From: Kolteria novifilia
Lineage (GTDB): Bacteria > Planctomycetota > Planctomycetia > Kolteriales > Kolteriaceae
NCBI RefSeq assembly: GCF_007748055.1
Contig: NZ_CP036279.1
Reading direction: 5' to 3' (one strand)
DNA length: 64,000 bases
Part shown: positions 1 to 64,000 of the stretch, in pieces
Layout: each line of letters begins with the position of its first letter
How positions within the stretch are numbered: the stretch's first letter is position 1
The notes under the pieces: generated by a model
Databases searched by the model: none
What the model saw: the letters and a program-made list of their open reading frames with translations, nothing else
What the model was told of the DNA's origin: nothing
Translations under genes and position numbers: made by a program

Positions 1-934
1 CCCCCGCGTGACAATCGAAGCAGTGCGTTTTGAGCAGTGGGTAGACATCGTCCTTGAAGCTGACCTCGGGACCGAGATCGCGCGGTTGGGCCGCCATGAC
101 CGGACGAGCGCCGAGGACGACATCGCTCCAACTCGTTCCCAGGGCGAGATCGGCGATCTCGATGCGGTCGGTCGGTTCGGTCTTCAAGCCGGTGGCGAAG
201 CCGACCCAATCGATCAGGTTGGGCCCACGCGGGCTCTTCGCGGTGGCGTCGGGAGAGGACGCCTGATCCGGTTTGGGGTCGACCCACATGGAGAAGCGAT
301 CGTAGCTCCCTCGGGGGCCGCCGCGGCTCTTCCAGAGCCGACCGACAATCGTGTACCAGCGATCTCCCTCCAGTTCGACCGGCGTCCACGCGGTGTGCTG
401 ACTGGAGATCCGAACCATGAACATGGTCTGCTTGTGCTTGGGGGCTCCGGCGGTGTGAACGCCGATATTCGGAACCGCCGCGTTGTGGTGCGCGCCGTCG
501 CTGCCATCGATATCATCGAGCCACATCACGAAGAACTCGCCGTCGGTGCCGGAGTCGATCGACGCGGCGTCATAGCGGAGCCGAAAGCGGAGGAAGAGTT
601 CGTCCGCGGTGACGGGATGTTCGAGGCGGCGCCGGAGTGGGTTGTTGCGTTTGGCCGTCCCACGGATTTGGACGATCCCGCCGCGATCACCCGAGGGGTC
701 GCCAGCCTCCCCGACGACCATCGCCCCGGCGTGTCGGGAGGTCTTCCACGGGGTCTTCCAGCCATCCCCCGTGTCTCGGCTTCGTAGGTTCCCTTCCGGA
801 TACCCGAAGCGATCGAACGCGATCGTGCCGGAAGAGGGATTCGTCGCGCCGGCTTCCGCGCCGAGGGAGACTCCGCCCGCTAGGGCCGCGAGTGCGAGGG
901 TGAAGCAAAGGCTGTGGCGAGTTGTCCGAGTCAT
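1..934 (-). CDS. Partial secreted protein: signal peptide, jellyroll (LamG-like) domain, then PSCyt1 planctomycete cytochrome c domain; C-terminus lies beyond the left edge
   Basis: Minus-strand ATG at 934..932. The frame stays open to position 1, which I checked codon by codon; it is the mirror of + ORF 8..787, so it is missing from the ORF track. Translation: MTRTTRHSLCFTLALAALAGGVSLGAEA (signal peptide) ... DDVYPLLKTHCFDCHAG, i.e. a CxxCH heme motif near the window edge. The N-terminal domain is homologous to the C-terminal domain of the upstream anti-sigma factor. Confidence 0.75.
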   Translation of the reverse strand, partial: MTRTTRHSLCFTLALAALAGGVSLGAEAGATNPSSGTIAFDRFGYPEGNLRSRDTGDGWKTPWKTSRHAGAMVVGEAGDPSGDRGGIVQIRGTAKRNNPLRRRLEHPVTADELFLRFRLRYDAASIDSGTDGEFFVMWLDDIDGSDGAHHNAAVPNIGVHTAGAPKHKQTMFMVRISSQHTAWTPVELEGDRWYTIVGRLWKSRGGPRGSYDRFSMWVDPKPDQASSPDATAKSPRGPNLIDWVGFATGLKTEPTDRIEIADLALGTSWSDVVLGARPVMAAQPRDLGPEVSFKDDVYPLLKTHCFDCHAG

Positions 935-1110
935 GAATCGTCCAGCGTTGTTGGTGGTCATTGGTCTTGGGTTGGCCGTTTGGTCGAGCCGTCGTCGCCT
1001 CTCACAATCGTCGCGACCCGAGTCTCCTTTTCTTCTCGGCGTCTGAGGGAGCGTCGCATCCCTCACGCCCACGCGAGCGAGTCCCGCATGCACCCGGCAT
1101 CTCTTTCTCA

Positions 1111-2802
1111 TCACGGCTTGCCGGGTTGTCCTTGCTCCGATGAATCGGTCGACGAAGTCACCGACTCGAAGGTCGGCCCAATGCGAAGTCGATCGATCAA
1201 CAGCCGATCGTGCGGCTCGGTATGCTGCCCCATGCGAAAGCCGAGGAAGGTCGACTTCGGGACTCCCTTGGCATCTTCTCGGCGAATGACTTCGACATCG
1301 GCGGGTTGGCGATCTCCCGGACGAGGGTTCATCCAAAGCTCGAGTCGGTCGGGCTCACCGTCGCGCGATCGCCGCAGGGCCGCGACAAACCAATAGGTCG
1401 CCCCATCCTGGGCTCGCTCTTGAACCACTTCGTGTCCGTGGTGTAGTCGAGCGAAGATCCAGCCGAAGCGAATGCCGACGTTGGGGGCGCGACTGTGACT
1501 CGAATCCATCGTGGCGGCATCGTCGAGCCAGAACGAGAAGAAGTCGTCCCGGTCGAGCCCGTCGTAGCGAGCAAGAAAACTGATGTAGAGGTCGTCGTCG
1601 CCAACCGTCGGCAGTTTGCGAACGATGCGGTTCGCGATCGACGGATAGGCCGGATCCCGGCCGTGCAGCGCCACCGCGGTTTGTCCGGCCGTTTCTCCCG
1701 GCAGCGTCAGCCCTGGGGCGACGACTTCGGCGAAGGGAACGTCGGCGCGCCAAGCGTGGTCGCCAAACCCTTCGCCCCCGTGGCTGCCGTCGAAGTCTCC
1801 CACTTGGTAGTCGAAGTCATCGGCAATGAGCTTCGGTGGAGCCGCCACCCGCGCATCCGTCTCCGCGAGGGCATCGGTCGATTCGTCGAGTTTTCCCGGG
1901 CGGGTGACAAGCGTCCCTTTCCGGACGGCCGCGATTTGTTCCAAGGTCGGCAGATCGCCAAAAACGTTACTCGCGGCGGCAAACCGGGCATCAACCGCAA
2001 AGTCGCGCGGAAACCGACCCGCTTGCTGGGCGGTCAGTCGCGTCTGGCCAGGCTCCCGCGTGGACCGGACGTCGGCGACGCCATCAAAGACGTGAACATC
2101 GGTCTCGCCGGCGGCATCGACCACCAGGCCGACCTGCCTCAAGTTCCCGACGATGTTGGTGCTCGGGGTGACGACTTCTATCGGATCGGCGGATTCGGGG
2201 ATCCGGGCGTGAATGTTGCCCGCGTGCAGCGCGATCTTACGGGGCGAGGACAACTCGAGCCGACAGGGCCCTTGCAGCGTCATCGCCACGCCGTTGTCGA
2301 ACGCGAGCCGAGCCGTGCCACTTTCGAGCGCGACGGTCTCGCCCTGGCGGAAGCGATCGCCGTAGGAGGGGACGTTTCCGTCCGGCCATGTCGCGTCCTC
2401 GGTGTCAACCAGCGACGCGATGAGCCTTGACGGCTCGGGGCCCGCCGGTTGCCGGTTCGCTCCACGCCACGGCGACCATAGGACGATGGTGAGAAGCAGG
2501 ATGGCGGCGGCGACGAACGTAGTCATCGTCGCGAGGCGTCGCTTCGAATGCCGCGTTGCCGGTTCCGTGGCACTCGCGGGGGAGAGGGTATCGGCAAGTG
2601 CCGACATCTCGGGCGACTCCTCGACGTAGAGTTCGCTGGAGAGCATCGCCTCCAAGTTGACGTGGTAGACGTACTCGCGAATCAACTCGGGATCGCGTCT
2701 CAGGTGTGCGGCGAGTCGTTCCTCGTCCTCGCCACGAAGTGACCCCTCCACGGCGTGGCGAAGCAGGGTCTCCCAATCTCGTCTCGCGTCGGAGTCGCTC
2801 AT
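1111..2802 (-). CDS. FecR-like anti-sigma factor with one TM helix and a C-terminal LamG-like jellyroll domain
   Basis: The ORF is 1111..3141; the plausible start is M114 (MSDSDARRDWETLL), which overlaps the sigma stop as ATGA. TM segment FVAAAILLLTIVLW. FecR-domain sequence: GETVALESGTARLAFDNGVAMTLQGPCRLELSS. Confidence 0.8.
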   Translation of the reverse strand: MSDSDARRDWETLLRHAVEGSLRGEDEERLAAHLRRDPELIREYVYHVNLEAMLSSELYVEESPEMSALADTLSPASATEPATRHSKRRLATMTTFVAAAILLLTIVLWSPWRGANRQPAGPEPSRLIASLVDTEDATWPDGNVPSYGDRFRQGETVALESGTARLAFDNGVAMTLQGPCRLELSSPRKIALHAGNIHARIPESADPIEVVTPSTNIVGNLRQVGLVVDAAGETDVHVFDGVADVRSTREPGQTRLTAQQAGRFPRDFAVDARFAAASNVFGDLPTLEQIAAVRKGTLVTRPGKLDESTDALAETDARVAAPPKLIADDFDYQVGDFDGSHGGEGFGDHAWRADVPFAEVVAPGLTLPGETAGQTAVALHGRDPAYPSIANRIVRKLPTVGDDDLYISFLARYDGLDRDDFFSFWLDDAATMDSSHSRAPNVGIRFGWIFARLHHGHEVVQERAQDGATYWFVAALRRSRDGEPDRLELWMNPRPGDRQPADVEVIRREDAKGVPKSTFLGFRMGQHTEPHDRLLIDRLRIGPTFESVTSSTDSSEQGQPGKP

Positions 2803-3341
2803 GTGTTTTCTCCCGTCGCGAGTCGGTGTTCGATGCACTCGAGCAGGCTCTTGCGGATTCGGTAGAGCGACATCGAGATCGCGTCGGCCGATCGTCCCAT
2901 GAGCTCCGCGATGCCGCTGACGGAGATGCCTCGGCTGTAGCGATGGTTGAGCAGGTCGCGGTGGTGGCCGGAGAGCTTCTCGATGCAGTCGCGTAGGGCC
3001 TTCGTGCGTCGTTCGGCCTGTTCGGCTTGTGCGACCGCTTCGTCGGCGATCGCCCCGACCAGATCGTCCTCGAATGGGACTTTCGCTTTGCCTCGTTCCT
3101 TCTTGAGGAAGGCCAGCGCCTGCAGATGGGCGATGCGGCAAGCCCAGGCCTTGAACGGTCGCTCGGGATCGTATTCCTCCCGTTTGCGCCAGAGCACCAT
3201 GTTGGTCTCTTGGACGATGTCGTCGACATCGCTCGGCCGGCGCACGATCGCGTGGACGATGCCTCGCAGCGCCGGTTGGGCGCTGACCAACTGCGCGAGG
3301 TAGCGTTCGTCACCGCGCTCGGAATGGTTCGTTTCGTGCAT
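2799..3341 (-). CDS. ECF (sigma-70 family, group 4) RNA polymerase sigma factor
   Basis: 180 aa with sigma-70 region 2 (DIVQETNMVLWRKREEYDPERPFKAWACRIAH) and region 4 (ISVSGIAELMGRSADAISMSLYRIRKSL). The stop overlaps the anti-sigma start by 4 bp. Confidence 0.85.
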   Translation of the reverse strand: MHETNHSERGDERYLAQLVSAQPALRGIVHAIVRRPSDVDDIVQETNMVLWRKREEYDPERPFKAWACRIAHLQALAFLKKERGKAKVPFEDDLVGAIADEAVAQAEQAERRTKALRDCIEKLSGHHRDLLNHRYSRGISVSGIAELMGRSADAISMSLYRIRKSLLECIEHRLATGENT

Positions 3342-3792
3342 GCGTTGGCTCGTGGTGCGAGTCGTGATGGTCGATCGAAAGCGATGCGGGGCGCTGGAGG
3401 TATTCGACCGACTCTACAAGAGGTTTGCCGAACTGGTTGAATCTAACGCGAAAATGCGAGAAATCGTTGAGAATCGGGGGAAGAGTGAGGGTCTTGGGGG
3501 CAAAAGGCGGCGATTTTCGCTGAGATCGCGCCGCGAATGGACAGTGTTCGGGCCGCGAGCGTCGCAAGAGGATCGTGGCGTCGATTAGGCGTCCGCGATG
3601 TCGGCGCTGGCGCCCCGATCGTATGCTCGGCGACGGTCCGATCAGGCGTGAACCGTTTGTGACTGAAATGGAAAGGAAGCCGGCGGGCGAGAAAGGAGTG
3701 TCAGCTCACGCCGGGCGGGGCGATACGCAAGACTTTCGTTCGCCTTTGATTCGCTGCCTCAAAGCATTCTGGGGAATGCCAGACTCGGCAAG

Positions 3793-3879
<87 letters not shown>

Positions 3880-4324
3880 GGACGTCTCGCTGAGAAGGAG
3901 ACGTTCGCAGCAACCTATTCTGGGGAAGGGGACCTATAGGGTCAAGAATGGGAACCGCACGAGATTGGTTCTCTCGGATCGAAAAGGTCTCATTGGACGG
4001 TCTGGCACGACTTCAACGACGTGGAGAAGTCGGCACGACGGGAGTGCCTCGAGGCGCGATGGGAAGAGAATTCCAGGCGTAGACCCGAGAAAAGACTCGA
4101 TCGTCCCCCGCGCCGAGTCTCGATTCGACGGCCGAGTGGAGCAGATGTTGAATTGCCGCCTGTGGACTGTTAGCATCAGGGAAAGCTCGGGAATTTCAGG
4201 GTGGCGAGTCGGGAGCGGTGCGCCGTTGCGCGGGAGCGTCCGCCAACTCGAAGTGACCCGACCTGCCTGCGGCATTCCTCAACGATTTCACAGCGCATTG
4301 AATCTTCGACACTGAGGTAAGCAC

Positions 4325-5701
4325 ATGTATCGCTTCATGGGACGTGGTGAGGCCGTTACCTGTTCCGGCGTCACGAGACGCGACTTTCTCCAGGTCGGCA
4401 TGCTGGGTTCGATCGGGCTGACGCTGCCTCAGTTTCTCGCGATGGAGGCCCAGGGCGCTGTCGCCAAGCCGGACGATGAGCGTTCGGCGATCATGATCTT
4501 CAACCTCGGCGCTCCCAGCCACCTCGACACGTGGGACATGAAGCCTGAAGCCCCCGAAGAGGTTCGCGGGCCCTTCAAGCCGATCGACACGTCGGCCTCG
4601 GCCTACCAAGTCAGCGAGATTCTCCCGCGAATGGCGAAGATCGCCGACAAAGTTTCCCTGGTTCGCTCCTGCTACCACACGGCTCCCGCGGTGCACGACA
4701 CCGGGCACCAGATGATGCAAACCGGGCGGCTCTTCTCCGGAGGGATCAATTCGCCGCACGTCGGCTGCGTGCTCGATTTTCTCTACGGGCCGAGGACTGA
4801 TCTCCCGACGCACATCGTGCTCCCCGAGCCGATGGGGCGCACGGGCGGCAATCTGCCGCATGGGCAAGATGCGGGTTTCCTGGGCAAAAGGCACGATCCG
4901 TTCGCGTTGATGTCCGATCCGTCGAAGCCGAACTTCCAGGTTCCCGACCTTTTGCCACCCAAGGAGATCGGGGACGTTCGGCTCAAGCGGCGTCGCAAGC
5001 TGCGTCAAGTCGTTGACGAAACGGTCCGCAATTTCGAGACCAGCGAAGAAGCGAAGCTGATGGATAGCAACTTTGCGTCGGCCTACCGCTTGATGACGTC
5101 CGAGCGGGCCCGCGCCGCGTTCGACCTCGCGCAGGAGCCTGAGTCGGTTCGGGATCGCTACGGCCGCAATCGATTCGGGCAGTGTTGCCTCCTCTCGCGC
5201 CGGCTCGTCGAGGCGGGCGTTCGCTTTGTCACCGTCAACACCTTCCTGACCGTCTTCAACGAGATCACGTGGGACATCCACGGATCGGCTCCCTTCACCT
5301 CGATCGAGGGGATGAAGGAGCAAGTCGCCCCGATGTACGATCAGGGTTATTCGGCGCTCATCGAGGACCTCTCGGAACGGGGTTTGCTCGAAAAGACGAT
5401 GGTGGCGTCCCTGGCGGAGTTCGGCCGAACTCCGAAGATCAATCCCGCCGGGGGACGTGACCATTGGCCTCAGTGTTGGACCGTCTCGTTCGCGGGCGGC
5501 GGCATCCAAGGGGGACGCGTTGTTGGCAAGTCCGACGAAATCGGCGGCTACCCCGTGGAACGACCCGTCGAGCCGGCGGAAGTCGTCGCGACCGTCTTCA
5601 AGAGCCTGGGCGTTGATCTCGAGACCCTGCTCCCCGGTCCCCAAGCCAGGCCATTTCCCGTCGTTGACTACGGCGTCCACGCCATCAACGAACTCTTTTG
5701 A
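4325..5701 (+). CDS. DUF1501 family protein (sulfatase-like, Tat signal)
   Basis: 458 aa with a twin-arginine motif (TRRDFLQVG). It shows the typical DUF1501 blocks (IMIFNLGAPSHLDTWD, GGRDHWP). The antisense 745-aa ORF 4196..6433 is an artefact. Confidence 0.9.
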   Translation: MYRFMGRGEAVTCSGVTRRDFLQVGMLGSIGLTLPQFLAMEAQGAVAKPDDERSAIMIFNLGAPSHLDTWDMKPEAPEEVRGPFKPIDTSASAYQVSEILPRMAKIADKVSLVRSCYHTAPAVHDTGHQMMQTGRLFSGGINSPHVGCVLDFLYGPRTDLPTHIVLPEPMGRTGGNLPHGQDAGFLGKRHDPFALMSDPSKPNFQVPDLLPPKEIGDVRLKRRRKLRQVVDETVRNFETSEEAKLMDSNFASAYRLMTSERARAAFDLAQEPESVRDRYGRNRFGQCCLLSRRLVEAGVRFVTVNTFLTVFNEITWDIHGSAPFTSIEGMKEQVAPMYDQGYSALIEDLSERGLLEKTMVASLAEFGRTPKINPAGGRDHWPQCWTVSFAGGGIQGGRVVGKSDEIGGYPVERPVEPAEVVATVFKSLGVDLETLLPGPQARPFPVVDYGVHAINELF

Positions 5702-5848
5702 GTACCCGTGGAATCGCTCCCACCCGCAAGGGTCGGTGGGGAACAAACGGGCCGCATGTCTCTTTAGGCCCCGTTCTCGATCGACCGGCGCGAGATCGCT
5801 CCGGGGATGGGACGGCGATCGCATGTCATGTCGGAGAATTGAACGTCG

Positions 5849-7234
5849 ATGAGCCAAGCGGGCCGAGTCGGTAACGGAGAGGCTGTCGTTCTTGTTGCCG
5901 ATGACGACGCCGTGACAAGGCGCTTGCTCTGTCGACACCTTGAGGCGGCAGGCTACCAGGTCATCGAGGCCGCCGACGGCGCCGAGGCGACCGCCCATTT
6001 GACCACCGATCTCGCGGTCGCCCTCATCGATCTTCAGATGCCCAGGGTTTCGGGGCTCGACTGTCTCCGCCACGCGCAACGCCACTGTCCCGATCTCCCC
6101 GTCCTCGTCATTTCCCAGTTCAGCGAGGTTCGCGACGCGGTGGCGGCGATGAAGGAAGGAGCCTTCGACTACGTCACCAAGCCGGTCGATCCCGAGGAAC
6201 TCCTGGTGCATGTCGCTCAAGCGCGCCGTTCGGCGAGGCTCACGCAGGAGAACCGCCAACTCAAGGAAGTCGTCGGTGGGTCGATGCCGGCGGAGATCAT
6301 CGGCGGCGACTCGGCCGCGTCCCGAACGCTCTTCGAACAGATCGAGAAAATCGTCCCCATCGACGCGACGGTCCTGATCACGGGCGAGAGTGGGACCGGA
6401 AAGACGACCATCGCCCGTTTCATCCATCAGCATGGCCCGCGAGGATCACAGCCCTTCGTGGTGGTCAACTGTGGAGCGTTGCCACGGGAACTGATCGAGG
6501 CGGAACTCTTCGGCCACGTCCGCGGGGCCTTCACCGGAGCGGTCGCCGATCGACCCGGACGGGCCGACATGGCCGATGGCGGCACGCTCTTTCTCGACGA
6601 GATTGGCGATCTGCCGCTCGAATTGCAGCCGAAACTGCTGGCTTTTCTCCAGGATCGGATCGTCGAGCCGATTGGAGGAGGCAAACGGCGCAAGGTCGAT
6701 GTTCGGGTGATCGCCGCGACCCATCAAGATCTCGAATCGAAAGTCGCCGCGGGTGCGTTTCGGCAGGATCTCTATTTCAGGCTCAATGTGTTGCCGATCA
6801 CTGTTCCGCCGCTCCGAGAAAGACCTGAAGACGTGCCTCTCTTATGCGATCATATCCTGCGTCGCATCGCCGGGAAGCGGGGACAGGATCCGTTCGTTCT
6901 TCGCGAGGGAGCGAGGGAAAAGCTGGTCCAGCATCGTTGGCCCGGGAACGTGCGCGAACTTGAAAACGTCCTGGAGCGAGCGACGGCGTTCGCGACCGAC
7001 CGGGAGATCGACGTCGACGACTTGGGCTTCGCGGCCGACGTCGTGTCAGCCCCGCCAGGGGAGGGAGGCCGTCTCGCGGGGCGAACACTGGAAGAGATCG
7101 AGCGACAAGCGATTGTCGAAACGCTCGAGTGGGCCGAGGGGAACAAAAAGCAGGCCGCTCGAACGCTCGGAATCGACGAGAAGAGCATCTACAACAAGAT
7201 GAAACGCTTGGGGATCTCTTGGAACCGAGGATGA
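5849..7234 (+). CDS. Sigma-54-dependent response regulator (NtrC family: receiver + AAA+ + Fis-type HTH)
   Basis: Receiver domain (VVLVADDDAVTRRLL ... ALIDLQMP). AAA+ motifs GESGTGKT, GAFTGA and ELFGH. C-terminal HTH QAARTLGIDEKSIYNKMKRLG. RBS GGAG lies 12 nt upstream of the start. Confidence 0.9.
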   Translation: MSQAGRVGNGEAVVLVADDDAVTRRLLCRHLEAAGYQVIEAADGAEATAHLTTDLAVALIDLQMPRVSGLDCLRHAQRHCPDLPVLVISQFSEVRDAVAAMKEGAFDYVTKPVDPEELLVHVAQARRSARLTQENRQLKEVVGGSMPAEIIGGDSAASRTLFEQIEKIVPIDATVLITGESGTGKTTIARFIHQHGPRGSQPFVVVNCGALPRELIEAELFGHVRGAFTGAVADRPGRADMADGGTLFLDEIGDLPLELQPKLLAFLQDRIVEPIGGGKRRKVDVRVIAATHQDLESKVAAGAFRQDLYFRLNVLPITVPPLRERPEDVPLLCDHILRRIAGKRGQDPFVLREGAREKLVQHRWPGNVRELENVLERATAFATDREIDVDDLGFAADVVSAPPGEGGRLAGRTLEEIERQAIVETLEWAEGNKKQAARTLGIDEKSIYNKMKRLGISWNRG

Positions 7235-8778
7235 GACCGAGGGCACGGGTTCGGCTCCGAAGCGAGCAGAGACACGGTGGCCGGCGCCTGCGAGGACTCG
7301 CGGCGGGACCAGTGCTCGTCGCATGGTGCGCGCTGCTTGCGCTGGGGACGAAAGCGCTTGGCCAAACCGCCGAGCCCGCGAAGCTTCCGGTCGACTTTCG
7401 GACGCGGGTTGAACCGATTCTCCAAGCGCATTGCGTCTCCTGTCATGGCCCGAGCGAAGCCAAGGGCGGACTCCGGCTCGATCGACGGGCCTACGCGGCG
7501 CGCGGGGGAGACTCCGGCAAGTCGTTGCTGAAGATGCCGCTTGACGAGAACGAGCTGATTCGCCGAGTCTCCGCGGCTGACCGGAACATCATCATGCCGC
7601 CCGAGGGGCCGAAGCTCTCCCAAGTGCAGATCGCGACGCTGGAGGCCTGGATCGCGGAAGGGGCGCCTTGGCCGACGTCGACAAGCGACGCGCCGCAGTC
7701 GATTCACGCCGACAAGGACAAGGGGTTCTGGAAGACTTTTGACGCGTTCGTGCCCTTTTTTGAGCACCATCTTCGGCTGCCGCTGGCGATCGTGCTCCCC
7801 TTTCTCATCCTCTACTGGATCGCCGTCCGGACCCGTCGTCGACAAAAGGCCACGACAAACGAAGCTCCCTCGTCGCTTTCCAGAACCATCGCGCACTTCG
7901 GTCCGTCGCATCTCTGGATCGTGGTGCTGTTGATGACGCTCCTGACAACGACGACTTATCTGGCCGAATTGCACGAGCGACTTGCGACCCAGGAGAAGAG
8001 GCTCAAGCAGCGCCGCCTCGCGACAAGCCCGACGGCCGAAGATGTCGTGGGCGACGAGGGGAAGCCGATTCGTCCTCATCACCCGAAACGTCTCGGCGGG
8101 ACGTACTATCGGGGCAACGACGAGCGCAACGAGAAACTCTTCAACAACGGCTTCTACCGAACCGCGACCTTTCACCTTTCGCTTCTCGATCAAGACAAGC
8201 GCAAGCTCGGCCTCGGAGACCGAATCGAACCGGGGCAGCGGCTCTTCGTTCGCGTGGAGATCGAGCGTTCGCCCTTCGCGACTCCGGCGCTCTTTTCCAA
8301 GGAGGTGATGGAGCAGGCCTATTTGACCGACTTGCCCGAGGGGACGGAGATCGCCGACGCGACGATCGCTCCGGTTCCGTTTCGCACGGCGGTCGAGGGT
8401 GAGCGTTGGTTGGCCGACTATCCGATCGACCTTCCCGCGTCGGGCGACGCCGACCCGCTAAAGGGGCTGATTCACGTTTACAAAGGCAACGCCGACACGC
8501 AGATCTCGGGGACGCATCATTACGGGGTTGAGTACGAACTGGTCGTCACCCAGGGGAAGCTCGACGCGGCGTCGGAACTCTGGATGGGACCGACGTACGT
8601 CACCGGGAACGTGATGATTCCGGTCCCTGGGAAGATGTCGATCGAGGAGTGGTTCGACTGGCGTCCCCTCCCCGAGATTCCCCACGAGCAGACGAAGGAT
8701 CCGAAGCTTCTGGGCGTTCCCGAGCACCTCGGCGCCGACTACGACCCCTCCGCGCAAGAGAAAAGCCCTCCCGAGTAG
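7231..8778 (+). CDS. Membrane protein with an N-terminal PSCyt1-type cytochrome c (CxxCH) domain, two TM helices and a C-terminal domain of unknown function
   Basis: The start chosen is M35 of ORF 7129..8778 (MRPRARV...), which overlaps the regulator stop as ATGA. Signal/TM segment VLVAWCALLALGTKALG. Heme motif ILQAHCVSCHGPSEAKGGLRLD. TM helices LPLAIVLPFLILYWIAV and HLWIVVLLMTLLTTTTYL. Confidence 0.7.
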   Translation: MRPRARVRLRSEQRHGGRRLRGLAAGPVLVAWCALLALGTKALGQTAEPAKLPVDFRTRVEPILQAHCVSCHGPSEAKGGLRLDRRAYAARGGDSGKSLLKMPLDENELIRRVSAADRNIIMPPEGPKLSQVQIATLEAWIAEGAPWPTSTSDAPQSIHADKDKGFWKTFDAFVPFFEHHLRLPLAIVLPFLILYWIAVRTRRRQKATTNEAPSSLSRTIAHFGPSHLWIVVLLMTLLTTTTYLAELHERLATQEKRLKQRRLATSPTAEDVVGDEGKPIRPHHPKRLGGTYYRGNDERNEKLFNNGFYRTATFHLSLLDQDKRKLGLGDRIEPGQRLFVRVEIERSPFATPALFSKEVMEQAYLTDLPEGTEIADATIAPVPFRTAVEGERWLADYPIDLPASGDADPLKGLIHVYKGNADTQISGTHHYGVEYELVVTQGKLDAASELWMGPTYVTGNVMIPVPGKMSIEEWFDWRPLPEIPHEQTKDPKLLGVPEHLGADYDPSAQEKSPPE

Positions 8779-8818
8779 GGGAGGGCTTGGTGGTTGTTCG
8801 AGGAAGAAGCTGGCAATC

Positions 8819-10030
8819 TTAGTCGATGTCGTCTTCGTTGATGGGGGCTTGCCGGTTGCTTGTACTCATTCGCCCACCATCGGGACTCATGATTTGTGCG
8901 AACACCGTTCCAGCAATGGAGTCGTTGATGAACCGCGTGGATCCATCGCAGAAAACGAAGTGAACTCCGCCCGGATGCAGGCTATTGGGATAGGGATGTT
9001 CGCCTTCATTGACTCCACTGGTGCTGCCGTTAATGCCACCTTCGATTCCAGTCGTGCCGCTATCTACGGGAGGCGCTAGAGATCCCTTGCTGTTGGCGGC
9101 AGTGATGTCCAGCGTTGAGTTGGCGGTACCACTAGACGTGACGTTGATCGCAATAGGGTTCACGAAGAATGATGTGACGTTGGGATGAGGACAGGCCCAA
9201 TTCTTGACAAAATTTGTCAGGCCATCGGGTCCTGTGTTGACGTTCTCGGACAGCATCACCGTTGTCGACGTACCATCCCTAACGGTGGACAGCGTGTGAC
9301 GGAAGTTTGCCTGAGGTGTCGACGTATCTTCACTCGTTGTGGAAAGAAACATCAGCCCTGATCGCTGCAAGTCTCGCATGGCTTCGATGCCACCTGCCAT
9401 TGAGGTGTCGAGTGTGCCAGCACCTGCTGCCGTGTGGTAGGGAGTTGGGTAGTTGTAGCCGCCGTTGACGACGTAGCTAAGGTTTCCTTCTCCAGCCAAT
9501 GCGCTAATGTCTTCCGGACAGACCAGAACCTTCATCGCATTGGAAGCAAGCTCGGCGTGGTGGACCGTTTGGGCGGAGGTTACCACGTTGTTATTGTAAG
9601 CACCGAGCCCCGCGGCCGCTGAAAAGTCCCATTGATCGAAAATGTCAGAACGATCAATGAACGGCAGAAGTGGTACTACCCACGAATACTTCATGCCTGT
9701 CGTTTGGGAGGACAGATCCTGTGCTGATCCACCGATGGTCGCGGCCGAAAGGTCCGAGGCGGCACCATTGGCGGTCCAGTTGCCCACACCACTCGGATTC
9801 CAATATCCACTCGGGGGGAACTTGTTGTTCTGCGAAACGAACGCGAGCATCGCGGTGCCGACGTTACGCATGTTGTTGAGACACTGAGCACGGCGGGCGG
9901 CGCGGCGGGCGCCCATGATGCCTGGCAGAATCAGCGAGGCCAAGATCCCGATGATGCTGATGACCACGAGTAGCTCGACGAGGGTGAACCCCCGGCGGCG
10001 TGCACGATGCAACTGACGATGCTGCTTCAT
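8819..10030 (-). CDS. DUF1559 / H-X9-DG protein with prepilin-type N-terminal cleavage/methylation motif (pseudopilin-like)
   Basis: Start at M36 of ORF 8819..10135 ([36 protein letters not shown]). C-terminal [16 protein letters not shown] matches the H-X9-DG motif. Confidence 0.85.
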
Positions 10031-10557
10031 CGTTTCCCCTTCCCATGAGATGCGTTTTCTTCCCTGGCAGTTGGCACCATGCCGGCTCGACCTTCGATGA
10101 ATCCCGCGTCTCGAATCGTCCGTTCGTTCAACCACCGCGGCGGTGTCGCCTTTGTCGATCTTCCCTGGGTACCATGCTCACGTTTGCGTGGGCATGCGGT
10201 GAAGACCTACCTTGCAAATGGCGAAGTACCCTCTGGCAATGGTTGGCGACGAGCTTGCCAATCCGAGACTGGTCCGAATGGTCTGCCACGTTCCTGCCTG
10301 TCGGATCTACCTAGAGTAGCAACAGCCATTCCAAAAAGCTGCCGCCACCCAAACCACCATTCTCCCGAAACGGGCGAGCGACTGCAACCTATTTGTAGCA
10401 AGCAGGATAGGGCGATCTTGCCGGAGTCGAACGTGCGTCAATCGGCACCGAGATGGGCGGATGACTCTGGTTCGAGCTCGATGGGAGGCTTCTCGACTGG
10501 AAATTCTCCCGTTGGTCCTCATGCGGCTGGAAAATTTCCTGCCGGTTGGAAGCCTGG

Positions 10558-12399
10558 TCAAAAGATCCCGTGGAGGGGGCCGCCGGCAGCGGCGAGGGCA
10601 TCCACACGTTTGGTGACCTCCGGATCCTCGATCAACGGCGGGGCATGGTGCGGCTTGAGCCGGGCATCGATCACCAGCGAGCCGTGGCAGCCCCAGTGTT
10701 TCTGCACGCAGAACGATTCGATCCCATGGATGTCCGCCGCTGGATTGGCCCGCGTGAAGGTCACCCACAGGAAGTTTCGCACCGTCCTGGCGGTGAACTC
10801 ACTGTCGTCGACCAGCACGACGAGCGGGAACGCGTTGATCGGATGCCGAGCATCGAGCGATTCGGTGAACCGGATCAGCGATTCCTCGTACTCCCCGGCA
10901 TCGTCGGCGTAGGGCGGCGACTTGATCGCGAGAATGCCGGGCAAACAAAGCCGAGGTTCCTCGAAGTCCTCCGGCAGCGAACAATCGCTCGGGATCTCCT
11001 TGGGAAGGACTCGCCGAGCCGGACCGACCGCCGCCATCACCAGCTTCGACCCCTCGTTGAAGCCCGAGCCCGAATAGTCGAGCGTGTCGATCGTCGTCGA
11101 GGTCTGAAAATGGAGATCGAACGCCCAGTCGATCCGTTCGAGAAGATGCCGGAAGAAGGCGGGGATGTCGCTGATGTCGAGTTCCGGGTCGTCCTCGTTC
11201 GCGACGATCAGCAGGAATTTCGCAAGCGAGAGCTGACCCTGGCCCAGGATCGCGTTGGCGCACGTCAGCAACTCCTGCGGACGCTTCCGCTCGGCATAGG
11301 GGACGTAACGCTCGCTGCCAATCGCTAGCAGCAGCGGATGAACGCCCGCCTCGTCGACGGCATGCACGGCATGAACGCCATGAACGACCGTCGGGATGAC
11401 CGGGCCGGTCAGCTCGTGGATGAACTTGCCAAAGGTCGTGTCTTCCTGCGGTGGCCGACCAACGACGGTGAAAGGCCAGATCGCGTCGTCGCGGTGGTAG
11501 ACGCCGTCGACGTTGAGCACCGGGAAGTCGTGGGCCAAGCTGTAGTAGCCGAGGTGGTCGCCGAAGGGGCCTTCGGGAAGCAATTTGTCGGGGTCGATCC
11601 AACCGGTGATGCAGAAGTCGGCATCGGCCGCGATGGCCGGCTCGGCGCTGCGCCGCACGATGCGAAGTCGCCGTCCACCGAGTGCTCCCGCGAAGGAGAG
11701 TTCGGGAAGTCCCTCGGGAAGGGGCATCACCGCCGCGACCGACATCGCTGGTGGGCCGCCGACGAAGATGTTCACCCGCAGCGGTTGGCCTTTCTTGATC
11801 GCCGCGGCGTGGTGGACGCCGATGCCCCGGTGAATCTGGTAGTGCAACCCGATCTGCTTGTCGGGCGCGTAGTCGCTACCGGAAATCTGGACGCGGTACA
11901 TCCCCAGGTTCGACTTGCCGGTGCCGGGGCGACGCGGATCCTCGGTGTAGACCTGCGGCAGGGTCACGAAGGGTCCGCCATCGCGGGGCCACGACGTGAT
12001 CGCGGGAAGGTCCGAGAGGTGGATCTTGTTGGCGAGGACCGGTCCCTTGCTCATCCGCTTCGGCAGCGTGTTCCAGCCGGTCAGCGGCAGCCCGAGGTAG
12101 CGCCAGGGACGTCGGCCGAAGTTGGTCGGATCGACCTTGAGTTCGACCAGCCGCCGGACGCGCTCGAGGGTATCGCGAAAGATAAACTCCGCCCGCTCAA
12201 GGGTACCGAAGAGGTTGCTGACAAGGGGAAAGCGACATCCTTTCGGCCTAGTGAAGAGCAGAGCTGGGCCTTGCGCTTCGTAGACGCGGCGCTGGATCTC
12301 GGCGACCTCGAGAAACGGATCGACCTCGGCATCGACGCGGACCAAGTGCCCGTGCTGCTCGAGATCCCGAACGCATGCTGCGGTGTTGCGATAGCCCAT
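10558..12399 (-). CDS. ubiD: UbiD-family decarboxylase (3-octaprenyl-4-hydroxybenzoate carboxy-lyase / menaquinone-type)
   Basis: 613 aa. The N-terminus (DLEQHGHLVRVDAEVDPFLEVAEIQRRV) and overall length are typical of the UbiD family. Confidence 0.85.
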   Translation of the reverse strand: MGYRNTAACVRDLEQHGHLVRVDAEVDPFLEVAEIQRRVYEAQGPALLFTRPKGCRFPLVSNLFGTLERAEFIFRDTLERVRRLVELKVDPTNFGRRPWRYLGLPLTGWNTLPKRMSKGPVLANKIHLSDLPAITSWPRDGGPFVTLPQVYTEDPRRPGTGKSNLGMYRVQISGSDYAPDKQIGLHYQIHRGIGVHHAAAIKKGQPLRVNIFVGGPPAMSVAAVMPLPEGLPELSFAGALGGRRLRIVRRSAEPAIAADADFCITGWIDPDKLLPEGPFGDHLGYYSLAHDFPVLNVDGVYHRDDAIWPFTVVGRPPQEDTTFGKFIHELTGPVIPTVVHGVHAVHAVDEAGVHPLLLAIGSERYVPYAERKRPQELLTCANAILGQGQLSLAKFLLIVANEDDPELDISDIPAFFRHLLERIDWAFDLHFQTSTTIDTLDYSGSGFNEGSKLVMAAVGPARRVLPKEIPSDCSLPEDFEEPRLCLPGILAIKSPPYADDAGEYEESLIRFTESLDARHPINAFPLVVLVDDSEFTARTVRNFLWVTFTRANPAADIHGIESFCVQKHWGCHGSLVIDARLKPHHAPPLIEDPEVTKRVDALAAAGGPLHGIF

Positions 12400-12461
12400 G
12401 CTGCTTGATTGTAGGAGGGAGAACGACGTCCGCCATCGCGATCAGGCTCGCGTGTCGCGTT

Positions 12462-12715
12462 ACGGGTCGAACTCTTTCAGAGTTCGGAATTCATCGCCAC
12501 GCCTACCCAAGGTGCGCTGCGCGACCTTGGGCTGTGTACTTTAACGGCGTTGCCGTAGGGAACCAAAGAAGGGTACAAACGCGTCGCGCCAGTGCCCACT
12601 GGGTCACCCTATCCCCACGGTCACCGTTTCACGGCGTTGCCGTAGGGAACCGAAGAAAGCATGCCGAAGGCATGCGACAACACAGCCCAGCGTCGCGACA
12701 GCGCACGCTGGGTCA
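12462..12715. repeat. Composite palindromic repeat elements (inverted copies of units from the 14020..15130 array)
   Basis: Contains gggtcgaactctttcagagttcgg (a GAAA-loop hairpin), cccaaggtgcgctgcgcgaccttggg, aacggcgttgccgtagggaacc, gcatgccgaaggcatgc and cccagcgtcgcgacagcgcacgctggg. Confidence 0.7.
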
Positions 12716-12719
12716 TGAG

Positions 12720-13802
12720 CTACATCCCTGGCGTGGGCGTCGTGTTTTTGAGATCCATCACCACGTTGTCGAACGTACACGCTCCGAAGGTCAACGATCC
12801 CCCGTCGATGCGAATCGCCGCTTGGCCGGACGGTTTGTCGGTCGCGATCGCCACCCGCTCGAGCCGTAGCGTGAAGGGCATTCCCTTGGTCCGAGGCCCC
12901 GCGATCAGGGCGGCGGCCGACGTCGTGTTGACGATCTGGCAATCGATAAGCGAATGGGCCTTGCCGATGAGCAGGGCATCGACGTTGACGTTGTCGGTGA
13001 AGACGCAGTTCCGATAAATCGTCTCCGCTTGATTGACGTCGGCGATGCCGTGCTCGCTGCCGAAGAAACGACCGCCGTTGATGGTACACTCGCAGGTATC
13101 GTGGGCGGAGAAGCCCTCGTCGAAGCAGTCGTAGCCCTCAATGTTCTCGAAATGGAGTTCGCGGGCATCGCCGTGAATGTTGAAGCCGTCGTTGAGGAAG
13201 TGGCGGGTGTTGAGGTTCCGCACCACGAGCCGGCGACAGGTTCCGCTCGTCGCGATCCCGTTGACCCGCGTCGCCCACTCGAGCTTGTCGGGCGTCCCGC
13301 GAACGTAGAGCCAGCCGCTCTTCTCGTCGATGGTCTGGAAGCGGAACTGGCCGGGCTGGAGCTGGGAGGGTTCGGGAAAGGCTTTCGTCTTGCTGTTGCT
13401 CGCGGTGCGTCCCATTCGCTCGGCGTGTCCATCGATTATGAGCAGGTGCCGGTCGTAGCGCGTTCGAGGCAGCTTTCGCCGGTAGAGGCCGTCGCCGAGT
13501 TCTTCCCAGCCATCGTTGGGCAGGGTGATTGCCCCGTCGAGCGTGACGCCGTTGCCCTCGATCGTGATGCCGAACTTGCCGCGAAACGAGCCCGCTTGGC
13601 GATAGACGGCACCTGCCGGGTGGAGGTGAATAACGTCGCCGTCGGCCGCCGAAGCGATCGCCTTTTGCAGCGACAAGAAGGGATGCTCCTTATCGCCGAC
13701 GCCGCTGTTGTTTCCCGTTTCATTGTTGACGTGCCACTCGGCGGCGAAGAGCGGGGCACCGGTCGTGAGGAAGACCGCGAGAAGGAGAAGGCGTCGAGTC
13801 AT
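12720..13802 (-). CDS. Secreted right-handed parallel beta-helix (pectate-lyase-like) repeat protein
   Basis: Start at M17 of ORF 12720..13850 (MTRRLLLLAVFLTTGAPLFA, a signal peptide). The sequence is Gly/Asn/Asp-rich and repetitive, as beta-helix proteins are. The antisense + ORF 12954..13889 is rejected. Confidence 0.7.
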   Translation of the reverse strand: MTRRLLLLAVFLTTGAPLFAAEWHVNNETGNNSGVGDKEHPFLSLQKAIASAADGDVIHLHPAGAVYRQAGSFRGKFGITIEGNGVTLDGAITLPNDGWEELGDGLYRRKLPRTRYDRHLLIIDGHAERMGRTASNSKTKAFPEPSQLQPGQFRFQTIDEKSGWLYVRGTPDKLEWATRVNGIATSGTCRRLVVRNLNTRHFLNDGFNIHGDARELHFENIEGYDCFDEGFSAHDTCECTINGGRFFGSEHGIADVNQAETIYRNCVFTDNVNVDALLIGKAHSLIDCQIVNTTSAAALIAGPRTKGMPFTLRLERVAIATDKPSGQAAIRIDGGSLTFGACTFDNVVMDLKNTTPTPGM

Positions 13803-14019
13803 CGTGGGTGCATCGATCCGGCAGGGGGGAGTCAGGGTTGGAATCGTCACCTCGACACCCTAGCCGCGCACCCGAAGGCGTGTCAATAACGACTCCGCGT
13901 GATCGCAACGATCTGTTCGGCACATGGCAACGATTCGACGTGTCCGTTTGGCCCGCGATTTGCGGTTTGTGCGCTATGCGTTGGCGGGGAGAAGTCGGGA
14001 TCGGGGCGGTTCCTGAGTG

Positions 14020-15130
14020 TTCCTACGGCAACGCCGTTAGACAACACAGCCCAAGGTCGCGCAGCGCACCTTGGGTCACTGTGTGGCCCGGCATACCTTC
14101 GGCATGCTTCTTCGGTTCCTACGGCAACGCCGTTAGACAACATAGCCCAAGGTCGCGCAGCGCACCTTGGGTCACCTGTGTTGTCGCATACCTTCGGCAT
14201 GCTTCTTCGGTTCACGCTCTCCGCGGTCGGAATTCCGGCATACCTTTGGCATGCTTGCTCGGTTCACGCTCTCCGCGGTCGGAGTTCCGGCATACCTACG
14301 GCATGCTTGATCGGTTCCTACGGCAACGCCGTTAGACAACACAGCCCAAGGTCGCGCAGCGCACCTTGGGTCACCGGGGCGACGAGTCCCGAACTCTGAA
14401 AGAGTTCGACCCGTTGGGGGTGATGCGTTGTCGGCCGCATGTCAAACCCGCTTCGGGGTTTGGGAGAATTGGATGGTCGGTGACCCAGCGTGCGCTGGCG
14501 CGACGCTGGGCTGTGTTGTCGCATACCTACGGCATGCTTGATCGGTTCACGCTCTCCGCGGTCGAGTTCCGGCATACCTACGGCATGCTTGATCGGTTCA
14601 CGCCCTCCGCGGTCGGAATTCCGGCATACCTTTGGCATGCTTCTTCGGTTCACGCTCTCTGCGGTCGAGTTCCGGCATACCTTCGGCATGCTTGATTGGT
14701 TCCTACGGCAACGCCGTTAGACAACACAGCCCAAGGTCGCGCAGCGCACCTTGGGTCACCGGGGCGACGAGTTCCGAACTCTGAAAGAGTTCGACCCGTT
14801 GGGGGTGATGCGTTATCGGCCGCTTGTCAAACCCGCTTCGGGGTTTGGGAGAATTGGATGGTCGGTGACCCAGCGTGCGCTGGCGCGACGCTGGGCTGTG
14901 TTGTCGCATACCTTCGGCATGCTTCTTCGGTTCACGCTCTCCGCGGTCGAGTTCCGGCATACCTACGGCATGCTTGATCGGTTCACGCCCTCCGCGGTCG
15001 GAATTCCGGCATACCTTCGGCATGCTTCTTCGGTTCACGCTCTCCGCGGTCGGAGTTCCGGCATACCTTTGGCATGCTTGATCGGTTCACGCTCTCCGCG
15101 GTCGGAATTCCGGCATACCTTTGGCATGCC
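14020..15130. repeat. Complex tandem repeat array: ~60-bp units plus palindromic A-units, organised as a ~385-bp super-repeat (about 2.9 copies)
   Basis: The unit ccggcatacctNcggcatgcttNNtcggttcacgctctccgcggtcgNNttc repeats more than 12 times. Interspersed are gttcctacggcaacgccgttagacaacacagcccaaggtcgcgcagcgcaccttgggtcac and the hairpins ccgaactctgaaagagttcg and aaacccgcttcggggttt. A direct repeat of 14312..14696 recurs at 14697..15080. Confidence 0.85.
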
Positions 15131-15139
15131 CGGAATGGG

Positions 15140-16552
15140 CTAAGCGAAGATCTCGTTCACGATGCGGCCGTGGACGTCGGTGAGGCGGAAGTCGCGGCCG
15201 GCGTGGCGGTAGGTGAGCCGTTCGTGATCGAGCCCGAGGAGCCAGAGCAGGGTGGCGTGAAGGTCGTGCATGTGGACCTTGTCCTCAATGGCGTAGTAGC
15301 CGTACTCGTCGGTCTTGCCGTGGACGTGGCCTTTCTTCACGCCGGCGCCGGCGAGCCACATCGTGAAACCCTGCGGGCAGTGATCGCGACCATTGGAGCC
15401 TTGGGCCAAGGGGGTTCGGCCGAACTCACCACCCCAAAGGACCAGGGTGTCGTCGAGCAGGCCGCGCCGTTTGAGATCCTCGAGCAATCCGCCGATCGGC
15501 TTGTCGACGCTCAGGGCGTTCTTGCGGTGACCCGACTCGAGGTTGCCGTGCTGGTCCCAAACCATCTTCGTCGAGACCTGGATGTAGCGGACACCCGACT
15601 CCGCGAAACGGCGGGCGAGGAGGCACTGGCGACCGTATTCGGCGGTCTCCTTTTGGTCGATGCCGTAGAGAGCGAGCGTCTCCTTCGACTCGCCACTCAT
15701 GTCGAGGACGTCGGGAGCGGTCGTCTGCATGCGGAAGGCGAGCTCGTAGGACTCGATGACCGCATCGAGCCGGCTATCCTCCTTGGCCCGCTCGGCGTGG
15801 CTGCGGTTGAGCGACTGGATCAAATCGAGCTGCTTGCGCTGCTGAGCGCGGGAAAGAGCTTTGTTGACGACGTTGCGGATCCCCGCTTGAGCGACCGGCG
15901 TGCCGGCGCTCCCAATCGCGGTGCCCTGGTACGCGGCCGGGAGAAAGGCGGTGCCGTAGTTCTGCACGCCGCCGTGGCTGGTGGGAGGGCTGATGGTGAT
16001 GAAACCGGGAAGGTCCTGGTTCTCGGTGCCGAGCCCGTAGGTGATCCACGAGCCGACCGAGGGACGCGTGAAGATATCCGAGCCGGTGTGGAGGTTCAGG
16101 ACCGCTTGGCCGTGGGACTGCCCCTCGGTGTGCATGCTGTTGATCAGGCACAAGTCATCGATGTGCTTGACGGTGTGCGGAAAGAGATCCGAGGCCCAAA
16201 TGCCGCTTTCACCGTGTCGCTTGAAGGTCCAGGGTGACTTCATGACCTTGCTGGTGGCGCCGACGCTGGCGAGTTCGACCTGCTTGAAGGAGGCGTTCTT
16301 GCCATGTTCTTTTTCGAGAAGCGGTTTGTAGTCGAAGCTGTCGACCTGACTCGGCCCGCCGTGCATGAAGAGGAAGATGATTCGCTTGGCTCGCGGAGGA
16401 TGGTGCGGGGCCTTCTCCGCCAAGGGCGATGTGGCCGCGGCGCCGAAGCTCCGTTGGGAGAGGAGATCGGCCAGCGCCAAGTAACCGAAACCGCAGCCCG
16501 CCCGTTTGAGGAGATTGCGGCGGGACAGGGGAGTTTCCTGGAGCGGATTCAT
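15140..16552 (-). CDS. DUF1501 family protein (Tat signal)
   Basis: 470 aa. Tat motif [11 protein letters not shown]. Blocks [15 protein letters not shown] and NGRDHCP. Confidence 0.9.
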
Positions 16553-16624
16553 GCGTCGTCTCTCCCTCGGTGCTTCTTTTCAAACTCGTTGGGTACACTG
16601 ATCACGCGATGAGCCACCTGTCCC

Positions 16625-19162
16625 TTACTCCACGAAGCGAAACTCGCTCGAGGAGAAGAGGGCCTGGCAGAAGGTGGTCCACCCTTCACGGCGGACCGCG
16701 TCGTCGGTCTTCTTGGGATGCTCCGGATCGGCCCACTCCGCAAGATAAGCTAGGCAGCGGCCTTCCTCGTCCTCGGTCGGCAGTCGGTTGAGGACCCGTT
16801 CATATGCTTCGCGGACTCGCGACCGCTCGTCGATCGCCCCATTCGCGAGCAGCGACTCGGCGAGCGACTCCGAGAGCGACGCGACCCACGGACTGTTGAC
16901 CATGAAGAGAGCCTGGGTCACGACGGTGGTCGATCCCCGCTTGCCGGTGGAGACGTTCGGGTTGGCGACATCGAAGGTCTCGAGGGCCTCCGGCAAGCCG
17001 TTGCGGATGATCGGGAGGTAGACGCTCCGGCGGCGGTGCTTCGTAAAACTGGGGAGCTTCGCGTTGTTGTCAAGGGCGACTTCCTTGAAGCCGTCGATGG
17101 TCGAGCCGTTCATCGTCAGGTCGAGCTCGCCGCCTAGTGCCAACAAGGTGTCACGCACCGCTTCGGCATCGAGCCGGCGGCGGTTGGCCCGGCCGAAGAA
17201 CCGATTGTCGGGATCGAGTTCGATGCAGTCTCCCGGGGCTTCGGTGCTCAGGGCGTAGGTACGGCTGAGCATGATCTCTCGGATGAGGCTCTTGACCGAC
17301 CAGCCCTCTTCCACGAAACGGGTCGCGAGGTAGTCGAGTAGTTCCGGGTGGCTGGGCCGTTCGCCGAGTTCGCCGAAATTGTCGACGGTGCGAACCAGTC
17401 CCGAGCCGAAGAGGTGATGCCAGATCCGATTGGCCATCACGCGGGCGGTCAGCGGATTCTCCTCGCTGGCGAGCCATTCGGCGAGTTCCCGGCGACCGCT
17501 CTGATGACTGGGGAGCACCGGCGTCGCGTTGCACGCGACTTCGACGAAGCCTCGCGGAACGACCTCGCCTCGGCGTTTGTGATTGCCGCGAATGCAGAGG
17601 GCGATGTCCTCGATGTTGTCCTCGTCGCGAACCGCCATCGCGAGCGGCGGCATGGGCGTCTTGGTCTTGTTGACTTCAGCGAGAGAGGATTCGAGCTTCT
17701 TCAGTTGAGCGGTCGCCTCGGCGATCTTCTCATCGAGTGTGGGGGACTTTTTCTTCTTCGCGGCGGTCGTCGTTGGGGCGTTTTCGGTCGACTCTTGGTC
17801 CTTTCCGGACGCTTTTTGGTCCGTTTTCGTCTCGGAAGCGGCCTTTTTCGCCTGATCTTGGAGCTTTTTGAGCGATTTCTTGACCTTGCTGACCTTCTTG
17901 CTCAGATCCTTGATCTTCTTGACGTCGGCCTTGGCGAGTTCGTACTGTTGGTCGCCCTCGGGGCCGAGGGGCCGGAGCATCCAACCCGAGACGTATTGAT
18001 TGTTCTGCTTGATGCCGTCGATCGTCCGGGTGCTGCGAAGGATCCCCGCCAGTGCGTAGTAGTCGTTCATCGCGATCGGGTCGAACTTGTGATCGTGGCA
18101 GCGGGCACAAGAGACCGTCAGCCCGAGGATCGACTTGCTGATGGTCTCGATCTGTTCGTCGACCGCGTCCATCCGAAGCTTTTCTTTGTCGCGTTCGGCG
18201 GCGACCTTCGGTCCGAGGACCAGGTAGCCGGTCGCGATCACCTTTTCGTCGCGCTCCTCGGGCGTCTGGGCGTCGAGCAAGTCGCCGGCAATCTGCTCGA
18301 GGATGAACTGATCGTAGGGCTTGTCGTCGTTGAAGGCGTCGACCACATAGTCGCGGTAACGCCAGGCGTTGAAATAAGTTAGGTTCTGGTCGAGGCCCGT
18401 CGAATCGGCGTAGCGGGCGATGTCCAACCAGTGGCGGCCCCAGCGTTCTCCGAAGCGGGGCGAGGCCATCAAGCGGTCAATCGCCCGAGCGAACGCGTCG
18501 GGCTTGTCGTCCTCGAGAAACGCTCGGGTCTCCGTCGGCGTCGGGGGAAGGCCGGTCAGTGCGTAGCTGGCCCGACGCAGCAGGCCGCGACGATCGGTCT
18601 CTTGGGAAGGGGCGACGCCCTCGGCTTCGAGCTTCGCCAGGATATGGCGGTCGATGGTGCCGCGCGGCCAGGCCTTGTTCTTCGTGCTGGGCGGGGCGGT
18701 TCGCTGGGGATGTTGAAAGGCCCAGAACTTGCGGCCTTGCTCGACATCGATGCCCGAACGGGGACGTTTGTGGGCGAATTTTCCCTTGCGCGGGTCGAGG
18801 GCACCCTTGGCGATCCACTTCTCGAAGTCGGCGATGACTTGTTCGGGAAGTTTCTCGGTCGGGGGCATTTCGAACGATTCGTGACGAAGCGCGTCGAGCA
18901 GTAGGCTCTCTTTTGGCTTTCCGGGAACCACCGCGGGCCCTGAGTCGCCGCCAGTGAGCATCGGTTCGGCCGCGTCGAGGAGCAACCCGCCCATCACGGT
19001 CTTGGAGTCGGCCGCGTGGCACGAGTAGCAGTGCTCGGCGAGAACCGGTCGGATCTTCTTCTCGAAGAACTCGACATCGGCGGGATTCATGTCGGCGGCG
19101 AGCGAGGGCAGGGCTCCGAAGAGCAAAAACAAGCTCGCGACGATGGGCAGGCCAGGCCTCAT
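16625..19162 (-). CDS. PSCyt1/PSCyt2/PSD1 (DUF1549/DUF1553) family protein with a Lys-rich coiled-coil insert
   Basis: 845 aa. Signal peptide MRPGLPIVASLFLLFGALPSLAA. Heme motif EHCYSCHA. It sits 72 bp upstream of the DUF1501 gene, the usual pairing. Confidence 0.9.
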   Translation of the reverse strand: MRPGLPIVASLFLLFGALPSLAADMNPADVEFFEKKIRPVLAEHCYSCHAADSKTVMGGLLLDAAEPMLTGGDSGPAVVPGKPKESLLLDALRHESFEMPPTEKLPEQVIADFEKWIAKGALDPRKGKFAHKRPRSGIDVEQGRKFWAFQHPQRTAPPSTKNKAWPRGTIDRHILAKLEAEGVAPSQETDRRGLLRRASYALTGLPPTPTETRAFLEDDKPDAFARAIDRLMASPRFGERWGRHWLDIARYADSTGLDQNLTYFNAWRYRDYVVDAFNDDKPYDQFILEQIAGDLLDAQTPEERDEKVIATGYLVLGPKVAAERDKEKLRMDAVDEQIETISKSILGLTVSCARCHDHKFDPIAMNDYYALAGILRSTRTIDGIKQNNQYVSGWMLRPLGPEGDQQYELAKADVKKIKDLSKKVSKVKKSLKKLQDQAKKAASETKTDQKASGKDQESTENAPTTTAAKKKKSPTLDEKIAEATAQLKKLESSLAEVNKTKTPMPPLAMAVRDEDNIEDIALCIRGNHKRRGEVVPRGFVEVACNATPVLPSHQSGRRELAEWLASEENPLTARVMANRIWHHLFGSGLVRTVDNFGELGERPSHPELLDYLATRFVEEGWSVKSLIREIMLSRTYALSTEAPGDCIELDPDNRFFGRANRRRLDAEAVRDTLLALGGELDLTMNGSTIDGFKEVALDNNAKLPSFTKHRRRSVYLPIIRNGLPEALETFDVANPNVSTGKRGSTTVVTQALFMVNSPWVASLSESLAESLLANGAIDERSRVREAYERVLNRLPTEDEEGRCLAYLAEWADPEHPKKTDDAVRREGWTTFCQALFSSSEFRFVE

Positions 19163-19387
19163 GCGATTCTCCCGGTCTGTTTGGAAAGAGCAGGGTGGGA
19201 CGGCTGTTGCCGCTAATACCCTCTAGAGTCCACGGCTGCGTCGCTTTGGACACACTATCCAGGGGATTCGACCGAAGTACAATCAATTTATAGGGTTGAG
19301 ATTTCCGAACTTTCGTCCGCCCAGCCGGTGGGAGCGATTCGGCGTCCAAAAGCGAGTACGCAAGAACTACTCCTGGTAGGAGGTGGT

Positions 19388-19978
19388 ATGGAGCCCAACG
19401 ACAAGCAGGAGACCGATCCCGCGGTCGATCGCCGCGAGAGCGAACGTGACTCGGCTCCCGACCGTGCCGAGGAATACGTGCGTTTGCTCGGCCAGCACCA
19501 GCGCCGCATCGCGATGTACGTGATGAGCCTGGTCCCCAGTTGGGGCGATGCCGAGGATATCATCCAAGAGACCAACATGGTCATCTGGCGGGAGTTTGAC
19601 CGCTTCGAGCTTGGCACCAACTTTCCGGCGTGGGCGTGCAAGGTCGCGTTCCACCAGGTGCTTGCCTATCGTAAACGCAGGCAACGCGACCGGCTCCAAC
19701 TGAGCACCGAGTTCATGGAGGTCGTCGCCGAGGAGGCCGAGTTGATGGCCGACGAACTCGAGGAGCGGCACCACGCGTTGGCCGGCTGCATCGACAAACT
19801 CCAGCCTCCGCATCGGCGGATCGTGCAACTCCGCTATTCTGATGGCTCGTCCATCGAAGCGATCGCCGATCAAGTTGGACGAACCGTCGGGGCGCTCTAT
19901 CGCGTACTCAGCAGAATCAGACGAACTCTCCACGAATGCGTTTCGCGAACGCTCTCCGCGGAGGCGAGGACCTCATGA
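19388..19978 (+). CDS. ECF sigma factor
   Basis: The start is M21 of ORF 19328..19978, preceded by AGGAGG. Region 2 (EDIIQETNMVIWREFDRFELGTNFPAWACKVA) and region 4 (SSIEAIADQVGRTVGALYRVLSRIRR). It lies divergent to the PSCyt/DUF1501 operon. Confidence 0.85.
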   Translation: MEPNDKQETDPAVDRRESERDSAPDRAEEYVRLLGQHQRRIAMYVMSLVPSWGDAEDIIQETNMVIWREFDRFELGTNFPAWACKVAFHQVLAYRKRRQRDRLQLSTEFMEVVAEEAELMADELEERHHALAGCIDKLQPPHRRIVQLRYSDGSSIEAIADQVGRTVGALYRVLSRIRRTLHECVSRTLSAEARTS

Positions 19979-21507
19979 AGCCCGAAGAACTAGACGACCT
20001 GTATGAGCTGTTCGACGCGGTGATCGAAGACCGGCTCACCCCCGAACAGGCCGAGACCCTGGAACAACGCGTTCTCGGGGATCGCGCCGTTCGCCGGCTC
20101 TACGTCGAGTACATGCACCAGAATGCCTCCATGCTTTGGTGGATGGGCGCCAGTCCCGTCTTCGATGGTGCCAAGCCCGACGCGACCGCGACATTGCGCG
20201 CCGTGGCCAACGAGCCCTTCGGCGACGAGGACGAGGAGCGCGAAACGCCCCCGTTCCGGCAACGGATGCTCAAACGCGGGGCCTCCTATGCCGCGATGCT
20301 CGCGTTCGGACTCCTGCTGGGAGTGGTGATGACGCTCAGTGGTCCCAGCGGCCAGAAGACGACCGTTCCCGGCACGAGCACGGTGGCGGAGTTGGTGGTC
20401 GCCAACGGCTGCAAGTGGGACTCGGCGACCGTCTCGACCGTTGAAGGGGCTCGGCTGACGGCGGGGCGACTGCATCTCGCCGAGGGACTGGCCCGGGTCC
20501 GTTTCGACAGTGGCGCCGAGGTGGCGCTCGAAGCGCCGGCGGAACTCGAGATCATCTCCTCCATGGCGTGCGTGCTTCACTCCGGACGACTGCTGGCCAA
20601 TGTGCCTCCGCAGGCCAAGGGATTCGTCGTCGATACGCCCAAGGCCAAGCTCATCGATCACGGCACCGAGTTCGGCGTCAGCGTCGATGCCGACGGCGAG
20701 GCGGGTGTCCTCGTCTTTGACGGCATCGTCGATGTCGAGCATCGCGCCACCGGCGAGAAGAAACGCATGGTCACCGGCAAGGGTGTTCATGTCGACGCCG
20801 CGACCTTGACCGAGATCGAGCTCAAGGATGGCGAGGAGGTCGGTGAGACGGGGCGCGACCACAAGGGGAAGACCGTCCGCAAGCAGGACGGCACTTATCA
20901 GGTCAGGATCACCAGCGCCCAAGGGAAGGGAAAGGACGCGTACGTTCAGTCGGGAGAGCGGACCGACCACACCTCCGATATCCTGCTGCTCATCAAGAAC
21001 GATGGGAACGACAAGCGCAAGAACGCCTACCTTCGCAAGGGGTATGTCGGGCTGGATCTGTCGTCGCTCGAGGGGCTCGATCTACGTGACGCTCGCTTGA
21101 CACTGACCGCGCAGCCGAGTGGCTACGGATTCGCCGCGACGATGCCCGATTCGATCTTCTCGGTCTACGGACTCGTCGATGAATCGCTCGACGGTTGGAA
21201 CGAGGACGCGCTGCGCTGGGACAACGCTCCCGGCAACGGTCCCGGCGGCGCCGGCGTCGACCCCGAGAAGGTCGTCAAACTCGGAACGTTCGTCGTCCCA
21301 CGCAACGTGCAACATGGCGCCTTCAGCATCGAGGGGCCCGAACTCGTCGAATTCCTCAACCGCGATACCAACGGCATCGGCACTTTCCTACTCGTCCGCG
21401 ACACGACTGGCCCTTCCCAGTGCCTGGTTCACGGCTTCGCCAACAAGTACCACCCCACCGCGATGCCCCCCACGCTCACCGTCACGATCGCGGGGGAGGA
21501 GAAGTAG
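19975..21507 (+). CDS. FecR-like anti-sigma factor (TM helix, FecR domain, C-terminal carbohydrate-binding-like domain)
   Basis: Start at M14 of ORF 19936..21507 (MKPEELDDLYELF), overlapping the sigma stop as ATGA. TM helix YAAMLAFGLLLGVVMTL. FecR-like block LTAGRLHLAEGLARVRFDSGAEVALEAPAEL. Confidence 0.8.
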   Translation: MKPEELDDLYELFDAVIEDRLTPEQAETLEQRVLGDRAVRRLYVEYMHQNASMLWWMGASPVFDGAKPDATATLRAVANEPFGDEDEERETPPFRQRMLKRGASYAAMLAFGLLLGVVMTLSGPSGQKTTVPGTSTVAELVVANGCKWDSATVSTVEGARLTAGRLHLAEGLARVRFDSGAEVALEAPAELEIISSMACVLHSGRLLANVPPQAKGFVVDTPKAKLIDHGTEFGVSVDADGEAGVLVFDGIVDVEHRATGEKKRMVTGKGVHVDAATLTEIELKDGEEVGETGRDHKGKTVRKQDGTYQVRITSAQGKGKDAYVQSGERTDHTSDILLLIKNDGNDKRKNAYLRKGYVGLDLSSLEGLDLRDARLTLTAQPSGYGFAATMPDSIFSVYGLVDESLDGWNEDALRWDNAPGNGPGGAGVDPEKVVKLGTFVVPRNVQHGAFSIEGPELVEFLNRDTNGIGTFLLVRDTTGPSQCLVHGFANKYHPTAMPPTLTVTIAGEEK

Positions 21508-21574
21508 GCACGTTGTCCTCACCTGTCCAAGGGGGCACAAAGTCCGATGAGTGGTGGGTCAAGACCGACCCTAC

Positions 21575-22010
21575 TTGGCTCCCTGTGGGAGAGTGAGCCT
21601 CTTGTTCCCCTCTCCCTGTGGGAGAGGGGTTAGGGGTGAGGGGGGGCTTTCCCCACAAGTTGCCTTGTTTCACCAAGCAATGAATCCCCTCACCCGTCTC
21701 GCTTCGCTCGCCGACCTCTCCCCACGGGAGAGGTCAATGGTACCCCTCTCCCCGTGGGAGAGTGAGCCTCTTGTTCCCCTCTCCCTGTGGGAGAGTGAGC
21801 CTCTTGTTCCCCTCTCCCTGTGGGAGAGTGAGCCTCTTGTTCCCCCTCTCCCTGTGGGAGAGTGAGCCTCTTGTTCCCCTCTCCCTGTGGGAGAGGGGTT
21901 AGGGGTGAGGGGGTTCGCATTTGCGAATGCCCCCATCACTTTCCGAGGCGGAATCTCCCTCACCGGTCTCGCTTTGCTCGCCGACCTCTCCCCAAGAAGA
22001 GGTAAGGAGA
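21575..22010. repeat. Tandem array of 33-bp hairpin units (ccctctccc-tgt-gggagaggg + tgagcctcttgtt) with G-rich/C-rich flanks
   Basis: At least 5 consecutive units span 21742..21900, with a shorter block at 21581..21650. Units are followed by gggttaggggtgaggggg; a tcgcttcgctcgccgacctctcccca block is duplicated. It lies between convergent genes. Confidence 0.8.
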
Positions 22011-22062
22011 GGCTCCCAACGAGAGATCGATCCACCCTATCTGGCTCGACCCTTCCCGCGGT

Positions 22063-22497
22063 CTATTTCTTCACGCGTTCCCAGACGTGGACCCAACTGC
22101 CGGTGCCGGATTTGGTGCTGAACGTCTTGGGGCGGGGCTTTCCGAGAGCGGAGAAGGCGACGCGCGTTTGATCGCCGTTGCTTTCGTAGATCCCCAAAAA
22201 CGTCTTACCCTTGTCCCGACCACTGGAGTGAGTGATGTCGATCGACTTTGGTTTCGTGGTCGGATCGAGTTTCTGCGTCCCGGTAACGGTTCCCATGTCG
22301 GCAAGTGTGGCCGTGTAATGATTGCCCTTGATGACGAGCTTGCCACCTTTGAGCTGCTCTTCGTCCAGCGGCTTGCCGTCCATTTCGCCCCCAACCAGAC
22401 GCCAGGTGCCTTGAAAAGCCTGTTCGTCCGACTCTTCCGCGAACGCTTGCGTACCGAGAGCCACCATCAACCCCAGCGCCACGAATAAAGACCGCAT
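22063..22497 (-). CDS. TIGR03067-like small lipocalin-type secreted protein (planctomycete family)
   Basis: Start at M19 (MRSLFVALGLMVALGTQAFA), with GGAGGT 5 nt upstream. The motif FQGTWRLVGGEMDGKPL is typical of the family. Confidence 0.7.
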   Translation of the reverse strand: MRSLFVALGLMVALGTQAFAEESDEQAFQGTWRLVGGEMDGKPLDEEQLKGGKLVIKGNHYTATLADMGTVTGTQKLDPTTKPKSIDITHSSGRDKGKTFLGIYESNGDQTRVAFSALGKPRPKTFSTKSGTGSWVHVWERVKK

Positions 22498-22650
22498 GAT
22501 GTACCTCCGAGATGGACTCCGACGCTTGGCCGGAAGAAGCGACCAGATCACTGAACCCGACGTGTGTGCTCAAGAGATGTCGAGTATAAGCGATGCTGGC
22601 GACGAAATCCGGCTTTGTATCGCGGGATGTTCCTCGTCGCGAATGAGTAG

Positions 22651-22668
22651 GGTGGGTCTTGACCCACC
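22651..22668. terminator. Terminator-like hairpin ggtggg-tcttga-cccacc followed by a U-rich tract
   Basis: Lies just downstream of the isomerase gene. The same motif, agggtgggtcttgNNcccaccatct, recurs at 51658..51678. Confidence 0.4.
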
Positions 22669-22750
22669 ATCTCTATTTCCTCAACGACAACAATCGTGAT
22701 CCAGCGTGAGTGCTCGCGACGTTGGACATTGCAATCCCTTGCCTTCGATA

Positions 22751-23722
22751 TCAACCCGTCGCTGACGCCACGCATGCTTTCATCTTCTGAAGTCCGGTTT
22801 GGGCGACGTAGAGAGCGTCTTGTTTCCAGTAGTCGGGATTGAAGAGTTCGAGCGAGAGGACGGGCGTGGCGCCGACCGCGAGGAAGCCCTGAAGGATCTC
22901 GTCCATCGGGGCGATGCCGTCCCCGGGATAGATGCGGTCCTTGTCCTTGATCGTGGCGCGGGGGGGGACGGCGGGGTAGTCGTTCATGTGGAAGACTTGG
23001 AGCGACTCGGGGCCGAGCAGTCGGAGACTGGCGAATTCCGAGCCCCCCTTGTACGTGTGGTAGACGTCACCCAGGAAACAGGCTTTGGGATGTCGGCTGC
23101 GGATCGCGACGTAGATCGCTTGCGAGAGGGTGCCGATCGTGGCGTTGCCGCCCCACATCTCGACTTGAGGCGTGACGCCGAGCGGCTCGCCTAGCTCGAG
23201 AAGTTGGTGATACCGCTCCGCCGCTCGGTCGAGGTCGACCGACTGACCACGCGGCACGCCGGCCGGCGGTGCGGCGATGCGGGTGCCTCCCAGCTCGGCG
23301 ATCACTTCCATGTCGTGGGTCGCTTCGCGAAAGCCCGCCTCGCGCTGAGCCTCGTTGTCGACGATCCAGTTGGCGAAGCCGATCGCGCTCTCGACCTTCA
23401 AGCCATGATCGTCGAGCCGCTTGCGAAGTTCCTTGAGCGAGCCGCCGTTGTTCGTGTACTCGGTGATGGTGCGCAGCCAGGGCTCGATCCCGTCGTAGCC
23501 GGCTTGCGCGGCGATGTCGATCTCCTTCTCGATGCCTAGCTTTTGGCCGCGGATGGTGCTGGTGTTGAGGCAGTAGGTGAAGGTCGGCTTTCGCGCGTCG
23601 CCAGGCTTCGACGCGTCGGCCGCGAAGGTCGATGGGGGGCTCGTGGCGAGCCCCGCGATCAGCGAGCCTCCGAGCAGGAGGGCATCACGGCGCGACAGGT
23701 TGGGGGCGACATCAGAGGGCAT
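22751..23722 (-). CDS. Sugar phosphate isomerase/epimerase (xylose-isomerase-like TIM barrel), Tat-secreted
   Basis: 323 aa. Tat motif LSRRDALLLGGSLIAGLA. The sequence is TIM-barrel-like. Confidence 0.8.
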   Translation of the reverse strand: MPSDVAPNLSRRDALLLGGSLIAGLATSPPSTFAADASKPGDARKPTFTYCLNTSTIRGQKLGIEKEIDIAAQAGYDGIEPWLRTITEYTNNGGSLKELRKRLDDHGLKVESAIGFANWIVDNEAQREAGFREATHDMEVIAELGGTRIAAPPAGVPRGQSVDLDRAAERYHQLLELGEPLGVTPQVEMWGGNATIGTLSQAIYVAIRSRHPKACFLGDVYHTYKGGSEFASLRLLGPESLQVFHMNDYPAVPPRATIKDKDRIYPGDGIAPMDEILQGFLAVGATPVLSLELFNPDYWKQDALYVAQTGLQKMKACVASATG

Positions 23723-23951
23723 CGACGGAAATCCTTCTGGATGGGAAACAGCTTGCGTGAAGAAGTAGGGGTCGCCGGCGGCGAGTCGATCAACTGGTCG
23801 CTCGCGTTCGGATTGGTCAACTCACTGGCCACAAGACTCGTGGGTGCTATGCCCACGCGCGCCGTGGGCATGTGGGAACAGCATGTGATTCGGCAAGCTC
23901 CCATACGAAAGCTGAACGGGACGTTGTGCCACGGACTTGCCCATCAGGTCA

Positions 23952-25346
23952 CTAGCGGTATCGCTTGCCCTCGGGTTTCTTCGGTTCGATCTGCGGGCGG
24001 GCGTCGACGTGGCTGGCGTTGGCGACCGCGACCAGGCGTTTGAGTACCTCGGGGTGTTTCTTCGACAGATCGTTCTTTTCCGAAAGATCGTCGTCAAGAT
24101 TATAGAGCTCCCAGGGCTTGTTGGGTTTATGCCGCAAGAGCTTCCACTTGCCGCGGCGCACCGCTTGGCCGCCGCGATCCCACTCCCAGTAGAGGCATTC
24201 CCGCTCGGTCTGATCCTGGGGCTTGCCGAGCAGGGTGGGAACGATCGAGATGCCGTCGATGTCCTTGGGAAGATACTCGGTGGCATCGGCGAGTTGAGCG
24301 GCCGTGGGGAGAAAGTCGGGAAAGTAGATCGGCAGATGGCTCACCGAGCCGGGAGCGATCTTGCCGGGCCAGCTTGCGATGAAGGGAACCCGAATGCCCC
24401 CTTCGTTCATCGAACGCTTGAAGCCGGTCAGCGCGCCACTGGAGTCGAGGATGCCGTCGAAGCGGTGGGAGGCTCCGTTGTCCGAACAGAAGAAGACGAT
24501 CGTTTTCTTGTCGATGCCGAGTTCCTTGAGCAGAGTGACCGTCTCGCCGAGTTGGCGGTCGGCCATGCTGATGAAGGCGGCGTGGACCTTGGCGGGGTTG
24601 GGCCACGGCTTGTCCTTGTAGAGTTGCCACGCCGGCTCATCCTCGGGGATGTGGTAGTCGGCGTGTGGCGGCGTCCACGGGGCGTAGCAGAAGAAGTGCT
24701 GGTCCTTGTTCGCGCGGATGAACTGTTTCATCTCGTCGAAGATGAGGTGGGCGGAGAACTGACGCTCGGGCGACACCGTGGGGCCCTTCGGCTTGACGTC
24801 GTTGAGGTCGGCGTTGTTGGGTAGCGGGAAGTGCTTGCCATTCTTGATGAGGTAGCTCGGGAAGAAGTTGTGGGCGTGGATCTGGTGGTAGTAGCCGAAG
24901 AACTCGTCGAAGCCCTGTTTCTCGGCGGCGCCCTCGGTGTCGATCTCGCCGAGTCCCCACTTGCCGAAGCCGCCGGTGACGTAGCCGGCTCGTTTGAGGA
25001 CTTCCGCGACGGTGATGTCGTCGTCGCGTAGGGGAATACCGCCGGAATTGCCACGCACCGAGGTATGGCCCATGTGGTAGCCGGTCATCAGGGTCGAGCG
25101 GGCCGGGGCGCAGACGGTGCATCCGGAGTAGGCGTCGGTGAAGCGCATTCCGTGGGCGGCGAGGGCATCGATGTTCGGCGTCTTGATCTCCTTGGAGCCA
25201 TAGCAGCCGGCGTCGGCCCACCCCATGTCGTCATCCATGATGAAGATGATGTTCGGGCGTTCGTCGGCCGAGACGGAACGCAGCATTCCGAACAATCCCA
25301 TGACGAGGCAGGCGAGCAAGATGCTAGTGCGGCGTCGCGAAGTCAT
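23952..25346 (-). CDS. Arylsulfatase (formylglycine-dependent sulfatase)
   Basis: Start at M54 of ORF 23952..25505 (MTSRRRTSILLACLVMG, a signal peptide). Sulfatase signature SGCTVCAPARSTLMTG (C-x-P-x-R). It is the last gene of the PSCyt-DUF1501 operon. Confidence 0.9.
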   Translation of the reverse strand: MTSRRRTSILLACLVMGLFGMLRSVSADERPNIIFIMDDDMGWADAGCYGSKEIKTPNIDALAAHGMRFTDAYSGCTVCAPARSTLMTGYHMGHTSVRGNSGGIPLRDDDITVAEVLKRAGYVTGGFGKWGLGEIDTEGAAEKQGFDEFFGYYHQIHAHNFFPSYLIKNGKHFPLPNNADLNDVKPKGPTVSPERQFSAHLIFDEMKQFIRANKDQHFFCYAPWTPPHADYHIPEDEPAWQLYKDKPWPNPAKVHAAFISMADRQLGETVTLLKELGIDKKTIVFFCSDNGASHRFDGILDSSGALTGFKRSMNEGGIRVPFIASWPGKIAPGSVSHLPIYFPDFLPTAAQLADATEYLPKDIDGISIVPTLLGKPQDQTERECLYWEWDRGGQAVRRGKWKLLRHKPNKPWELYNLDDDLSEKNDLSKKHPEVLKRLVAVANASHVDARPQIEPKKPEGKRYR

Positions 25347-25467
25347 GATTCCCTTTCGAAGAGGTCCGATCGTTGTCGCCACGATGGTTGCACAAACGAT
25401 CGTGCGAGGCCACAAGAAAGGGCTCAAGGCCAGTGGCAACGTCGAGGGAAGGGGTTGCGCAGGTGGC

Positions 25468-26889
25468 TTACGCGATGATGTCGTGAGCGACGTGGCCGTG
25501 CACATCGGTGAGGCGGAAGTCGCGACCGGAGTAGCGATAGGTCAGCCGTTCGTGGTCGATGCCCAGCAGGTGGAGGAGCGTCGCATGCAAGTCGTGGACG
25601 TGGACGCGTTTGTCGATCGCGTTCATGCCGAGTTCGTCGGTCGCGCCGTGGGTATAGCCTCCCTTAACGCCGCCGCCGGCGAGGAACATCGAAAAACCGG
25701 TGTGATGGTGATCGCGTCCCGCCTTGGTCATGTCCTTCTTCTTGTCGAGTTGAGCGTACGGCGTTCGACCGAACTCGCCGCCCCAGACGACAAGCGTGTC
25801 CTCGAGTAGGCCGCGCGTCTTTAGATCGGTCAGCAGCGCCGCGGTCGCTTGGTCGCTGTCGGCGCAGAGTCGCTCGTGGGACTTGTTGTTGTTGCTGTGC
25901 GTGTCCCAGGGCTGCTTGCCTTTCTTGGTGACGTAGTAGACCTGAATGAAGCGGACCCCACGCTCGGCCAGGCGACGAGCCATCAGGCAGCTTTGCCCGA
26001 AGGGGCTCTTGCCGTACATCTCGCGAATCGGCTCGGGCTCGCGGTGGACGTCGAAGGCCTCGGTCGCCTCGCTTTGCATCGCGAAGGCGAGCTCCATCGC
26101 CCGGATCTGCGCGTCGAGGGCGGCGTCCTGGGGGCGCTGGGCGGCGTGCAGTCGGTTGAGCGAGTTGATTAGCTCGACCTGATCGCCCAACTGGGCACGC
26201 GTGAGCCGGGGATGACGGATGTTGGCGACGAGTCGGTCGACCGCCAACTCGTTGGTGTCGAGCGACATGCCCTGGTGCTCGCCGGGCAGGAAGGCGCTCG
26301 ACCAAAGTTGCGGGCCCACCACCGGCCGGCCGGGACAGAGGACGACGAACGACGGCAGGTTTTTGTTCTCGTTGCCGAGACCGTAGGAGAGCCACGACCC
26401 GAGGCTCGGGCGAATGGGCTGCTGGTTGCCCGAATTCATCATCAAGAGGCCCGGCTCGTGGTTGGGCACGTCGGTATGCATCGAGCGGAGGACGCAGAGA
26501 TCATCGGCGCACTTGGCGAGGTTTGGGAAAAGCTCGCTCATGACGACGCCGCCTTGCCCGTGCGCCTTGAACTTGAAGGGGGAGGGCATGAAGCCGGCAC
26601 CACGCGGCTTGCGGCCCTTGTCGTCCTTGGAAGGCTTTTGGCCGGCGTACTTCCGCAGCGCCGGCTTGGGGTCGAACGTGTCGACGTGCGAGGGAGCCCC
26701 GTTCATGAAGAGGAAGATGACCCGCTTGGCTTTCGGCGGAAAGTGGGGGATGCTCGCGAGGTTCGCGGGAGTCTGGTTCCCCAGCAGACCCGCGGCCTGG
26801 AGCGTTCCCGCCAGACCGAGCATACCGAAACCGGCGCCGGCTTGGTGGAGGAACTCACGGCGAGTGCGGGGCGATTGCGGGATATCCAT
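25468..26889 (-). CDS. DUF1501 family protein (Tat signal)
   Basis: Start at M56 of ORF 25468..27054 (MDIPQSPRTRREFLHQAG). Blocks FLFMNGAPSHVDTFD and AGRDHH. Confidence 0.9.
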   Translation of the reverse strand: MDIPQSPRTRREFLHQAGAGFGMLGLAGTLQAAGLLGNQTPANLASIPHFPPKAKRVIFLFMNGAPSHVDTFDPKPALRKYAGQKPSKDDKGRKPRGAGFMPSPFKFKAHGQGGVVMSELFPNLAKCADDLCVLRSMHTDVPNHEPGLLMMNSGNQQPIRPSLGSWLSYGLGNENKNLPSFVVLCPGRPVVGPQLWSSAFLPGEHQGMSLDTNELAVDRLVANIRHPRLTRAQLGDQVELINSLNRLHAAQRPQDAALDAQIRAMELAFAMQSEATEAFDVHREPEPIREMYGKSPFGQSCLMARRLAERGVRFIQVYYVTKKGKQPWDTHSNNNKSHERLCADSDQATAALLTDLKTRGLLEDTLVVWGGEFGRTPYAQLDKKKDMTKAGRDHHHTGFSMFLAGGGVKGGYTHGATDELGMNAIDKRVHVHDLHATLLHLLGIDHERLTYRYSGRDFRLTDVHGHVAHDIIA

Positions 26890-26900
26890 TGTGACGACCT

Positions 26901-29051
26901 TTAGTCGAGGATGATCATCTCGTTGGTGGCGAGCAGGGCCTGGGCCAAGTTGCGCCACCGCTGGGGCCGAGCGGAAACGTCCGGCCCGAGGAAGGCCTCG
27001 GCAAGCGTTCGTTCGGCCGACGACGGTGAGCGGCCGAGGAGGAGCTGGTAGCAACGCTCGATCCGCGCCGAGTCACTGGAACCGACTTCGGCATCGAGCC
27101 GGGCGAGCAGCGCATCGCCGAGTTCCACCATGAAGGGACTGTTGATCGCGAAGAGCTTCTGCAGCGGCGTGGTGGTGTGGGGGCGCAGCGCGCTGTGGGC
27201 GTTGGGATCGGGAAAGTCGAACTTGGCCAGCAGCGGGTGGAGTTGAAAGCGGCTGATGCGGCTATAAACCGTTCGCCGTGGCGTCGCGAGGTCGTCCGGT
27301 TCGATCGACGTTCCGCCGAGGTCTTCGTTGAGGAGCCCGGTGACGCTCAAGAGGGAATCACGCCACTGTTCGACGTCGAGCCGGCGCCGGTTCATGTGGC
27401 CCAGGAGCTTGTTGCCGGGGTCGGCTTTCAGGGTCTCGGGGGCGCCCTGGCTGCTCTGGCGATAGGTCGCCGAGAGGGCGATTTCGCGGTGGAGCCACTT
27501 GAGCGACCAGCCGTGGTCCATGAATCGAACCGCCAGGTCGTCGAGTAGATCGGGGTGTGTTGGCCGCGAACCGAGCATGCCGAAGTTGCTCGGCGTGCCG
27601 ACAAGGGGTTGGCCGAAGTGCCGGGCCCAGACGCGATTGACGATGACCCGCGCGGTCAGCGGGTTGTCGCGTTCGACGATCGCGTCGGCGAGTTGGGCTC
27701 GGCCGCTGCCGTTGGTGAGTGGCCGGGGCGAGGGAGAGAGCACTTGCAAGAAGGAGCGTTCGACGACCGGCCCCTTGTTCTTGATGTCGCCGCGAATGAA
27801 GACGTTTAGGTCGACCGGCGTTCGGTCGCGAACGACGTGAATCGACTCCTCCGGGTTCTCCGCGTTGCCGTCTTTCTTCTTCTTGTGGTTGTCGTCGAGC
27901 GGGCGGTTATACATCGCGGTGCTGGCGAAGACGCCGGCTAACGCGTAGTAGTCCTCGGTCGCGATCGGGTCGTACTTGTGGTCGTGACAGCGAGCACACG
28001 CGACCGTCAGCCCCAGCAAGCCACGCGAGACAACATCGACGCGATCCTCCCATTCCTCGGCCCTGACCGCGGGATTGCCGCGACCGTAGTACTTCGGACC
28101 GAGTCCGAGGAAACCGAGCGCCGCGACATGCTCCTGGCTCTCCGGCTCGAAGGTATCGGACGCCAACTGAAGGCGGAGGAAGCGATCGTAGGGCATGTCC
28201 TGGTTGAGGGCGGCGATGAGCCAGTCGCGATAGAGGTACGCGTTGGGGTAGAAGAGTGACTTGTTGTTGCCGACGATGTGAGCTTGATCCTCGGCGTAGC
28301 GGGCGACGTCCATCCAGACGCGAGCCCAACGCTCCCCATAGTGCGGCGACGCGAGTAGTCGGTCGACGAGCCGTTCGTAGGCGTCGGAAGCCTCGTCGTC
28401 GACGAAGGCGATGACCTCTTCCGGGGTCGGGGGCAGGCCGGTCAAGTCGAAGCTGAGTCGGCGAATGAGCGTGCGCCGGTCGGCCTCGGCCGCGGGCGTG
28501 AGGCCCTCGTTCTCCAGTCGCGCGAGGACGAAGCCGTCGAGCGGTCGCCTGATCCAGTCGTTTCGTTTGGTGGCGGACGGCACGTGACGCGTGGGAGGTT
28601 GGAACGACCAGAACTCGCGCGCTTTGGCGAAGTCGATCGTCTTGGGTTTGGGCGGAGGGGCCTTGCCGTCGCGGGGATCGTCGGCGCCCATCTCGATCCA
28701 ACGTTCAAAGTCGGCGATCACCTTCTCGGGAAGTTTCTGATCGGGCGGCATCTCGAAGGTTTCGTGACGAATCGCCGCGAGGATCAGGCTCGCCTCTTTG
28801 TCCTTGGGAACGACGGCAGGCCCGGAATCGCCCCCGGTGCGCATGCCCGAGCGAGTGTCGATCGAGAGGCCGCCGTTGGTTTCACCCTCCTTGGCGGAGT
28901 GGCACTCGGCGCAGTATTGGAGCAGGACCGGGCGGATCTTCCGTTCGAAGAACTCGATTCGTCCTTCAGGAGCGGCCGCGGCGACTAATCGCGCGAGAGA
29001 AAGCACGCACAAGGCAGCGAGTAGGACACGATGCGAGGGCGGCAACGCCAT
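26901..29051 (-). CDS. PSCyt1/PSCyt2/PSD1 (DUF1549/DUF1553) family protein
   Basis: Start at M90 of ORF 26901..29318 (MALPPSHRVLLAALCVLSLARLVAAAAP). Heme motif QYCAECHSAKEG. It sits 11 bp upstream of the DUF1501 gene. Confidence 0.9.
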   Translation of the reverse strand: MALPPSHRVLLAALCVLSLARLVAAAAPEGRIEFFERKIRPVLLQYCAECHSAKEGETNGGLSIDTRSGMRTGGDSGPAVVPKDKEASLILAAIRHETFEMPPDQKLPEKVIADFERWIEMGADDPRDGKAPPPKPKTIDFAKAREFWSFQPPTRHVPSATKRNDWIRRPLDGFVLARLENEGLTPAAEADRRTLIRRLSFDLTGLPPTPEEVIAFVDDEASDAYERLVDRLLASPHYGERWARVWMDVARYAEDQAHIVGNNKSLFYPNAYLYRDWLIAALNQDMPYDRFLRLQLASDTFEPESQEHVAALGFLGLGPKYYGRGNPAVRAEEWEDRVDVVSRGLLGLTVACARCHDHKYDPIATEDYYALAGVFASTAMYNRPLDDNHKKKKDGNAENPEESIHVVRDRTPVDLNVFIRGDIKNKGPVVERSFLQVLSPSPRPLTNGSGRAQLADAIVERDNPLTARVIVNRVWARHFGQPLVGTPSNFGMLGSRPTHPDLLDDLAVRFMDHGWSLKWLHREIALSATYRQSSQGAPETLKADPGNKLLGHMNRRRLDVEQWRDSLLSVTGLLNEDLGGTSIEPDDLATPRRTVYSRISRFQLHPLLAKFDFPDPNAHSALRPHTTTPLQKLFAINSPFMVELGDALLARLDAEVGSSDSARIERCYQLLLGRSPSSAERTLAEAFLGPDVSARPQRWRNLAQALLATNEMIILD

Positions 29052-29399
29052 GGGGTATCTCGTTAGGTGGGGCGCACGCAGCGCGAAGTTGGCGGGTCCA
29101 GAGGCTCCCCAAGTATAACGCACGGCCAGAGGGACGCAAGGGAGGAACCCGTCGAAGGGGACGGTGAGGAGGAGTCTCTCTCCAGTATCCCGCAGGGGGC
29201 GTTTCGACCGCGAGATAATCCGGAAACGACCAGCCAACGTGGTGAGGGCAGGAACCAGACGGTACACTCGGCTTGAACGAAAGAGAGAGGTCTTCCTGCG
29301 GCGGGTTGGGGGTATCACCGCGCGGACTGACTTGGGCCGATACGTGCGGTGACGCGATCATCGCGCCGGCTTCCGTGGTCGAGAAGGGGATGTTTAGCG

Positions 29400-30107
29400 A
29401 TGGTTCACTCCAGCAACGTTCATCACCTGGTTATTGTTCTCTTGTCGGCGTGGTCGGTCGCCGCCGCGGTCGCGGACGATCCTCCCTCGGCGACGAAAGA
29501 GGCACTTGATGCGTACCGTCGTCTCGTCGGCTCGGCGCGTGAGGAGATGCTCACGGGATTTGATGTCGTGCTTCGCAAACTGCCATCACAAACTCAACGG
29601 CTAGGGGAAAGCGAGCAGTACCGATTGAGCAAGTTGATCGACGACGAGAAGCTTCGTTTCAAGTCCGAGGGCCTCATCCCGTGGTCGCTGCCGATGCGTC
29701 CCTACCTCGATCAGTATCGTCGGACGATGTCCAAGGCCCAGGATCGACTCCGGCGGGTGTACGACACCGCCATCAAGCAAGCCACGCAGTCGGGGGATAC
29801 CAATCAGGCGGACATCTTGCTGGCGGAGCTCGAAGGGACCATAAAGCCGCAGGTCGTCGCGGTTTGGCGACACAACGCGGGCAGGGGCGGGCGGCGGAAA
29901 CTCTTCTACTCCAACGGCAAGATCAGCGAACCAGACGCCGCCAATCAATGGACCTTTCAGCGTGGTAATTTACTCCTCGTTTGGAAGGACCCCAAGGCTC
30001 CAGGGGGAGCTTGGAAGGATCGCTGCAAGGTTGCCGACGATGGGTTGACCTACCTGGGACGCAACCAACGGGGAACCAAGATCCGTGGCGAGTATGTCAC
30101 CAAATAG
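29400..30107 (+). CDS. Hypothetical secreted protein
   Basis: Start at M18 (MVHSSNVHHLVIVLLSAWSVAAAVA, a signal peptide). I recognise no family. Confidence 0.45.
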   Translation: MVHSSNVHHLVIVLLSAWSVAAAVADDPPSATKEALDAYRRLVGSAREEMLTGFDVVLRKLPSQTQRLGESEQYRLSKLIDDEKLRFKSEGLIPWSLPMRPYLDQYRRTMSKAQDRLRRVYDTAIKQATQSGDTNQADILLAELEGTIKPQVVAVWRHNAGRGGRRKLFYSNGKISEPDAANQWTFQRGNLLLVWKDPKAPGGAWKDRCKVADDGLTYLGRNQRGTKIRGEYVTK

Positions 30108-30382
30108 GTTGGGGTGATGGTAGGTCACTACTTCGTGAATCTCCATCCGATACTACTGACGGGTAAGCTCTCGATGGAACCCAAATCTGGGATGTGAAGA
30201 AGGTCGATGACCGATTGGCGGACGAGGAGATGCGTATAAAGACCATTCACTGATTGGGACTGAGTGGAATTGCGATGGATGAGGTGTGGACGCTTTGCCC
30301 TAGCACCGTTTCGATTCCTTGAGGCACACTGAATGGAGTATGTCGCGATGGGTACGACTGGATCGGACTCCACGAACAATTC

Positions 30383-30916
30383 ATGAAACGAAGGCATGAT
30401 GATCGTTTGCATGAACTTGTCGTAGTCCGGGGTCGTCCTCCCGCGCCGGAGTGCTTCGCCGAAACTGGTTCCGCAATATATGGCGGTGAGATCTGTCTCA
30501 TGGCAACACCAAACTCCGTGGATGCGAGACTCTTCTATCGTTGCGCCTTTCATCGCTATGAGGATGCTCAGATCTTGCTGAAGGCAGCCCATACGACCGG
30601 GGCTGTTTACCTTGCGGGTTACGGAGTAGAATGCATCCTAAAATCGCTGATCCTGAAAGAAACGCCACGCGCAAGTCAGAAAGACGTTTTTGGCTCTTTT
30701 CGGGGAGGAAGAGCGCATGACTATGATTGGCTGCGAACTCAATATCGTCAGAATGGAGGGGCGAAGTTTCCGCGAGAGGTTACGGAAGCATTCACTCTCA
30801 TCAACTACTGGTCGACCGACTTGAGATATGTTCCTAGCAACGTGAGAGATAACGACGCCGACGGCTTCCTATCGGCGGCAGGAAAGATCATTGATTGGGC
30901 AAGAGGGAGGCTTTGA
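30383..30916 (+). CDS. HEPN-like domain protein (putative RNase toxin / abortive-infection component); an alternative start is M40 at 30500
   Basis: The helix block AVYLAGYGVECILKSLIL plus RGGRAH (Rx4H) fits a HEPN fold. The gene sits in a visibly lower-GC islet. Confidence 0.5.
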   Translation: MKRRHDDRLHELVVVRGRPPAPECFAETGSAIYGGEICLMATPNSVDARLFYRCAFHRYEDAQILLKAAHTTGAVYLAGYGVECILKSLILKETPRASQKDVFGSFRGGRAHDYDWLRTQYRQNGGAKFPREVTEAFTLINYWSTDLRYVPSNVRDNDADGFLSAAGKIIDWARGRL

Positions 30917-30917
30917 C

Positions 30918-31241
30918 ATGTCCATCAACATTCCAAGGGGACAATCCGACGAAGTGATCGAGAGAATCGTTGAAGCGCTAAAGGATTACGAAAAGAAGCA
31001 CAAGGACGCCGCCGTCGACATCTACCGTCAGAATCCATTCTCTATCCGGGTCAGGATTGTCGACTCGGGATTCGCAGGCATGACGAAAGTCGAACGCAGC
31101 AATATCGTTTGGGAGTACTTAAAATCGGTCACTGATGACGATGTTTCCGATATCAGTACCTTGCTGCTTCTCACTCCCGAAGAGAAAGAAACGTCATTCG
31201 CGAATTTCGAGTTCGATGACCCTGTTCCTTCAAACCTTTGA
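30918..31241 (+). CDS. Small hypothetical protein with acidic C-terminus; possible partner of the HEPN-like gene
   Basis: Its ATG follows the HEPN stop after 1 nt. MSINIPRGQSDEVIERIVEALKDY...; no nucleotidyltransferase (MNT) motif is present. Confidence 0.4.
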   Translation: MSINIPRGQSDEVIERIVEALKDYEKKHKDAAVDIYRQNPFSIRVRIVDSGFAGMTKVERSNIVWEYLKSVTDDDVSDISTLLLLTPEEKETSFANFEFDDPVPSNL

Positions 31242-31447
31242 GGTCCCAGTTCGCCTTGCTCGAGAACGTCGGGTTTCATCGCTCAGGGGGTTGGCGGAAG
31301 TGCGAACGATGACTGGTGGAGTTAGACAGCGTCTGGCAGCACTTGGCGTCATGTCGTCGGTAGGGCTTCGCGACGGAGGGGAAGTTTCGCCATTTTGGAG
31401 TAACGCGTCCGGAAAGCCGGGATTGCTCCCGGCTCTCCGTCTCGCGA

Positions 31448-32554
31448 TTACAGCATATTGACCACTCGGTCGGCAAGTCCCTTGTCGCCAAGGACGACGT
31501 TGAGGTTGCCGCTGCTGGCGACCTTCTCGAGCACTTCCAGCTCGCGCAGCCGCATGAGGGTCGGGTTGTCGACGAGGAGCCGAGCGGTGTTGGCCTGCGA
31601 ACGCATCGCGGCGGTCTCCTCGCGGCGGGCGATCAGGTTCGCCTCGGCCGCCTTCTTCGCCTCGGTCACTCGATTGAGCAGGTGCTTCATGTCGCCCGGA
31701 AGGATCACGTCGCGGATACCGACCGAGACGATCTCCAGACCGAGTTCTCTCGCTCGCTTGGCCACCGACTCGGCGAACTCGCCGGTGACCGCGTCCTTGT
31801 CGGTCAGGAACGCGTCGAGATCGCGTGTCGCGACGATTGCCCGGAGCACGAGCTGGGCGTCGCGGTAGAGCGACTGACGGGCGCCGTCGCTGACGGTCAC
31901 CCCTTGACGAGCATCGATCACCCGGTAGACGACCACGGCGTTCATCCGTAGCGTCACCTTGTCGGCGGTCATGATCTCCTGACCGGTGACGTCAAGCGTC
32001 TGGTCGCGCAGGTCGACCTCGATCACCTTCGAGTCGGCGACTCCCTTCCAGAAGGCGTAGGTGCCCGGTGGCAAGGTTTCGACGTACTTGCCGTCGAGGA
32101 ACGACACGCCCGCCGCGTAGCGGTTGACGGTGCGGACCTCAAGGACCTGTCCGGAGTAGGGACTGCGGACGATGACCCTGAAATCGTCGTGCTCGAAGCG
32201 CGGCTTGCGGGCATCGACCACCTCGACGCGTACTTCCTTGAAACCCTTCCAGTAGGCGTAGAGGCCCGGCGGCAGGACATGGCTGAAGCGGCCATCGATC
32301 CATACCAGACCGCGCTCGTTGTCCTTCAGGTCGACGACATCGGCCTGGCCCTCGAGCGCTCCGCTCTTGACGATCAGATCGAGTTGCTCGTGACGCAGCC
32401 ACGGGGCTCGCCGCGAGACGACCTCGACGCGAATCTTCCAAGTGGGACCGGGCACCCAGTGGCGGCCGGCGGTCAACAGACCCTGGAACTCACCATCGCG
32501 GAAGGAGAGGCCGACCTCGTCCTTTCGAATCAACACTCGCTTGAACAGTACCAT
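31448..32554 (-). CDS. SPFH / band-7 (stomatin-prohibitin-flotillin) domain protein with duplicated N-terminal beta-domains
   Basis: 368 aa. The C-terminal SPFH-like region is ADKVTLRMNAVVVYRVIDARQ ... EAKKAAEANLIARREETAAMRSQA. Confidence 0.8.
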   Translation of the reverse strand: MVLFKRVLIRKDEVGLSFRDGEFQGLLTAGRHWVPGPTWKIRVEVVSRRAPWLRHEQLDLIVKSGALEGQADVVDLKDNERGLVWIDGRFSHVLPPGLYAYWKGFKEVRVEVVDARKPRFEHDDFRVIVRSPYSGQVLEVRTVNRYAAGVSFLDGKYVETLPPGTYAFWKGVADSKVIEVDLRDQTLDVTGQEIMTADKVTLRMNAVVVYRVIDARQGVTVSDGARQSLYRDAQLVLRAIVATRDLDAFLTDKDAVTGEFAESVAKRARELGLEIVSVGIRDVILPGDMKHLLNRVTEAKKAAEANLIARREETAAMRSQANTARLLVDNPTLMRLRELEVLEKVASSGNLNVVLGDKGLADRVVNML

Positions 32555-33001
32555 CGGTCACCCTCCTTTCACTTGGGGGATATCAGGACTCGGTGCCACA
32601 GTTGCTCGCCGTGGCGATCTCTCGTTCCATGTTTCCCAACGCGGCCAAGAGACGCCCTCGGGCAGCGAGACGAGTCACGCGATCACGTGGCAAAGTCGCG
32701 GGGGCCGCTTGAGCCGCGAGAAGCGCGCCACCATCCGACCGGTTCCCGCGGCGAGGCGTCAGGGGCGTGCCCCCGGCGCGACCACCGAGTTTCTCGACCA
32801 TCGAGTGTCGCGCGTCCGGCGGCGGTATCGACGGACCGCAGGGCGCTCGTCCACGCTGCCGGTTCGCGGACCCTTCGCTCGGTTCGGGCCGAAGCCGTCG
32901 CGTTGCTGGGGGCCGCTCGCGGCCGATCACGTGCTTGTTCGCTGCCGTCGGGCTCTTGGAGACGGGTGCATGCGCACCCACACAGGTTAGGAGCCTGTGC
33001 C

Positions 33002-33075
33002 CATGTGGTACGGGACTCGAACCCGCAACCATCAGGCCATGGGCCTGACGCGCTTACCAGTTGAGCCAACCATCA
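33002..33075 (-). pseudogene. Degenerate tRNA-like element (anticodon-like CAT); the acceptor stem does not pair
   Basis: D-arm GCTC-AACTGGTAA-GCGC. Anticodon arm TCAGG-CCCATGG-CCTGA. T-arm GCGGG-TTCGAGT-CCCGT. Only 4 of 7 acceptor pairs form, and position 33 is C. Confidence 0.3.
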
Positions 33076-33387
33076 AGGCGGCATGAGCGTCACTCGCCTT
33101 CGAAACCATTCGCGGAACGGGCCAAGCCAATCAGTCGCCTGAGGCCGGGCACGCCGCTGGTGACATGGGAGCGACATTCCATCACTCCCAGCGACGCCGG
33201 AACATGCATTCCTAAAATTTCAGCAACGGAGGAGTCCCACGCCGCTTGCCCGGGCCCGACCGGCGCTCGGTGAAGCCAAGCCCGGGGCAAGCGGGGGACA
33301 TGAACGCTTCCAGACCGTTGGATCAACCGATCTGGTCCGCCATCGGTTCTCCCTTCGCGCAGTTGTTTCACCTGTCTGCTCAATGAG

Positions 33388-33460
33388 TGGACCGGGAGGG
33401 AATCGAACCCACCACACCGACGTTGCGAAAGTCGGTCGCCCCCTTGGCACATGCCAGCCC
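33388..33460 (-). ncRNA. tRNA-Ala-like element (G3:U70, discriminator A, anticodon-like CGC) with a non-canonical D region
   Basis: Acceptor GGGCUGG/CCGGUCC with G3:U70. Anticodon arm CCGACU-UUCGCAA-CGUCGG. T-arm GUGGG-UUCGAUU-CCCUC with one mismatch. The 3' end resembles tmRNA/tRNA-Ala ends. Confidence 0.35.
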
Positions 33461-34016
33461 ATTCGTCGAGAGAACGTGGTTCGGTTCATCGCCGAACCGG
33501 TGCCCGAGACGAGCGCACGAAAAAGCCCGACATCATCGTGACGCCGGGCATGGGGGATCGTGAGTGTCGCCCACTCGTCACCACCTGCCCGGGAGCGTCG
33601 CGAATCCCTGCTGAAGGAATGCGTCGCGCCGCCTCGTCGGAAAGATTCGCGGTTGTAGCTCGTTGGCAGCCAACATGGTCACCCCTCCGTCACGTTCACT
33701 CGACGATGCTAGAGACTCGTTTGGAAAGGGTGCGGTTCGCCGGTTTCTCGGAATTCCAAGCGTTTTTGTGGTGAGAATCAGCGGGGGTGGCATCGGGAGT
33801 CGACGCCATCTCCTCTTGAAATCGGTATCGTCAGTAGAGGGGCTTCGCGGGGTTCGTGGGCCTGACGCGAATGACGCGAGCGGCGACGCGAAGGAATGGG
33901 ACGTTCGTGGCGCGGAGTGAGAAGGGACGAGTGCCCATCGGCGAGTTGACGATCTTTTCGCTTGGGGAAGACCGTGGGCTTGGTTGGGACGAGGGATCAA
34001 ACGAGAACGCGACTCG

Positions 34017-36278
34017 ATGATTGGATTCGATGAACTCTTTCTGACGTACGTGGCTGCCACGGAGAGGGAGGTCTGGGGCGACATCCTGGGAGCGATTCAA
34101 CGTCTTCCGACGCCGACACCCGGCGAAGGCTCCGTGCGGCAGGCATTGGTCAACTTCGGGGTTCTCACCGCGGAGCGGCTCGGGAAGCTCGAGGAACAGC
34201 TCGGCGCCATGCTCGACGAGATCGACTGGAACCCGAAGACGGCCTTGAGAACGCTCCGCGAACGGCTCGAACCGGGCGACCGGCGTATCCTTCAGCGCTG
34301 GTTTCCCGAGACGAGTTCGCTGGAAGAGGTTCCCGAGCATCGCACCCAGTTCGTCATGGACAGTTTGTACGCGCGGGGCGGACTGGGGGAGGTTTGGCGG
34401 GTTCGCGAGTCGGGAACGGGCCGTATGGTGCTTCTCAAGCGCATGCGTCAGGAACTAGTTTCCGACCCGATTCTCGTGAAACGCTTTCTTCGGGAAGCAC
34501 GCATGACCGCGAGGCTCGAGCATCCGAGCGTCGTTCCCGTCTATCACGTTCCCGACGAGGCGACCGACGAAGGTCCGTTCTACGTCATGCAGCACCTTCA
34601 CGGCCGGACCCTCGAGGCGAGCATCGCCCAACTTCACGTCTCGGAAATGTCCGGTTCCGATCGACGCGTGATGTTGCGCGACCTGTTGCGCCGTTTCCTA
34701 AGTGTCTGTGAAGCGGTCGCCTTCGCCAACTCCCAGGGAATCGTCCATCGCGATATCAAACCCGAGAACATTATCTGCGGCGAGTTCGGCAGCACCTACT
34801 TGATCGACTGGGGATTGATCAAACTGGTCGAGCGCGGGGAGGAGACGGCCGCGTTGCCCTCGCCCTCGCCCATGGTGAAGGGGGCGACCGTCGCGGGCGA
34901 ACGGGTCGGGACGCCCGAATGGATGGCGCCCGAGCAAGCCAGTGGAGGAGATGTCGACATTCGCACCGACGTCTACGGGTTGGGAGCGACCCTCTTCACC
35001 ATCCTGACGGGGGGGCCTCCTCATCAAACGGCGCCGATTCTGGTGGCGACTTATCGCCGGATCGTGGACGAACCGACCCCGCGCCCCCAGGACCGCAAGA
35101 GCTCCGTCTCGCCGACGCTCGACGCGATCTGCGCCAAGGCAATGGCCAAGAGGCCGGAGGATCGTTATCCGTCGGTCAAGGAGATGGTCCGCGACTTGGA
35201 ACGTTGGGAGGTCGGTGAGCCGGTTTCATGTCACAAGGAGAGCCTGAGTCGGCGACTTGCCCGAGGGCTGATGAATCGTCCCTCGCGCTCAATCGTGCTC
35301 GGAGGCGTGATCCTCATCTCGATGTGTTGCACGCTATTGATCGCGGCGGCTTGGAGCGTCAGCTCGTCGCTGACCAAGAAGATGACGCGGAAGCTCATGG
35401 ACGAGAAGTCGAACTCGATCGCCGCGATCTTGGACAGTGAGTTCCAGCGGGTGCGGGTCGATGTGCTGTTTCTCTCCCGTCTTGGGGATACCGTCGCCGC
35501 GTTGAGCGATCCCGAGGGAGTGAGTGGCTCGGAGGACGATCTGTCGTATTTGAAGGCCTTCCTGCAGATGCGGCCTTCCTTCGAGAAGGTTCGCATCCTC
35601 TTTCCGCCCGGTGTCTCCAAGAGCTATCTCGAAGTGAAACGCGTTGGCCACGAGAAGTTCGAGGTGAAGCGTCGCGGCGATCCGATGGAGATGCTCACGC
35701 GTATCGCGGAACTTCGGGATTCGGAAGCGAACGAGGTCGTTCTCTTGAGTCGACTCGAGGAACCTGGGGCCGGCCACCACCTGCAATCGCAAGTCGTTCT
35801 CGGAACCAAGGTCACCGAAGACAAGAGAGTGATCGGCTATCTCTTGGTCAACGTTTCGCTACCGCCACTATTCGACCACGCCGTCGGCCAGCACCAGTTC
35901 GCGAGCATCGGGTTTGTCAACTCGGTCGGTGAGCAACTTTGGTGGAGTCCCGCTTCCAGTGAAGCCGACGACCAACCGAGTTGGCACGACGTCGACACCT
36001 TGGTCGGCCCGGCGGCGTTCGCCAAGGACCATGCGCCGGGAATGTTGATCGAGGACGATGGGCTGCACGTCACGGGTGTCCGCTTCCTCGACGCGACGCT
36101 CGGGAAGAACACCGCCAAACTGGCGGTCGTCATCTCGGCCAACCTCTGGGACCTCCCGCATGGCCCGCGAGAGTTCGTTCTGACGTTGCTCTACTACACC
36201 GTGGCGATCATCGTGCCAATCATCCTCGTGGGGGCGTTTCTGCGGCTCCTTCTCGTCCAGGTCGCGTTGGATGACTGA
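34017..36278 (+). CDS. Ser/Thr protein kinase with a TM-anchored C-terminal sensor region
   Basis: Start MIGFDELFL, an N-terminus conserved with its paralog. Kinase motifs VHRDIKPENI, DWGL and GTPEWMAPEQ. TM helices VLGGVILISMCCTLLIAAAW and the C-terminal VAIIVPIILVGAFLRLLLV. Confidence 0.85.
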   Translation: MIGFDELFLTYVAATEREVWGDILGAIQRLPTPTPGEGSVRQALVNFGVLTAERLGKLEEQLGAMLDEIDWNPKTALRTLRERLEPGDRRILQRWFPETSSLEEVPEHRTQFVMDSLYARGGLGEVWRVRESGTGRMVLLKRMRQELVSDPILVKRFLREARMTARLEHPSVVPVYHVPDEATDEGPFYVMQHLHGRTLEASIAQLHVSEMSGSDRRVMLRDLLRRFLSVCEAVAFANSQGIVHRDIKPENIICGEFGSTYLIDWGLIKLVERGEETAALPSPSPMVKGATVAGERVGTPEWMAPEQASGGDVDIRTDVYGLGATLFTILTGGPPHQTAPILVATYRRIVDEPTPRPQDRKSSVSPTLDAICAKAMAKRPEDRYPSVKEMVRDLERWEVGEPVSCHKESLSRRLARGLMNRPSRSIVLGGVILISMCCTLLIAAAWSVSSSLTKKMTRKLMDEKSNSIAAILDSEFQRVRVDVLFLSRLGDTVAALSDPEGVSGSEDDLSYLKAFLQMRPSFEKVRILFPPGVSKSYLEVKRVGHEKFEVKRRGDPMEMLTRIAELRDSEANEVVLLSRLEEPGAGHHLQSQVVLGTKVTEDKRVIGYLLVNVSLPPLFDHAVGQHQFASIGFVNSVGEQLWWSPASSEADDQPSWHDVDTLVGPAAFAKDHAPGMLIEDDGLHVTGVRFLDATLGKNTAKLAVVISANLWDLPHGPREFVLTLLYYTVAIIVPIILVGAFLRLLLVQVALDD

Positions 36279-36460
36279 CCGGAGACGGAAAACGCACGTC
36301 AATCCGAGCCCGGCGCCGCCGTACAAGGAGTGGGAGCACCTGGTCCGCCCCCGCGCGGAAACCGGCACTTGGCAGGCTCGCCTCGAGGGAACTGCGGCAG
36401 CGATCGTCGGATCAAGTTAGGGACCGGGCACGGATGGACTATTCTTGGGGCATCTGACTT

Positions 36461-36530
36461 GAGAGCCAACGGACTCGAGAGCCAACGGACTCGAGAGCCA
36501 ACGGACTCGAGAGCCAACGGACTCGAGAGC
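36461..36530. repeat. 16-bp tandem repeat gagagccaacggactc x4.4; each junction makes a CTCGAG (XhoI-type) site
   Basis: Perfect copies at 36461, 36477, 36493 and 36509, located 48 bp upstream of the second kinase start. Confidence 0.85.
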
Positions 36531-36577
36531 GCAAGCCGTCGATGGCGTCGGCCGACATTCGGGGGGGGCGAACGCGC

Positions 36578-38827
36578 ATGATCGACTACGACGAGCTGTT
36601 CCTCCTGCTCCTTCTGGCCGAGCACCCCCACAAGATCGCGGGCGCTCGTCGGCTAGCGAGCATGGAAAGCAGTGACGCGACCGACGCGACGCTGCGCCAA
36701 CGGCTCCTGGAGCTTGGCGTCGTCTCGTCGATCGAGTACGAGCGACTCGAGGCACGGCTGACGGCACTCCTTCGGGAGAGCTGTTGGAACGCGAACGCCG
36801 TTCGCGACACGCTGCTGTCATCAGCATCTCTCGATTCTCTGGACGTGATCCGACGCTACTTTCCGATGTTCTCGACCACGCGCGGTTCCGTCAGCGGGAC
36901 GAATTTCCTCAATGAGGGCGTCTTCGCGCGGGGTGGTTTGGGCGAGTTGCTGCGCGTTCGCGAACCCGGCACTGGGCGGGAAGTCCTTCTCAAACGGGTT
37001 CAGCCCGGACTCGGCGACGAAGCCCAGATCCACTCGCGCTTCGAACGCGAGGCCCACGTGACAGCTCAACTCGAGCATCCCAACATCGTCCCGGTCTACT
37101 ACGTGCCGGCGCCGGACGAAGACTCGACGCCGTTCTACATCATGCGACTGCTGCAAGGACACACGCTCGCCGAGGAGATTCGCGACTTCCACGCTCAAGC
37201 ACCGGTGGGCGAAGAGAAGAACCAGAAGATCCAGCAACTGCTTCGTCGTCTCCTTCGGGTCTGCGACGCGGCGGCCTTCGCTCACGACCGTGGGGTGATT
37301 CATCGCGATATCAAGCCATCCAATATTATCTGCGAGGACTTCGGCAGCACCTACTTGATCGATTGGGGGCTCGTGAGGCTGATCGATGCCAAGGAGGAGT
37401 TCGGCGTCCGGTCGAATCTCCTTTCGCGCACTCGCGTCGATTCGGGCACGAAGTGCGTGGGCACCCCCGGTTGGATGTCGCCGGAGCAAGCGACCGGGAA
37501 CGTCGTCGACGAGCGGAGCGACATCTACGCGATCGGCGCCGTTCTCTTCGCGATCCTCACCGGCGACGTTCCTCATCGAGATGCGGACGCCTCACCCAAC
37601 CGGCAGGCGAGCGCCGAGTGGCCGGACGCTCGGGTTCGCGAGCAGTTCGGCCGGGTTTCCAGAACGCTCGGGGCGATTGCCTGCAAAGCGATGGCTTTCG
37701 ATCGTGCCGAACGCTATGCCAACGTCTCCGCGCTTGCCGACGATCTTGACAGATGGACGACGGGGCGTCCCGTCTCCTGCTACCGCGAGCCTTGGATGCG
37801 GAGAATGGCACGCCGCATTGTCACTCATCCCTCGCGTTCGATCTATCTCGGCGGCGCGCTGGTCGTCCTATTTTGCTGCGCGGCCCTCGTCGGTTCCGCT
37901 TGGTGGACCAACAAACGGATCGTGAAACATGCCGCCATCGCCATCACCGAAGACAAGGTCGACTCGATCGCAAGCAGTCTCGAGTACGCCCTGAATCGGG
38001 CAAAGAATGGCGTCCGCCTGCTTGGCCGGTTGCGAGAGACGCTCGATTTGGTCGAGGAAAGGGACGCGACGAAGATCCGAACGATGACGTCGAACGGACT
38101 CGGCACCTTTCTGGCGGAGCGTCCGGAGATGGGAATGATCGCGTTCGCCAACGCGGCGTTCGACGGGAGCATCGTGGAGCTTCGCCGTGGGAATGAGGGT
38201 GGTGGCGTCTTCATCAAGGCGACGACGGAACTTGTCCACGCGGATCAAGTGAGAAGGCATCTCGTGAGGATGGAGGAAGGGACGGTCGCGATGTTTCCGC
38301 GAGAGGCAGGCAAGGACCTCCCCGCGAAGTTCGGATCCGAGATCTTCCTCGGCACCAAGGTCGTCGAAGGGGAAACCTTGCGCGGCTACGTCTGGGTGAC
38401 ACTCGATCTTCGCGAACTCATACTTCACTCGTTGGGCACGATGCTCTACGCCGACGCGTTGATCACCAATTCCGACGGGGAGACGATCTTCTGGCGACCC
38501 GGTAGCATCCGGCGGCGTCAAGAGAGAGTTCCTCCCGAGTTGCCGTCCAGCATCACCTCCTTTCTGCGCGATCGAAGTGACCACACGCGCGGCAAGGTCT
38601 TTCGAGGGTCGGGACGGGTCATCGTGGCGCAGCGTTTTCCCATCGTCTTCGAGGATGCCGGCGAACATCTGGGAGTGGTCCTTTCCCTCAACATGGAAAT
38701 GGCTCCCTTCGGGGAGGAGGCGTTCGCGTGGAGAATGATCGCCGCGGTGATCGCGATCCTCGTACCGATCATCGTCGCGTCGATCTTGATGCGGATGGTC
38801 CTCGTGCAACTCGGGCGGCCGGACTGA
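36578..38827 (+). CDS. Ser/Thr protein kinase, paralog of 34017..36278
   Basis: Start MIDYDELFLLLL. Kinase motifs IHRDIKPSNI, DWGL and GTPGWMSPEQ. It has the same TM-sensor-TM architecture. Confidence 0.85.
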   Translation: MIDYDELFLLLLLAEHPHKIAGARRLASMESSDATDATLRQRLLELGVVSSIEYERLEARLTALLRESCWNANAVRDTLLSSASLDSLDVIRRYFPMFSTTRGSVSGTNFLNEGVFARGGLGELLRVREPGTGREVLLKRVQPGLGDEAQIHSRFEREAHVTAQLEHPNIVPVYYVPAPDEDSTPFYIMRLLQGHTLAEEIRDFHAQAPVGEEKNQKIQQLLRRLLRVCDAAAFAHDRGVIHRDIKPSNIICEDFGSTYLIDWGLVRLIDAKEEFGVRSNLLSRTRVDSGTKCVGTPGWMSPEQATGNVVDERSDIYAIGAVLFAILTGDVPHRDADASPNRQASAEWPDARVREQFGRVSRTLGAIACKAMAFDRAERYANVSALADDLDRWTTGRPVSCYREPWMRRMARRIVTHPSRSIYLGGALVVLFCCAALVGSAWWTNKRIVKHAAIAITEDKVDSIASSLEYALNRAKNGVRLLGRLRETLDLVEERDATKIRTMTSNGLGTFLAERPEMGMIAFANAAFDGSIVELRRGNEGGGVFIKATTELVHADQVRRHLVRMEEGTVAMFPREAGKDLPAKFGSEIFLGTKVVEGETLRGYVWVTLDLRELILHSLGTMLYADALITNSDGETIFWRPGSIRRRQERVPPELPSSITSFLRDRSDHTRGKVFRGSGRVIVAQRFPIVFEDAGEHLGVVLSLNMEMAPFGEEAFAWRMIAAVIAILVPIIVASILMRMVLVQLGRPD

Positions 38828-38942
38828 CGGTCGGGGAAGCTTGCGGGGCGAAGGCGTGTCGGAGGGAGGAACTCGCGAAAGGGGCTCGCTTCGGGAGACT
38901 GACGTCGTGAGGCCTCCCGAAGCCCGTCGGTCGAGCGAATGC

Positions 38943-39248
38943 TCAGTGACCGTGGCGATGACCGGGCAGGGGAAAGGGTTGGATCTTGATCGGCTGGTGG
39001 TGCCGTTGATGGTGATGGTGAATCTTCCGCGGAAAGCCGTAGCGAACGACGGGATAGCCGTAGTAGCCGCGGGGAACATAGGGTCGCACGAAGTAGTTGT
39101 ATCGTGGGTAGTGGCGATAACCGGACTTCGAACCGATGACGTTGACGCCGACGCCCGCTTGCGCGGGAGCCGACCAGACCAGGCACGAGGCCACCACGAG
39201 GGCCAAGGTGGCGAAACTCAATCCGACCTTCTTGCCGAGACGACGCAT
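38943..39248 (-). CDS. Small secreted Tyr/Arg/Pro/His-rich protein
   Basis: Start at M3 (MRRLGKKVGLSFATLALVVASCLVWSAPAQA, a signal peptide), with AAGGAG 8 nt upstream. His-rich tail HHHHQRHHQ...HRHGH. Confidence 0.55.
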   Translation of the reverse strand: MRRLGKKVGLSFATLALVVASCLVWSAPAQAGVGVNVIGSKSGYRHYPRYNYFVRPYVPRGYYGYPVVRYGFPRKIHHHHQRHHQPIKIQPFPLPGHRHGH

Positions 39249-39431
39249 GCTCACAACTCCTTCTGGTGCTCGACGCCTCGGGACTCGATCCGGGCGAACA
39301 GGCTCTTGCGTTTTGAATGACTCCCTGTGTCATTCCTCTGCAAGTACATGGTGAGAATGGCCGAGAGAAGGACAGCGAAAACCTCGCTGGCATGGACGTG
39401 GAGACAGGGGGAAGATTGAGAGAACACCCTC

Positions 39432-40185
39432 GTGGGATCGTGGGATCGTGGGATCGTGGGATCGTGGGATCGTGGGATCGTGGGATCGTGGGATCGTGGG
39501 ATCGTGGGATCGTGGGATCGTGGGATCGTGGGATCGTGGGATCGTGGGATCGTGGGATCGTGGGATCGTGGGATCGTGGGATCGTGGGATCGTGGGATCG
39601 TGGGATCGTGGGATCGTGGGATCGTGGGATCGTGGGATCGTGGATCGTGGGATCGTGGGATCGTGGGATCGTGGGATCGTGGGATCGTGGGATCGTGGGA
39701 TCGTGGATCGTGGGATCGTGGGATCGTGGGATCGTGGGATCGTGGGATCGTGGGATCGTGGGATCGTGGGATCGTGGGATCGTGGGATCGTGGGATCGTG
39801 GATCGTGGGATCGTGGGATCGTGGATCGTGGGATCGTGGGATCGTGGGATCGTGGGATCGTGGGATCGTGGGATCGTGGGATCGTGGGATCGTGGGATCG
39901 TGGGATCGTGGGATCGTGGGATCGTGGGATCGTGGGATCGTGGGATCGTGGGATCGTGGATCGTGGGATCGTGGGATCGTGGGATCGTGGGATCGTGGAT
40001 CGTGGGATCGTGGGATCGTGGGATCGTGGGATCGTGGGATCGTGGGATCGTGGGATCGTGGGATCGTGGGATCGTGGGATCGTGGGATCGTGGGGATCGT
40101 GGGATCGTGGGATCGGTGGGATCGTGGGATCGTGGGATCGTGGGATCGTGGGATCGTGGGATCGTGGGATCGTGGGATCGTGGGG
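39432..40185. repeat. 8-bp microsatellite (GGGATCGT)n, about 94 copies with a few 7- and 9-bp variant units
   Basis: Direct reading of 39421..40190. Every unit carries a GGG tract and a GATC. ORFs in all six frames across it (for example 38518..40212 and 39317..40270) are repeat artefacts. Confidence 0.95.
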
Positions 40186-40291
40186 GCGAGCTTGGCATGC
40201 GCCGTGGAGCAAACGTTCTCACTCCTCGGAAACCCCTGGCCGGCAATCGATCAGGGGCAACGATCGTTGAAGGGTCGGACGACGCGCTCGC

Positions 40292-43200
40292 TCAGGCCGA
40301 ATGGTGGGCCGGTGAGGAGGATCGCCCGAGGAGATGCAGGCACTGGTCCCGGACGTACATCGTGATCGAGAAGAGGGTCGGCACCAGGAAGAGCGTGAAG
40401 ACGGTCGAGACCATCAGCCCACCGAGCACCACGCTCCCCAGACCGCGATAGAGCTCGCTTCCCGCGCCGGGAAAGAGCACCAGCGGCAAGAGACCGAGGA
40501 CGGTCGTCATCGTCGTCATGAAGATCGGCCGGATACGTGTCTGGACGCTCGCGAGAATCGCCTCGGTCGGAGCCATGTCGTCTTCACGCATGTGGTTGAG
40601 CGACTGATGGACGATGAGGATCGGGTTGTTGACGACCGTGCCGATCAACACGACGAAGCCCAGCATCGTCAAGACGTCGAGCTGTTGCGGAAGCTGTCCC
40701 ATCGAGGCCAGGTAGATGTTGAGCGCGTAGAGACCGAGCACTCCACCCACCGCGCCGAGCGGCACACTGAAGATGATCACGAATGGGTAGAGCCAAGATT
40801 CGAAGAGCGCCGCCATCAAGAGATAGGTGATCAGGAGCGCCAGAAAGATGTTAAACCGCAGCGCTTGCCATGTGTCGCGGAGCTTGTCGGCCGTTCCGGC
40901 GAGATGGATGCGATAGCCACCCTTGAGCGAGCCCTGTTCGGAGATCTTGGCGACGACCTCCTGCTGAATGAGGGTCATCGCGTCCTCGAGGGCCATCGCC
41001 GGCGGTGGAGAGACCTCGACGGTGATGGCGCGGATTCGTTCGCGATGATTGATCTGCTCGGGGCCGCTGCTCAACTGAATGCTCGCGAGCGCTTCCAGGG
41101 GAACGACGGCGCCGATCGGGGTGGCGACCGGCAGGGCGCGGACATCTTGCGAACGCTGGGCGAACTGTTCCTGGCCGAGGATCGTCAGGTCGATCTTGTC
41201 ACCCTCGAGGAAGTAGTCGCCGGCGTAGGCCCCGTCGATGAGGGCGTTGGCCGCGTAGCCGAGATCGCTACTGTTGACGCCCATCTGCGCGGCTTGGATC
41301 AGCTTCGGACGAATGTGCATTTCCGGACTCGACAGGTCGAGGCTGGGGACCGGCCGCGCTTGGGCGTCGGGCATCAACGTCTTGACCATGCCCATGACTT
41401 GCCCGCCCAACGCGACGAGCTGTGGAAGATCGGGGCCGGTGATCTCGACGTCGATGGTTCGGCCGGCGCTGAGGCCGCGCTCGAAGAGGCTCGATTGCTT
41501 GGCCACCATGAACGTTCCAGGGAGTTCCTTGCCCGCTTTTTGCACGAGCGGAACCAGGTCGCTCGCTCGCGACTGATCGAGAGCCCGGACGCCGACGAAG
41601 ACACGCCGATCGCGCGAGACGAAGAAGAAGTCACCGATGGCGGGATAGTCCAACGCCTCCAGGTCGACTTCGGCGGGATCGATGTCCCAATAGGGCTGAA
41701 GTGTCGTCTCGACGACCTTGCCCATGCTCGTGAGTTCGTCGAGGTTATAGCCCGGCGGGGGCAGAAGGATCCCGAAGATGAGGTTCCGGTTGCCCGTCGG
41801 TAGATATTCGACTTTCGGCCAGAAGAGATAGCTCAGTCCCAGCGACATCCCGACCAAGAGACCGATGACGAGCAACTGCCTCGCCACGTGTCGCTGGACC
41901 CAGGAGTTCAGCCCGATCACTCCACCGATGAATGCGCCGCCGATGGAATTGACGCCGCGAATCATGCGCGAACGCAGTTCGGTGCCGTCGGCTTGATCGA
42001 AGGAATCGGCATCGGAGTGACCGCCGGGATCATCATCCTGATGGTCGTGAAAGAGCCGTGCCGCCGCCGCGGGAATCACGACGACCGAGACGACGAGCGA
42101 GAGACTTACCGCGGCACTAATCGCCAGCGCGATGTCGCGGAAGAGTTGCCCCGCTTCCTCCTGCACGAAGACGATCGGTAGAAAGACCGCGACGGTGGTC
42201 AGCGTCGAGGAGACGACCGCTCCCCAAACCTCTTCGGTTCCTTTCGCGGCGGCGGTGAAGGGGGGCTCGCCCATCGCGTGGCGGCGATAGATGTTCTCCA
42301 GCACCACGACCGCGTTGTCGACCAGCATGCCGACAGCGAACGCCATGCCCGCCAGACTCACGACGTTGAGCGACCGCCCGAGCAGGTGAAGAATGAGGAA
42401 GGTTCCCACAATACTGATCGGAATCGCCAGCCCGACCACCAAAGCTCCGCGAGCGAACCAGAAACCAGAGCCGATGATCAGCACGAGACAGACGGCGAAG
42501 AACCAAGGTGAGACGTAGGCCGCTCCCAAGGCGCTGGCCAGGATGAGCGGAATCACGATCATCGCCCGCGTTCCGAAGTGAAGGAACGCCATCAGCACGA
42601 CCATCGTCAGCGCGCCGCCGATGAAGATGTTCTGTCGGACCAGGTCGATCGAGGAGTAGATGTAGTCCGTTTCATCGTAGACTTGAACGATTTCCAGGCC
42701 GCGCTCGGCAAGCACGCCCTCGTTGAGTTCGTCGGCCACCTCGCGAAGCGTCGCCATCACATCGAGGACGTTGGCGCCCGTCTCCCGCAGCGCGTTGATC
42801 GCGATACAGGTCTCTCCGAAGCGGTAGACGAATCCATCAGGTTTCTTGTAGCCCAGCCGCGCCACGGCGACATCGCGAATGTAGACCGGAGCGCCGTCGC
42901 GAACCGCGAGCAGTTGCTCCTCGACTTGCTGAGGAGTCCGAAATTGGCCGAGGGTTCGCGTCACCCAACGACGCTTTCCCTCCCAGTAGTCGCCCGCGGA
43001 CGTGTCCTCGTTCTGCGTCGAGAGGACCCGTCGGACATCGTCGACGGTGAGCCGCGAAGCGGCGAGCTTCTGGGGGTCGACGACGACTTGGAGCTCGTTC
43101 TCCAACCCGCCCAGGACGTTGGCTTGGGATACGCCGTAGACCCGTTCGAAGCGCGATTCGATCTCGTCCTCGGCGAATCGCCGCAACTTGATCACGTCGA

Positions 43201-43798
43201 GATCTTCGGGCGGAAGCAGCTTCTGAAAGCGATCGTCGGTCGCGGCCAGACGCCGCAAACGCATCATGATCAGCGACTCAGAGGATCGCAGGACCGAGTC
43301 GATCTCTTCCTTGAGGTCGGGATTCTCCTTTTGGAAGGTGAGAAGATCCTCCCTGGAGGGGCGACGGGCGCTGAGCATGAACCACGCGATTGGCCGATCG
43401 TTGGCGTCCGCGGTACTCAGGACCGGCTTGTCGGAGTCCTCGGGGTAGTCGCGAACCTGTTCCAAGCGGCTAACGACATCGACGACCGCTTTGCGCATGT
43501 CGGTCCCGACGGCGAACTCGAGGATCACCCGCCCGCGCGAGTCGGAGCTTTCGGAGGACATCTCGCTGACGCCTTCGACGCCCTTGAGCTGTTCCTCCTG
43601 CTCGACGATGATTTCCTGCTCGATCTCTTGGGGGCTGGCGCCCTGCCACGTCGTATCGACGGTGATCGTGGGAGTTTGGACTTCGGGGGTGAGCTGAAGC
43701 GGCATTTGGTCGACGGCGACCAAGCCGAACAGACTCACCATAAGGACACCGACAGAGACCTTGATCGGATGCCGGATGAGAGAATCGACAAGCCCCAT
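40292..43798 (-). CDS. RND efflux transporter permease (AcrB/CzcA family)
   Basis: Start at M26 of ORF 40292..43873 (MGLVDSLIRHPIKVSVGVLMVSLFGLVAV), as in typical AcrB N-termini. It has 12-TM RND architecture. Confidence 0.9.
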   Translation of the reverse strand: MGLVDSLIRHPIKVSVGVLMVSLFGLVAVDQMPLQLTPEVQTPTITVDTTWQGASPQEIEQEIIVEQEEQLKGVEGVSEMSSESSDSRGRVILEFAVGTDMRKAVVDVVSRLEQVRDYPEDSDKPVLSTADANDRPIAWFMLSARRPSREDLLTFQKENPDLKEEIDSVLRSSESLIMMRLRRLAATDDRFQKLLPPEDLDVIKLRRFAEDEIESRFERVYGVSQANVLGGLENELQVVVDPQKLAASRLTVDDVRRVLSTQNEDTSAGDYWEGKRRWVTRTLGQFRTPQQVEEQLLAVRDGAPVYIRDVAVARLGYKKPDGFVYRFGETCIAINALRETGANVLDVMATLREVADELNEGVLAERGLEIVQVYDETDYIYSSIDLVRQNIFIGGALTMVVLMAFLHFGTRAMIVIPLILASALGAAYVSPWFFAVCLVLIIGSGFWFARGALVVGLAIPISIVGTFLILHLLGRSLNVVSLAGMAFAVGMLVDNAVVVLENIYRRHAMGEPPFTAAAKGTEEVWGAVVSSTLTTVAVFLPIVFVQEEAGQLFRDIALAISAAVSLSLVVSVVVIPAAAARLFHDHQDDDPGGHSDADSFDQADGTELRSRMIRGVNSIGGAFIGGVIGLNSWVQRHVARQLLVIGLLVGMSLGLSYLFWPKVEYLPTGNRNLIFGILLPPPGYNLDELTSMGKVVETTLQPYWDIDPAEVDLEALDYPAIGDFFFVSRDRRVFVGVRALDQSRASDLVPLVQKAGKELPGTFMVAKQSSLFERGLSAGRTIDVEITGPDLPQLVALGGQVMGMVKTLMPDAQARPVPSLDLSSPEMHIRPKLIQAAQMGVNSSDLGYAANALIDGAYAGDYFLEGDKIDLTILGQEQFAQRSQDVRALPVATPIGAVVPLEALASIQLSSGPEQINHRERIRAITVEVSPPPAMALEDAMTLIQQEVVAKISEQGSLKGGYRIHLAGTADKLRDTWQALRFNIFLALLITYLLMAALFESWLYPFVIIFSVPLGAVGGVLGLYALNIYLASMGQLPQQLDVLTMLGFVVLIGTVVNNPILIVHQSLNHMREDDMAPTEAILASVQTRIRPIFMTTMTTVLGLLPLVLFPGAGSELYRGLGSVVLGGLMVSTVFTLFLVPTLFSITMYVRDQCLHLLGRSSSPAHHSA

Positions 43799-43830
43799 GG
43801 TTTGCGCTTTTCCTGCGTCAACAAACTGTG

Positions 43831-45192
43831 CTAGAGAGAACTGACCGCGCTGGAGTTGGTCGTGCTCGTCCAACGGACGATGGAGGGTTTGCCCGGACTT
43901 GGTGGCTGAATCCGTTCGTTGCCCTTGATGACGACCAGTTGACCGGCCTTGAGGGCGCCGTCGACGGCGATTCGATTTCCGTCGGCGACTCCCAGAGTGA
44001 CCGGGATCGGCTGGACCGGGCCTTCATGCCAGGACAAGCCGTTGGGACCGTCGACCGACTGAACATCGCTGGGATCGACCGTCCAGACCACCGCGTTTCG
44101 TCCCTTGATGACCAGGGCGTCCTTGGGGACGAGGATCGCGGGGCGCGTCGGTCCCGTCGGGAGCGTGACCCGAGACATCATGCCGGCCTTAATGAGCGGA
44201 TGATTGTCGACCATGCGATTCTCGACGCGAACCTTCACCGGGAACGTTCGGGTTCGTCCGTCGGCCTTGGGAATGATACTCGCCACCTCGCCGACGAAGA
44301 CCTCGCTGGGAAGGGCGGAGATCTCGACACGAACCTCGTCGCCAATCCGCAGGTGCGGGACATGATCCTCGAGCACGTGCGATTCGACCTCGACGATGTC
44401 GAGAGCGACGACCTCGGCGACGGGATCGCCTTGGCTGACCCACGCGCCCAGTTCGGTGTGTTCGACGGTGACGAAACCGTCGAAACGCGAGATGATGGTG
44501 TGCTTTTTCATCTGATCGCTCAGTTTCTCAACCAGGGCACGCTGCATCGCGACGCGGGCGCGGGCTTGGGCGAGCACCTCCTTGCGGGGGCCTTCGATCA
44601 CCAAATCGAGCACCGCCTTGGCTTCGTCGAGCATCTCGGCCGCTTCGATCGAGCCGGAGACCGCGAGTTCGAGTTCTTCGACGGAGAGGGCCTTGCTGCG
44701 CCGATAGATCTGCTCGGCGCGTTCCCTCTTGGCCTGGTGGTACTCCATGAGAGCTTCGGCCGCCTTCATCCGTGCCTTCGCCTGGGCGATCTCTTGCGGA
44801 CGCGATCCGTTCTCCAGTTCGGCGAGTTCCTGCTCGCGAAGTTGGAACTCTGCCTTGGCGCTTTCGAGCTCCAACGCGATCGTTTCGGTCATCAATTGAG
44901 CGAGTTTTTGGCCTTTTTCGACGCGATCGCCCTCATTGGCCGCCAATTCGATCACGCGACCGTGAACGGCGCTACCGACGACGGCGGTTCGTGAGGGATG
45001 GGCCGTGCCGACGAAGGTCTGCCCAGTCGAGATCTCGCGCTTGATCACGGGAGTGACCGCGACGACGGGGGCCTCATTCTGCGCGGACGCGGGCAAAGCG
45101 ATCAGACCGACGGCGAGCAAGGCGAGAATGGGAGAGAGAACGAGCATCGAAGATGGACGGGGTTCTCGGTTGGATGCGGTGGAGAGTTTCAT
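43831..45192 (-). CDS. RND efflux periplasmic adaptor (membrane fusion protein, HlyD family)
   Basis: Start at M14 (MKLSTASNREPRPSSMLVLSPILALLAVGLIALPASA), with GGAG 8 nt upstream. Coiled-coil and beta-barrel MFP sequence. It lies 32 bp upstream of the permease. Confidence 0.85.
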   Translation of the reverse strand: MKLSTASNREPRPSSMLVLSPILALLAVGLIALPASAQNEAPVVAVTPVIKREISTGQTFVGTAHPSRTAVVGSAVHGRVIELAANEGDRVEKGQKLAQLMTETIALELESAKAEFQLREQELAELENGSRPQEIAQAKARMKAAEALMEYHQAKRERAEQIYRRSKALSVEELELAVSGSIEAAEMLDEAKAVLDLVIEGPRKEVLAQARARVAMQRALVEKLSDQMKKHTIISRFDGFVTVEHTELGAWVSQGDPVAEVVALDIVEVESHVLEDHVPHLRIGDEVRVEISALPSEVFVGEVASIIPKADGRTRTFPVKVRVENRMVDNHPLIKAGMMSRVTLPTGPTRPAILVPKDALVIKGRNAVVWTVDPSDVQSVDGPNGLSWHEGPVQPIPVTLGVADGNRIAVDGALKAGQLVVIKGNERIQPPSPGKPSIVRWTSTTNSSAVSSL

Positions 45193-45708
45193 GAGCACTC
45201 CAAAGGAAGGACTAAATATGGTTCGGAGCATACGTCGCGTGTCTTCGTGGCGGACCGGCGCTTTCGTGAGCCATCGCGTCAGTCGAGAAACCGTCCTACG
45301 TGGTTACTGTCAACGCCGTCGACCGGTCCACAGGCGTCTTCGGATCGCCGGCTTGGTTGATCGTGCTCAGCATCCAGCCGAGCGGTGGTCTCGTGTCTTT
45401 ACCGCAACATCCCCTTGCGGTGAATTCAGGTGAGATCGAGGAAGCAGGGGTTCCGGGTGTGGGCGTCACTGCTCTGTAGGGGTGACGAGCGAATTCTTGA
45501 CCACTCATTCACCTAGTGCCGAGTCTACTCTCCGGTAAAGAAATTGGCAAGCGGAGAACTTACGCGAGTCGAAGTCGCCTCCCCGGCGCCGTTTCCGACG
45601 CGCCAGCGAGGGGTGAGGGGACTCAGCGCCTTGGCCCGAATGGCGTGACCAGTAGGTCGTGGCGGTTTGTCCCGAACAGGATCCCGAGCACCGCTTGATG
45701 TCCTCTCT

Positions 45709-48225
45709 TTATCCGTGACCCGAGTGGCCGTCCGTCGGCAGCGGTGGGGGAGCGATCGTTCGGCCGAAGAGTTCGTGGATCAATCCATCGCCGACCGCGG
45801 GGGATGCCACCACGTTGTCGCGACTGGTGTTGAAGGGAGCGATCAGCTCTTGGCTCTTCATCGAGGAGACGCGAACGCCCCCGAGGTAGGAGTCCTCGAA
45901 CGCGAAGAAACTGTCCAGTTGCTCGATGTTGGGATGGTGATGAACGTGGCTGAGCGGATCGTCGTCGACGTTGCCGTAGATCTTGATGTTGCCACGAGCT
46001 CCCGTCCCGGAACCGACGATCATGTCGGTGTAGCCGAAGCCTGTGATCTGTCCGGCTCCGACGAAGACGCCCCCCAGGAAGTCCGGGTCGAAGGCCATGA
46101 AATTGGCCATCAGGGCACTGACGGCGATCTCCCCGGTGGGGAGGATGTTGTTCAGTTGCTCGCTATCGATGACGCGAAGATGCGGGGGGCCACCGAAGCC
46201 GGCTCCGGTGATGATGGCGGCGAATCCATCGCCGACGATGTCTCCCGCCGCCACGCGCACTCCACCGGAAAAACTTGGGTCGTAGGCGTAGAAACTCGCG
46301 AGTTCGGCCAGTCCGACGGCATTGAACGCCCGAACGTGAGGCCCCGCGCCGGCGCCCGCTCCCACCACGAGGTCGCAGAAACCGTCGAGGTTGATATCGC
46401 CGCCGGAGACCGAGACGCCGCCGCGGAAGGACTGATCGAACGCGTAGAAACTGTAGAAGAGGGCACTGTCACTGATGACGCCATTCTCGTCGATCTGATC
46501 GAGCTTGGTTCCGTCGATGACCTTGACGTGCGGTCCGGCACCAGGGCCGGCGCCGACGACGACGTCGTAGAAGCCATCCTTGTTGACATCCCCGATCGCC
46601 GTGGAGACGCCCCCTAGGAAACTCGGATCGAACGCGAAGAAACGAGAGACGACCTCGTTGGTGACGGGGCTAATGATCTCGACGACGGGAGGGCTCCCCT
46701 CGTCGACGCTGACCGCGAAGATCGGATCGTTGGGGATCATGGTCACGCCCGCCATCATGCCGTGGTCTTCGTGAATGAGCCGATGGCAGTGGTAAACGAC
46801 ATCTCCCAGGAATTCCTGGAACTCGATCCGAATCGTGACCGTGGTGCCGGCCGGAATGTTGACGATGTCCTGCCAGATGCCGAGGCCTTGGGCGCCGACT
46901 GGTCCCGGTCCGGAGATCACTTGTTGGGGGTTGGTGTGGAAGTGGAAGGGGTGGTCCTGGGAAGAGGAGTTGACGAGCGTCCACTCCTCGATCGTGCCGA
47001 TTCTCGGTTGAAAGACCGGATTGTTCGGATAGGCCTGCGCGTTGATGAGCTGGAAGCCATTCTCGTCGCTGAACTCGGCAACCCGATAGGCGGCAATTTC
47101 CGTCGGCTCGACCACGCGCAGATCGCGGAAGAGGTTGTTCGGTGCCTGGAGCGTCGAACCGGTTTGGGGCGCGACGAACCCCGTCGGGGCGTCCCAGGGT
47201 TCTCCCTCGAAGCGAATGGTCATTAGGGTTCGGGCCGGCCATACGTTGGTCGGATCGGGATTCCCGGGAGATGGGCCGAACCCGATCGTTTCGAGCGTGT
47301 ACTCCTGGCCGGGAACGGGGTTGTCGGGCGCCTTGACGAGAACCGACCAGCGCGAACCCGTCGGCATGCCGAGGGTCGCCGGGTTGCCTGCGGGACGTGG
47401 GTTGCCCACTGTCGAGAAGGGTTGACCGTCCCGGGCGACCGCAAGCCATGGAATGGGCTCTTCGGGAGCGGTGGAGTCGATGAGTTGCAGTCGGTAGAAG
47501 GCATCGCTACCCGCGTTGACGATGTTGAAGACGCGCCATCCACCCGGCTGTATCGTCATCAGCGGATTGAGCTGCCCATTGACGGTAATGATCTGCTCGT
47601 CGTGGAACTCGCCGTCCGGCGGAACGCGAACTTCGCCGTCCTGAACCCAAGTGTGCTGGATAACGAGGTGGTTCTGAACGAGTCCGTCCAACTCCGGGAA
47701 TCCCCCGTCGGCCCGGCCGATGACGAGCATCCCGGCTTGTCCCTTCGCGACTTGCTCGTTGACCAGGCCGTGACGATGGGGATGGTACCAGTGGGTCCCG
47801 TCGGGATGGTCGTCGGGGATGTCGAACTCGTACTGAAACGACTCGCCCGGATCGATCTGAATCAACACGTTGTCGCTGTTGCCCAACGGAGAGACGTGCA
47901 AGCCGTGGGTATGGAGGTTGGTCTGTTGCGGCAGATCGTTGACGACGTTGATCCGCATCGTGTCGCCGGGATTGGCCTGGAGGAGCGGGGCGGAGAGCTC
48001 GCCGTTATACGTCCAGACGTTCTCGGCCAAGACATCACCGACCATCGCGGGGCCCACGGTTTGCATGAGCGTCACGTCGAGCACACCGTCTTGACTGGCG
48101 AGCAACTCGGGTTCTTGGAAGGGGTCGAGGACGGGAACAATCCGCTCGGATAGGCACTCGAATGTCAGGGCCGGATGCGTTATGGAGCTCAATTCTTGGT
48201 TCGCGTCGCCGCGTCGATCCGTCAT
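45709..48225 (-). CDS. Multicopper oxidase (laccase/CopA-like) fused to C-terminal FG-GAP (integrin-alpha-like) repeats
   Basis: Copper-ligand motifs HTHGLHV, WYHPHRHG and HCHRLIHEDHGMM. There are 4 or more FG-GAP-like repeats of the form FDPSFLGGVSTAIGDVNKDGFYDVVVGAGPGAGPHVKV. Confidence 0.85.
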   Translation of the reverse strand: MTDRRGDANQELSSITHPALTFECLSERIVPVLDPFQEPELLASQDGVLDVTLMQTVGPAMVGDVLAENVWTYNGELSAPLLQANPGDTMRINVVNDLPQQTNLHTHGLHVSPLGNSDNVLIQIDPGESFQYEFDIPDDHPDGTHWYHPHRHGLVNEQVAKGQAGMLVIGRADGGFPELDGLVQNHLVIQHTWVQDGEVRVPPDGEFHDEQIITVNGQLNPLMTIQPGGWRVFNIVNAGSDAFYRLQLIDSTAPEEPIPWLAVARDGQPFSTVGNPRPAGNPATLGMPTGSRWSVLVKAPDNPVPGQEYTLETIGFGPSPGNPDPTNVWPARTLMTIRFEGEPWDAPTGFVAPQTGSTLQAPNNLFRDLRVVEPTEIAAYRVAEFSDENGFQLINAQAYPNNPVFQPRIGTIEEWTLVNSSSQDHPFHFHTNPQQVISGPGPVGAQGLGIWQDIVNIPAGTTVTIRIEFQEFLGDVVYHCHRLIHEDHGMMAGVTMIPNDPIFAVSVDEGSPPVVEIISPVTNEVVSRFFAFDPSFLGGVSTAIGDVNKDGFYDVVVGAGPGAGPHVKVIDGTKLDQIDENGVISDSALFYSFYAFDQSFRGGVSVSGGDINLDGFCDLVVGAGAGAGPHVRAFNAVGLAELASFYAYDPSFSGGVRVAAGDIVGDGFAAIITGAGFGGPPHLRVIDSEQLNNILPTGEIAVSALMANFMAFDPDFLGGVFVGAGQITGFGYTDMIVGSGTGARGNIKIYGNVDDDPLSHVHHHPNIEQLDSFFAFEDSYLGGVRVSSMKSQELIAPFNTSRDNVVASPAVGDGLIHELFGRTIAPPPLPTDGHSGHG

Positions 48226-49251
48226 GGTTCCTCTCCGTCGGGTGCACCGTTCTGGTGTGACTGTATTTTGTAACGTGTTGTTTGGGAATAGGTTACGTTG
48301 CCGGTGGCTGCATGGTTACAAACCTGCACTTGGTACGCAAGAGGTAGGCGGGGAAGATTGGGTGAAGTTGAGAGGTCGATGCCGCATGACCGGAACGGGG
48401 AGCGGTTTCGGGGAGGTCGCGGAACGGCAAACGTCGAGCAACTCGTCGCCAGGGACATGGGAGATGGAAACGCCACCCGAAACCTGATGTCTCTGGGTGG
48501 CGTCGGAGGTCGGCTGCGAGTCCGACCGGCAAGGTGTGACTCGTGTTCGAGGCTTCTCTTGCGCGGTGACGAAACTTCGTCACCTCGCCGTTTGCCTGGA
48601 AAATTGGCTTGGTCCTGGAACGCCAACGCCCGAATCGGCTGAAAAACCAGGCCGGATTGGCTCGGTGACGCCGGGCCCCTGCAATGATACGCCACCTGGG
48701 TGGCGTCCGGATCCCACACGAGCCAGCCGGCCGAGGAGCGATCTCCCCTCTTCATGACCCACAGTTTCACAATAGAGCCACATGATTTTCCTCGCATTTC
48801 CACCACGCCGGTTTAATCACTACGGTTTGCTAGACGAAGTCCGGAGGAGCGAGCACTGGCAAGTCGCAACGACATCGCTTCGGAGGCGACGCGGATAAGA
48901 GCGGACACAAGTTCCATTGGAATGACACCTTTTGCAGGGTGATAGCGGTGGCTTTGAATACTATTATAAGCTCCATCGAAACCGCAATGGGCATTCGGCT
49001 GGTCAATGGCAGGGGATCCTCGTGCGGCCCACAAGACTGAACCGTCAAGCCCAAACTAGCCAAGTTGCGTTCCCAATCCTTGCACACTGTGGCGGAACCG
49101 AGAACAGATCGTACGCCGGTCCATTGCGTTTCGTTGAGAGCTAGGCAGTTTCTCTTCTCGACCGGAAAAGGCTCCAAAACAAATGGACAATCCATCGCTA
49201 CGCCAGGCTTCGTTGCCAGGACTGTGCCCGATTTCCCACGCGTTAGAGGAC

Positions 49252-50904
49252 ATGGCTTCCAGTGGGAATGAAGAACGAGGAGCCATTTTCACTCGACGCG
49301 AGGTAGTCGACTTCGTTCTGGACATCCTTGGGTACTCGGTTACGAAGAGGCTGCACAAGAGACGGCTACTCGAGCCGTCTTTCGGGCATGGCGATTTCTT
49401 GCTTCGTGCAATCGAAAGACTGTTGCACGCTTGGTCACAAGAGAATGGCGAACGGGACCCCGATGACCTAGAGAATGCCATACTCGGCATTGAACTACAT
49501 CAAGCCTCATATGAAACCACTCGCGAGCGAGTAATCGAGAACCTGAAGTCTTCATTTCCTCAAAGCACCGCAGCACGTCTCGCGGACTGCTGGTTAAAGC
49601 AAGGTGATTTCCTTCTCATCGATATTCCTGGCTCTTTTGACTTTGCAGTCGGGAACCCTCCATACGTTAGAACTGAGAAGATACCTGACGCCCTCATCCG
49701 TGAGTACAGGCGACGCTACCACACCATCTACGACCGAGCAGACTTGTACGTGCCGTTCATAGAGCGATCACTGTCATTGCTCGCCGACGATGGCCAACTG
49801 GGTTTTGTTTGCTCTGACCGCTGGATGAAGAACCGCTACGGTGCGCCGCTACGGCGAATGGTGGCCGAGGGATTTTTCATGAAGTATTACATCGACATGA
49901 CGGGGAAAGACGCGTTCCACAGCGATGTCACGGCGTATCCCGCGATTACCGTGATATCCCGCGAGTCCGAGGGAGTGACGAAGGTGGTCAGCAAAGATGA
50001 CTTTAGCATGGACGTCTTGCAAGACCTGTCGCGGGAGCTTCTGGAAGACGCTACACCGGTGGCCCATAACCCCCAAATTAGAACGGCAAGCGGGTTTGCG
50101 AATGGCGAATCTCCATGGCTGCTGAGTAGTTGTGAACAACTAGCATTGGTACGCCGTCTCGAAAGGGATTTCCCCACAATCGAGAACGCTTACTGCCGAG
50201 TAGGAATCGGCGTTGCAACAGGCGCGGACAAGGTGTTTATCGGGCCATTCGACGAGCTAGATGTCGAAGAGGAGAGGAAGATTCCCTTGGCAACGACACG
50301 GGATATAAATTCTGGCCGCGTGTCTTGGACTGGTCTCGGAATTGTTAACCCGTTTGAAGAGTCCGGGAAGCTAGTTGACCTGAGTGCATATCCGAAGCTT
50401 AGGCGCTTCTTTGAACAAAGAAAAGCTGATCTCGTGAATCGCCACGTCGCAAAAAGATCACCGAGAAACTGGTACCGCACAATTGACCGGATACATGCCA
50501 ACCTTGCATCTACGCCAAAACTATTGATACCAGACATCAAAGGCCACGCGTCGATCGTATTAGAGGACGGTCGGCTCTATCCCCATCACAATCTCTATTT
50601 CGTAACTTCGGAAGAGTGGGATCTTGAGGTGTTGTTAGCCATCTTGCGAGCTGGGCTCGCATTCCTCTTTGTTTCGCTCTACTCAACAACGATGCGAGGT
50701 GGATGCTTTCGTTTCCAAGCCCAGAACCTTCGCAGAATCTGCTTGCCACGTTGGGAGGATGTGCCACGAGTTGCAAAAACATCGCTAAAAAATGCTATCA
50801 AGGAGGGCGACTTGAGTGCTTGCCGAGAGCTGACGGCGACGTTGCTTGGTATGACCGACAATGAAAAGCAAGTGTTCAGGGAAGTTACGGCGGAGTTAGT
50901 GTGA
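49252..50904 (+). CDS. N6-adenine DNA methyltransferase (gamma-class, type II RM)
   Basis: Start at M24 of ORF 49183..50904 (MASSGNEERGAIFTRREVVDFVL). Motif I LEPSFGHGDFL and motif IV FAVGNPPYV. The region is lower-GC. Confidence 0.85.
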   Translation: MASSGNEERGAIFTRREVVDFVLDILGYSVTKRLHKRRLLEPSFGHGDFLLRAIERLLHAWSQENGERDPDDLENAILGIELHQASYETTRERVIENLKSSFPQSTAARLADCWLKQGDFLLIDIPGSFDFAVGNPPYVRTEKIPDALIREYRRRYHTIYDRADLYVPFIERSLSLLADDGQLGFVCSDRWMKNRYGAPLRRMVAEGFFMKYYIDMTGKDAFHSDVTAYPAITVISRESEGVTKVVSKDDFSMDVLQDLSRELLEDATPVAHNPQIRTASGFANGESPWLLSSCEQLALVRRLERDFPTIENAYCRVGIGVATGADKVFIGPFDELDVEEERKIPLATTRDINSGRVSWTGLGIVNPFEESGKLVDLSAYPKLRRFFEQRKADLVNRHVAKRSPRNWYRTIDRIHANLASTPKLLIPDIKGHASIVLEDGRLYPHHNLYFVTSEEWDLEVLLAILRAGLAFLFVSLYSTTMRGGCFRFQAQNLRRICLPRWEDVPRVAKTSLKNAIKEGDLSACRELTATLLGMTDNEKQVFREVTAELV

Positions 50905-51626
50905 TGTCGATTGATCTTGGCGACTTTGAGGAGAACGTTCGGAATGCTGTGCTTGCGTTTTGGAATACTCGACAAGAAAGTGCCGCCAAACAGGAAGCGA
51001 TAGGAAGGTTCGACCAAGGCCAGAGGTCAGGGGTGACTTCTGGAAAGAACATGGACGGATTCGTTGGGTTCGTTGCCGATATTGTGCAGCGAAATGGAAT
51101 CGCGGAGGAGTGCATTTATCTTAAACGACGAGTTCTTTCACTCCCAGGGTACTTTCGGCCGACCAAGCTTTGGGACATGCTCGTTATTCACAACGATCAC
51201 CTGGTTGCGGCGTTGGAGTTCAAGAGCCAAGCCGGATCGTTCGGGAACAACTTCAACAATAGAACTGAAGAGGCGCTCGGAACAGCACTCGACTTGATGA
51301 CGGCTTTTCGCGAGGGTGCCTTCGGTGACCAACCTCGTCCATTTGTAGGCTGGATGATGTTGCTCGAAGACGCTCCAAGTTCCAGGAAACCTGTAGGCGA
51401 CCGTTCTCCGCACTTTCCAGCCTTTCCGGAGTTTGCAATGGCTTCGTATGCCAAACGCTATCACATTCTATGTCGCAAAATGATGCAAGAGAACCTCTAT
51501 GATGCGGCCGCATTATTATTGAGCCCACGTGGGAAGTCCGGCGTCTACTCCGAAATGGACACTATGACCAGTCTGAGAACGTTTGCGACACAGCTGGCAG
51601 GCCGCGTCGCAGCTGAGGTTGCCTAA
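50904..51626 (+). CDS. Putative type II restriction endonuclease, cognate to the upstream MTase (possibly XhoI/PaeR7I-like; the family assignment is a guess)
   Basis: Its start overlaps the MTase stop (TGATG). It is 241 aa, which is REase size. I recognise no other domain. Confidence 0.5.
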   Translation: MSIDLGDFEENVRNAVLAFWNTRQESAAKQEAIGRFDQGQRSGVTSGKNMDGFVGFVADIVQRNGIAEECIYLKRRVLSLPGYFRPTKLWDMLVIHNDHLVAALEFKSQAGSFGNNFNNRTEEALGTALDLMTAFREGAFGDQPRPFVGWMMLLEDAPSSRKPVGDRSPHFPAFPEFAMASYAKRYHILCRKMMQENLYDAAALLLSPRGKSGVYSEMDTMTSLRTFATQLAGRVAAEVA

Positions 51627-51657
51627 ATGGCTCTGAGAGCCCGCTTCCGAGTTAAGG

Positions 51658-51685
51658 AGGGTGGGTCTTGGTCCCACCATCTTGT
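51658..51685 (+). terminator. Hairpin ggtggg-tcttggt-cccacc followed by atcttgttc: a putative terminator of the RM operon
   Basis: Lies 32 bp after the REase stop. It shares its motif with 22651..22668. Confidence 0.45.
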
Positions 51686-51769
51686 TCAGTTGGGAAACTC
51701 AAGGCCCTTCGAGGGTTCGTCGGTACCTCCAAGCGGTGGTATAGTCACCAAGGTGAGCTGTGGAAGCCC

Positions 51770-51990
51770 GTGACCCAGCGTGCGCTAGTGTAGTGTTTGC
51801 GAGTTGAACGAATTTACGTCGCCCGCGACATTGCTTGTTGGGAATGGCAGATCTCGGAATTCACCCTGTGTTTACCGTGACTCTGCGCAACCGAATACAT
51901 ACGCTTCTGGATGACACAGTACACTAGCGCGACACTGGGCTATGATCTGGCATACCTTCGGCATGCTGGTCTTCGCGGTCGGAATGGGTG
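51770..51990. repeat. Third copy of the composite palindromic repeat family, split by a ~125-bp insert
   Basis: gtgacccagcgtgcgctagtg ...125 bp... cactagcgcgacactgggct, followed by ggcataccttcggcatgct...cgcggtcggaat. Confidence 0.65.
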
Positions 51991-52274
51991 GTGGGGCAAG
52001 GCCCGGCCTAGTTGGCTAAAGCGTCATCCTGTCCGCATGCCCACGCAGGCGTGATCCTCTCCGCATGCCCACGCAGGCGTGGGCATGGCACCCAAGGCAC
52101 TGGTCCTAGTGCTAGCAGTCCGTTGATTTAAGCGGGCCAAGGCGAGAACGAGCCATATTGGCCAAGATCAAGGAGGAAAAACGCAGGCGAATCCGTAGAT
52201 TCGTCGAGGTTTTTCAACGCCGAGATTGGTCAAAAGAACCGTTCGCAGCCGGCAGCGAATAGATCAACGGACTG

Positions 52275-52523
52275 CTAGGGTTTGATCGCGTTGACCTGGA
52301 CGCTGGCGGCGAAGTCGTTGATGTTGTGCTTGCGGATCAGCTCGGCCAACTCCTCGTGCAGCGTCGCGGCCGAGGGCGAACAACAGTCGCCGCCGTCGAC
52401 CACCTCCAACGGTGAAGAGGGCTCGCCGAGGGCCGAGGGTGGGGCACAGCAACCGGCTTGGTTCTCGGCTTTCGCGTAGGCGTTGAGGTCCTTCTTCGTG
52501 TCGACGACCTGAAGACCCGCCAC
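52275..52523 (-). CDS. Doubtful small ORF with paired-Cys motifs (possible gene remnant)
   Basis: ...AGCCAPPS...GGDCCSPSAATLHEELAELIRK. It abuts the MCO fragment breakpoint. Confidence 0.2.
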   Translation of the reverse strand: MAGLQVVDTKKDLNAYAKAENQAGCCAPPSALGEPSSPLEVVDGGDCCSPSAATLHEELAELIRKHNINDFAASVQVNAIKP

Positions 52524-53239
52524 TCGCCTGCCTTCATCGTGAGGACCGGATTGACTTGGCCGTTGACGGTGAAAATCTGGTCGTCGTGGTTCTCCCCGTC
52601 TTGCGGAATCATCACCTCGCCATCGACGACCCAGGTGTTCTTCAGGATGAGGTGGTTCTGGACGAGACCATCGAGTTCACGAATGCCGCCGTCGCCGCGT
52701 CCGATCAGCAACATCCCCGAGAGCCCATGGCCGATCTGATCGTTGACGAAGCCGTGGCGATGAGGGTGGTACCAATAGGTTCCTTCGGGATGAAACGAAG
52801 GGATGTCGAAACTTTGGGTGAACGTTTCTCCCGGCGCGATGTTGAGCAGGACGTTGTCGCCATTGCCCAGTGGCGAGGTGTTGACGCCGTGCGGATGCAG
52901 GTTGGTCGGTTGCTCGAGCTCGTTGACGATGTTGACGTTGAGGGTGTCGCCAGGATTGACTTGGAGAATGGGAGGGGCGAACTGATCGTTGTACATCCAA
53001 ACATTGGATGCGGGCGTGTCGCCGATCATCGCTTCGCCCACTGCTTGGGTCAGGGTGACATCGAGGACTCCGTCGACCGCGGCGAGGATCGGCGGCTCCT
53101 GGAAGGGGTCCATCGCCGGAACGATCCGGTCGGCCAAGGGTTCGAGCGTGAGCGTTCGCGCGAGCGAGCGGCCGCGGCGATTGTTCGGAATTCGACATCG
53201 AGTCGTTGGCGTCGGTGTCATGGCTGTCTCGATCTCCAT
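52509..53239 (-). pseudogene. Truncated N-terminal fragment (about 240 aa) of a multicopper oxidase paralogous to 45709..48225
   Basis: Homology runs LTLEPLADRIVPAMDPFQEP ... WYHPHRHG ... GEWRVF and then stops abruptly near 52508; the rest of ORF 52337..53239 is Arg-rich junk. Confidence 0.7.
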
Positions 53240-53475
53240 CGATGGCTAGACGATCAAACCGTTCGGATTGTGATGTTTAGGCAATGTGGGAGGGCGCCCT
53301 GGAGCTAGGTTGGACATCCGGCGTGTGAAAAGAAAGGAGGAAGTGAAGAGAATGTGAAGTTGGTGCACCCGTCGTTGACGGTTCGAGGGGTTCGGAATCG
53401 GAGAGGGTGAACGACGCTGTCCGGGCCGCTTCCCGTGCGAGTCGATCGACGCCTGGTTTCGGCCCAGATAGCGAC

Positions 53476-54852
53476 CTAGCCCGGAATCGCTGGCTCGCTC
53501 GTGGGCGATTCGCTTTCGCTGTCCGCGGCGGTGGGGGAACTGGCGAGAATCGTGTTGAGCTGATCCAGCGTCTGCCGCATCTTTGTTTGCGAGGGTTTGG
53601 GGGCTCGAAAGAGTTCCGAGGCGACAACGGTGTTGGCGATCCCTTCGTTGAGGGCGGAGAGGATGTCGTCGCGGTTGGTGCGTCCAAAGGCCTCCATGGC
53701 CCGCCGGAATCGGTTGTGGCGAGTTTCGACGTGCCCATCGGCCAAGTCGACGAACGCCTCGGCCGAACGCATCGCCGCGAGGAACTGCCGATTTCCGTCT
53801 GACCAGTGGTCGGCTTGTCCCGAATCGTCGTGATGATTCGCGACCAACCGGAGGATAGGAACGGGGAGGCACCAGTTCTCGAGCAAGGCCGCGCCGACGT
53901 CGGCATGGGTCAGCCCACGCAAGTAGCCTCGTTCCAGGCTCTCGAGTCGAAGATGTCCCGTGTGACGGAATCGCCCCAGCATCGACTCGTAAGTCGCGCC
54001 GCACGCCTCCACCAACACGAGGATCCCCAACTCCTGAAGCAATCCGAGCAGGTAGGCGGTCTCGGGTGACACGTTGCCCAGACGCTTCACGAATGCCGAG
54101 GCGATGCAGGCGACCATCACCGAGCGCCGTTGATGCCAGGATCGCATGCTGTCGGAGATCTTTCTGCCAAATTGGAGAAAGGAGTCGTGGGCCCGACAGG
54201 AGAGAATCAACGCGAGCGTCGCGCGCGTGCCCAGGAGGTTGATCGCGTCAAACAAGCTGGAGACGCGGACCGAGAGTCCCATCGCCGGACTGTTGACGAG
54301 CGAAAGCAATTGGGCGGCGATCGAGGGATCGACGGAGATGGTCTCGGTCAACTCCGCGATCGAGATCTCTTCCTCGGAGAGCAGACGGGGGGCGAAGCGG
54401 AGAAGGATGTTGGGCGGCGAGTTGGGCAGGGAGACCGAACCGACCAAGCGACGGGCGCGGTCGCTGATGAATTTGGCGCCGTCGGCGTTGGGATGAGTGA
54501 GTGTCAGGATGGTCTCGGCGATCACCGAACCGGAAGTGTTGCTCGGGAGAACGCGATCAACGCCGATTTGCTGGGCACGATCCCTCACCTGCGAGATGTC
54601 CGGGGAGAGCAAGATGGTCGCGGGCCGCAGCAGTTCGTGGTGAATCTTCTCCAGGATGTCGATGCCGCTGAAGAAGCCCTCCAGTTTTTCCTCGACCACG
54701 ACCGCGTCCATGGCGACTTCCGACATGGAGCGGTGAAGTTGCTCGGCGCTGAAGACCCTTTCGACCGCGATTTCATCTTCGGGAATACCGTCGACGAATT
54801 GTTCCGTGGCTGCCAGGCTTCCGCAAAGGATGATCACATGGGGTCGCTGCAT
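53476..54852 (-). CDS. HDOD domain signalling protein with an N-terminal receiver-like domain
   Basis: Start at M31 (MQRPHVIILCG). The HDOD-like region is ISVDPSIAAQLLSLVNSPAMGL ... HADVGAALLENWCLPVPI ... ANHHD. Confidence 0.8.
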   Translation of the reverse strand: MQRPHVIILCGSLAATEQFVDGIPEDEIAVERVFSAEQLHRSMSEVAMDAVVVEEKLEGFFSGIDILEKIHHELLRPATILLSPDISQVRDRAQQIGVDRVLPSNTSGSVIAETILTLTHPNADGAKFISDRARRLVGSVSLPNSPPNILLRFAPRLLSEEEISIAELTETISVDPSIAAQLLSLVNSPAMGLSVRVSSLFDAINLLGTRATLALILSCRAHDSFLQFGRKISDSMRSWHQRRSVMVACIASAFVKRLGNVSPETAYLLGLLQELGILVLVEACGATYESMLGRFRHTGHLRLESLERGYLRGLTHADVGAALLENWCLPVPILRLVANHHDDSGQADHWSDGNRQFLAAMRSAEAFVDLADGHVETRHNRFRRAMEAFGRTNRDDILSALNEGIANTVVASELFRAPKPSQTKMRQTLDQLNTILASSPTAADSESESPTSEPAIPG

Positions 54853-55403
54853 CTCCGTTCCTTCCGTGGATGCGTCTTCGCCCGAGGCTCGGTGTTGCGG
54901 AAACAGTAGCTCGCGGGGTGCGTGGCGCCAAACGAGTATCATTCAGAATTCTTACCCTACTGTTTTTTGCCTAGTCACCGCGCGCGAGGGCCCTCGTCTT
55001 TGGGGCGTTGGACGCTTGCCCCGCGGAGAGGAGAGGACGCTACCTACTCGGGGTGACTACAGCGTTTGCCGGAGGACGACGGCCTCATGGAAACCGGGGC
55101 GACTTCGGCGATGGGGCATCACCGACGGATCGTTTCTTGGGAGGAGGGACTCACAAGAAGAACGCGTGAACTTCCGAAGCAGACGCAGCCGCCCGCCAGA
55201 ACGCCGAGGACGCGACGCCAATGGAACGTCGAGGAGGCCGGTGGTTTGCAGGGAGAGACCGAGAAGGGGAACGGCAAGAACCGACTCTTGAGACGAAGCC
55301 CAGTGCTTTGTCAGATCCCAAAGTTCGGGTGGCACTGGCTGTTGGTCAGCCAGTGAGAAGTGATCGTACGTTCCCAACCGGGAAACTAGTGCATCATCCA
55401 TTC

Positions 55404-56132
55404 TTAATTTTTGGGGTAGAGTCGGGCCAGTTTGGTGCGTGCTTCGTCGATTTGTAGTTGGCAGTCGACGCCGCGCTGCTTCTGGTTGGTCTGGTCGGAC
55501 CAAGCCCCGATTTCGTCTCGTAATTCGTCGAGTTCGCCGACGCGTCGACCGGTCAGACACTGTCGTGTCATCGCGCTCAGTTCGCATTCGGCGACGTTTA
55601 GCCAGCTCCCATGCTTCGGAGTGTAGACGAACGTGATTCGCTTGACATAGGCACGTGCCACGGCAGGCTCAAACAACTCGTAGAACGCTCCCTTGGTGTG
55701 GGTGTTTAGGTTGTCGAGAACCAGCGTCACTTGCTGGCAATCGGCGTAGCGAGTGTCGAGCAGTTGCGCGACCTCTTGCGCCCAATCAACCTTGGTGCGT
55801 TGCGACCTGGCCGTCGCTTGGCGAAAACCTGAAAGCGGCTCGCTGAACATGAAGATGCTCGCCGTTCCGTTTCGTTCATACTCGTAATCGACTCGCTTGG
55901 GATGGTCCTTGGCAGCTTCAATCGGCTGCCTTGTTTCTTTGATCAGCTGGACCGGTTGCTCGTCCATGCAAATGACCGGATGGTCTGCATCGTAGGGTCT
56001 TTCATAGGTTTCGAGGACTTCCTCCATGCAAGCGACGAACTCAGCGTCGTTCTCGGGGGGGATCACCCAATAGTCGATCATACGCTTGGTCATGCGATTT
56101 TTTTTAGCGTCTTGCGAACGGTCTCGGGACAA
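55404..56132 (-). CDS. IS630/Tc1-mariner family transposase, DDE catalytic part (ORF B)
   Basis: DDE_3-type sequence: VICMDEQPVQL ... VLDNLNTHTKGAF ... WLNVAECELS. Confidence 0.85.
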   Translation of the reverse strand: MSRDRSQDAKKNRMTKRMIDYWVIPPENDAEFVACMEEVLETYERPYDADHPVICMDEQPVQLIKETRQPIEAAKDHPKRVDYEYERNGTASIFMFSEPLSGFRQATARSQRTKVDWAQEVAQLLDTRYADCQQVTLVLDNLNTHTKGAFYELFEPAVARAYVKRITFVYTPKHGSWLNVAECELSAMTRQCLTGRRVGELDELRDEIGAWSDQTNQKQRGVDCQLQIDEARTKLARLYPKN

Positions 56133-56230
56133 ATGGATTCCACTACCTCTAGTTTAACCAATTGATCGGCAAGCAGTTGCAGCGTCCACTTGCCGTATCC
56201 CTTGGGCGGCTCTCCCAGACGCATGGCGAC
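56090..56230 (-). CDS. IS630 transposase N-terminal HTH part (ORF A C-terminus), in a different frame from ORF B
   Basis: LVAMRLGEPPKGYGKWTLQLLADQLVKLEVVESICPETVRKTLKKIA. The remainder of ORF 56090..56512 is low-complexity and probably not real. The frames overlap at 56090..56132, as at the programmed-frameshift site typical of IS630. Confidence 0.5.
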   Translation of the reverse strand, partial: VAMRLGEPPKGYGKWTLQLLADQLVKLEVVESICPETVRKTLKKIA

Positions 56231-56279
56231 TAGTCTTGCTTCGGCCTGCCCGTCGAGCTTCGGCGGAGTCGGGTGGAGA

Positions 56280-56441
56280 GTTCGTTCGTCGCCACTCCGC
56301 GATGATCCGAGCGTATTTCTCGTGGCTTTCCTCAGACCCGAAGGGCCCGAGATAGTGGTTCTTTCCGTTGATGGTGACAACGGCGCAACGACGGGCTTTG
56401 TGAAGCCGGTAAGACGGTGGGCCTTTGGTAGTACGTGGCAA
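56280..56441 (-). pseudogene. Remnant of a tyrosine integrase N-terminal arm-binding domain (P4-type), truncated
   Basis: MPRTTKGPPSYRLHKARRCAVVTINGKNHYLGPFGSEESHEKYARIIAEWRR, then junk. It begins 114 bp from the 3' end of tRNA-Glu. Confidence 0.45.
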
Positions 56442-56554
56442 AAGAGTCGCGGCCTCCGAGCCAGCGAAAAACGGTACATGTACCGTTTTTCGGAGCTTCT
56501 CCGCCGCGCCACTCCACGAGGAGGGGGTACGCTAAGTCAAGCGTTCGGAAGGAT

Positions 56555-56628
56555 TCAAGGAAAGTACCCCCTACCGGATTCGAACCGGTGATCTTCTGGC
56601 TGAGAACCAGATGTCCTGGGCCACTAGA
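56555..56628 (-). tRNA. tRNA-Glu (anticodon CTC)
   Basis: Hand-folded. Acceptor GCCCCCT/AGGGGGT. D-arm GTCT-AGTGGCCCA-GGAC. Anticodon arm TCTGG-TTCTCAG-CCAGA. T-arm ACCGG-TTCGAAT-CCGGT. Very close to E. coli tRNA-Glu. Confidence 0.9.
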
Positions 56629-56716
56629 CGAAGGGGGCCACATCGAATTCGCTATTCTTGGAATCGGACGCCGAATGTCAACCTAACTTGATGGACTTTT
56701 CTCAAGATCGACCCCG

Positions 56717-57730
56717 TTAGGCCGCGCGGCGGACGCGGCTCTTGCCGGCCTCGCTGATCTGATCGTCGATCTGCAACGCCAACGCCAACGCGGCGTAACC
56801 GGCTTGGCCACTGACCTTTGGCACGCCGCCGTTCTCGACGCGCGAGAGGAAGTCGCGCAGTTCGAGCCGGAGCGGTTCGGCTGCCGTGTCGTGTTGCCGC
56901 GACGTCGTTTTCACCGATCCGTTCCACCACGCCTCGCGCTGTTCCGGCCCCATCGAGGCGCAGATGTCCGAGGTGAGCGACTCGTTGCCGTCGTACCGCA
57001 CGTGCTTGGTCGAACGGGCGACGAAATCGACTTCGTACCAACCCGACTCGTTCGACATCCGCATCGTTCGCGATGAACCGGTGTCGACGCGGCTGGCCGA
57101 GAGTTGGGCCCGACGACCGTTGGTGAAGAGCAGGGACACGTCGGCCCAATCGGCGGACGGACTGACGACGCAGCCGCCGACCGCCTCCACCCGCTCGATC
57201 TCCGAACCCAAGACCGAAAGCGTCAGGTCGATGTCGTGAATCATGACGTCGAGAACGACACTGACGTCAATCGAACGAAAGGGGTAGCGACTGAAGCGCT
57301 GCGCCGAGAGGAAATTCGGCTCGAAACCGTCCTCTTCCGCGGCGATCCAAGCGGGGTTGTAGCGTTCGCTGTGACCGACCTGAAGCACGGCGCCCGAGGC
57401 TTCCGCGAGCTTGACCAGTTCGGCCGATTCGTGCAGTGAGGTGGCCAGCGGTTTCTCGACGAGGGTCGCGATCCCGGCGTTGAGAAACGGGCTCGCCGCG
57501 GCATGGTGGAAGGAGGTCGGGACGGCGACGACGACGGCGTCGACATGCTTGAGGATCTTGCTGGCGTCGTCGACGGCTTGGGTACCCGCGCGTTCGGCGA
57601 TCTCCTTGGCCCGAGCGAGGTCGTGATCGACGACGGCGACCAGATCGGCCTCGGGCATCTCCCCGAGAATGCGGGCGTGGTGGCGACCCATGTGGCCGAC
57701 ACCGACCACGGCGGTACGTAGGCGACTCAT
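56717..57730 (-). CDS. Gfo/Idh/MocA family NAD(P)-dependent oxidoreductase
   Basis: N-terminal Rossmann motif AVVGVGHMGRHHA. 4-bp overlap with lpxA. Confidence 0.85.
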   Translation of the reverse strand: MSRLRTAVVGVGHMGRHHARILGEMPEADLVAVVDHDLARAKEIAERAGTQAVDDASKILKHVDAVVVAVPTSFHHAAASPFLNAGIATLVEKPLATSLHESAELVKLAEASGAVLQVGHSERYNPAWIAAEEDGFEPNFLSAQRFSRYPFRSIDVSVVLDVMIHDIDLTLSVLGSEIERVEAVGGCVVSPSADWADVSLLFTNGRRAQLSASRVDTGSSRTMRMSNESGWYEVDFVARSTKHVRYDGNESLTSDICASMGPEQREAWWNGSVKTTSRQHDTAAEPLRLELRDFLSRVENGGVPKVSGQAGYAALALALQIDDQISEAGKSRVRRAA

Positions 57731-58533
57731 GCTGCGCGTTTCCTTTCCCTGGAGCGGCCGTTGCGGCCTTCGCGTAACCCTTCGACGAACGCAAAGAGGT
57801 TGAGGACCGGCTCGGTCAGGTTGTCGTGATCTTCCAGGATCGCCCGCGCTTTTATCGACTGCATGCGGACGCGGAAGAGGAGCCGGTGCGCCTCGGTGAG
57901 GCTCTTGATCTCGTGATTGCTGAAGCCGCGACGTCGCAGGCCGACGAGGTTGACGCAGCGCACCTCGGCCGGGTTGCCCTCGACCATCATGTAGGGAGGC
58001 ACGTCGGTCGGGATTCGGCTACAGCCGCCGATGAAGGAGTAGGAGCCGATGGTGGCGAACTGATGAACGCCGACCAGCCCCGAGAGAATCGCGTAGTCCT
58101 TCACGTGAACGTGGCCGCCGAGAATGCAGGCGTTGGCCATCATGATGTTCGAACCCATCTGGACGTCGTGGGCGATGTGGCTTGCCGCCATGACGAAGTT
58201 GTTCGAGCCGATGCGGGTGGTGCCATCTTCCTTGTGCGAGCCGCGGTGGATCTGGACGTGCTCGCGAAAGACGTTGTTGTGGCCGATCTCGACCCGAGCG
58301 GGCTCGTCGCTGTACCCCAAGTCCTGGGGTTCGGCTCCGATCGAGGCGAATGGGTAGACCGTGTTGCCGCAGCCCATCACGACTTCGCCGGAGAGGACGA
58401 CATGGGCCATCAAACGGGTTCCCTCGCCGATGACCGCCCCCTTGTCGATGATGCAGTACGGACCGACCTCGACGTCGTCCTCGAGGACGGCGCGGGGATC
58501 GACAATGGCGGTGGAATGGACGGTAACGGCCAT
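57727..58533 (-). CDS. lpxA: Acyl-ACP--UDP-N-acetylglucosamine O-acyltransferase
   Basis: Left-handed beta-helix hexapeptide repeats. Highly LpxA-like: IHSTAIVDP..., GSHKEDGTTRIG. Confidence 0.9.
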   Translation of the reverse strand: MAVTVHSTAIVDPRAVLEDDVEVGPYCIIDKGAVIGEGTRLMAHVVLSGEVVMGCGNTVYPFASIGAEPQDLGYSDEPARVEIGHNNVFREHVQIHRGSHKEDGTTRIGSNNFVMAASHIAHDVQMGSNIMMANACILGGHVHVKDYAILSGLVGVHQFATIGSYSFIGGCSRIPTDVPPYMMVEGNPAEVRCVNLVGLRRRGFSNHEIKSLTEAHRLLFRVRMQSIKARAILEDHDNLTEPVLNLFAFVEGLREGRNGRSRERKRAA

Positions 58534-58561
58534 GAGAACTCCTTTTCTTGCTAGCCGAGGA

Positions 58562-60013
58562 CTACGCGGAGAGCAGCTCGTCGGACTGATCGTTCCGAAC
58601 GAATCGCATCTCCGCCTCGGCCGCGATCTGACGATTCACGCGAGCCGTAGTTTTGATGATCGCCGTCTTGTCCTTGACGCGGACGCCGACGCATTCGAGC
58701 CAAAGCCGATCGCCGGGCACGACCGGACGACGCAGTTTGACGTGGTCCATGGAAACGACCATGCCGTAGCCGCGTCCCTGCCACTGCATGACCATGATTC
58801 CCGCCGCCTGGGCGAGCGATTCGATGATCAGGACGCCCGGCATGACCTTCTTGCCCGGCCAATGACCCGTGAAAAAGGGCTCGTTGTACGTCACGTTCTT
58901 GATCGCCACGATGTGCTGGTTGGGCGATAGCTCAAGCACTTGGTCGACGAGCATGAACGGGAAACGGTGCGGGATCGTCTGTTCGATCTGGGACGAGTCC
59001 ATGACCGGCGCGTCGGTCAGCAGTCGCCGTTCGTATTCGATCTGCGACTGCTCGGTGATTTCCCGCACCAGCGCGGCGTTGAGACGATGACCCGAGCGAT
59101 GGGCCAGGACGTGTCCGTGCAACCGTCGACCGAAGAGGGCCAAGTCGCCGATCACGTCGAGGATCTTGTGGCGGACGCACTCGTCGGGATAGCGAAGTTC
59201 GTTGTCGATGAGGGTCCCGTCCTCGCCAAAGACGAGCAAGTCGCGAGCGGTCGAGCGAGTGCCGAGCCCCTGGGAGCGCAGGAACTCGATCTCTCGCTCC
59301 AGAATGAATGTTCGGGCGGAGGCGATCTCGTCCCGAAAGAACTCGGGCGTGATCGTGACCGTGAGGCTTTGCTTGCCGATCGCCGGATCGGGGTAGTCGA
59401 GGTTGAACGTGATCGCCAGGTGCTCTTCCGGCCCGGGATGAGCGGCGACCAGCGCGTCACCATCCTTTACCGATGCCGACTCGAAGAGGACGAAGGGGCG
59501 ACGCGGAATTCCCTGCGGGACGATTCCCGCGGCGAGGATCGCGTCGACGAACGGCTTCGACGAGCCGTCGACGCCCGGAGCCTCGGGGGCATCAAGTTCC
59601 ACGATCGCGTTGTCGATGCCGAGTCCCACGAGGGCGGCAAGCAGATGTTCGGTCATTTCGACGGTCGCGCCGTTGGCCGACAGAGCGGTCCGGCGCTGAC
59701 GTTCGACGACTCGGGAAATATGAGCTGGGATCCGCGGATGATTTGGCAGATCGGTCCGGACGAAGATGATCCCGGATTCGGGTTCCGCCGGCCGAAAGCG
59801 GACGGTCACGTCGGCACCGCTGACAAAGCCGATGCCGGTGACTTCCGCGTCCCCGGCGAGCGTGCGCTGCTCGGGGAACTTCTTGCCGCGAGAGTGGTTG
59901 AAAGTGGCGACCGCGTCCACGAGGGACGAGCTGACCTGCTTTACGACCACGTCTTCATCCTTCGGTACGGGGTGCTCTCGAGAGAGGAGGAGCGGCACCA
60001 ACGCCGCTCCCAC
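58562..60013 (-). CDS. lpxC/fabZ: Bifunctional UDP-3-O-acyl-GlcNAc deacetylase / 3-hydroxyacyl-ACP dehydratase
   Basis: N-terminal LpxC (QRTLAGDAEVTGIGFVSG ... HKILDVIGDLALFG). C-terminal FabZ hotdog (IPHRFPFMLVD ... GHWPGKKVMPGVLIIES). Confidence 0.9.
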   Translation of the reverse strand: MGAALVPLLLSREHPVPKDEDVVVKQVSSSLVDAVATFNHSRGKKFPEQRTLAGDAEVTGIGFVSGADVTVRFRPAEPESGIIFVRTDLPNHPRIPAHISRVVERQRRTALSANGATVEMTEHLLAALVGLGIDNAIVELDAPEAPGVDGSSKPFVDAILAAGIVPQGIPRRPFVLFESASVKDGDALVAAHPGPEEHLAITFNLDYPDPAIGKQSLTVTITPEFFRDEIASARTFILEREIEFLRSQGLGTRSTARDLLVFGEDGTLIDNELRYPDECVRHKILDVIGDLALFGRRLHGHVLAHRSGHRLNAALVREITEQSQIEYERRLLTDAPVMDSSQIEQTIPHRFPFMLVDQVLELSPNQHIVAIKNVTYNEPFFTGHWPGKKVMPGVLIIESLAQAAGIMVMQWQGRGYGMVVSMDHVKLRRPVVPGDRLWLECVGVRVKDKTAIIKTTARVNRQIAAEAEMRFVRNDQSDELLSA

Positions 60014-60033
60014 GCGTGGTTTACGGAGGACGC

Positions 60034-60627
60034 TTAGCGGGCCTGAGCGTACTGAGCGTTGAGGCCCTGAGTGATGACGCCGGTCAGGTCGAGGTTCTTG
60101 TGGTGGTGAACGACCTGACGCTGAATCGTCTGCAAGACCATTTGCGGGTTCTCGCTCTCGGACTCCTCGCGGAGACGAAGAACGATGTGAATCCCGTGCT
60201 CATCGCAGTAGCGGGTCAGAAGGTCGGTCATTTCCTTGTAGCAGGTGCTGTAGACGCTCGCTTCGCGAAGGACCATTTCCTGCTGATACTTCTGGCCGAG
60301 CTTCTTGAATTCGAAGGTCTTCTCGTGGAGCTGACGTTCGATGCCTTCACGGTCGCCCGCACCCTTGAGCTGGACGAGTTGCGATTCCATGGCCCGGATC
60401 TCTTGCTGGATCGTGCGCAGCTCGTGATCCTTATTCTGGATCTGTCCCTTGAGGTCCTCGGTCAGAGCCTTGTAGTGCTCATAATCCTTGAAGACCTGAT
60501 TGACGTCGATGACGGCGATGCGAATGCCCTGGAACTGCTGAGCTTGAGCCGGCTGCATCATCGTGCCCGCGACGAATACCGCACCGGCGACCATCGCCGC
60601 ACCCGCCCACAGATGATTCCACTTCAC
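60034..60627 (-). CDS. skp: OmpH/Skp family periplasmic chaperone
   Basis: GTG start at 60627, with GGAG 9 nt upstream (an alternative ATG lies at 60591). Signal peptide AGAAMVAGAVFVAGTMMQPAQA. Coiled-coil Skp-like body. The rest of ORF 60034..60927 is upstream read-through. Confidence 0.75.
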   Translation of the reverse strand: MKWNHLWAGAAMVAGAVFVAGTMMQPAQAQQFQGIRIAVIDVNQVFKDYEHYKALTEDLKGQIQNKDHELRTIQQEIRAMESQLVQLKGAGDREGIERQLHEKTFEFKKLGQKYQQEMVLREASVYSTCYKEMTDLLTRYCDEHGIHIVLRLREESESENPQMVLQTIQRQVVHHHKNLDLTGVITQGLNAQYAQAR

Positions 60628-61347
60628 GGATAAGTACTCCTCGTCAACTTCGGCCCGTTGGCCACCGACCCATGTTTCCTTGAAACTCGCCGGCCACCTT
60701 GCCGGTCGAGTCCACTTGATCAGCATCTGATCGTTCGATGTCCCGGCCAGCCACGCTCGTGGGGCGATTCGGAACACCTGGCCGAACTCGGCCCTGGTGA
60801 CACGCGTCCTTATCCCTGATCGGGGAATTGGGTCAAGGCTAACCAAGGCGGTCATTTCTCTCGGGTGTGGCCGCGGATTCTTGTTGGGCGTCTGTCCACT
60901 ATTGGGTAGCTCCGATTGCTGGGCCACTGGGGTGTGCGGAGCACGCTAGAAGTCGCGGGCGAAAGGTGCATGCCGGGAAGGGATGATCGTCGCCAGATGA
61001 GGTTCTTGCTCGAGACTTCTAACCGACTGCGTCGGCCCCGGTTGAATCAACCGGGGGTTAGCCAGAGTTTCCATATCGACCAATATCGAGAGCCACACCC
61101 TTTCTCCCGCGACGAGCACGCCTCGCCGGGCGTGGAGAGGGTCACTAGAATGGGCCGTTTACTCCTCCGGAAAGTGGTTTCGTCGTCGGGTCGCTAGCGC
61201 CCGGGGACGGAGACAGGAGCGACAAAAGGCCCAGACGCGTTGGTCGGTGCCGATCGCCCCCGTTCGCCCGAGAGTGCTTTCGCGAGATGGGATCACAGGA
61301 AAACTCGTCGCTAATTGCCAGGAGCCTCCCCAAAGGGGCGGGAACCG

Positions 61348-64000
<2,653 letters not shown>

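Follow-up and report, generated by a model that had tools for sequence, protein, structure and literature searches.

The window analysed here is a stretch of 64,000 nt from contig NZ_CP036279.1 of Kolteria novifilia (assembly GCF_007748055.1). Three consecutive genes on the plus strand make up the locus: a DUF1501 gene (4325..5701; Pfam PF07394), a gene for an NtrC-type regulator (5849..7234; identified by Pfam and motifs) and a gene (7231..8778), referred to below as the cytochrome gene, whose product comprises a PSCyt1 domain, two transmembrane helices and a C-terminal region of about 250 residues. Pfam, motif and hydropathy searches agree with the preliminary description on the domain content of all three proteins. 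The upstream boundary of the locus is a tRNA-Ser(GGA) gene on the minus strand (3792..3879; ARAGORN; Rfam tRNA, 55.6 bits), situated between the DUF1501 gene and a divergent ECF sigma gene (2799-3341, minus strand; Pfam and NCBIfam TIGR02989). On the downstream side lies a convergent gene for a DUF1559 / N-terminal-methylation (pseudopilin-like) protein (8819..10135, minus strand; Pfam), treated here as context only; DUF1559 genes are also found 3' of the regulator's orthologue in a second locus, L090. A G+C-rich hairpin of 10 pairs (8763..8788), detected in a terminator scan, spans the stop codon of the cytochrome gene toward the DUF1559 gene. It is likely a bidirectional terminator that ends the transcription unit; hairpin-type terminator sites in the region numbered seven against 5.7 expected from shuffled sequences, which is not above the shuffles.

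The two gene junctions differ. The DUF1501 stop codon (5701) is separated from the regulator ATG (5849) by 147 nt, a spacer in which no structured RNA was detected (z −0.54; no Rfam match). The regulator and cytochrome genes are joined by an ATGA overlap at 7231-7234, read directly in the sequence. The translational coupling originally proposed for the whole operon therefore stands for the second junction and not for the first. Two canonical pairs of PSCyt1-PSCyt2-PSD1 and DUF1501 genes were located elsewhere in the window (16625-19162 with 15140-16552, and 26901-29318 with 25468-27054), as had been described. The regulator was likewise confirmed to have no histidine kinase nearby: Pfam annotation of every large ORF, together with tblastn using four kinases and the receiver as queries, turned up neither a HisKA/HATPase_c gene nor a further receiver domain across the 64 kb.

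The DUF1501 protein comprises 458 aa, with a twin-arginine-type N-terminus (TRRDFLQVG, read from the sequence), and matches PF07394 over its full length (E 2.8e-105, 353 bits, profile positions 2-390 of 390). The orthologous subfamily that includes it is very conserved: over 120 cluster representatives are 73-78% identical, and almost all have 458 aa. The paralogue in the window is only 27% identical. No sequence relative was found in the PDB. DUF1501 family membership and the twin-arginine N-terminus are shared with the modules of Kamneva et al. 2012 (PMC3542564), and the PSCyt1 haem-c domain of those modules recurs in the Kolteria cytochrome protein. In contrast to the modules, this DUF1501 gene has no adjacent PSCyt2 (DUF1549) or PSD1 (DUF1553) gene, its neighbours being the tRNA and ECF sigma genes upstream and the regulator gene downstream; its subfamily is far more conserved; and the cytochrome protein has, in place of PSCyt2 and PSD1, a transmembrane hairpin and an unrelated beta-sandwich. 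That some DUF1501 genes of Planctomycetes-Verrucomicrobia have no PSCyt/PSD1 partner had been reported before (PMC3542564). One orthologue (L174-176) does have a PSCyt2-PSD1 gene downstream.

The regulator comprises 461 aa, arranged as Response_reg, Sigma54_activat, AAA_lid_14 and HTH_8 (Pfam), and its start agrees with database protein P0114. The receiver (E 1.8e-24) keeps the acidic pocket (DDD 18-20), the phospho-acceptor Asp (D61) and the conserved Thr/Ser (S89) and Lys (K111), all read from the translation. The AAA+ domain (E 2.4e-67) contains Walker A GESGTGK at 179, the GAFTGA loop at 226 and Walker B DEIG at 250, and the C-terminal HTH is of the Fis type (HTH_8, E 6.3e-12). Domain order and intact phospho-acceptor residues are those of NtrC/ZraR/AtoC-type regulators. 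The source database names P0114 ZraR, a name that is unsupported, as the protein scores below every NCBIfam equivalog cut-off (ntrC 401 against 558.6 bits, AtoC 392.6 against 714, ZraR 341.5 against 760).

A weak candidate −24/−12 (sigma-54-type) promoter, TGGGACGGCGATCGCA (5808..5823, plus strand), lies 25 nt before the regulator ATG. It matches 9 of the 11 specified positions and keeps GG and GC. The search for −24/−12 sites suggested earlier gave matches at chance level across the window (23 found against 18.5 expected). A better candidate, GGGCACGTCGCTTGCA, occupies the same intergenic position in L090, and none is present at the corresponding position of a further locus, L091. None of the loci has a convincing −24/−12 site upstream of DUF1501, the best matching 6-7 of 11 positions; a sigma-70-like TTGAAT-17-TAGCAT stands there instead.

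The product of the cytochrome gene, a predicted membrane-anchored mono-haem cytochrome of the periplasm, comprises 515 aa when read from ATG 7231 and is ordered as signal peptide, PSCyt1, transmembrane hairpin, helical stalk, beta-sandwich and conserved tail. The database copy (P0001; NCBI/UniRef) has 488 aa, implying a GTG start at 7312 with a gap of 77 nt and no overlap. ATG 7231 is favoured because it supplies the Arg-rich n-region that homologues carry before the hydrophobic signal segment, and because a 4-nt overlap with the upstream signalling gene recurs in L001 (ATGA) and L071 (GTGA). The PSCyt1 haem-c domain (residues 68-126; 7432..7608; E 2.9e-15) has the features of a class I-like c-type cytochrome, namely a CxxCH haem-attachment motif, a distal ligand and an export signal; C68-x-x-C71-H72 and M122 do not vary across the family. 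The domain is predicted to bind haem. FoxE (PDB 5mab), a dihaem c-type cytochrome and putative iron oxidase of Rhodobacter ferrooxidans SW2, matches over the cytochrome domain only; unlike the Kolteria protein it is soluble, without hairpin or beta-sandwich.

The transmembrane hairpin (7771..7968; hydropathy and AlphaFold model helices) consists of TM1 at about residues 181-200 and TM2 at about residues 229-246, with a basic loop of about 28 aa (RTRRRQK...GPSH) between them. The loop is predicted to be cytoplasmic and both globular domains to be periplasmic, an orientation that follows from the positive-inside rule and from the need for haem c to be periplasmic. The Ig-like beta-sandwich (residues 288-454; 8092..8592) carries the invariant motif YYRGN(D/C)ERN..LFN.G.Y.T. 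It is an undescribed domain family of a novel type: the C-terminal region of about 250 aa has no Pfam match and the sandwich no PDB relative. The tail, EWFDxRP(I/L)PEIxxExxxDPKLLG (8593..8730), ranks with the family's most conserved stretches (invariant W474, P481, D490, P491, L493, L494 and G495), and is modelled at low confidence (pLDDT 50-70). A frameshifted PSCyt/PSD1 origin, which the preliminary description had named as a possible refutation, was tested and rejected: Pfam finds PSCyt1 only, with no remnants of PSCyt2 or PSD1. In BLASTP the protein aligns to the window's PSD1 protein at residues 29-147 only, over PSCyt1, and the C-terminal domain recurs as a conserved unit across 448 clusters (50% identity), invariably at the C-terminus. 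The protein is thus a genuine conserved architecture.

Full-length homologues of the cytochrome protein number 68 (30-42% identity), and at least 184 GTDB species genomes encode a relative. Among 100 family representatives, PSCyt1 was present in 78 and YHS in 15; the YHS metal domain sometimes stands in for PSCyt1. Fusion to a signalling domain ("Rosetta stone") was found in none of the 100. No neighbour is universal to the family by neighbour clustering, synteny being confined to clades, where a small secreted protein is encoded divergently and ModA-like ABC transporter or radical-SAM/GSDH genes convergently. Linkage to two-component genes was counted by a single HMM-based detection method in 1.21 Mb covering 80 species loci. 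Eight of the 12 two-component genes detected lie directly upstream of a cytochrome-family gene (5 loci) and four lie elsewhere; family genes directly follow two-component genes at a frequency far above chance.

Signalling-linked members occupy four separate places on a neighbour-joining tree. In L001, L002 and L013 the upstream gene encodes a HAMP kinase with a CLTCH motif in its periplasmic domain and a sub-threshold Tll0287-like match (E 0.004), and an ATGA overlap joins this gene to the cytochrome gene. The upstream kinase of L024 is a HisKA+HATPase core of 239 aa. In L071, L074 and L089, a kinase with two adjacent transmembrane helices and no sensor domain is accompanied by an OmpR-type regulator, with a GTGA overlap. 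The fourth lineage is Kolteria, with its NtrC-type regulator. The types of linked kinase are unrelated to one another (kinase cores 24-28% identical), and two of the kinases have no sensing domain of their own, that of L071 having transmembrane helices only and that of L024 a kinase core only. Members that share an operon with two-component genes, as two-component accessory proteins do, make up only about 8% of the family, and about 90% have no neighbouring signalling gene.

The pairing with an NtrC-type regulator is seen in Kolteria alone, a sample of one. Co-occurrence of the architecture with NtrC-like genes, raised in the preliminary description, was not borne out, as none of about 89 other cytochrome-family loci has a sigma-54 AAA+ or sigma-54 regulator neighbour. 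The regulator's orthologues in L090 and L091 have no cytochrome gene next to them, and a conserved three-gene operon was thereby ruled out.

What is conserved is the adjacency of DUF1501 and regulator, which had not been predicted; DUF1501 had instead been taken as part of the coupled unit. The two genes stay together where the regulator's closest orthologues occur in other planctomycete contigs. Both L090 and L091 keep this pair (DUF1501 74% identity; regulator 66% and 62%, respectively) between flanking genes that differ. Four more pairs are inferred from equal contig size and source in both match lists; five pairings were made in this way without fetching the loci, and one (2065 bp) was spurious and was dropped. 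In L090 and L091 no kinase directly adjoins the regulator; L090 does encode one on the other strand, some 2.7 kb away from DUF1501. When the regulator was used to scan metagenomes, nearly all matches were generic NtrC genes (40-46% identity), and the scan serves as a negative control, not as an orthologue census. The generic genes have kinases upstream and never DUF1501; unlike the Kolteria regulator, generic NtrC genes of other phyla mostly have a kinase directly upstream. The best explanation of the locus is two separately evolving units, DUF1501 with the regulator on the one hand and the cytochrome gene on the other; as a trio, the three genes are not conserved.

The reading preferred here, tentatively and at a little under an even chance, is that the cytochrome protein serves as an accessory module for redox (or ligand) input from the periplasm, by way of an unlinked kinase. 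DUF1501 would be a Tat-exported, alkaline-phosphatase/sulfatase-like enzyme of a near-invariant subfamily. The adjoining regulator, not coupled to it, is a canonical sigma-54 activator of the NtrC type that would depend on phosphorylation. Only in Kolteria would a member of a family spread across the phylum have joined the regulator's transcription unit at its 3' end, with a 4-nt overlap, so that the two genes would be co-transcribed and their co-translation would keep sensor and regulator levels matched. The cytochrome protein, as an input subunit, would act through its hairpin or its periplasmic domains on a histidine kinase of the membrane whose gene lies elsewhere in the Kolteria genome, and this kinase would phosphorylate the regulator. 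With its globular domains in the periplasm, the protein would not signal directly to the regulator without a kinase in between. Of the membrane haem sensor feeding NtrC that was first proposed, the sensor part is consistent with the recurrent last position of the family in two-component operons, and direct feeding is opposed by the short cytoplasmic loop.

Extracytoplasmic accessory proteins encoded downstream of two-component genes are known in YycH/YycI with WalRK, LpqB with MtrAB and ZraP with ZraSR. The Kolteria protein resembles these as a membrane-anchored extracytoplasmic protein whose gene stands last, and tightly coupled, in a two-component operon, but has no sequence or fold relationship to them; its family, unlike theirs, bears a haem or YHS cofactor domain and is mostly unlinked to signalling. 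The haem-c Cache sensors (DUF3365/Tll0287, sCache_heme; PMC12889525) likewise use a periplasmic, covalent c-type haem in signalling, whereas the Kolteria protein has a class-I-cytochrome-like PSCyt1, no Cache fold and no transmitter fusion.

Several observations count against a co-sensor. With most of the family unlinked, signalling need not be its core function, and the overlap vanishes if GTG 7312 is the true start. The unrelated types of linked kinase are not what a specific co-evolving sensor-kinase pair predicts and fit a target captured by regulators equally well. The cytochrome protein may be an ordinary periplasmic electron-transfer or metal-handling protein outside signalling, its gene placed behind two-component genes so that expression follows an autoregulated operon. 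This is possible, if on balance somewhat unlikely. The solitary position of most members and the unrelated types of linked regulators and kinases favour it, as does the exchange of haem c for YHS at the N-terminus, which is expected of a redox/metal-handling protein; the candidate sigma-54-type promoters 5' of the regulator (window and L090) would drive both genes. Against this reading, target genes are usually transcribed from promoters of their own instead of overlapping the regulator gene by 4 nt, and the sensorless kinases of L071 and L024 leave an input role vacant that an extracytoplasmic partner would fill.

DUF1501 and the regulator may alternatively form the functional pair, the regulator controlling the periplasmic DUF1501 enzyme or responding to its substrate or product, with the cytochrome gene incidental. 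Retention of their adjacency in L090, L091 and the four inferred contigs despite different flanks, and the unusual conservation of both proteins, argue for such a pair. It is nonetheless rather unlikely: no convincing −24/−12 site precedes DUF1501, where a sigma-70-like sequence stands instead, DUF1501 orthologues at 74-76% identity stand without the regulator in L172, L173 and L174-176, and related lineages could simply have inherited the adjacency as synteny.

Planctomycetota generally have a weak operon organisation, and three unrelated genes could simply share a strand, the overlap reflecting compact spacing or a mis-chosen start codon. The single occurrence of the trio and the start implied by the 488-aa database copy agree with chance juxtaposition, but the excess of two-component genes immediately 5' of cytochrome-family genes, the independent origins of that linkage on the tree and the conserved DUF1501-regulator pair make it improbable. 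Least probable is that the membrane haem protein itself senses for an orphan NtrC without any kinase, for example by sequestering or releasing the regulator at the membrane; the ATGA overlap and the lack of a kinase in the 64 kb and directly beside the regulator's orthologues would suit it, but only the loop of about 28 residues is predicted to be cytoplasmic, the fully equipped receiver looks kinase-dependent, no other genome among the loci surveyed pairs the family with a sigma-54 regulator, and a kinase is present wherever the family is otherwise linked to signalling genes (L001, L024, and L071 with its OmpR-type regulator).

The preferred co-sensor reading can be widened to the family. The arrangement of PSCyt1 or YHS, transmembrane hairpin and beta-sandwich would then define a new, Planctomycetota-wide class of periplasmic redox/metal co-sensors for different histidine kinases. 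The Kolteria member and an unlinked kinase would together control the orphan sigma-54 activator, whose evolution is linked to that of a near-invariant DUF1501 enzyme. In this full form the proposal is speculative and, on present evidence, doubtful.

Few gene families of Planctomycetota and Verrucomicrobia are as expanded as those of the DUF1501 and PSCyt-domain proteins. They were flagged as targets for functional work in 2012 (PMC3542564), and no characterisation of these proteins was found in a literature search. One testable lead is the near-invariant DUF1501 subfamily, which is probably single-copy and goes with one conserved sigma-54 regulator; it is genetically easier to study than dozens of paralogous modules. 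The compact cytochrome family, with a new periplasmic domain and a repeated entry into two-component operons, is a second. If the co-sensor idea is false, the family still represents an unannotated domain worth a Pfam entry; if it is true, a cofactor-bearing type of accessory sensor would be added to bacterial signalling. Together with a DUF1501-tied regulator, it would provide a first functional handle on the DUF1501 and planctomycete-cytochrome families.

All three proteins of the locus were 100% identical to database entries (Kolteria novifilia Pan216, 7.61-Mb contig). The DUF1501 gene (4325-5701, + strand) encodes 458 aa (Pfam E 2.8e-105) and is followed by the NtrC-type regulator gene (5849-7234, +; 461 aa), with Pfam matches to Response_reg, Sigma54_activat, AAA_lid_14 and HTH_8. 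The sole Pfam match of the third ORF, which ends at 8778 (+) and is referred to here as the cytochrome gene, was PSCyt1 (residues 68-126). The domain calls of the preliminary description were correct by Pfam and by the GAFTGA, Walker A and Walker B motifs of the regulator, whose receiver retains every phospho-acceptor residue. A divergent ECF sigma/anti-sigma-like pair lies upstream of DUF1501, with tRNA-Ser(GGA) (3792-3879, −) in the approximately 1-kb spacer between the sigma gene and DUF1501. Downstream, a convergent DUF1559 gene is separated from the cytochrome gene by a G+C-rich hairpin (8763-8788).

Two canonical PSCyt1-PSCyt2-PSD1 and DUF1501 pairs were present elsewhere in the window, as described. 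The regulator had been called an orphan, and neither a histidine kinase nor a second receiver domain was found in the 64-kb window. The only further signalling genes seen there were two Ser/Thr protein kinase genes in tandem, each encoding approximately 760 aa (33984-36278 and 36542-38827, +), and a gene for an HDOD-domain protein (53476-54942, −). An Eco57I-like/N6 DNA methylase ORF (49183-50904, +) looks like inserted foreign DNA, because it is flanked by two multicopper-oxidase genes (45709-48225 and 52337-53239) and its GC3 is 0.57 versus approximately 0.75-0.84 in its neighbours; the insertion may have split a copper-oxidase region.

The three genes had been described as a translationally coupled operon. 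DUF1501 and the regulator are 147 nt apart, and coupling is therefore possible at the regulator/cytochrome junction only, provided that ATG 7231 is the start codon of the cytochrome gene. With that start the reported ATGA overlap exists; with GTG 7312, the start implied by the 488-aa database copy, it does not. ATG 7231 is favoured as the probable start because an Arg-rich n-region preceding the hydrophobic signal segment matches homologues, and because other loci of the cytochrome family likewise show the gene overlapping a signalling gene upstream by 4 nt (ATGA in L001, GTGA in L071). The 147-nt spacer contained no unusual RNA structure (z −0.54). No locus had a convincing -24/-12 site upstream of DUF1501; in the window, a sigma-70-like TTGAAT-17-TAGCAT is located there (4145-4176). 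Upstream of the regulator ATG, at a distance of 25 nt, there is a weak -24/-12-like site; such matches occur at chance level window-wide.

Truncation of a PSD1 protein was ruled out as the origin of the cytochrome protein, as its BLASTP alignment to the PSCyt1-PSCyt2-PSD1 protein of the window covered residues 29-147 only. There were 68 full-length homologues at 30-42% identity. Relatives were found in 184 species-level genomes; most were Pirellulales or Planctomycetales, and some were Phycisphaerae or came from records labelled Verrucomicrobiales. A profile search of 1.84 billion representatives with the C-terminal domain, previously left unassigned, recovered 448 clusters at 50% identity, in which the domain was always C-terminal in proteins of 400-580 aa. 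Invariant features of the family are the haem motif C68-x-x-C71-H72, M122, YYRGN(D/C)ERN..LFN.G.Y.T and the tail EWFD...P.PEI.....DPKLLG.

In the AlphaFold model (mean pLDDT 79.6), a small helical domain for the cytochrome part is followed in turn by a helical hairpin, a helical stalk and a beta-sandwich (residues 288-454; pLDDT largely above 90). Two hydrophobic segments (approximately 181-200 and 229-246) coincide with the hairpin, and a basic loop of approximately 28 residues connects them. Because haem c attachment must be periplasmic and the loop is strongly basic, we infer a periplasmic location for both globular domains and a cytoplasmic one for the loop alone. Among 100 representatives, the N-terminal module was PSCyt1 in 78 and a Cys-rich YHS domain in 15, and none of the 100 carried a signalling domain. 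In the latter type (e.g. P0070, P0071, P0072, P0074 and P0076) a YHS/TRASH-like domain (CPV...CC..C) precedes an unchanged TM hairpin and beta-sandwich. Since PSCyt1 and YHS interchange, the hairpin and sandwich are the constant part of the family and the periplasmic cofactor module the variable part.

The cytochrome family is statistically tied to two-component operons. Receiver and kinase HMMs built from the fetched loci were searched against all ORFs of 80 species loci (1.21 Mb). Twelve two-component genes were found, eight directly upstream of a cytochrome-family gene (five loci) and four elsewhere. For the approximately 65 loci with enough upstream sequence, and a background of approximately 4 per 1,100 genes, five upstream two-component neighbours (three independent lineages) were observed versus approximately 0.24 expected; counting lineages alone, arithmetic on the HMM census gives a Poisson P of approximately 0.002. 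Linked members, including that of Kolteria, occupied four separate places on an unbootstrapped NJ tree. The majority of family members stand alone, and several lie directly downstream of signalling genes.

The linked kinases were of three kinds. In L001, L002 and L013 (6136-8004, 6103-7962 and 7848-9791, respectively) the upstream gene encodes a HAMP-HisKA-HATPase kinase with an approximately 195-aa periplasmic domain, in which a CLTCH haem-c motif is conserved and a Tll0287-like match stays below threshold (E 0.004). This kinase is probably of the haem-c Cache sensor type; the Tll0287-like family has recently been described as haem-c Cache sensors (PMC12889525). In L024 the upstream gene (1228-1947), itself preceded by a divergent 3-keto-disaccharide hydrolase gene, encodes a stand-alone HisKA and HATPase_c kinase core of 239 aa that lacks both a TM helix and a sensor domain. 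In L071, L074 and L089 the kinase has two adjacent TM helices but lacks a periplasmic domain, and the OmpR-type regulator gene that follows it overlaps the cytochrome gene.

Other neighbours of the family were recurrent. In 13 Pirellulales-type loci (L003 7374-7814, L006 7406-7840 and 11 further loci) the divergent neighbour of the cytochrome-family gene encodes a secreted protein of 144-146 aa that has no Pfam match; the 13 proteins are 55-79% identical to each other. A paralogue in the window (22063-22551, −; 33-36% identical) is 14 kb away and unlinked to the locus. In one clade a convergent three-gene ModA-like (SBP_bac_11) ABC transporter lies downstream (L003 9664-11837; approximately 12-15 related loci). 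Together with the YHS variants it hints at a metal connection of the family; its adjacency may be plain synteny.

Conservation of the trio was not borne out. When the loci of the cytochrome family (nine fetched by exact protein plus 80 species loci) were searched by tblastn with the regulator of the window, no family member had a sigma-54 AAA+ gene within 10 kb, and no cytochrome gene followed the closest regulator orthologues, those of L090 (66% identity) and L091 (62%). Both orthologues have a DUF1501 gene (74% identical to that of the window) directly upstream on the same strand, with flanks that differ beyond the pair. As in the window, the L090 DUF1501-regulator spacer contains a -24/-12-like site, a better one (GGGCACGTCGCTTGCA); the L091 spacer contains none. 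In the latter spacer (6815-7000) a near-perfect palindrome, GCTGGGTCA-N4-TGACCCAGC, occurs twice.

Four further DUF1501/regulator pairs probably lie on common contigs, because the members of each share source and contig size (3916, 9081, 9669 and 19368 bp). A fifth match (2065 bp) was spurious. For generic metagenome NtrC genes (40-46% identity), the direct upstream neighbour was mostly a kinase gene; it was never DUF1501. The DUF1501 subfamily of the window has more than 120 cluster representatives at 73-78% identity, nearly all of exactly 458 aa, versus only 27% identity between the DUF1501 protein of the locus and a paralogue in the same window. Members without an adjacent regulator exist, being followed by a Bax1-I gene (L172), nothing (L173) or a Big_2-PSCyt2-PSD1 gene (L174-176).

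NtrC-type regulators are textbook proteins. The regulator passed no NCBIfam equivalog cut-off and the source's name ZraR is therefore unsupported. PMC3542564 already describes the DUF1501/PSCyt module, as well as DUF1501 genes that lack a partner. Three findings are new: the (PSCyt1 or YHS)-hairpin-sandwich family, which is unannotated and has a novel C-terminal domain; the statistical association of this family with two-component operons; and the conserved adjacency of DUF1501 and regulator. A literature search found no paper on any of the three.

The reading that we tentatively prefer, at somewhat below even probability, combines an unlinked kinase for the regulator with the cytochrome protein as its co-expressed periplasmic input subunit. 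A less probable but serious alternative, and the main one, is that the cytochrome protein is a periplasmic redox or metal protein that is simply co-regulated: the linked kinase types are unrelated to one another and many family members stand alone, whereas the tightness of the overlaps and the lack of a sensor in two of the kinases speak for an input subunit. Slightly less probable again is a functional pair of DUF1501 and regulator; this is compatible with the other readings, and their probabilities are thus not additive to one. The membrane haem sensor feeding the regulator directly, as first proposed, is improbable, since only the loop of approximately 28 residues would be cytoplasmic.

With an input subunit, the regulator would be a sigma-54 activator of the ordinary, phosphorylation-dependent kind, and its kinase would be encoded elsewhere. 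In Planctomycetota it is common for kinases and regulators to be unlinked. The cytochrome protein, co-expressed with the regulator and making no direct contact with it, would serve as a redox or ligand input subunit of that membrane kinase, acting on it via the TM hairpin or the periplasmic domains. Such an arrangement would resemble YycH/YycI with WalK and LpqB with MtrB in logic, not in sequence.

Follow-up and report, generated by a model that had tools for sequence, protein, structure and literature searches.

Hairpin repeats beside a beta-helix gene of Kolteria novifilia: a probable REP/BIME- or MITE-like mosaic related to an IS200-like transposon family of Planctomycetes and neighbouring phyla

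For REP-associated transposases, the AG of a GTAG tag determines the CT at which they cut (PMC8266576). TIRtrons, in which Y1 genes lie between long terminal inverted repeats, are known from several groups that include the Acidobacteria (Di Nocera et al. 2013, PMC3733652). The Acido-Lenti-1 RNA motif was described by Weinberg et al. 2010 (PMC2864571) and is held in Rfam as RF01687. In the literature on the TnpA-Y1 enzymes of subclass 1.2, terminal structures are lacking and the enzymes are regarded as not IS-like. Here, the structured repeats of a 64-kb stretch of K. novifilia DNA (the window, meaning the whole stretch analysed) were compared with these systems, and we conclude that they form a REP/BIME- or MITE-like mosaic. 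The three repeat loci are most probably a mosaic made up of the ends, in non-autonomous form, of a small IS200-like mobile-element family that occurs throughout Planctomycetes and in neighbouring phyla.

Modular repeats at three loci of the window

Common modules were found far beyond chance expectation at 12462-12715 (left locus), 14020-15130 (right locus) and 51770-51990 (third locus), and all modules described by the first-pass annotation were present (Table 1). Using Tandem Repeats Finder, a period of 385 nt was detected over 14186-15088 (2.3 copies, 95% matches, score 1680), in agreement with the super-repeat of that annotation, while the tandem unit, given there as about 60 bp, is actually 52 nt long. 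The repeat search gave 97% identity between 14282-14581 and 14667-14966. The left locus consists of parts of the right locus in inverted orientation, with 12462-12559 matching 14702-14799 (98 nt, 91% complementary) and 12657-12715 matching 14866-14924 (59 nt, 97%), and the third locus matches 12658-12706 over 49 nt (80%).

Table 1. Positions of the repeat features in the window, with the adjacent gene as context
Feature	Position	Strand	Evidence and parts
Inner hairpin, h2 type, sub-family A: CGAACTCT-TTC-AGAGTTCG	12468..12486	+	Reverse complement of the 'GNRA' hairpin; within the 98-nt inverted match to 14702-14799
Sub-family A end module, 'right-end' orientation	12506..12558	+	R1 50.7 bits, E 1.7e-11; palindrome CCCAAGGT-GCGCTGCGCG-ACCTTGGG, invariant CT, linker, triloop hairpin ACGGC-GTT-GCCGT
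Degenerate palindrome copy (12581-12608) and second ACGGC hairpin (12627-12646)	12581..12646	.	89% complementary to 14479-14506
Sub-family B end module, 'left-end' orientation	12659..12712	-	R1 47.5 bits, E 1.1e-10; RF01687 34.9 bits, E 1.8e-6; hairpin GCATGCC-GAA-GGCATGC, linker GACAACACAG, palindrome CCCAGCGT...ACGCTGGG
Beta-helix gene (context, outside the element)	12720..13802	-	Right-handed beta-helix, signal-peptide-like N-terminus
Sub-family A end module copy 1 (h1 + P, 'left-end')	14023..14075	-	R1 53.3 bits, E 3.7e-12
Sub-family A end module copy 2	14119..14171	-	R1 52.5 bits
52-nt tandem units x2.5	14186..14317	+	Tandem Repeats Finder, approximate-match scan; unit of hairpin GCATACC-TTC-GGCATGC and 35-nt tail with CCGCGGTCGGAATTCCG
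Six-hairpin gene-less unit 1	14314..14540	.	Match scan, R1, DNA fold; A-type h1-P 14318-14370, h2 14390-14408, h2' 14444-14461, B-type P'-h1' 14484-14537
51/52-nt tandem units x3.5	14521..14702	+	Tandem Repeats Finder
Six-hairpin gene-less unit 2 (second 385-nt super-repeat copy)	14699..14925	.	97% identity, R1; parts 14703-14755 (-), 14775-14793, 14829-14846, 14869-14922 (+)
52-nt tandem units x4.3	14906..15129	+	Tandem Repeats Finder
Solitary B-type end	51774..51990	+	Repeat matches D6 84%, I8 80%; fold

Two palindrome variants were located by approximate-match scan, CCCAAGGT...ACCTTGGG at 12506, 14050, 14146, 14345 and 14730, and CCCAGCGT...ACGCTGGG at 12686, 14484 and 14869; they differ by AG:CT versus GC:GC, a joint change of the two arms that confirms the compensatory changes noted in the first-pass annotation. 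The second variant also occurs at the third locus (51774-51939) with one arm mismatch, where the extended arms (51774-51792 and 51921-51939) lie about 128 nt apart and are followed by CT, a linker, the hairpin GCATACC-TTC-GGCATGC (51950-51966) and a tail with CGCGGTCGGAAT. Because of this insertion between the arms, R1, a covariance model made from transposase-flanking ends only, reached just 14 bits there (E 0.047). A long REPIN-type hairpin was rejected as the selected structure, the palindromes A and B being each self-complementary and mutually mismatched.

The hairpin with a GAAA loop is h2 of units 1 and 2, and its reverse complement stands at the left locus (loop TTTC on the + strand), while the AAACCC-GCTTCG-GGGTTT hairpin (h2') has two copies only, both within the super-repeat. 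The GNRA and UUCG tetraloop labels given to these two hairpins are incidental, since other elements carry unrelated, short hairpins, mostly triloops, at the same positions. Unit 1 is a chimera with its left half of type A and its right half of type B, and it has the same architecture as the units at loci L031, L006, L032, L047 and L077 of other genomes. DNA folds of the 385-nt repeat gave z-scores of -6.2 and -7.2. The hairpin of array 14186..14317 contains a mismatch, A.C on the + strand and G.T on the - strand.

A local satellite or segmental duplication unrelated to mobile DNA would account for the 385-nt and 52-nt tandem arrays. Such an origin is hardly credible, since the modules recur 39 kb away within the window and were also found in assemblies of Gemmataceae, Pirellulales and Planctomycetaceae and in Verrucomicrobiota-labelled and Acidobacteriota-labelled assemblies; it is already refuted by these copies together with the R1 matches. 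The data support a dispersed, modular, hairpin-rich family rather than simple satellites, as the first-pass annotation had proposed. A CRISPR array was rejected, as the repeats have no unique spacers.

As had also been noticed, the repeats lie on both sides of the beta-helix gene, with end module 12659..12712 located 7 nt past its stop codon and array 14906..15129 located 10 nt past that of the upstream DUF1501 gene (15140-16552, minus strand; Pfam). The nearest homologues of the beta-helix protein are 60-65% identical (best 65%) and are encoded in differing, element-free gene contexts. Integron attC sites, considered as the repeats bracket one gene, were dropped because the same hairpins flank a Y1 transposase as inverted repeats. 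Repeats next to stop codons might instead be REP-like elements of any origin that serve the host as terminators or insulators, as mRNA 3'-end stabilisers or as nucleoid-protein sites between same-strand neighbours. The three loci indeed either start not more than 10 nt from a stop codon or are placed between convergent genes, the arrays are dense and the hairpins stable, and such a role is compatible with the mobile-element explanation. For the REP/BIME elements of E. coli, it is a known secondary role. As the explanation of the repeats it is nonetheless unlikely: no T-tract terminators beyond weak consensus matches were found at them (promoter and terminator scan, not decisive), the intergenic regions beside the beta-helix homologues of Bremerella and Blastopirellula are short and free of such repeats, and the array hairpin is mismatched.

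A Y1 transposase between inverted hairpin ends in other genomes

In other genomes the modules are arranged as outer hairpin h1, palindrome P and inner hairpin h2, followed by the mirror image. At L010, L057, L048 and L013 the two halves enclose an ORF matching Pfam Y1_Tnp (E 3e-20, 2e-22), which encodes a 151-aa Y1/HUH transposase, and L010 and L057 hold complete units. The ends, each about 100-125 nt long, form inverted repeats with 80-97% identity, and tandem arrays of ends beside the transposase are common in other loci. Gene-less six-hairpin units of about 230 nt that have the same ends were found at L031, L006, L032 and L047 and in the window.

The transposase scored 72.9 and 80.3 bits against Pfam PF01797 (cutoff 23), 51.7 and 52.2 bits against NCBIfam transpos_IS200 (cutoff 55), and 20.9 and 19.4 bits against NCBIfam NF047646 (REP_Tyr_transpos, cutoff 80). 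Its PDB matches were IS200/IS605 transposases only, the closest being ISDra2 and IS608. It carries the motifs Y---Q--HH, DHVH and WQ, and its C-terminal extension is conserved; by the numbering of A1, the residues Y116, Q120, H123, H124, F129, E132, R134, R135, D145-Y148, W150 and D151 are invariant. At least 7,982 relatives were obtained at E<=1e-30 among 8,000 proteins scored.

The ends are linked to the transposase. When 80 metagenomic loci were picked by transposase similarity alone, at least one end module was present in 77 of them (read from the hit table), and 100 of the 157 evaluable flanks had a perfect palindrome, 7 bp or longer, with CT after it, mostly 40-95 nt from the gene. A sequence-only HMM gave 134 matches in 313 kb of these loci versus 0 in 771 kb of control loci. 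The element is also a discrete unit in unrelated contexts: L153 and L162 have a 691-nt unit in common (91% identity) with unrelated flanks, and L146 and L151 a 679-nt unit. Target-site duplications, suggested earlier as a check of MITE mobility, were absent from the L153/L162 and L146/L151 boundaries, the two cases in which the element is definable (four boundaries), and they are not expected for Y1 enzymes.

The window copies belong to this family of transposase-flanking ends. End modules gave 272 matches in 498 kb. In the window, R1 gave eight strong matches (E 3.7e-12 to 3.3e-6), all within the repeat loci and none elsewhere in the 64 kb. A pattern scan of genome contigs with 15 specified bases returned mostly chance matches and at least 17 true loci. 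By tblastn, no gene for the transposase was found in the 64-kb window, and none of the best 120 of the at least 7,982 homologues bears the name Pan216; an E. coli RAYT query, a weak test, gave no match in tblastn. We infer that the host genome (Pan216) has a matching transposase and that the window copies moved in this genome.

Palindrome conservation and the Acido-Lenti-1 motif

In an alignment fitted to the structure of the model, the stems were paired in 99.5% of cells family-wide, and double changes occurred at 11 of 13 pairs (262 double-change cells), which extends to the whole family the first-pass observation that the palindrome arms change together. Only one G-U was counted in 1755 cells, and slid controls were 20-53% paired. 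Of 150 copies, 149-150 retain the CT that follows P, AG being invariant on the complementary strand, and the tag at P is ACAG or ATAG in the window and GTAG in L077 and L006. Where the two strands of the DNA both have to fold, covariation by Watson-Crick pairs only would be expected, and DNA hairpins fit the counts better than RNA.

Half of each end, P with h1, is the motif that matches RF01687. The B-type copies of the window scored 34.9, 30.3 and 28.1 bits (best E 1.8e-6), below the gathering score of 37, and no RF01687 match was reported for the A-type copies. The gathering score was passed by relatives at L077 (51.4 and 49.3 bits), L197 (46.2 and 40.5 bits) and L148 (44.7 bits), and at L197 the above-threshold matches flank the transposase in inverted orientation. 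By model alignment and R1, the RF01687 layout of an 8-bp stem, a CUA/CUG linker of about 12 nt and a 5-bp triloop stem was recovered, and the Lentisphaera seed sequences of Rfam are mosaics of these hairpins. Rfam matches to the SAH riboswitch (16 bits) and the ybhL leader (21.5 bits) were at chance level.

Under the label 'Acido-Lenti-1 sRNA', the repeats would be structured RNA genes or parts of them, with hairpins kept for the sake of the transcript, and the sub-threshold Rfam matches, the strong covariation, the stable predicted folds and the position of all three loci directly past gene ends on the transcribed strand agree with this. We consider it very improbable, as the modules lie in both orientations and form mirror pairs within one unit, serve as inverted repeats around a transposase gene, are numerous, clustered and tandemly amplified, and covary by Watson-Crick pairs only; the Rfam seeds from Lentisphaera, being hairpin mosaics themselves, also speak against it. 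Of the earlier alternative 'RNA-structure or MITE', the MITE part is retained, the ends flanking a Y1 transposase elsewhere, and the RNA part is disfavoured by the mirror pairs, the inverted flanking and the Watson-Crick-only pairing.

Proposed element and comparison with known systems

The complete element is about 680-690 bp long, its gene for the 151-aa IS200-like Y1/HUH enzyme being enclosed by two ends of about 115 nt in inverted orientation. Each end, read outward from the gene, comprises h2, P (a variable core within the 8-bp stem CC......GG), the invariant unpaired CT, a linker of 10-12 nt and the outer triloop hairpin h1. Deletion of the gene gives six-hairpin units of about 230 nt, of which the window has two similar examples, and single ends and tandem arrays of ends occur as well. 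By analogy with IS200/IS605 and REP/RAYT, the transposase may bind the P hairpin in single-stranded DNA and, guided by the AG beside the stem foot, would cut and rejoin at CT. Binding and cutting at this hairpin would be the reason why the stems stay paired, and selection or hairpin-templated repair could keep local stems Watson-Crick paired while the sequence drifts. The lack of a transposase gene in the window and the A.C mismatch left uncorrected in the array hairpin count against the element explanation. A clean internal deletion fits the A/B chimeric six-hairpin units less well than a mosaic made by recombination or by adjacent insertions, and for the 52-nt arrays slippage or unequal exchange is a simpler explanation than transposition. 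Tentatively, at a level of confidence slightly short of even, we propose that the three-hairpin inverted ends may be the DNA substrate, hitherto overlooked, of TnpA-Y1 subclass 1.2.

The mobile-element explanation accounts for a conspicuous 1.1-kb structured array of the host genome, in which annotators should call no small RNAs or ORFs, and gives a motif so far orphaned in Rfam a place in a mobile element. A huge, uncharacterised Y1 clade gains a candidate DNA substrate (8-bp stem, AG/CT tag, bulged core and outer triloop hairpin), and, given the symmetry of the ends, one may ask how an IS200-type enzyme, which normally works on one strand, deals with inverted ends. As an element, it belongs to a familiar kind (REP/BIME/MITE). 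If the proposed substrate of subclass 1.2 holds true, there would be a second, independent REPtron/REPIN-like system with an IS200-clade enzyme and strand-symmetric ends, and the Rfam RNA family would have to be reclassified as a transposon end.

Acido-Lenti-1 shares with the ends the 8-bp palindrome, the CU with linker and the 5-bp triloop hairpin, and its Lentisphaera seeds have near-identical AUGCC-GAA-GGCAU hairpins. However, the palindrome core of the Planctomycetes is longer and bulged (GCGCTGCGCG), and what Rfam lists as an sRNA from Acidobacteria and Lentisphaerae, function not known, is here half of a transposon end in both orientations.

The family resembles IS200/IS605 elements in its Y1/HUH transposase, which matches Pfam Y1_Tnp and scores a little under the cutoff of NCBIfam transpos_IS200, in its subterminal imperfect hairpins and in its short gene-less copies (PATEs, MITEs). 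IS200/IS605 elements make no target-site duplication and insert 3' of a fixed tetra- or pentanucleotide; at the four boundaries here no duplication was seen. In IS200/IS605 the left end differs from the right and is no inverted copy of it, the same strand providing both hairpins, whereas the ends here are inverted repeats of about 115 nt, hence the two strands look alike, and the tnpB gene is absent. With TnpA-Y1 subclass 1.2 (Quentin et al. 2018, PMC6006769) the enzyme shares Y---Q--HH, DHVH, WQ and the C-terminal extension, but the clade sampled here nearly always has structured inverted ends on its flanks and has given rise to gene-less copies. The class 3 enzymes of Quentin were excluded, their motifs NHVH, W[TA] and YV..EQ being unlike those found here.

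The TIRtrons (PMC3733652) resemble the family in having a Y1 gene between long terminal inverted repeats that are also dispersed as single, paired or clustered copies, but TIRYTs are mostly RAYTs of subclass 2.1 with a GGGGWSAS motif, which is absent here. The window copies correspond to generic MITEs, being short and non-coding, with the inverted ends of an autonomous element minus its gene.

The REP/BIME/REPIN systems are likewise built of short extragenic palindromes with a conserved ..AG tag at the stem foot, and their copies, as here, form inverted pairs and mosaic clusters; an 8-bp stem with a short loop is also found in the REPs of S. maltophilia (PMC8266576). The tag is GT[AG]G in REPs, ACAG or ATAG in the window and GTAG in L077 and L006, only its AG being invariant here. 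Differences are that one end here is a three-hairpin module of about 115 nt and not a single REP and that the partner enzyme is of class 1.2 by its Y---Q--HH motif and not a RAYT (class 2). As in REPtrons, one Y1 gene has several inverted copies around it and the ends far outnumber the genes, and in the loci of relatives multicopy extragenic palindromes were found in inverted pairs and clusters around a single transposase gene.

Modules and arrays at the three repeat loci

All modules were located in the window by an approximate-match scan, and a repeat search tied the three loci together: parts of locus 2 recur in inverted orientation in locus 1 (98 nt, 91%; 59 nt, 97%), and locus 3 is related to both. 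The modular structured repeats proposed in the first-pass annotation are real. The window comes from Planctomycetes bacterium Pan216 (Kolteria novifilia): its beta-helix protein is 100% identical to one encoded on a 7.61-Mb contig of that strain. In relative loci from other genomes the element spans ~230 nt and is symmetric: an outer hairpin (h1), a conserved palindrome (P) and an inner hairpin (h2) are followed by the mirror half h2'-P'-h1'. Two sub-families of ends were distinguished in the window. Sub-family A has the P stem CCCAAGGT, h1 ACGGC-AAC-GCCGT and h2 CGAACTCT-GAAA-AGAGTTCG, while sub-family B has the P stem CCCAGCGT, h1 GCAT(G/A)CC-TTC-GGCATGC and h2' AAACCC-GCTTCG-GGGTTT. The GNRA and UUCG hairpins singled out earlier are present and are just the modules that fill h2 and h2'. 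The palindromes differ as AG:CT versus GC:GC, so both arms change together, as had been claimed.

Features of the window
Feature	Position	Strand	Description
UbiD-like gene	10558-12399	-	
Locus 1	12462-12715		A right end and B left end
Beta-helix gene	12720-13802	-	
Locus 2	14020-15130		two solitary A left ends, two six-hairpin units, three arrays of a 52-nt unit (B outer hairpin plus 35-nt tail)
Super-repeat	14186-15088		385-nt period, 2.3 copies, 95% matches (Tandem Repeats Finder)
Six-hairpin units	14314-14540, 14699-14925		A left half joined to B right half in both
51-52-nt arrays	14186-14317, 14521-14702, 14906-15129		Tandem Repeats Finder
DUF1501 gene	15140-16552	-	
PSCyt/PSD protein gene	16625-19162	-	
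Paralogous two-gene blocks	15136-19162, 25464-29318		DUF1501 protein and PSCyt/PSD1 protein; DNA 71-79% identical over several segments
24-nt inverted arms	21552-21575, 22646-22669		96% complementary, around ~1.1 kb with a 162-aa ORF with signal-peptide-like start
33-nt tandem unit	21743-21895 (x4.6), 21579-21644 (further copy)		CCCCTCTCCCTGTGGGAGAGTGAGCCTCTTGTT, including the palindrome CTCTCCC-TGT-GGGAGAG
16-nt tandem repeat	36456-36530		GACTCGAGAGCCAACG x4.7, 98% matches, between two ~760-aa ORFs
8-nt repeat	39430-40184		TCGTGGGA x ~95, 97% matches, strong GC skew (0.39); overlaps long ORFs on both strands
Low-GC island	49183-51626		GC 0.51-0.54 vs ~0.62; Eco57I-like N6-methylase (573 aa), XhoI-family endonuclease (241 aa)
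Locus 3	51770-51990		solitary B right end; palindrome split by ~128 nt
Second dispersed palindromic family	52021-52097, 10163-10205		28-nt repeat GCGTGATCCTCTCCGCATGCCCACGCAG (x2.2), ending in GCATGCCCACGC-AG-GCGTGGGCATG; inverted relative 42 kb off (43 nt, 84%)

The super-repeat was recovered as described, and the tandem unit, earlier put at ~60 bp, measures 52 nt. Since the tail motif CGCGGTCGGAAT is also present in locus 3, the tail of this unit is part of the B end. In 14 copies the array hairpin has an A.C mismatch, a pattern suggestive of recent neutral amplification; the arrays may have arisen by slippage, unequal exchange or repeated strand transfer.

Each of the three loci begins where a gene ends, and with this shared placement the arrays may have a side-role as terminator or insulator. 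The bracketed beta-helix gene has its nearest homologues at 60-65% identity, and around those of Bremerella and Blastopirellula the intergenic regions are short and without elements, so the window arrays are lineage-specific.

Length changes are concentrated in the P core: it measures 3 nt in the short type and 10-21 nt in most, against 26-36 nt in two relative loci, L200 (1054-1132) and L013 (7062-7137), and ~128 nt in locus 3 (51774-51939). The outer 8-bp P stem is intact in L013 and L200 and has one mismatch in locus 3. Locus 3 lies at the 3' edge of the low-GC island, which is probably a horizontally acquired restriction-modification system, and ~30 nt from the second palindromic family.

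A Y1 transposase between inverted ends

In four relative loci (L010, L057, L048 and L013), two end halves ~600 nt apart enclosed a single ORF, which matched Pfam Y1_Tnp (E 3e-20 and 2e-22). On the NCBIfam models its score was 52 bits for IS200 (cutoff 55), against only 20 bits for the REP-associated transposase (cutoff 80). A profile built from the four enclosed proteins matched the solved IS200/IS605 transposases ISDra2 and IS608, and no REP-associated enzyme among solved structures at E<0.01. The invariant Y---Q--HH motif and conserved C-terminus match TnpA-Y1 subclass 1.2, which is described as low-copy and generally without terminal secondary structures (Quentin et al. 2018, PMC6006769). 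Enzymes of Planctomycetes and Acidobacteria were mainly assigned to class 3 in that study, and class 3 was rejected here, its motifs differing from those of the enclosed protein. Our literature search found no later paper on subclass 1.2. The transposase gene is absent from the 64-kb window, and Pan216 was not among the 120 best of at least 7,982 transposase homologues.

The association was also seen from the enzyme's side. Among 80 metagenomic loci chosen by transposase similarity alone, most had inverted repeats within ~130 nt of the gene on both sides. Of 157 evaluable flanks, 100 carried a perfect palindrome (7 bp or longer) that began with CC and was followed by CT, mostly at a distance of 40-95 nt from the gene; a linker and a triloop hairpin came next. 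A covariance model of the end modules (R1) was built from 55 palindrome-bearing transposase flanks, with no window sequence used. With filters off, it gave eight window matches (E 3.7e-12 to 3.3e-6) and one further, weak match in locus 3, all within the repeat loci, and nothing comparable elsewhere in the 64 kb. Over 97 loci and the window R1 gave 272 matches, with at least one per transposase locus except L132, L164 and L189 (read from the match table). A sequence-only HMM matched 134 times across 313 kb of transposase loci and not once in 771 kb of control loci. Many other loci have tandem arrays of ends (periods 33-279 nt) beside the transposase, which makes the super-repeat typical of the family.

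In DNA the transposases of L153 and L162 share 91% identity, and the homology extends over 691 nt, made up of the gene with 117 and 119 nt beside it; it ends just beyond the outer hairpins, with unrelated flanks outside. L146 and L151 share a unit of 679 nt. Such sharing is the signature of a small mobile unit. No target-site duplication was found at the L153/L162 boundaries; Y1 enzymes are not known to make any.

Conservation of the stems

Pairs were counted on the 150 best R1 matches, in an alignment fitted to the model, so that the counts lean towards structure: 99.5% of cells were paired, and changes on both sides occurred in 11 of 13 pairs (262 double-change cells). Pairing fell to 20-53% with slid partners. 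Only one G-U cell was seen. Such near-absence of wobble pairs is expected if the hairpin must form on both DNA strands and is not expected for RNA read from one strand. Of the two readings first offered, RNA structure or MITE, the latter was right in substance and the former is unsupported. The A and B palindromes are each self-complementary, but in a long REPIN-type hairpin they would pair with mismatches, so the local stems are what is kept; the whole window unit is also predicted to fold end to end.

Three features were conserved in 149-150 of the 150 copies: an unpaired CT after P' (read as AG before P on the opposite strand), the CC/GG at the foot of the stem, and the T in the middle of the outer triloop. 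The cut made by REP-associated transposases falls at a CT that the AG of a GTAG tag selects, and one of these enzymes recognises a perfect stem of 8 bp with a loop of 3 nt (PMC8266576). By analogy, AG-P would be the recognition and guide unit of the element.

Acido-Lenti-1 and known systems

At gathering thresholds Rfam gave only tRNAs in the window. With E-value reporting, the B-type palindrome plus GCATGC hairpin matched Acido-Lenti-1 (RF01687) at 34.9, 30.3 and 28.1 bits (gathering score 37). Weinberg et al. (2010, PMC2864571) listed this motif, for which they had 89 members from Acidobacteria and Lentisphaerae, as a probable small RNA that sometimes lies near group II introns, and gave it no function. 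The Lentisphaera sequences of that study, taken with flanks, are mosaics of the same hairpins, e.g. AUGCC-GAA-GGCAU. When one genome per species was scanned for the pattern, most matches were due to chance, but at least 17 true loci emerged, from Gemmataceae, Pirellulales, Planctomycetaceae, other Planctomycetota MAGs, one Verrucomicrobiota-labelled MAG and one Acidobacteriota-labelled MAG. Two loci, L077 and L006, carry canonical Acido-Lenti-1 above the Rfam threshold in an identical six-hairpin layout. The L197 transposase (2501-2947) is flanked by above-threshold RF01687 matches at 2384-2428 (-) and 3002-3046 (+); Acido-Lenti-1 is therefore the outer two-thirds of the element's end. Tying the motif to the ends of an element with a subclass-1.2 Y1 transposase is the most useful by-product.

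On the L077 contig (CAVTIL010000002.1, labelled Acidobacteriota), 2 kb separate a Planctomycete-type palindrome, with core GCGCTGCGCG, from one of the canonical short Acido-Lenti-1 type (3627-3843 and 5933-6133), so two sub-families coexist in one genome, like A and B of the window.

The element would work like a REP/BIME/REPIN system. It departs from REP/RAYT in the defining enzyme class. Of the GTAG tag only the AG is invariant, with ACAG or ATAG in the window and GTAG at the P foot in L077 and L006. It departs from IS200/IS605 in its ends, which are inverted, whereas those that define IS200/IS605 are not.

Follow-up and report, generated by a model that had tools for sequence, protein, structure and literature searches.

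A gene-free interval beside a slipin gene of Kolteria novifilia, probably a reduced form of a tRNA array and structured RNA locus of Planctomycetia

Features of the slipin-kinase interval

The window, the whole 64-kb stretch of DNA analysed here, comes from Kolteria novifilia Pan216; the slipin protein that it encodes matches the one of Pan216 at 100% identity. Between its slipin (SPFH/Band 7) gene and a kinase gene lies an interval of 1.4 kb in which no open reading frame with a Pfam domain was found, in agreement with an earlier note that had described the region as gene-free. Two tRNA-shaped sequences are present there on the minus strand, at 33075..33003 (element 1) and 33460..33388 (element 2), and both have the T arms that the note had called near-perfect, with the qualification that the T stem of element 2 contains a U:U mismatch specific to the window copy. 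Since full-length homologues of both elements occur at the same locus in many other genomes, the two are more than chance resemblances. The features of the locus, all on the minus strand, are as follows.

31448..32554, minus strand: slipin (SPFH/Band 7) gene (Pfam Band_7, E=4e-30), starting 97 nt downstream of the 3' end of the large RNA
32652..33179, minus strand: large structured RNA of about 530 nt (profile match, RNAalifold, covariation controls)
32654..32953, minus strand: 3' rod domain of the RNA, with a long closing helix, one side branch and a long distal arm (helices 8-15)
32962..32977, minus strand: HP2, a short hairpin, in the window GGGUGC-GCAU-GCACCC (read from the sequence)
32982..32998, minus strand: HP1, 5-bp hairpin immediately 3' of the tRNA-like domain; its 7-nt loop reads CUCCUAA in the window
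33003..33075, minus strand: element 1, predicted tRNA-like domain of the large RNA (ARAGORN, Rfam, traits of 140 distinct copies)
33026..33010, minus strand: T arm of element 1, GCGGG-UUCGAGU-CCCGU
33048..33032, minus strand: anticodon arm of element 1, loop CCCAUGG
33066..33050, minus strand: D arm of element 1
33072-33069 with 33009-33006, minus strand: acceptor remnant of element 1
33089..33169, minus strand: 5' domain of the RNA, in which nested helices (helices 1-2) surround two conserved blocks, CCAGCGGCG and GUUCCG..AUGG
33388..33460, minus strand: element 2, predicted "type B" tRNA-Ala gene, anticodon CGC at 33427..33425 (family profile and cloverleaf counts)
33525..33549, minus strand: hairpin resembling a terminator, with UUUUU after it, 65 nt upstream of element 2 (context only)

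The hairpin at 33525..33549 probably insulates the locus from upstream transcription. A scan found no sigma-70-like promoter at the locus, the sigma-70 consensus being one that may not suit planctomycetes. On the other side of the slipin gene lies a low-GC stretch with a HEPN gene.

Element 2 and the tRNA arrays of related genomes

Element 2 has a 7-bp acceptor stem (GGGCUGG/CCGGUCC) with G3:U70 and the discriminator A73 (33388), a 7-nt anticodon loop (UUCGCAA) with the alanine anticodon CGC, and a T arm (GUGGG-UUCGAUU-CCCUC) with a canonical T loop. It shares these acceptor, anticodon-loop and T-loop features with canonical tRNA-Ala. The D region (CAUGUGCCAAGGGGGCGA) is non-canonical. Relative to canonical tRNA-Ala, element 2 has C8 for U8, lacks A14, has a D stem with either a 2-nt insertion or a 4-nt connector, and has an anticodon stem that can be extended by a sixth pair, 26:44. 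The alanine identity pair, the discriminator A, the UUCGCAA loop and the aberrant D region had all been read correctly in the earlier note. No CCA is encoded, as is also the case for the genuine tRNA genes elsewhere in the window.

The closest copies of element 2, with 84-88% identity, lie in tRNA arrays of other genomes (loci L001, L003, L006, L009, L075 and L080). The family, here called "type B", comprises 18 distinct members, and element 2 scores 71 bits against its profile (49-81 bits for the other members). In cloverleaf counts of 16 "type B" sequences, 97.4% of the pair cells were paired, against 30-55% when the partners were slid, and double changes were seen in 8 pairs. Compensatory changes occur in three arms; in the acceptor, which is 100% paired, they affect 5:68 and 6:67. 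G3:U70 (16/16) and A73 are invariant, and the aberrant D region is a trait of the whole family. The anticodon is UGC in 17 of the 18 members and CGC in the window copy. Two mismatches, U31:C39 and U50:U64, were found in no other member, so element 2 may have been recently inactivated.

Standard searches pass over this gene. ARAGORN made no call for element 2 or for its counterparts in L009 and L075, and the Rfam tRNA model gave no match at E<=10 (<11 bits). The Rfam tmRNA model matched a 13-nt T-loop segment alone (10.9 bits, threshold 47), and single-sequence folding was no better than that of shuffled sequences (z=0.07). The check with ARAGORN and Rfam suggested in the earlier note thus had a divided outcome, with element 1 called as tRNA-Met-like (34 bits) and element 2 left uncalled. 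A tmRNA, which has the same G3:U70/A73 alanine logic as element 2, was not detected at the locus by ARAGORN; because no tmRNA features are present, the link to tmRNA drawn in the note reduces to that shared logic.

By these comparisons, element 2 is the ortholog of the unusual "type B" tRNA-Ala of the arrays and the sole array tRNA gene left at this locus. G3:U70 is an established alanine identity element, and AlaRS reads the acceptor end only; for this reason element 2 would be expected to be charged by AlaRS, after being processed and given CCA. A role outside the ribosome, for example as an alanine donor for cell-envelope aminoacyl-transferases, with the altered D region barring translation, would fit the invariance of G3:U70 and A73 in a molecule that differs from every canonical tRNA in its D region and at positions 8 and 14. 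It would also fit the frequent presence in the arrays of two further tRNA-Ala genes, a more ordinary tRNA-Ala(UGC) ("type A") and a tRNA-Ala(GGC). Non-proteinogenic tRNA isoacceptors occur in Gram-positive bacteria. This role is nevertheless distinctly unlikely, as UGC in a canonical loop is kept in 17 of the 18 members and points to decoding, the CGC of the window copy is still an alanine anticodon, and no transferase gene is linked to element 2.

In the genomes of 80 species, slipin orthologues with 64-77% identity have same-strand tRNA arrays upstream, with up to 39 genes in these genomes and up to 41 on metagenome contigs. The arrays hold dozens of dense same-strand tRNA genes for nearly all amino acids, some of them aberrant, in a common gene order and with an embedded HNH gene. 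Since the orthologous locus in many relatives comprises 23-41 array genes and the window locus a single tRNA gene, the latter is a remnant of an array and not an array. The array has clearly been lost here, and no other remnants were found in 33180..34016. With one tRNA gene and one tRNA-like domain, the window locus lies outside the definition of an L-array (at least 20 same-strand genes, at least 2 per kb).

Planctomycetes are among the phyla that carry L-arrays (2015, PMC4758250; Santamaria-Gomez et al. 2021, PMC8421152). The loci of the relatives resemble L-arrays in their dense same-strand tRNA genes, HNH endonuclease gene and aberrant members, whereas the window keeps one array tRNA only. 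The planctomycete arrays differ from L-arrays in that, from family to family, gene order is shared and the chromosomal neighbour stays the same, a pattern that looks like vertical inheritance and not sporadic horizontal transfer. Neither PMC4758250 nor PMC8421152 describes a terminal large RNA or a link to slipin for L-arrays.

The large structured RNA and its tRNA-like domain

At the loci of relatives a conserved stretch begins at the last array tRNA and stops some 100 nt short of the slipin start codon. It corresponds to an RNA of about 530 nt, of which 154 distinct copies were found, all in planctomycete sequences and covering at least three orders of Planctomycetia. In a profile search the RNA was full length in 73 of 84 loci, and the window copy matched the nhmmer profile at E=1e-83 (model positions 13-521). 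Mean identity across the family is 58%. Two independent alignments gave the same architecture in RNAalifold. Tested on the same sequences from which the consensus structure was derived, 94.3% of pair cells were paired (33-42% with partners shifted), compensatory double changes occurred in 52 of 76 pairs, double-change cells numbered 448 (55-105 when slid), and none of 500 shuffles reached the observed value on any measure. Frequent G:U pairs fix the strand of the RNA.

The RNA consists, in order, of the 5' domain, the tRNA-like domain, two hairpins and the long 3' rod. In the window copy, 3/6, 11/12 and 6/6 consensus pairs form in the 5' domain. HP1 (helix 7) has double changes in 4/4 pairs (e.g. 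AU:19, CG:18) and forms 5/5 pairs in the window. HP2 has a GNRA loop in most relatives (GCGC-GAAA-GCGC); the window form was taken from the sequence itself, the profile alignment being out of register there. The closing helix of the rod pairs GCCCGAGGG... with ...CCCGAGGGC and has a symmetric GA/GA loop; conserved internal loops of the rod are UGCGUGGAUACCGC and GCUCAA..CUCCGC. Compensatory changes were found in all of helices 8-15, for which the window forms 20/24, 4/7, 19/24, 3/3, 8/10 and 2/2 pairs. Of 113 distinct copies, 79 (70%) have a T-rich tract after the closing helix; the window copy has none. Overall, the window copy forms 82% of the consensus pairs, the sixth lowest value of 56. 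Given the missing T tract and the lack of a sigma-70-like promoter in the scan, the RNA could be drifting in Kolteria.

No Rfam family matched the large RNA in the window, L010 or L020, apart from a local match to the tRNA model (positions 3-68), and the RNA contains no conserved open reading frame. A protein-coding reading was rejected, the longest stop-free run having a median of 71-98 codons in every frame and the indels not being multiples of three. A phage origin was not supported: one true copy was present among five IMG/VR pattern matches, on a contig of 94 kb together with slipin and tRNAs. No description of such an RNA was found in the searchable literature, and it was apparently undescribed before.

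Element 1 is called by ARAGORN as tRNA-Met(cat) at 33001..33076 and scores 34.2 bits against the Rfam tRNA model (gathering threshold 29); the alignment shows mismatches in the acceptor and D stems. The corresponding domains of relatives score 52-56 bits in local alignments (model positions 3-68 and 4-67) that omit the top of the acceptor. In the window copy, 4 of 7 acceptor pairs form, the D stem has a mismatch, the anticodon loop can zip into a 9-bp stem, and the single-sequence fold is a rod. The acceptor of the domain typically has 3-4 bp. Among 140 copies, pairs 5:68 to 7:66 form in about 100% and pairs 1:72 to 4:69 in 21-57%. The D stem, the GG of the D loop, the T arm and the anticodon stem are almost unchanged among copies, and the domain as a whole is 85% identical, against 47% for its anticodon loop and 54-59% for the remaining RNA. 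All 7 nt of the loop vary, with 36 different anticodon triplets. The unpaired acceptor top and odd anticodon loop of the window copy are therefore not local decay, being traits of the whole family. The CAT loop and unpaired acceptor of the earlier note hold, as does the view that element 1 is not a working tRNA-Met, and its classification as a pseudogene does not. Comparison of the copies identifies element 1 as the most conserved domain of the structured RNA and predicts that it is not a decoding tRNA. The note's alternative suggestion of an unusual tRNA-like RNA fits better, in that element 2 has the alanine set and element 1 appears non-decoding, with the correction that element 1 is just one domain of a longer molecule.

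We regard it as very unlikely that element 1 is a real tRNA, cut out by RNase P and 3' processing, charged and active in translation, possibly as a variable "recoding" tRNA. Its score above the Rfam threshold and those of its relatives, and the canonical D arm, T arm and anticodon stem of the domain, speak for such a tRNA. So do the 32 of 140 copies with 6/7 acceptor pairs and the N73-CCA encoded after the acceptor remnant in 37 of 140 copies (1.6% expected by chance), which may indicate that some lineages release and charge the domain. Streptomyces has tRNAs whose anticodon mismatches their amino-acid identity, which would give a precedent. Against it, the full 7-bp acceptor stem is present in none of the 140 copies, and pairs 1:72 to 3:70 form in 21-41%, about chance level. 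U33, universal in elongator tRNAs, is found in just 62% and is C33 in the window. An A34 anticodon, seldom found in bacteria, occurs in 33%. The loop varies over all 7 nt, both flanks of the domain are conserved and pair into larger helices, and the Rfam alignments are local and leave out the acceptor top.

Two further roles for the domain were considered. Pairing of the variable anticodon triplet with a co-varying "codon" at another site of the RNA was rejected: complementarity reached at most 15% of copies for any column, and mutual information was at most 0.33, compared with 0.54-0.78 for true pairs. A T-box-like pairing of GUGGAUACCGC with an ...ACCA end is at odds with the lack of CCA in most copies, and no Rfam T-box match was obtained. 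In genome annotation, element 1 will appear as tRNA-Met, its orthologues will be entered as tRNAs with almost any anticodon, and element 2 will be missed; both errors distort planctomycete tRNA gene counts.

Interpretation of the locus and linkage to slipin

With a probability of roughly 0.8, the seemingly empty 1.4 kb is the reduced Kolteria form of a locus found throughout Planctomycetia, in which a tRNA array is followed by a structured RNA of about 530 nt and then by the slipin gene. Element 1 would be the tRNA-shaped domain of this RNA and element 2 the sole surviving tRNA of the array.

That both elements are decaying relics, either tRNA pseudogenes or the att-site duplicates from integrative elements proposed in the earlier note, is hardly credible. 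Such decay would account for the unpaired acceptor top and C33 of element 1, for the failure of ARAGORN and Rfam to find element 2, for the clear loss of the array, and for the low-GC stretch and HEPN gene beyond slipin. Both elements are full length, however, and not 3' fragments; a second copy of either 3' end, within 3 mismatches, is absent from the 64-kb window, and a scan of flanking ORFs revealed no integrase domain. The supposed defects are common to 140 orthologues of element 1 and 16-18 of element 2, with compensatory changes. Conservation spans order-level divergence, at which the slipin proteins are only 64-77% identical, and neutral sequence would not hold identities of 84-88% (element 2) and 73-85% (the domain of element 1). 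Recent horizontal transfer of dead sequence does not fit with a mean identity of 58% and covariation across the family.

The RNA and slipin are closely linked. In an unbiased metagenome sample drawn by an RNA pattern, a same-strand slipin gene lay 30-231 nt downstream in 42 of 46 RNA copies (criterion: same strand, within 300 nt). The distance from the closing helix or U tract to the slipin start codon has a median of 79 nt, and the spacer is unconserved. One locus (L048) carries a tandem duplication of the RNA-slipin pair. In about eight genomes the RNA is intact at 0.5-4 kb from slipin, which argues against a purely cis-regulatory role.

A purely cis-acting leader of the slipin mRNA, in which the closing helix and U tract form a conditional terminator and the tRNA-like domain senses tRNA metabolism, is possible, with the odds on the whole against it. 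Such an attenuator would agree with the same-strand arrangement and the short spacer of the 42 cases, which leaves little room for a slipin promoter, with the T tract in 70% of copies and with the joint duplication in L048. It agrees poorly with intact RNAs where another gene intervenes (1.1 kb in L001/L007) or at 0.5-4 kb (L072, L084, L077, L039, L049 and L040), with the lack of a U tract in the window copy, and with a length of 530 nt and many conserved internal loops, far above known leader size. No alternative (antiterminator) pairing was found.

Under the preferred reading of a reduced array locus, the RNA would be made as the final unit of a tRNA operon or, in Kolteria, under a promoter of its own, with transcription stopping at the terminator-like end of the RNA. 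The tRNA-shaped domain would act as a structural mimic that stays embedded in the RNA, takes no part in decoding, and presents a tRNA-binding partner with a tRNA elbow and anticodon stem. The RNA and the slipin gene may act jointly: the RNA could gate read-through into slipin or be an RNA partner of the protein.

The slipin protein has two extra N-terminal beta-repeats before the SPFH domain and a long helix, and no membrane-spanning segment was obvious by eye. In a fold search this layout aligned to the major vault protein (>400 columns) and also to stomatin cages; PADLOC assigned slipin to no defence family. It is conceivable, if doubtful, that RNA and slipin form a ribonucleoprotein particle in which a slipin cage or dome binds or encloses the 530-nt RNA through the tRNA-shaped domain. 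Slipin is not known to bind RNA. Such a particle would be a bacterial counterpart of the vault and vault RNA, or of OLE/OapA, tied to a spare tRNA set under translational stress.

Few bacterial RNAs are large and intricately folded, and most of these few are accounted for by rRNA, RNase P, tmRNA, group I/II introns, OLE, GOLLD, ROOL and raiA. The RNA described here is a testable case, with its length of about 530 nt, extensive covariation, a tRNA mimic with a freely changing anticodon loop, a position at the array end and slipin almost always next to it. It offers a handle on two questions, the role of large RNAs beside tRNA islands and the purpose of supernumerary tRNA arrays.

GOLLD and ROOL are, like the new RNA, structured bacterial RNAs of more than 500 nt that have no known function and lie next to tRNA islands. 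GOLLD is common in tRNA arrays of Mycobacterium. That the new RNA is a divergent member of either group is highly improbable, despite its size and its place where a tRNA array ends. In three lineages (window, L010, L020) both Rfam models failed to match at E<=10, and the multi-junction, pseudoknotted folds of GOLLD and ROOL contrast with an extended rod with one branch. The setting here is chromosomal and not phage or prophage, vertically conserved beside slipin in 80 species, and the new RNA is tightly tied to one protein gene. GOLLD can hold tRNAs in a linker, whereas the tRNA-like unit here is a fixed and apparently non-decoding domain.

In OLE with OapA and tmRNA with SmpB, a large or tRNA-like RNA is encoded beside a specific protein gene. 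The new locus has the same arrangement, with no homology to either; its tRNA-like domain differs in being internal and in lacking an aminoacylatable end in most copies. In MALAT1/mascRNA, viral 3' tRNA-like structures and YrlA, a tRNA-shaped module within or at the end of a longer RNA serves as a handle for tRNA-recognising proteins. The Rfam mascRNA, YrlA and Tymo_tRNA-like models gave weak matches on a neighbouring Cys tRNA or near the tRNA-like domain, all below threshold and none spanning the whole RNA. The new RNA differs from these embedded structures in having a full anticodon arm with a free loop and in carrying the tRNA-like domain in mid-RNA.

Anatomy and conservation of a large RNA upstream of the slipin gene

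The earlier note had placed two tRNA-shaped sequences with well-formed T arms on the minus strand of a 1.4-kb gap that lacked a credible ORF. Both are present as described (32950..33500), and no ORF of the gap contains a Pfam domain. On comparative sequence evidence, the first, element 1 (33075..33003, -), forms a domain within a conserved RNA of far greater length. When the 850 nt upstream of the slipin gene (an SPFH/Band 7 gene) were aligned for the window and 12 relatives, conservation extended beyond the tRNA-like sequence: it starts just past the Cys tRNA and stops some 100 nt short of the slipin start codon. A profile built from this block (522 columns) matched 73 of 84 loci essentially over its full length (E 1e-35 to 1e-141); the match in the window is at 33179..32652 (minus strand, E=1e-83).

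The fold predicted from the profile alignment with RNAalifold begins with a nested-helix 5' domain, followed by the tRNA-like cloverleaf, the hairpins HP1 (7-nt loop) and HP2 (in most cases with a GNRA loop), and a rod of about 280 nt with a long closing helix and one side branch. The same architecture emerged when 53 representatives with a mean pairwise identity of 58% were aligned and folded independently (MAFFT/RNAalifold). Its consensus comprises 76 pairs, and compensatory double changes occur at 52. Pair cells were paired in 94.3% of cases versus 33-42% when partners were shifted by 1-3 columns, double-change cells numbered 448 versus 55-105, and none of 500 shuffles equalled the observed value in any of five pairing measures. 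Because G:U pairs are abundant, the RNA was assigned to the strand of the tRNAs and the slipin gene. A conserved reading frame was not found in the block, which excludes a protein-coding explanation. The consensus was mapped onto the window as follows.

Parts of the large RNA in the window and start of the downstream gene
33169..33089, minus strand, 5' domain
33075..33003, minus strand, tRNA-like domain (element 1)
32998..32982, minus strand, HP1
32977..32962, minus strand, HP2
32953..32654, minus strand, 3' rod
32554, minus strand, slipin start codon

The window copy keeps 82% of the consensus pairs (family range 78-98%) and is divergent, owing to the long branch of Kolteria, and not obviously dead. 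A search of Rfam 15 (E<=10) with the large-RNA region of the window and of two related loci (L010, L020) gave no match except a local tRNA match on the tRNA-like domain, limited to model positions 3-68 or 4-67, and no description of such an RNA was found in the literature. The large RNA is a new RNA family within the large structured RNAs associated with tRNA arrays. Its size, its place beside tRNA arrays and its contained tRNA unit recall GOLLD and ROOL. It fails their models, however, and differs from them in architecture, in not being carried by phages and in its tie to a single protein gene. A strong GC-rich hairpin (33300..33228, -) lies between the large RNA and the second tRNA-shaped sequence; the enclosing 116-nt stretch (33205..33320) folds at -54 kcal/mol. 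This hairpin has no homologue in the related loci and accounts for spurious Rfam microRNA matches.

The tRNA-like domain

In element 1 the T arm reads GCGGG-UUCGAGU-CCCGU and the triplet CAU. It was called as tRNA-Met(cat) by ARAGORN (33001..33076) and scored 34.2 bits against the Rfam tRNA model (gathering score 29), with non-pairs marked in the acceptor and D stems. The earlier description of a CAT triplet with an unpaired acceptor stem stands in so far as only four of the seven pairs form in the window. The pseudogene drawn from it does not, as the acceptor gap is family-wide. Among 140 distinct copies of the domain, acceptor pairs 5:68, 6:67 and 7:66 are formed in about 100%, and pairs 4:69, 3:70, 2:71 and 1:72 in only 57, 41, 31 and 21%, respectively. 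The window copy is thus typical, and a seven-pair acceptor stem occurs in none of the 140. U33 is found in 62% of the domains, the anticodon triplet takes 36 different values (A34 in one third), and the anticodon loop varies at all seven positions. The absence of complete acceptor stems, the low frequency of U33 and the number of triplets led to the rejection of element 1 as a decoding tRNA.

Mean identity of the domain outside the loop is 85%, the highest in the large RNA, compared with 47% in the loop and 54-59% in other regions. This conservation of stems and elbow also speaks against a pseudogene. No co-variation of the triplet with any other column of the large RNA was detected. The elbow and stems are thus strongly selected and the anticodon is not. 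Since the acceptor is partial, U33 and the triplet are free, the triplet does not covary and the domain is conserved outside the loop, the signature is that of a structural tRNA mimic.

N73-CCA is encoded after the acceptor remnant in 37 of the 140 copies (e.g. ACCGACC-A-CCA; L019, L020, L022, L023, L033 and L061, among others), although the genuine tRNA genes of the window lack CCA. Such copies are somewhat enriched among those with six acceptor pairs (14/32). Encoded CCA blocks RNase Z. On one reading, CCA may protect those copies of the domain that are most like tRNAs from excision; on another, a chargeable RNA would be released in those lineages.

tRNA arrays and the type B tRNA-Ala family

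The slipin protein encoded at 32554..31448 shares 100% identity with the one from Planctomycetes bacterium Pan216, the strain known as Kolteria novifilia. Kolteria novifilia is the sole member of the order Kolteriales and has 49 annotated tRNA genes. Upstream of slipin orthologues with 75-77% identity, tRNA genes on the same strand are densely packed (one 6.75-Mb genome has 23, two metagenome contigs have 7), and the same-strand tRNA genes of one metagenome contig number 41 overall. Scanning a single genome for each species yielded 80 loci with slipins 64-77% identical, with arrays of up to 39 tRNA genes as called by ARAGORN. The arrays share the gene order Phe Glu Pro Ile Lys ... Thr Ala Ala Ser Arg Ser His, followed by a gap of 0.7-1.3 kb and then Trp Thr Arg Arg Arg Arg Cys. 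In locus L001 the gap between tRNA-His and tRNA-Trp is occupied by a gene (3613-4209, +) for a 198-aa HNH endonuclease; the closest counterparts of its HNH domain are in IscB and Cas9, and most arrays have a gap of matching size at this position. In the literature, long arrays of this type that contain an HNH gene are called L-arrays, and Planctomycetes are among the phyla listed as having them, with no detail given. The last "tRNA" call of the arrays lies 400-650 nt upstream of the slipin start codon, and its anticodon changes in almost every species.

The second tRNA-shaped sequence, element 2 (33460..33388, -), has all the features first noticed in it. All pairs of its acceptor stem (GGGCUGG/CCGGUCC) are formed, with G3:U70 and discriminator A, the loop reads UUCGCAA and the T arm GUGGG-UUCGAUU-CCCUC, and no normal arm is formed by the D region. 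The proposed check with ARAGORN and Rfam, which identified element 1, returned no tRNA call here: ARAGORN was silent, and the sole Rfam match (E<=10) was a 13-nt tmRNA T-loop. The absence of CCA in element 2 is uninformative, because two bona fide tRNA genes at other places in the window (Ser and Glu, 55-60 bits) lack it as well.

An array gene between tRNA-Thr(GGU) and tRNA-Ala(GGC) in L001, L003/4, L006, L009, L075 and L080 matches the whole of element 2 at 84-88% identity. Genes for tRNA-Ala(UGC) come in two forms in the arrays: type A, of 72 nt and fairly ordinary, and an unusual type B, which includes element 2. Type B is characterized by C8-A9, the D stem UGCC/GGCG and a short loop containing GG; in the sub-lineage of the window a UG duplication gives CAUGUNCC. 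A profile search retrieved 18 distinct type B sequences (49-81 bits; window copy 71 bits). In 16 aligned members, 97.4% of the cloverleaf pair cells are paired versus 30-55% with shifted partners, two-sided changes occur at eight pairs (acceptor, anticodon and T stems), and G3:U70 and A73 are invariant. The window copy has the anticodon CGC instead of UGC, two single mismatches (U31:C39, U50:U64) and two stem-preserving changes (U27:G43 to C:G, A49:U65 to G:C). The supported cloverleaf, the invariant acceptor features and these stem-preserving changes argue that element 2 is a member of a gene family under selection, not a decayed sequence. The earlier suggestion of decayed att sites or pseudogenes is rejected for both sequences, and its alternative of an unusual tRNA-like RNA is upheld and considerably extended by the RNA of about 530 nt that contains element 1. 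As AlaRS recognizes the acceptor end alone, element 2 should be an alanine acceptor. It is an odd, new member of the tRNA-Ala genes of L-arrays. A terminator-like hairpin (33549..33525, -; 11 bp plus TTTTT) lies 65 nt upstream of element 2, with no minus-strand gene upstream of it, and no further array remnants were detectable in 33180..34016.

Other components of the arrays were also recorded. A strand-specific repeat of about 100-130 nt is interspersed in the arrays of several Lacipirellulaceae-like genomes (L003: 50-240, 331-480, 1020-1070, 2400-2555; L001: 1888-1930, 2209-2253, 3347-3520). Its motifs, in some cases within a 12-bp stem, are GCCGCCGA[GC]CG..AG[CG]GAGGA..GGCGGUAGC and CUACCGCCCUGCGCUCG-hairpin-GUGCUC[AG]G. 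The repeat is present in about 8-10 loci, matches nothing in Rfam and is missing from the window locus. ARAGORN reported array members with 4-nt 'anticodons' (cggg, recurrent in several arrays; ttgg, ttga, taaa) or 2-nt ones, that is, tRNA-like genes with 8- or 6-nt anticodon loops (L020 3957, L051 4323, L078 2479, L006 2164 and L037 7441, among others). L003 carries an array-embedded 263-aa ORF (1136-1927, +) without a family match.

Linkage of the RNA to slipin and proposed function

Since loci selected via the slipin gene are unfit for testing linkage, metagenome contigs were then searched with a DNA pattern from the RNA alone. The RNA was present in 83 of the 120 contigs listed, 46 of which have its complete 3' end and at least 400 nt downstream. 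A same-strand slipin gene begins 30-231 nt downstream (median 79) in 42 of these 46, and the 1.5 kb upstream of the RNA holds 0 to 16 tRNA genes. The RNA and slipin are therefore the conserved core of the locus and the array its variable part. In L048 the unit is duplicated in tandem, with a slipin gene, or the start of one, after each RNA copy (7023-7547, 10254-10789). An RNA that is intact yet 0.5-4 kb away from slipin occurs in about eight genomes. Of 113 distinct copies, 79 have a T-rich tract directly after the closing helix, against a genomic G+C content of about 60%, and helix and tract together look like an intrinsic terminator; the window copy has no T-rich tract there.

By eye, the slipin protein (31448-32554, -) has no obvious membrane segment. 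Its N-terminus contains three repeats of a GxxFxDGxxxxxLxPGxYxxW strand motif, and stomatin, for which the deposited structures are 16-chain assemblies, is matched by residues 140-354. Its AlphaFold model (pLDDT 83) matches stomatin, HflK/C, prohibitin cages and the major vault protein, the last over a longer alignment (402-437 columns). The resemblance of the model to the major vault protein is architectural only, and it motivates the reading that the large RNA and slipin might form a ribonucleoprotein.

To the observed anatomy, conservation and linkage of the RNA a putative mechanism can be added. Transcription would produce the RNA as the last part of the tRNA operon or, where no array is left, would start at a promoter of the RNA's own, and it would terminate at the closing helix. 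The tRNA-shaped domain would remain embedded, as a docking or recognition module for a binder of the tRNA elbow and anticodon stem. The near-obligate position of the RNA before slipin suggests that it either controls read-through into that gene, which is rated less likely than not, or acts as a functional and perhaps physical partner of the slipin protein.

A single true copy of the RNA was found in a viral collection, on a 94-kb contig filed as viral (L086, IMGVR_UViG_3300007072_000340) where slipin and 10 same-strand tRNA genes accompany it; either the contig comes from a planctomycete and was misfiled, or a provirus call spans the locus. Slipin orthologues with partial or full RNA copies also occur on contigs binned as Actinomycetota or Candidatus Kuenenia (L050, L066, L073), which are probably binning errors rather than real spread outside Planctomycetia. 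In the window, the stretch directly downstream of slipin (30000-31400) is low in GC (49-53% versus about 63% in the surroundings) and contains a HEPN-domain ORF (30383..30916, +) and several small ORFs without Pfam match; it may be a small acquired toxin-antitoxin-like island. The other flank carries two tandem paralogous Ser/Thr protein kinase genes (33984-36278 and 36542-38827, +; 764 and 761 aa), in both of which the kinase domain begins near residue 130.

Follow-up and report, generated by a model that had tools for sequence, protein, structure and literature searches.

An unusually large G-rich octanucleotide repeat between an efflux pump gene and a small orphan gene in Kolteria novifilia

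Free-living bacteria with large, GC-rich genomes are known to carry long simple-sequence repeats (LSSRs) with units of 5-11 nt (Mrazek et al. 2007, as summarized in PMC4692102 and PMC4679880). In Xanthomonas (GGGAATC) and Nostoc (GGGGA(C/T)T), heptamer arrays occupy ~185 loci per genome; their unit number ranges from 2 to 26 and is most commonly four. These arrays are transcribed, are found in intergenic regions flanked by open reading frames (ORFs) of the same orientation, and vary in length between close relatives (PMC4692102), and they form G-quadruplexes (G4s) in vitro, with no function found (PMC4692102, Rehm et al. 2015). TAACTGA heptamers of the Beggiatoaceae, Cyanobacteria, and Bacteroidetes form arrays of up to 43 copies at ~170 loci per genome (MacGregor 2015, PMC4679880). 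The simple-sequence repeat (SSR) contingency loci of pathogens, such as the AGAT repeat of Moraxella uspA2 and the tetranucleotides of Haemophilus, have units of 1-7 nt that are usually present in fewer than ~40 copies and sit in a reading frame, a core promoter, or a leader; for these loci, a link between expression and copy number has been demonstrated. Here we describe a tandem array of the octamer GGGATCGT in the genome of Planctomycetes bacterium Pan216 (CP036279), now named Kolteria novifilia, the description of which does not mention repeats (PMC12288469).

The window, by which we mean the whole 64-kb stretch of DNA that was analyzed, has a GC content of 61%. The features in and around the array, all of which are referred to below, are as follows.

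45709..48225, - strand: multicopper oxidase gene
43831..45231, - strand: gene for the membrane-fusion (periplasmic adaptor) protein of the pump (Pfam HlyD_D23 and HlyD_3)
40292..43798, - strand: gene for an RND inner-membrane efflux pump of the AcrB/HAE1 type (Pfam ACR_tran, E = 2.9e-190)
40186..40291, - strand: 106-nt spacer that separates the array from the RND stop codon (40294..40292), defined from the sequence
39430..40185, + strand: octanucleotide array of GGGATCGT units with partial units at both edges (TRF and unit parse)
39249..39429, - strand: 181-nt spacer that separates the array from the small-gene start codon, defined from the sequence
39251..39349, - strand: possible 32-codon upstream ORF, MYLQRNDTGSHSKRKSLFARIESRGVEHQKEL (coding score)
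38943..39248, - strand: Pan216_26100, a 101-aa orphan protein (translation and GC1/2/3)

TRF placed the array at 39430..40184 with a period of 8, 94.9 copies, 97% matches, and a score of 1450. A unit-by-unit parse resolved 94 whole units, arranged head to tail over 748 bp (39434..40181), of which 86 are GGGATCGT, six are GGATCGT, and one each are GGGGATCGT and GGGATCGGT. These two analyses agree with an earlier note on this DNA, which had reported about 94 tandem 8-bp copies at 39432-40185 and about 94 GATC sites; the GATC count inside the array is 94. Each of the eight variant units differs from the consensus by a single G gained or lost at a G run, and not one substitution was found across the 94 units and 748 bp of the parse. 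The G-rich strand of the array is the + strand, and the - strand, (ACGATCCC)n, is the sense strand of both flanking genes. An exact 24-nt match to three units is expected by chance ~5e-10 times per 64 kb, so an array of this size is beyond chance. Elsewhere in the 64-kb window there are no further tandem dimers of GGGATCGT and no simple repeats of comparable length, and single octamers outside the array number four per strand, without skew. The array is therefore solitary within the window. A scan of species genomes yielded no second Pan216 locus, a result to be read with the fact that the same scan also missed the window's own array. Both the copy number and the eight variants come from one assembly, which is the sole genome of the species.

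By its iteration (94.9 copies with zero substitutions) and by its location (an intergenic, non-coding site in a 61% GC window of a 7.6-Mb genome), the array belongs among the LSSRs of 5-11-nt units. As far as the summaries of Mrazek et al. convey, it shares with those repeats the unit class, the intergenic site, and a large (7.6 Mb), ~61% GC, non-pathogen genome, whereas their emphasis is on heptamers and many-locus genomes and the Kolteria array is a single locus of extreme length. Like the Xanthomonas and Nostoc heptamers, it combines a G3 tract with a short A/T/C loop, head-to-tail order, an intergenic site, and a comparable G4Hunter score (1.10 versus 1.14), and its G-rich strand is antisense to the downstream ORF, as is often the case for the heptamers. 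Unlike them, its unit is 8 nt long with 5-nt loops instead of 7 nt, its 94 units far exceed their mode of 4 and maximum of 26, and it is solitary in the window instead of being one of ~185 loci per genome. The gaps also differ: the heptamers lie within ~50 nt of the neighboring ORFs, whereas the Kolteria array is separated by 106 nt from the preceding stop codon and by 181 nt from the ORF that follows. In addition, the phylum is different, and the GATC palindrome in the Kolteria unit permits competing hairpins. Because the array lacks two defining features of the Xanthomonas/Nostoc family, namely the heptamer unit (GGGNATC or GGGGAYT) and the many dispersed loci, it was assigned only to the broader LSSR class.

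The TAACTGA arrays offer a second comparison, as they too are short-unit tandem repeats upstream of genes, occur in unrelated phyla, and are occasionally long. They are, in contrast, AT-rich, contain stop codons, and usually lie a few nucleotides from a start codon, whereas the Kolteria array is G-rich, stop-free, solitary in the window, and twice as long as their longest. With pathogen contingency loci it shares a slippage-prone repeat beside the gene of an exported protein. Its hundreds of base pairs of pure repeat with regularly spaced G tracts are reminiscent of eukaryotic microsatellites and telomere-like arrays; unlike the latter, it is chromosome-internal, and no role in end protection or as a centromere is indicated. 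A dimer of GGGATCGT was not found in the literature searched. The size of the array had been called exceptional for a bacterium, and the published arrays of 5-11-nt units that we found bear this out, as they reach 26-43 copies; the Kolteria array has two to four times these published maxima. In short, G-rich bacterial simple repeats that are prone to slippage are a known class, and the Kolteria array is an unusually large member of it.

All of the flanking genes, from the multicopper oxidase through the small gene, are on the - strand, and the RND pump gene is the last of a membrane-fusion protein (MFP)-RND pair. The 1168-aa pump protein is 100% identical to 'Efflux pump membrane transporter BepE [Planctomycetes bacterium Pan216]', and its next-best homologue has only 72% identity. 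In the two nearest relatives (L003 and L004), whose orthologous pumps are 71-72% identical, the gene order is MarR-MFP-RND, followed downstream by unrelated genes. On the other side of the array, Pan216_26100 is annotated as a hypothetical protein. Its translation begins with a Sec-type signal peptide (MRRLGKK...SAPAQA|G) and continues with a Tyr/Arg/Pro/Gly-rich middle and a His-rich C-terminus (HHHHQRHH...GHRHGH), and its GC1/2/3 values of 0.65/0.44/0.74 are gene-like. A word-indexed search of 5.8 billion proteins returned only the self-match, HMMER over 1.8 billion representatives returned one weak match to a repetitive protein, and no Pfam family was assigned. The earlier description of the array as lying between an RND pump gene and a small His-rich secreted-protein gene is thus borne out by Pfam for the pump and by the translation and signal peptide for the small gene, as is its placement 5' of the latter, since the array ends 181 nt before the ATG.

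The two spacers are unremarkable in structure. The 106-nt spacer contains two stem-loops, both without a U-run after them, and its predicted RNA fold (-43 kcal/mol, z = -1.56 versus shuffles) is not significant; no terminator-like site and no Rfam family were found in it. The fold of the 181-nt spacer RNA is equal to that of shuffled sequences (z = -0.33). A Shine-Dalgarno-like AGAAGGAG lies at 39264..39257, 8 nt 5' of the Pan216_26100 ATG. A scan of 38700..40500 for sigma-70-like promoters and intrinsic terminators recognized none, in a phylum whose promoters are poorly known, and an Rfam search of the array and its surroundings gave no family, the only match being a chance one to H19 (E = 0.36). 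The 181-nt spacer may hold a small ORF upstream of Pan216_26100, running from an ATG at 39349 to a TGA located 2 nt 5' of the small-gene ATG. The 58-codon frame at 39254..39427 has a coding-like score of 0.407, strongest in its last 32 codons; this score is reached by 1.1% of non-coding frames, or ~6% allowing for six frames, and a homologue search with the candidate ORF was empty. We regard this possible ORF as a weak lead.

To place the repeat among other organisms, exact tandem copies of the octamer were counted in public collections. At least four tandem copies occur at only two other loci among 185,579 species, each represented by one genome, and at least three occur in 36 of 241 million metagenome records; no trimer was present in the viral collection. 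The arrays found elsewhere have 3-21 units, and their hosts are unrelated and span 33-74% GC, which argues that octamer arrays arose independently many times. Nowhere else in the scanned collections does the octamer come near 94 copies, a comparison bounded by short-read assemblies, which cannot span long arrays; several of the metagenome arrays end at contig ends. Most of the short bacterial arrays occupy small gaps between genes of the same orientation, and their G-rich strand can be the sense or the antisense strand. In one locus (L002), a hybrid histidine-kinase gene has its start codon directly next to an array of 12 GGGATCGA units followed by eight GGGATCGT units, and in another (L001) the GATC itself is changed, for example to GGGAGCGT.

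Direct evidence that the GGGATCGT unit slips in bacteria comes from a pair of near-identical contigs, L014 and L038, in which the array is flanked by genes for a PagL-like protein and a peptide-chain release factor. Their flanks are identical at 286 of 288 positions, and their arrays differ by exactly 16 bp, that is, by two units. A marine locus carries 7, 8, 10, 11, or 12 units in different samples. This locus is the intron of a eukaryotic class-III aminotransferase gene, beside a carnitine acyltransferase gene, and it was therefore ruled out as evidence for slippage in bacteria; at this intron, the octamer behaves as an ordinary microsatellite.

The secondary structures available to the repeat were examined by prediction. 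The array fits the canonical G4 motif of at least four tracts of three or more G with loops of 1-7 nt, and a regular-expression search of the + strand returned six long blocks that are broken only at GG variants; the only other G4 motifs in the window are two unrelated ones at 21620 and 21889. The G4Hunter score of 1.10 is below the usual cut-off of 1.2, and with the G4 option of ViennaRNA switched on, the minimum-energy structure is still a slipped GATC hairpin. For eight units, the predicted DNA hairpin has a free energy of -12.7 kcal/mol on the G strand versus -4.4 kcal/mol on the C strand, with the G strand predicted to pair through GATC:GATC and G.T pairs. Since each unit carries a GATC palindrome, either strand can self-pair in any register. 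It is well established from triplet repeats that such self-pairing classically promotes slippage, with large expansions and contractions as a result. By these calculations the G4 propensity of the array is marginal, and a slipped hairpin through GATC is predicted to be at least as stable as a G4. The nearest relative that has been tested, (GGGAATC)3GGG of Xanthomonas (G4Hunter 1.14), forms a G4 with a Tm of 50.4 C in 100 mM KCl (PMC4692102). The proposal that the spacing of the G tracts is ideal for G4s can accordingly be kept as a motif match, whereas the word 'ideal' is at odds with the G4Hunter score, the preference of ViennaRNA for the hairpin, and the Tm of the relative.

On balance, we moderately favor the reading that the array is a hypermutable repeat without a selected switch function. 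It would be a non-coding LSSR that owes both its origin and its homogeneity to slippage of the strands in replication or repair. We infer this mechanism from features of the repeat: the self-folding GATC units would favor slippage, the G-rich strand is predicted to fold more stably, and the G3 tracts could stack into G4s. Because there are no substitutions in 748 bp, the copies appear to be of very recent origin, which suggests a recent expansion and a turnover by expansion and contraction that outpaces point mutation. We think that the present size of the array is not that of a selected on/off switch. Counterpoints to a neutral repeat are that bacterial genomes tend to lose useless DNA, such that 755 bp are unexpected unless expansion is very fast or something maintains the array, and that the site upstream of a secreted-protein gene fits the look of a contingency locus.

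A hypermutable repeat at this site could still affect its surroundings. The - strand of the array consists of 50% C and 12.6% G, and no other stretch of the window reaches its C/G ratio of 3.97; it has 37 YC dimers per 100 nt, and the predicted structure of the C strand is weak. RNA that is untranslated, C-rich, and G-poor recruits Rho. In composition, the array matches what is expected of a rut site, for which a minimum of 70-80 nt after a stop codon must be untranslated, rich in C, poor in G, and weakly structured as RNA. Transcription across the array would yield ~750 nt of untranslated RNA with this Rho-loading composition, and the template strand would be the G-rich, structure-prone one. 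Judging from base composition, the array probably damps read-through from the pump operon into Pan216_26100, and expression of the small gene would then depend on start signals of its own, located in the 181-nt spacer. Such insulation would vary gradually with the number of units, without on/off flipping.

Several other identities were considered and rejected. A replication origin is ruled out by the cumulative GC skew, which rises steadily across the window with no change of sign, and the unit is not a DnaA box. A Chi- or KOPS-like oriented octamer is not in keeping with four copies per strand outside the array and no skew. The array has no spacers, as a CRISPR would, and iterons or a centromere-like site have neither a partner protein nor other evidence in their favor. 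Contamination by an adapter was dismissed for lack of any resemblance to the unit.

Among the fuller explanations, one is that the array is an artefact of assembly or consensus calling, such that its length and its 7- and 9-bp variants are wrong or the whole array is spurious. All eight variants are single-G indels at G runs, a typical residual error of long-read consensus sequences, and the Pan216 assembly is presumably long-read based. Short reads, for their part, cannot be placed uniquely in a 750-bp perfect repeat, and short-read metagenome contigs often break at the octamer. Set against this, independent short-read assemblies carry GGGATCGT arrays, both flanks are unique, the gene order across the array is coherent, and to our knowledge no sequencing adapter or control resembles the unit. 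We consider an artefact improbable, whether of the length and the variants or of the whole array. The 7- and 9-bp units, each of which gains or loses one G at such a run, bear the signature of either cellular slippage or residual long-read consensus error, and may thus be spurious. A protein-coding repeat, either (HDPTIPRS)n on the - strand or (GIVGSWDR)n on the + strand, is another candidate, since all six frames of the array are free of stop codons and ORFs of 305-564 aa traverse it. The three frames of each strand share one cyclic octapeptide, GIVGSWDR on the + strand and HDPTIPRS on the - strand, so indels of +/-1 nt do not truncate an array ORF; the argument that variant units break any reading frame, made in the earlier note, fails on this point. 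The 58 codons past the array are also weakly coding-like in one - frame. The composition of the array itself speaks against coding, as its GC1/2/3 values are flat (0.61/0.59/0.64) compared with those of real genes (0.65/0.43/0.78), which upholds the note's conclusion that the array is unlikely to be coding. The portion of the - strand ORF upstream of the array has a non-coding score of -0.40. A comparison of the array translation with Pfam gave only a sub-threshold match to Cornifin, a low-complexity artefact. The array ORFs match none of the annotated Pan216 proteins, and their one homologue is itself a degenerate repeat ORF. Given the flat codon-position GC, the lack of a Pfam family above the cut-off, and the lack of a real homologue, the array is very probably non-coding, and we find a protein-coding repeat barely credible.

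The remaining explanations assign a selected function to the array. As a contingency locus, phase- or rheostat-variable, it would alter by slippage either the spacing or helical phase between an upstream element and the Pan216_26100 promoter or the 5' leader of the gene, and so generate subpopulations that differ in expression of the secreted His-rich protein. Its position 5' of a secreted-protein gene, the slippage of the unit in other organisms, and the related array that abuts the start codon of a hybrid histidine-kinase gene are consistent with this, and there are precedents in repeats located upstream of surface-protein genes or within their leaders, such as the AGAT repeat of Moraxella uspA2 with 6-23 copies (as summarized in PMC4679880). 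The array nevertheless ends 181 bp 5' of the ATG and is not in the frame of the gene, and no sigma-70-like hexamers were recognized in or beside it, with the reservation that planctomycete promoters are poorly defined. Its far side is the 3' end of another gene instead of a regulatory region, and 94 units far exceed what a switch needs. Moreover, switching through multiple SSR loci is typically seen in host-adapted pathogens, unlike the free-living Kolteria, and the window has no second such locus. The suggestion of a contingency or phase-variation locus found no support in the 181-bp distance to the ATG or in the promoter scan of the array and its borders, and we judge it unlikely. An alternative that makes more direct use of the composition is a selected insulator, in which the G-rich template and the C-rich, Rho-loading transcript end the pump operon and shield the downstream gene. 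No intrinsic terminator was recognized between the RND stop codon and the small gene, the - strand is a window extreme in its 50% C and 12.6% G over 750 nt, and transcription of both flanking genes uses the G-rich strand as template. About 80 nt of C-rich, G-poor RNA is enough for Rho, however, so that 750 nt would need another explanation, and the G4 propensity is marginal; in addition, the gene maps of L003 and L004, as maps and not DNA, show other downstream genes and no such element. Selection for insulation thus seems quite unlikely, and a selected, length-programmable form of it, in which the unit number sets the leak from the pump operon into Pan216_26100, seems very unlikely. Were the latter true, a microsatellite of eukaryotic style would serve a bacterium as a rheostat and offer a natural bacterial model of repeat expansion. 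Finally, the 94 GATC sites within 755 bp could be imagined as a methylation element, either an epigenetic switch or a sink of the Dam or SeqA kind. Known Dam switches have two or three GATC sites inside binding sites for Lrp or OxyR. The window has no Dam-type methylase, its only restriction-modification system being an Eco57I-like methylase with an XhoI-like nuclease (49183..51626), and no regulator partner is evident in it. Outside the array, GATC is unbiased in the window (571 observed versus 569 expected from trinucleotides), and related arrays mutate neighboring bases and sometimes the GATC itself (GGGAGCGT in L001). The methylation-dependent switch that had been proposed finds no support in the window, and we hold it to be highly improbable.

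Read as a hypermutable repeat without a selected switch function, the array is of value as an unusual specimen and a possible natural model of repeat instability, with no new mechanism indicated. A substitution-free octamer in 94 copies in a closed genome is an outlier relative to the 26-43 copies reported in the literature found. Since arrays of this kind break short-read assemblies, their true frequency in bacteria is probably underestimated. If the array is real and variable, it would provide a tractable natural system in which to study how bacteria tolerate, expand, and contract structure-prone repeats, and in which to ask whether G4 or hairpin DNA forms in bacteria in vivo and whether such arrays influence neighboring genes.

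Units of the 94-copy octamer array of Kolteria novifilia, or related ones, occur in other organisms, in the following settings:

L002 (a betaproteobacterial MAG locus) 3513..3680, octamer array
L018, L024, L025, L027, L029, L030 and L035 (marine-sample loci; e.g. L025 2438..2525), copy-number-polymorphic octamer microsatellite
L001 (a Bacteroidetes MAG locus) 1..160, mixed octamer array (GGGACTGT, GGGAGCGT, GGGATTGT, GGGATCGT)

The betaproteobacterial array borders immediately on the start codon of a hybrid sensor histidine kinase (1083 aa). It comprises a single AAGATCGA unit with 12 of GGGATCGA, followed by eight of GGGATCGT. Because both sub-arrays are pure, this arrangement suggests a single point mutation and then separate expansion. 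The unit of the polymorphic microsatellite is the Kolteria novifilia octamer itself, present in 7-12 units that vary across marine samples; it occupies an intron of a eukaryotic gene for a class-III aminotransferase, with a carnitine acyltransferase gene adjoining. The mixed Bacteroidetes array is opposed by inverted GGGACTGT-like units, and these facing sets resemble the convergent repeat pairs reported from Xanthomonas.

Within the window, the following features were found besides the octamer array:

14000..15130, second large intergenic repeat, flanked by the - strand ORF 12720..13850 and the DUF1501 gene 15140..16552
21600..21915, REP-like palindromic elements (CCCCTCTCCC...GGGAGAGGGG)
36456..36530, 16-bp tandem repeat (GACTCGAGAGCCAACG), 4.7 copies
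39251..39349, - strand, possible 32-codon upstream ORF whose TGA precedes the ATG of the small His-rich orphan gene Pan216_26100 by 2 nt
49183..51626, Eco57I-like methylase and XhoI-like endonuclease pair

In the frame of the possible upstream ORF, the 58 codons past the octamer array have a coding-like score that is matched by ~1% of non-coding frames; a search for homologues of this ORF found none. Pan216_26100 is convergent with the second of two adjacent, similarly sized + strand genes for Ser/Thr protein kinases (33984..36278 and 36542..38827; 764 and 761 aa). The ORF of this second kinase starts 12 bp downstream of the end of the 16-bp repeat, which creates four consecutive XhoI sites (CTCGAG) in the same window as the methylase and endonuclease pair. 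The pair sits in a low-GC island (52-56% GC), and the overall CTCGAG count gave no depletion (50 observed vs 54 expected).

Two multicopper-oxidase-domain genes lie near the RND pump (45709..48225, a fusion with an FG-GAP repeat, and 52337..53239). Together with the His-rich orphan protein they hint that the neighbourhood is metal-related, though the pump belongs to the HAE1 (drug/solvent) type.

The REP-like elements include a 33-bp unit in 4.6 copies, and their region is flanked by two copies of GGGAGAGGGGTTAGGGGTGAGGGGG, the sole G4-motif matches in the window besides the octamer array. In the second large repeat, tandem units of 51-52 bp with a hairpin-forming core (GCATACCTTCGGCATGC...) make up three blocks (~940 bp in total) organised as a 385-bp higher-order repeat. 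Since it occurs in addition to the octamer array, long intergenic tandem arrays seem to be a habit of the Kolteria novifilia genome.
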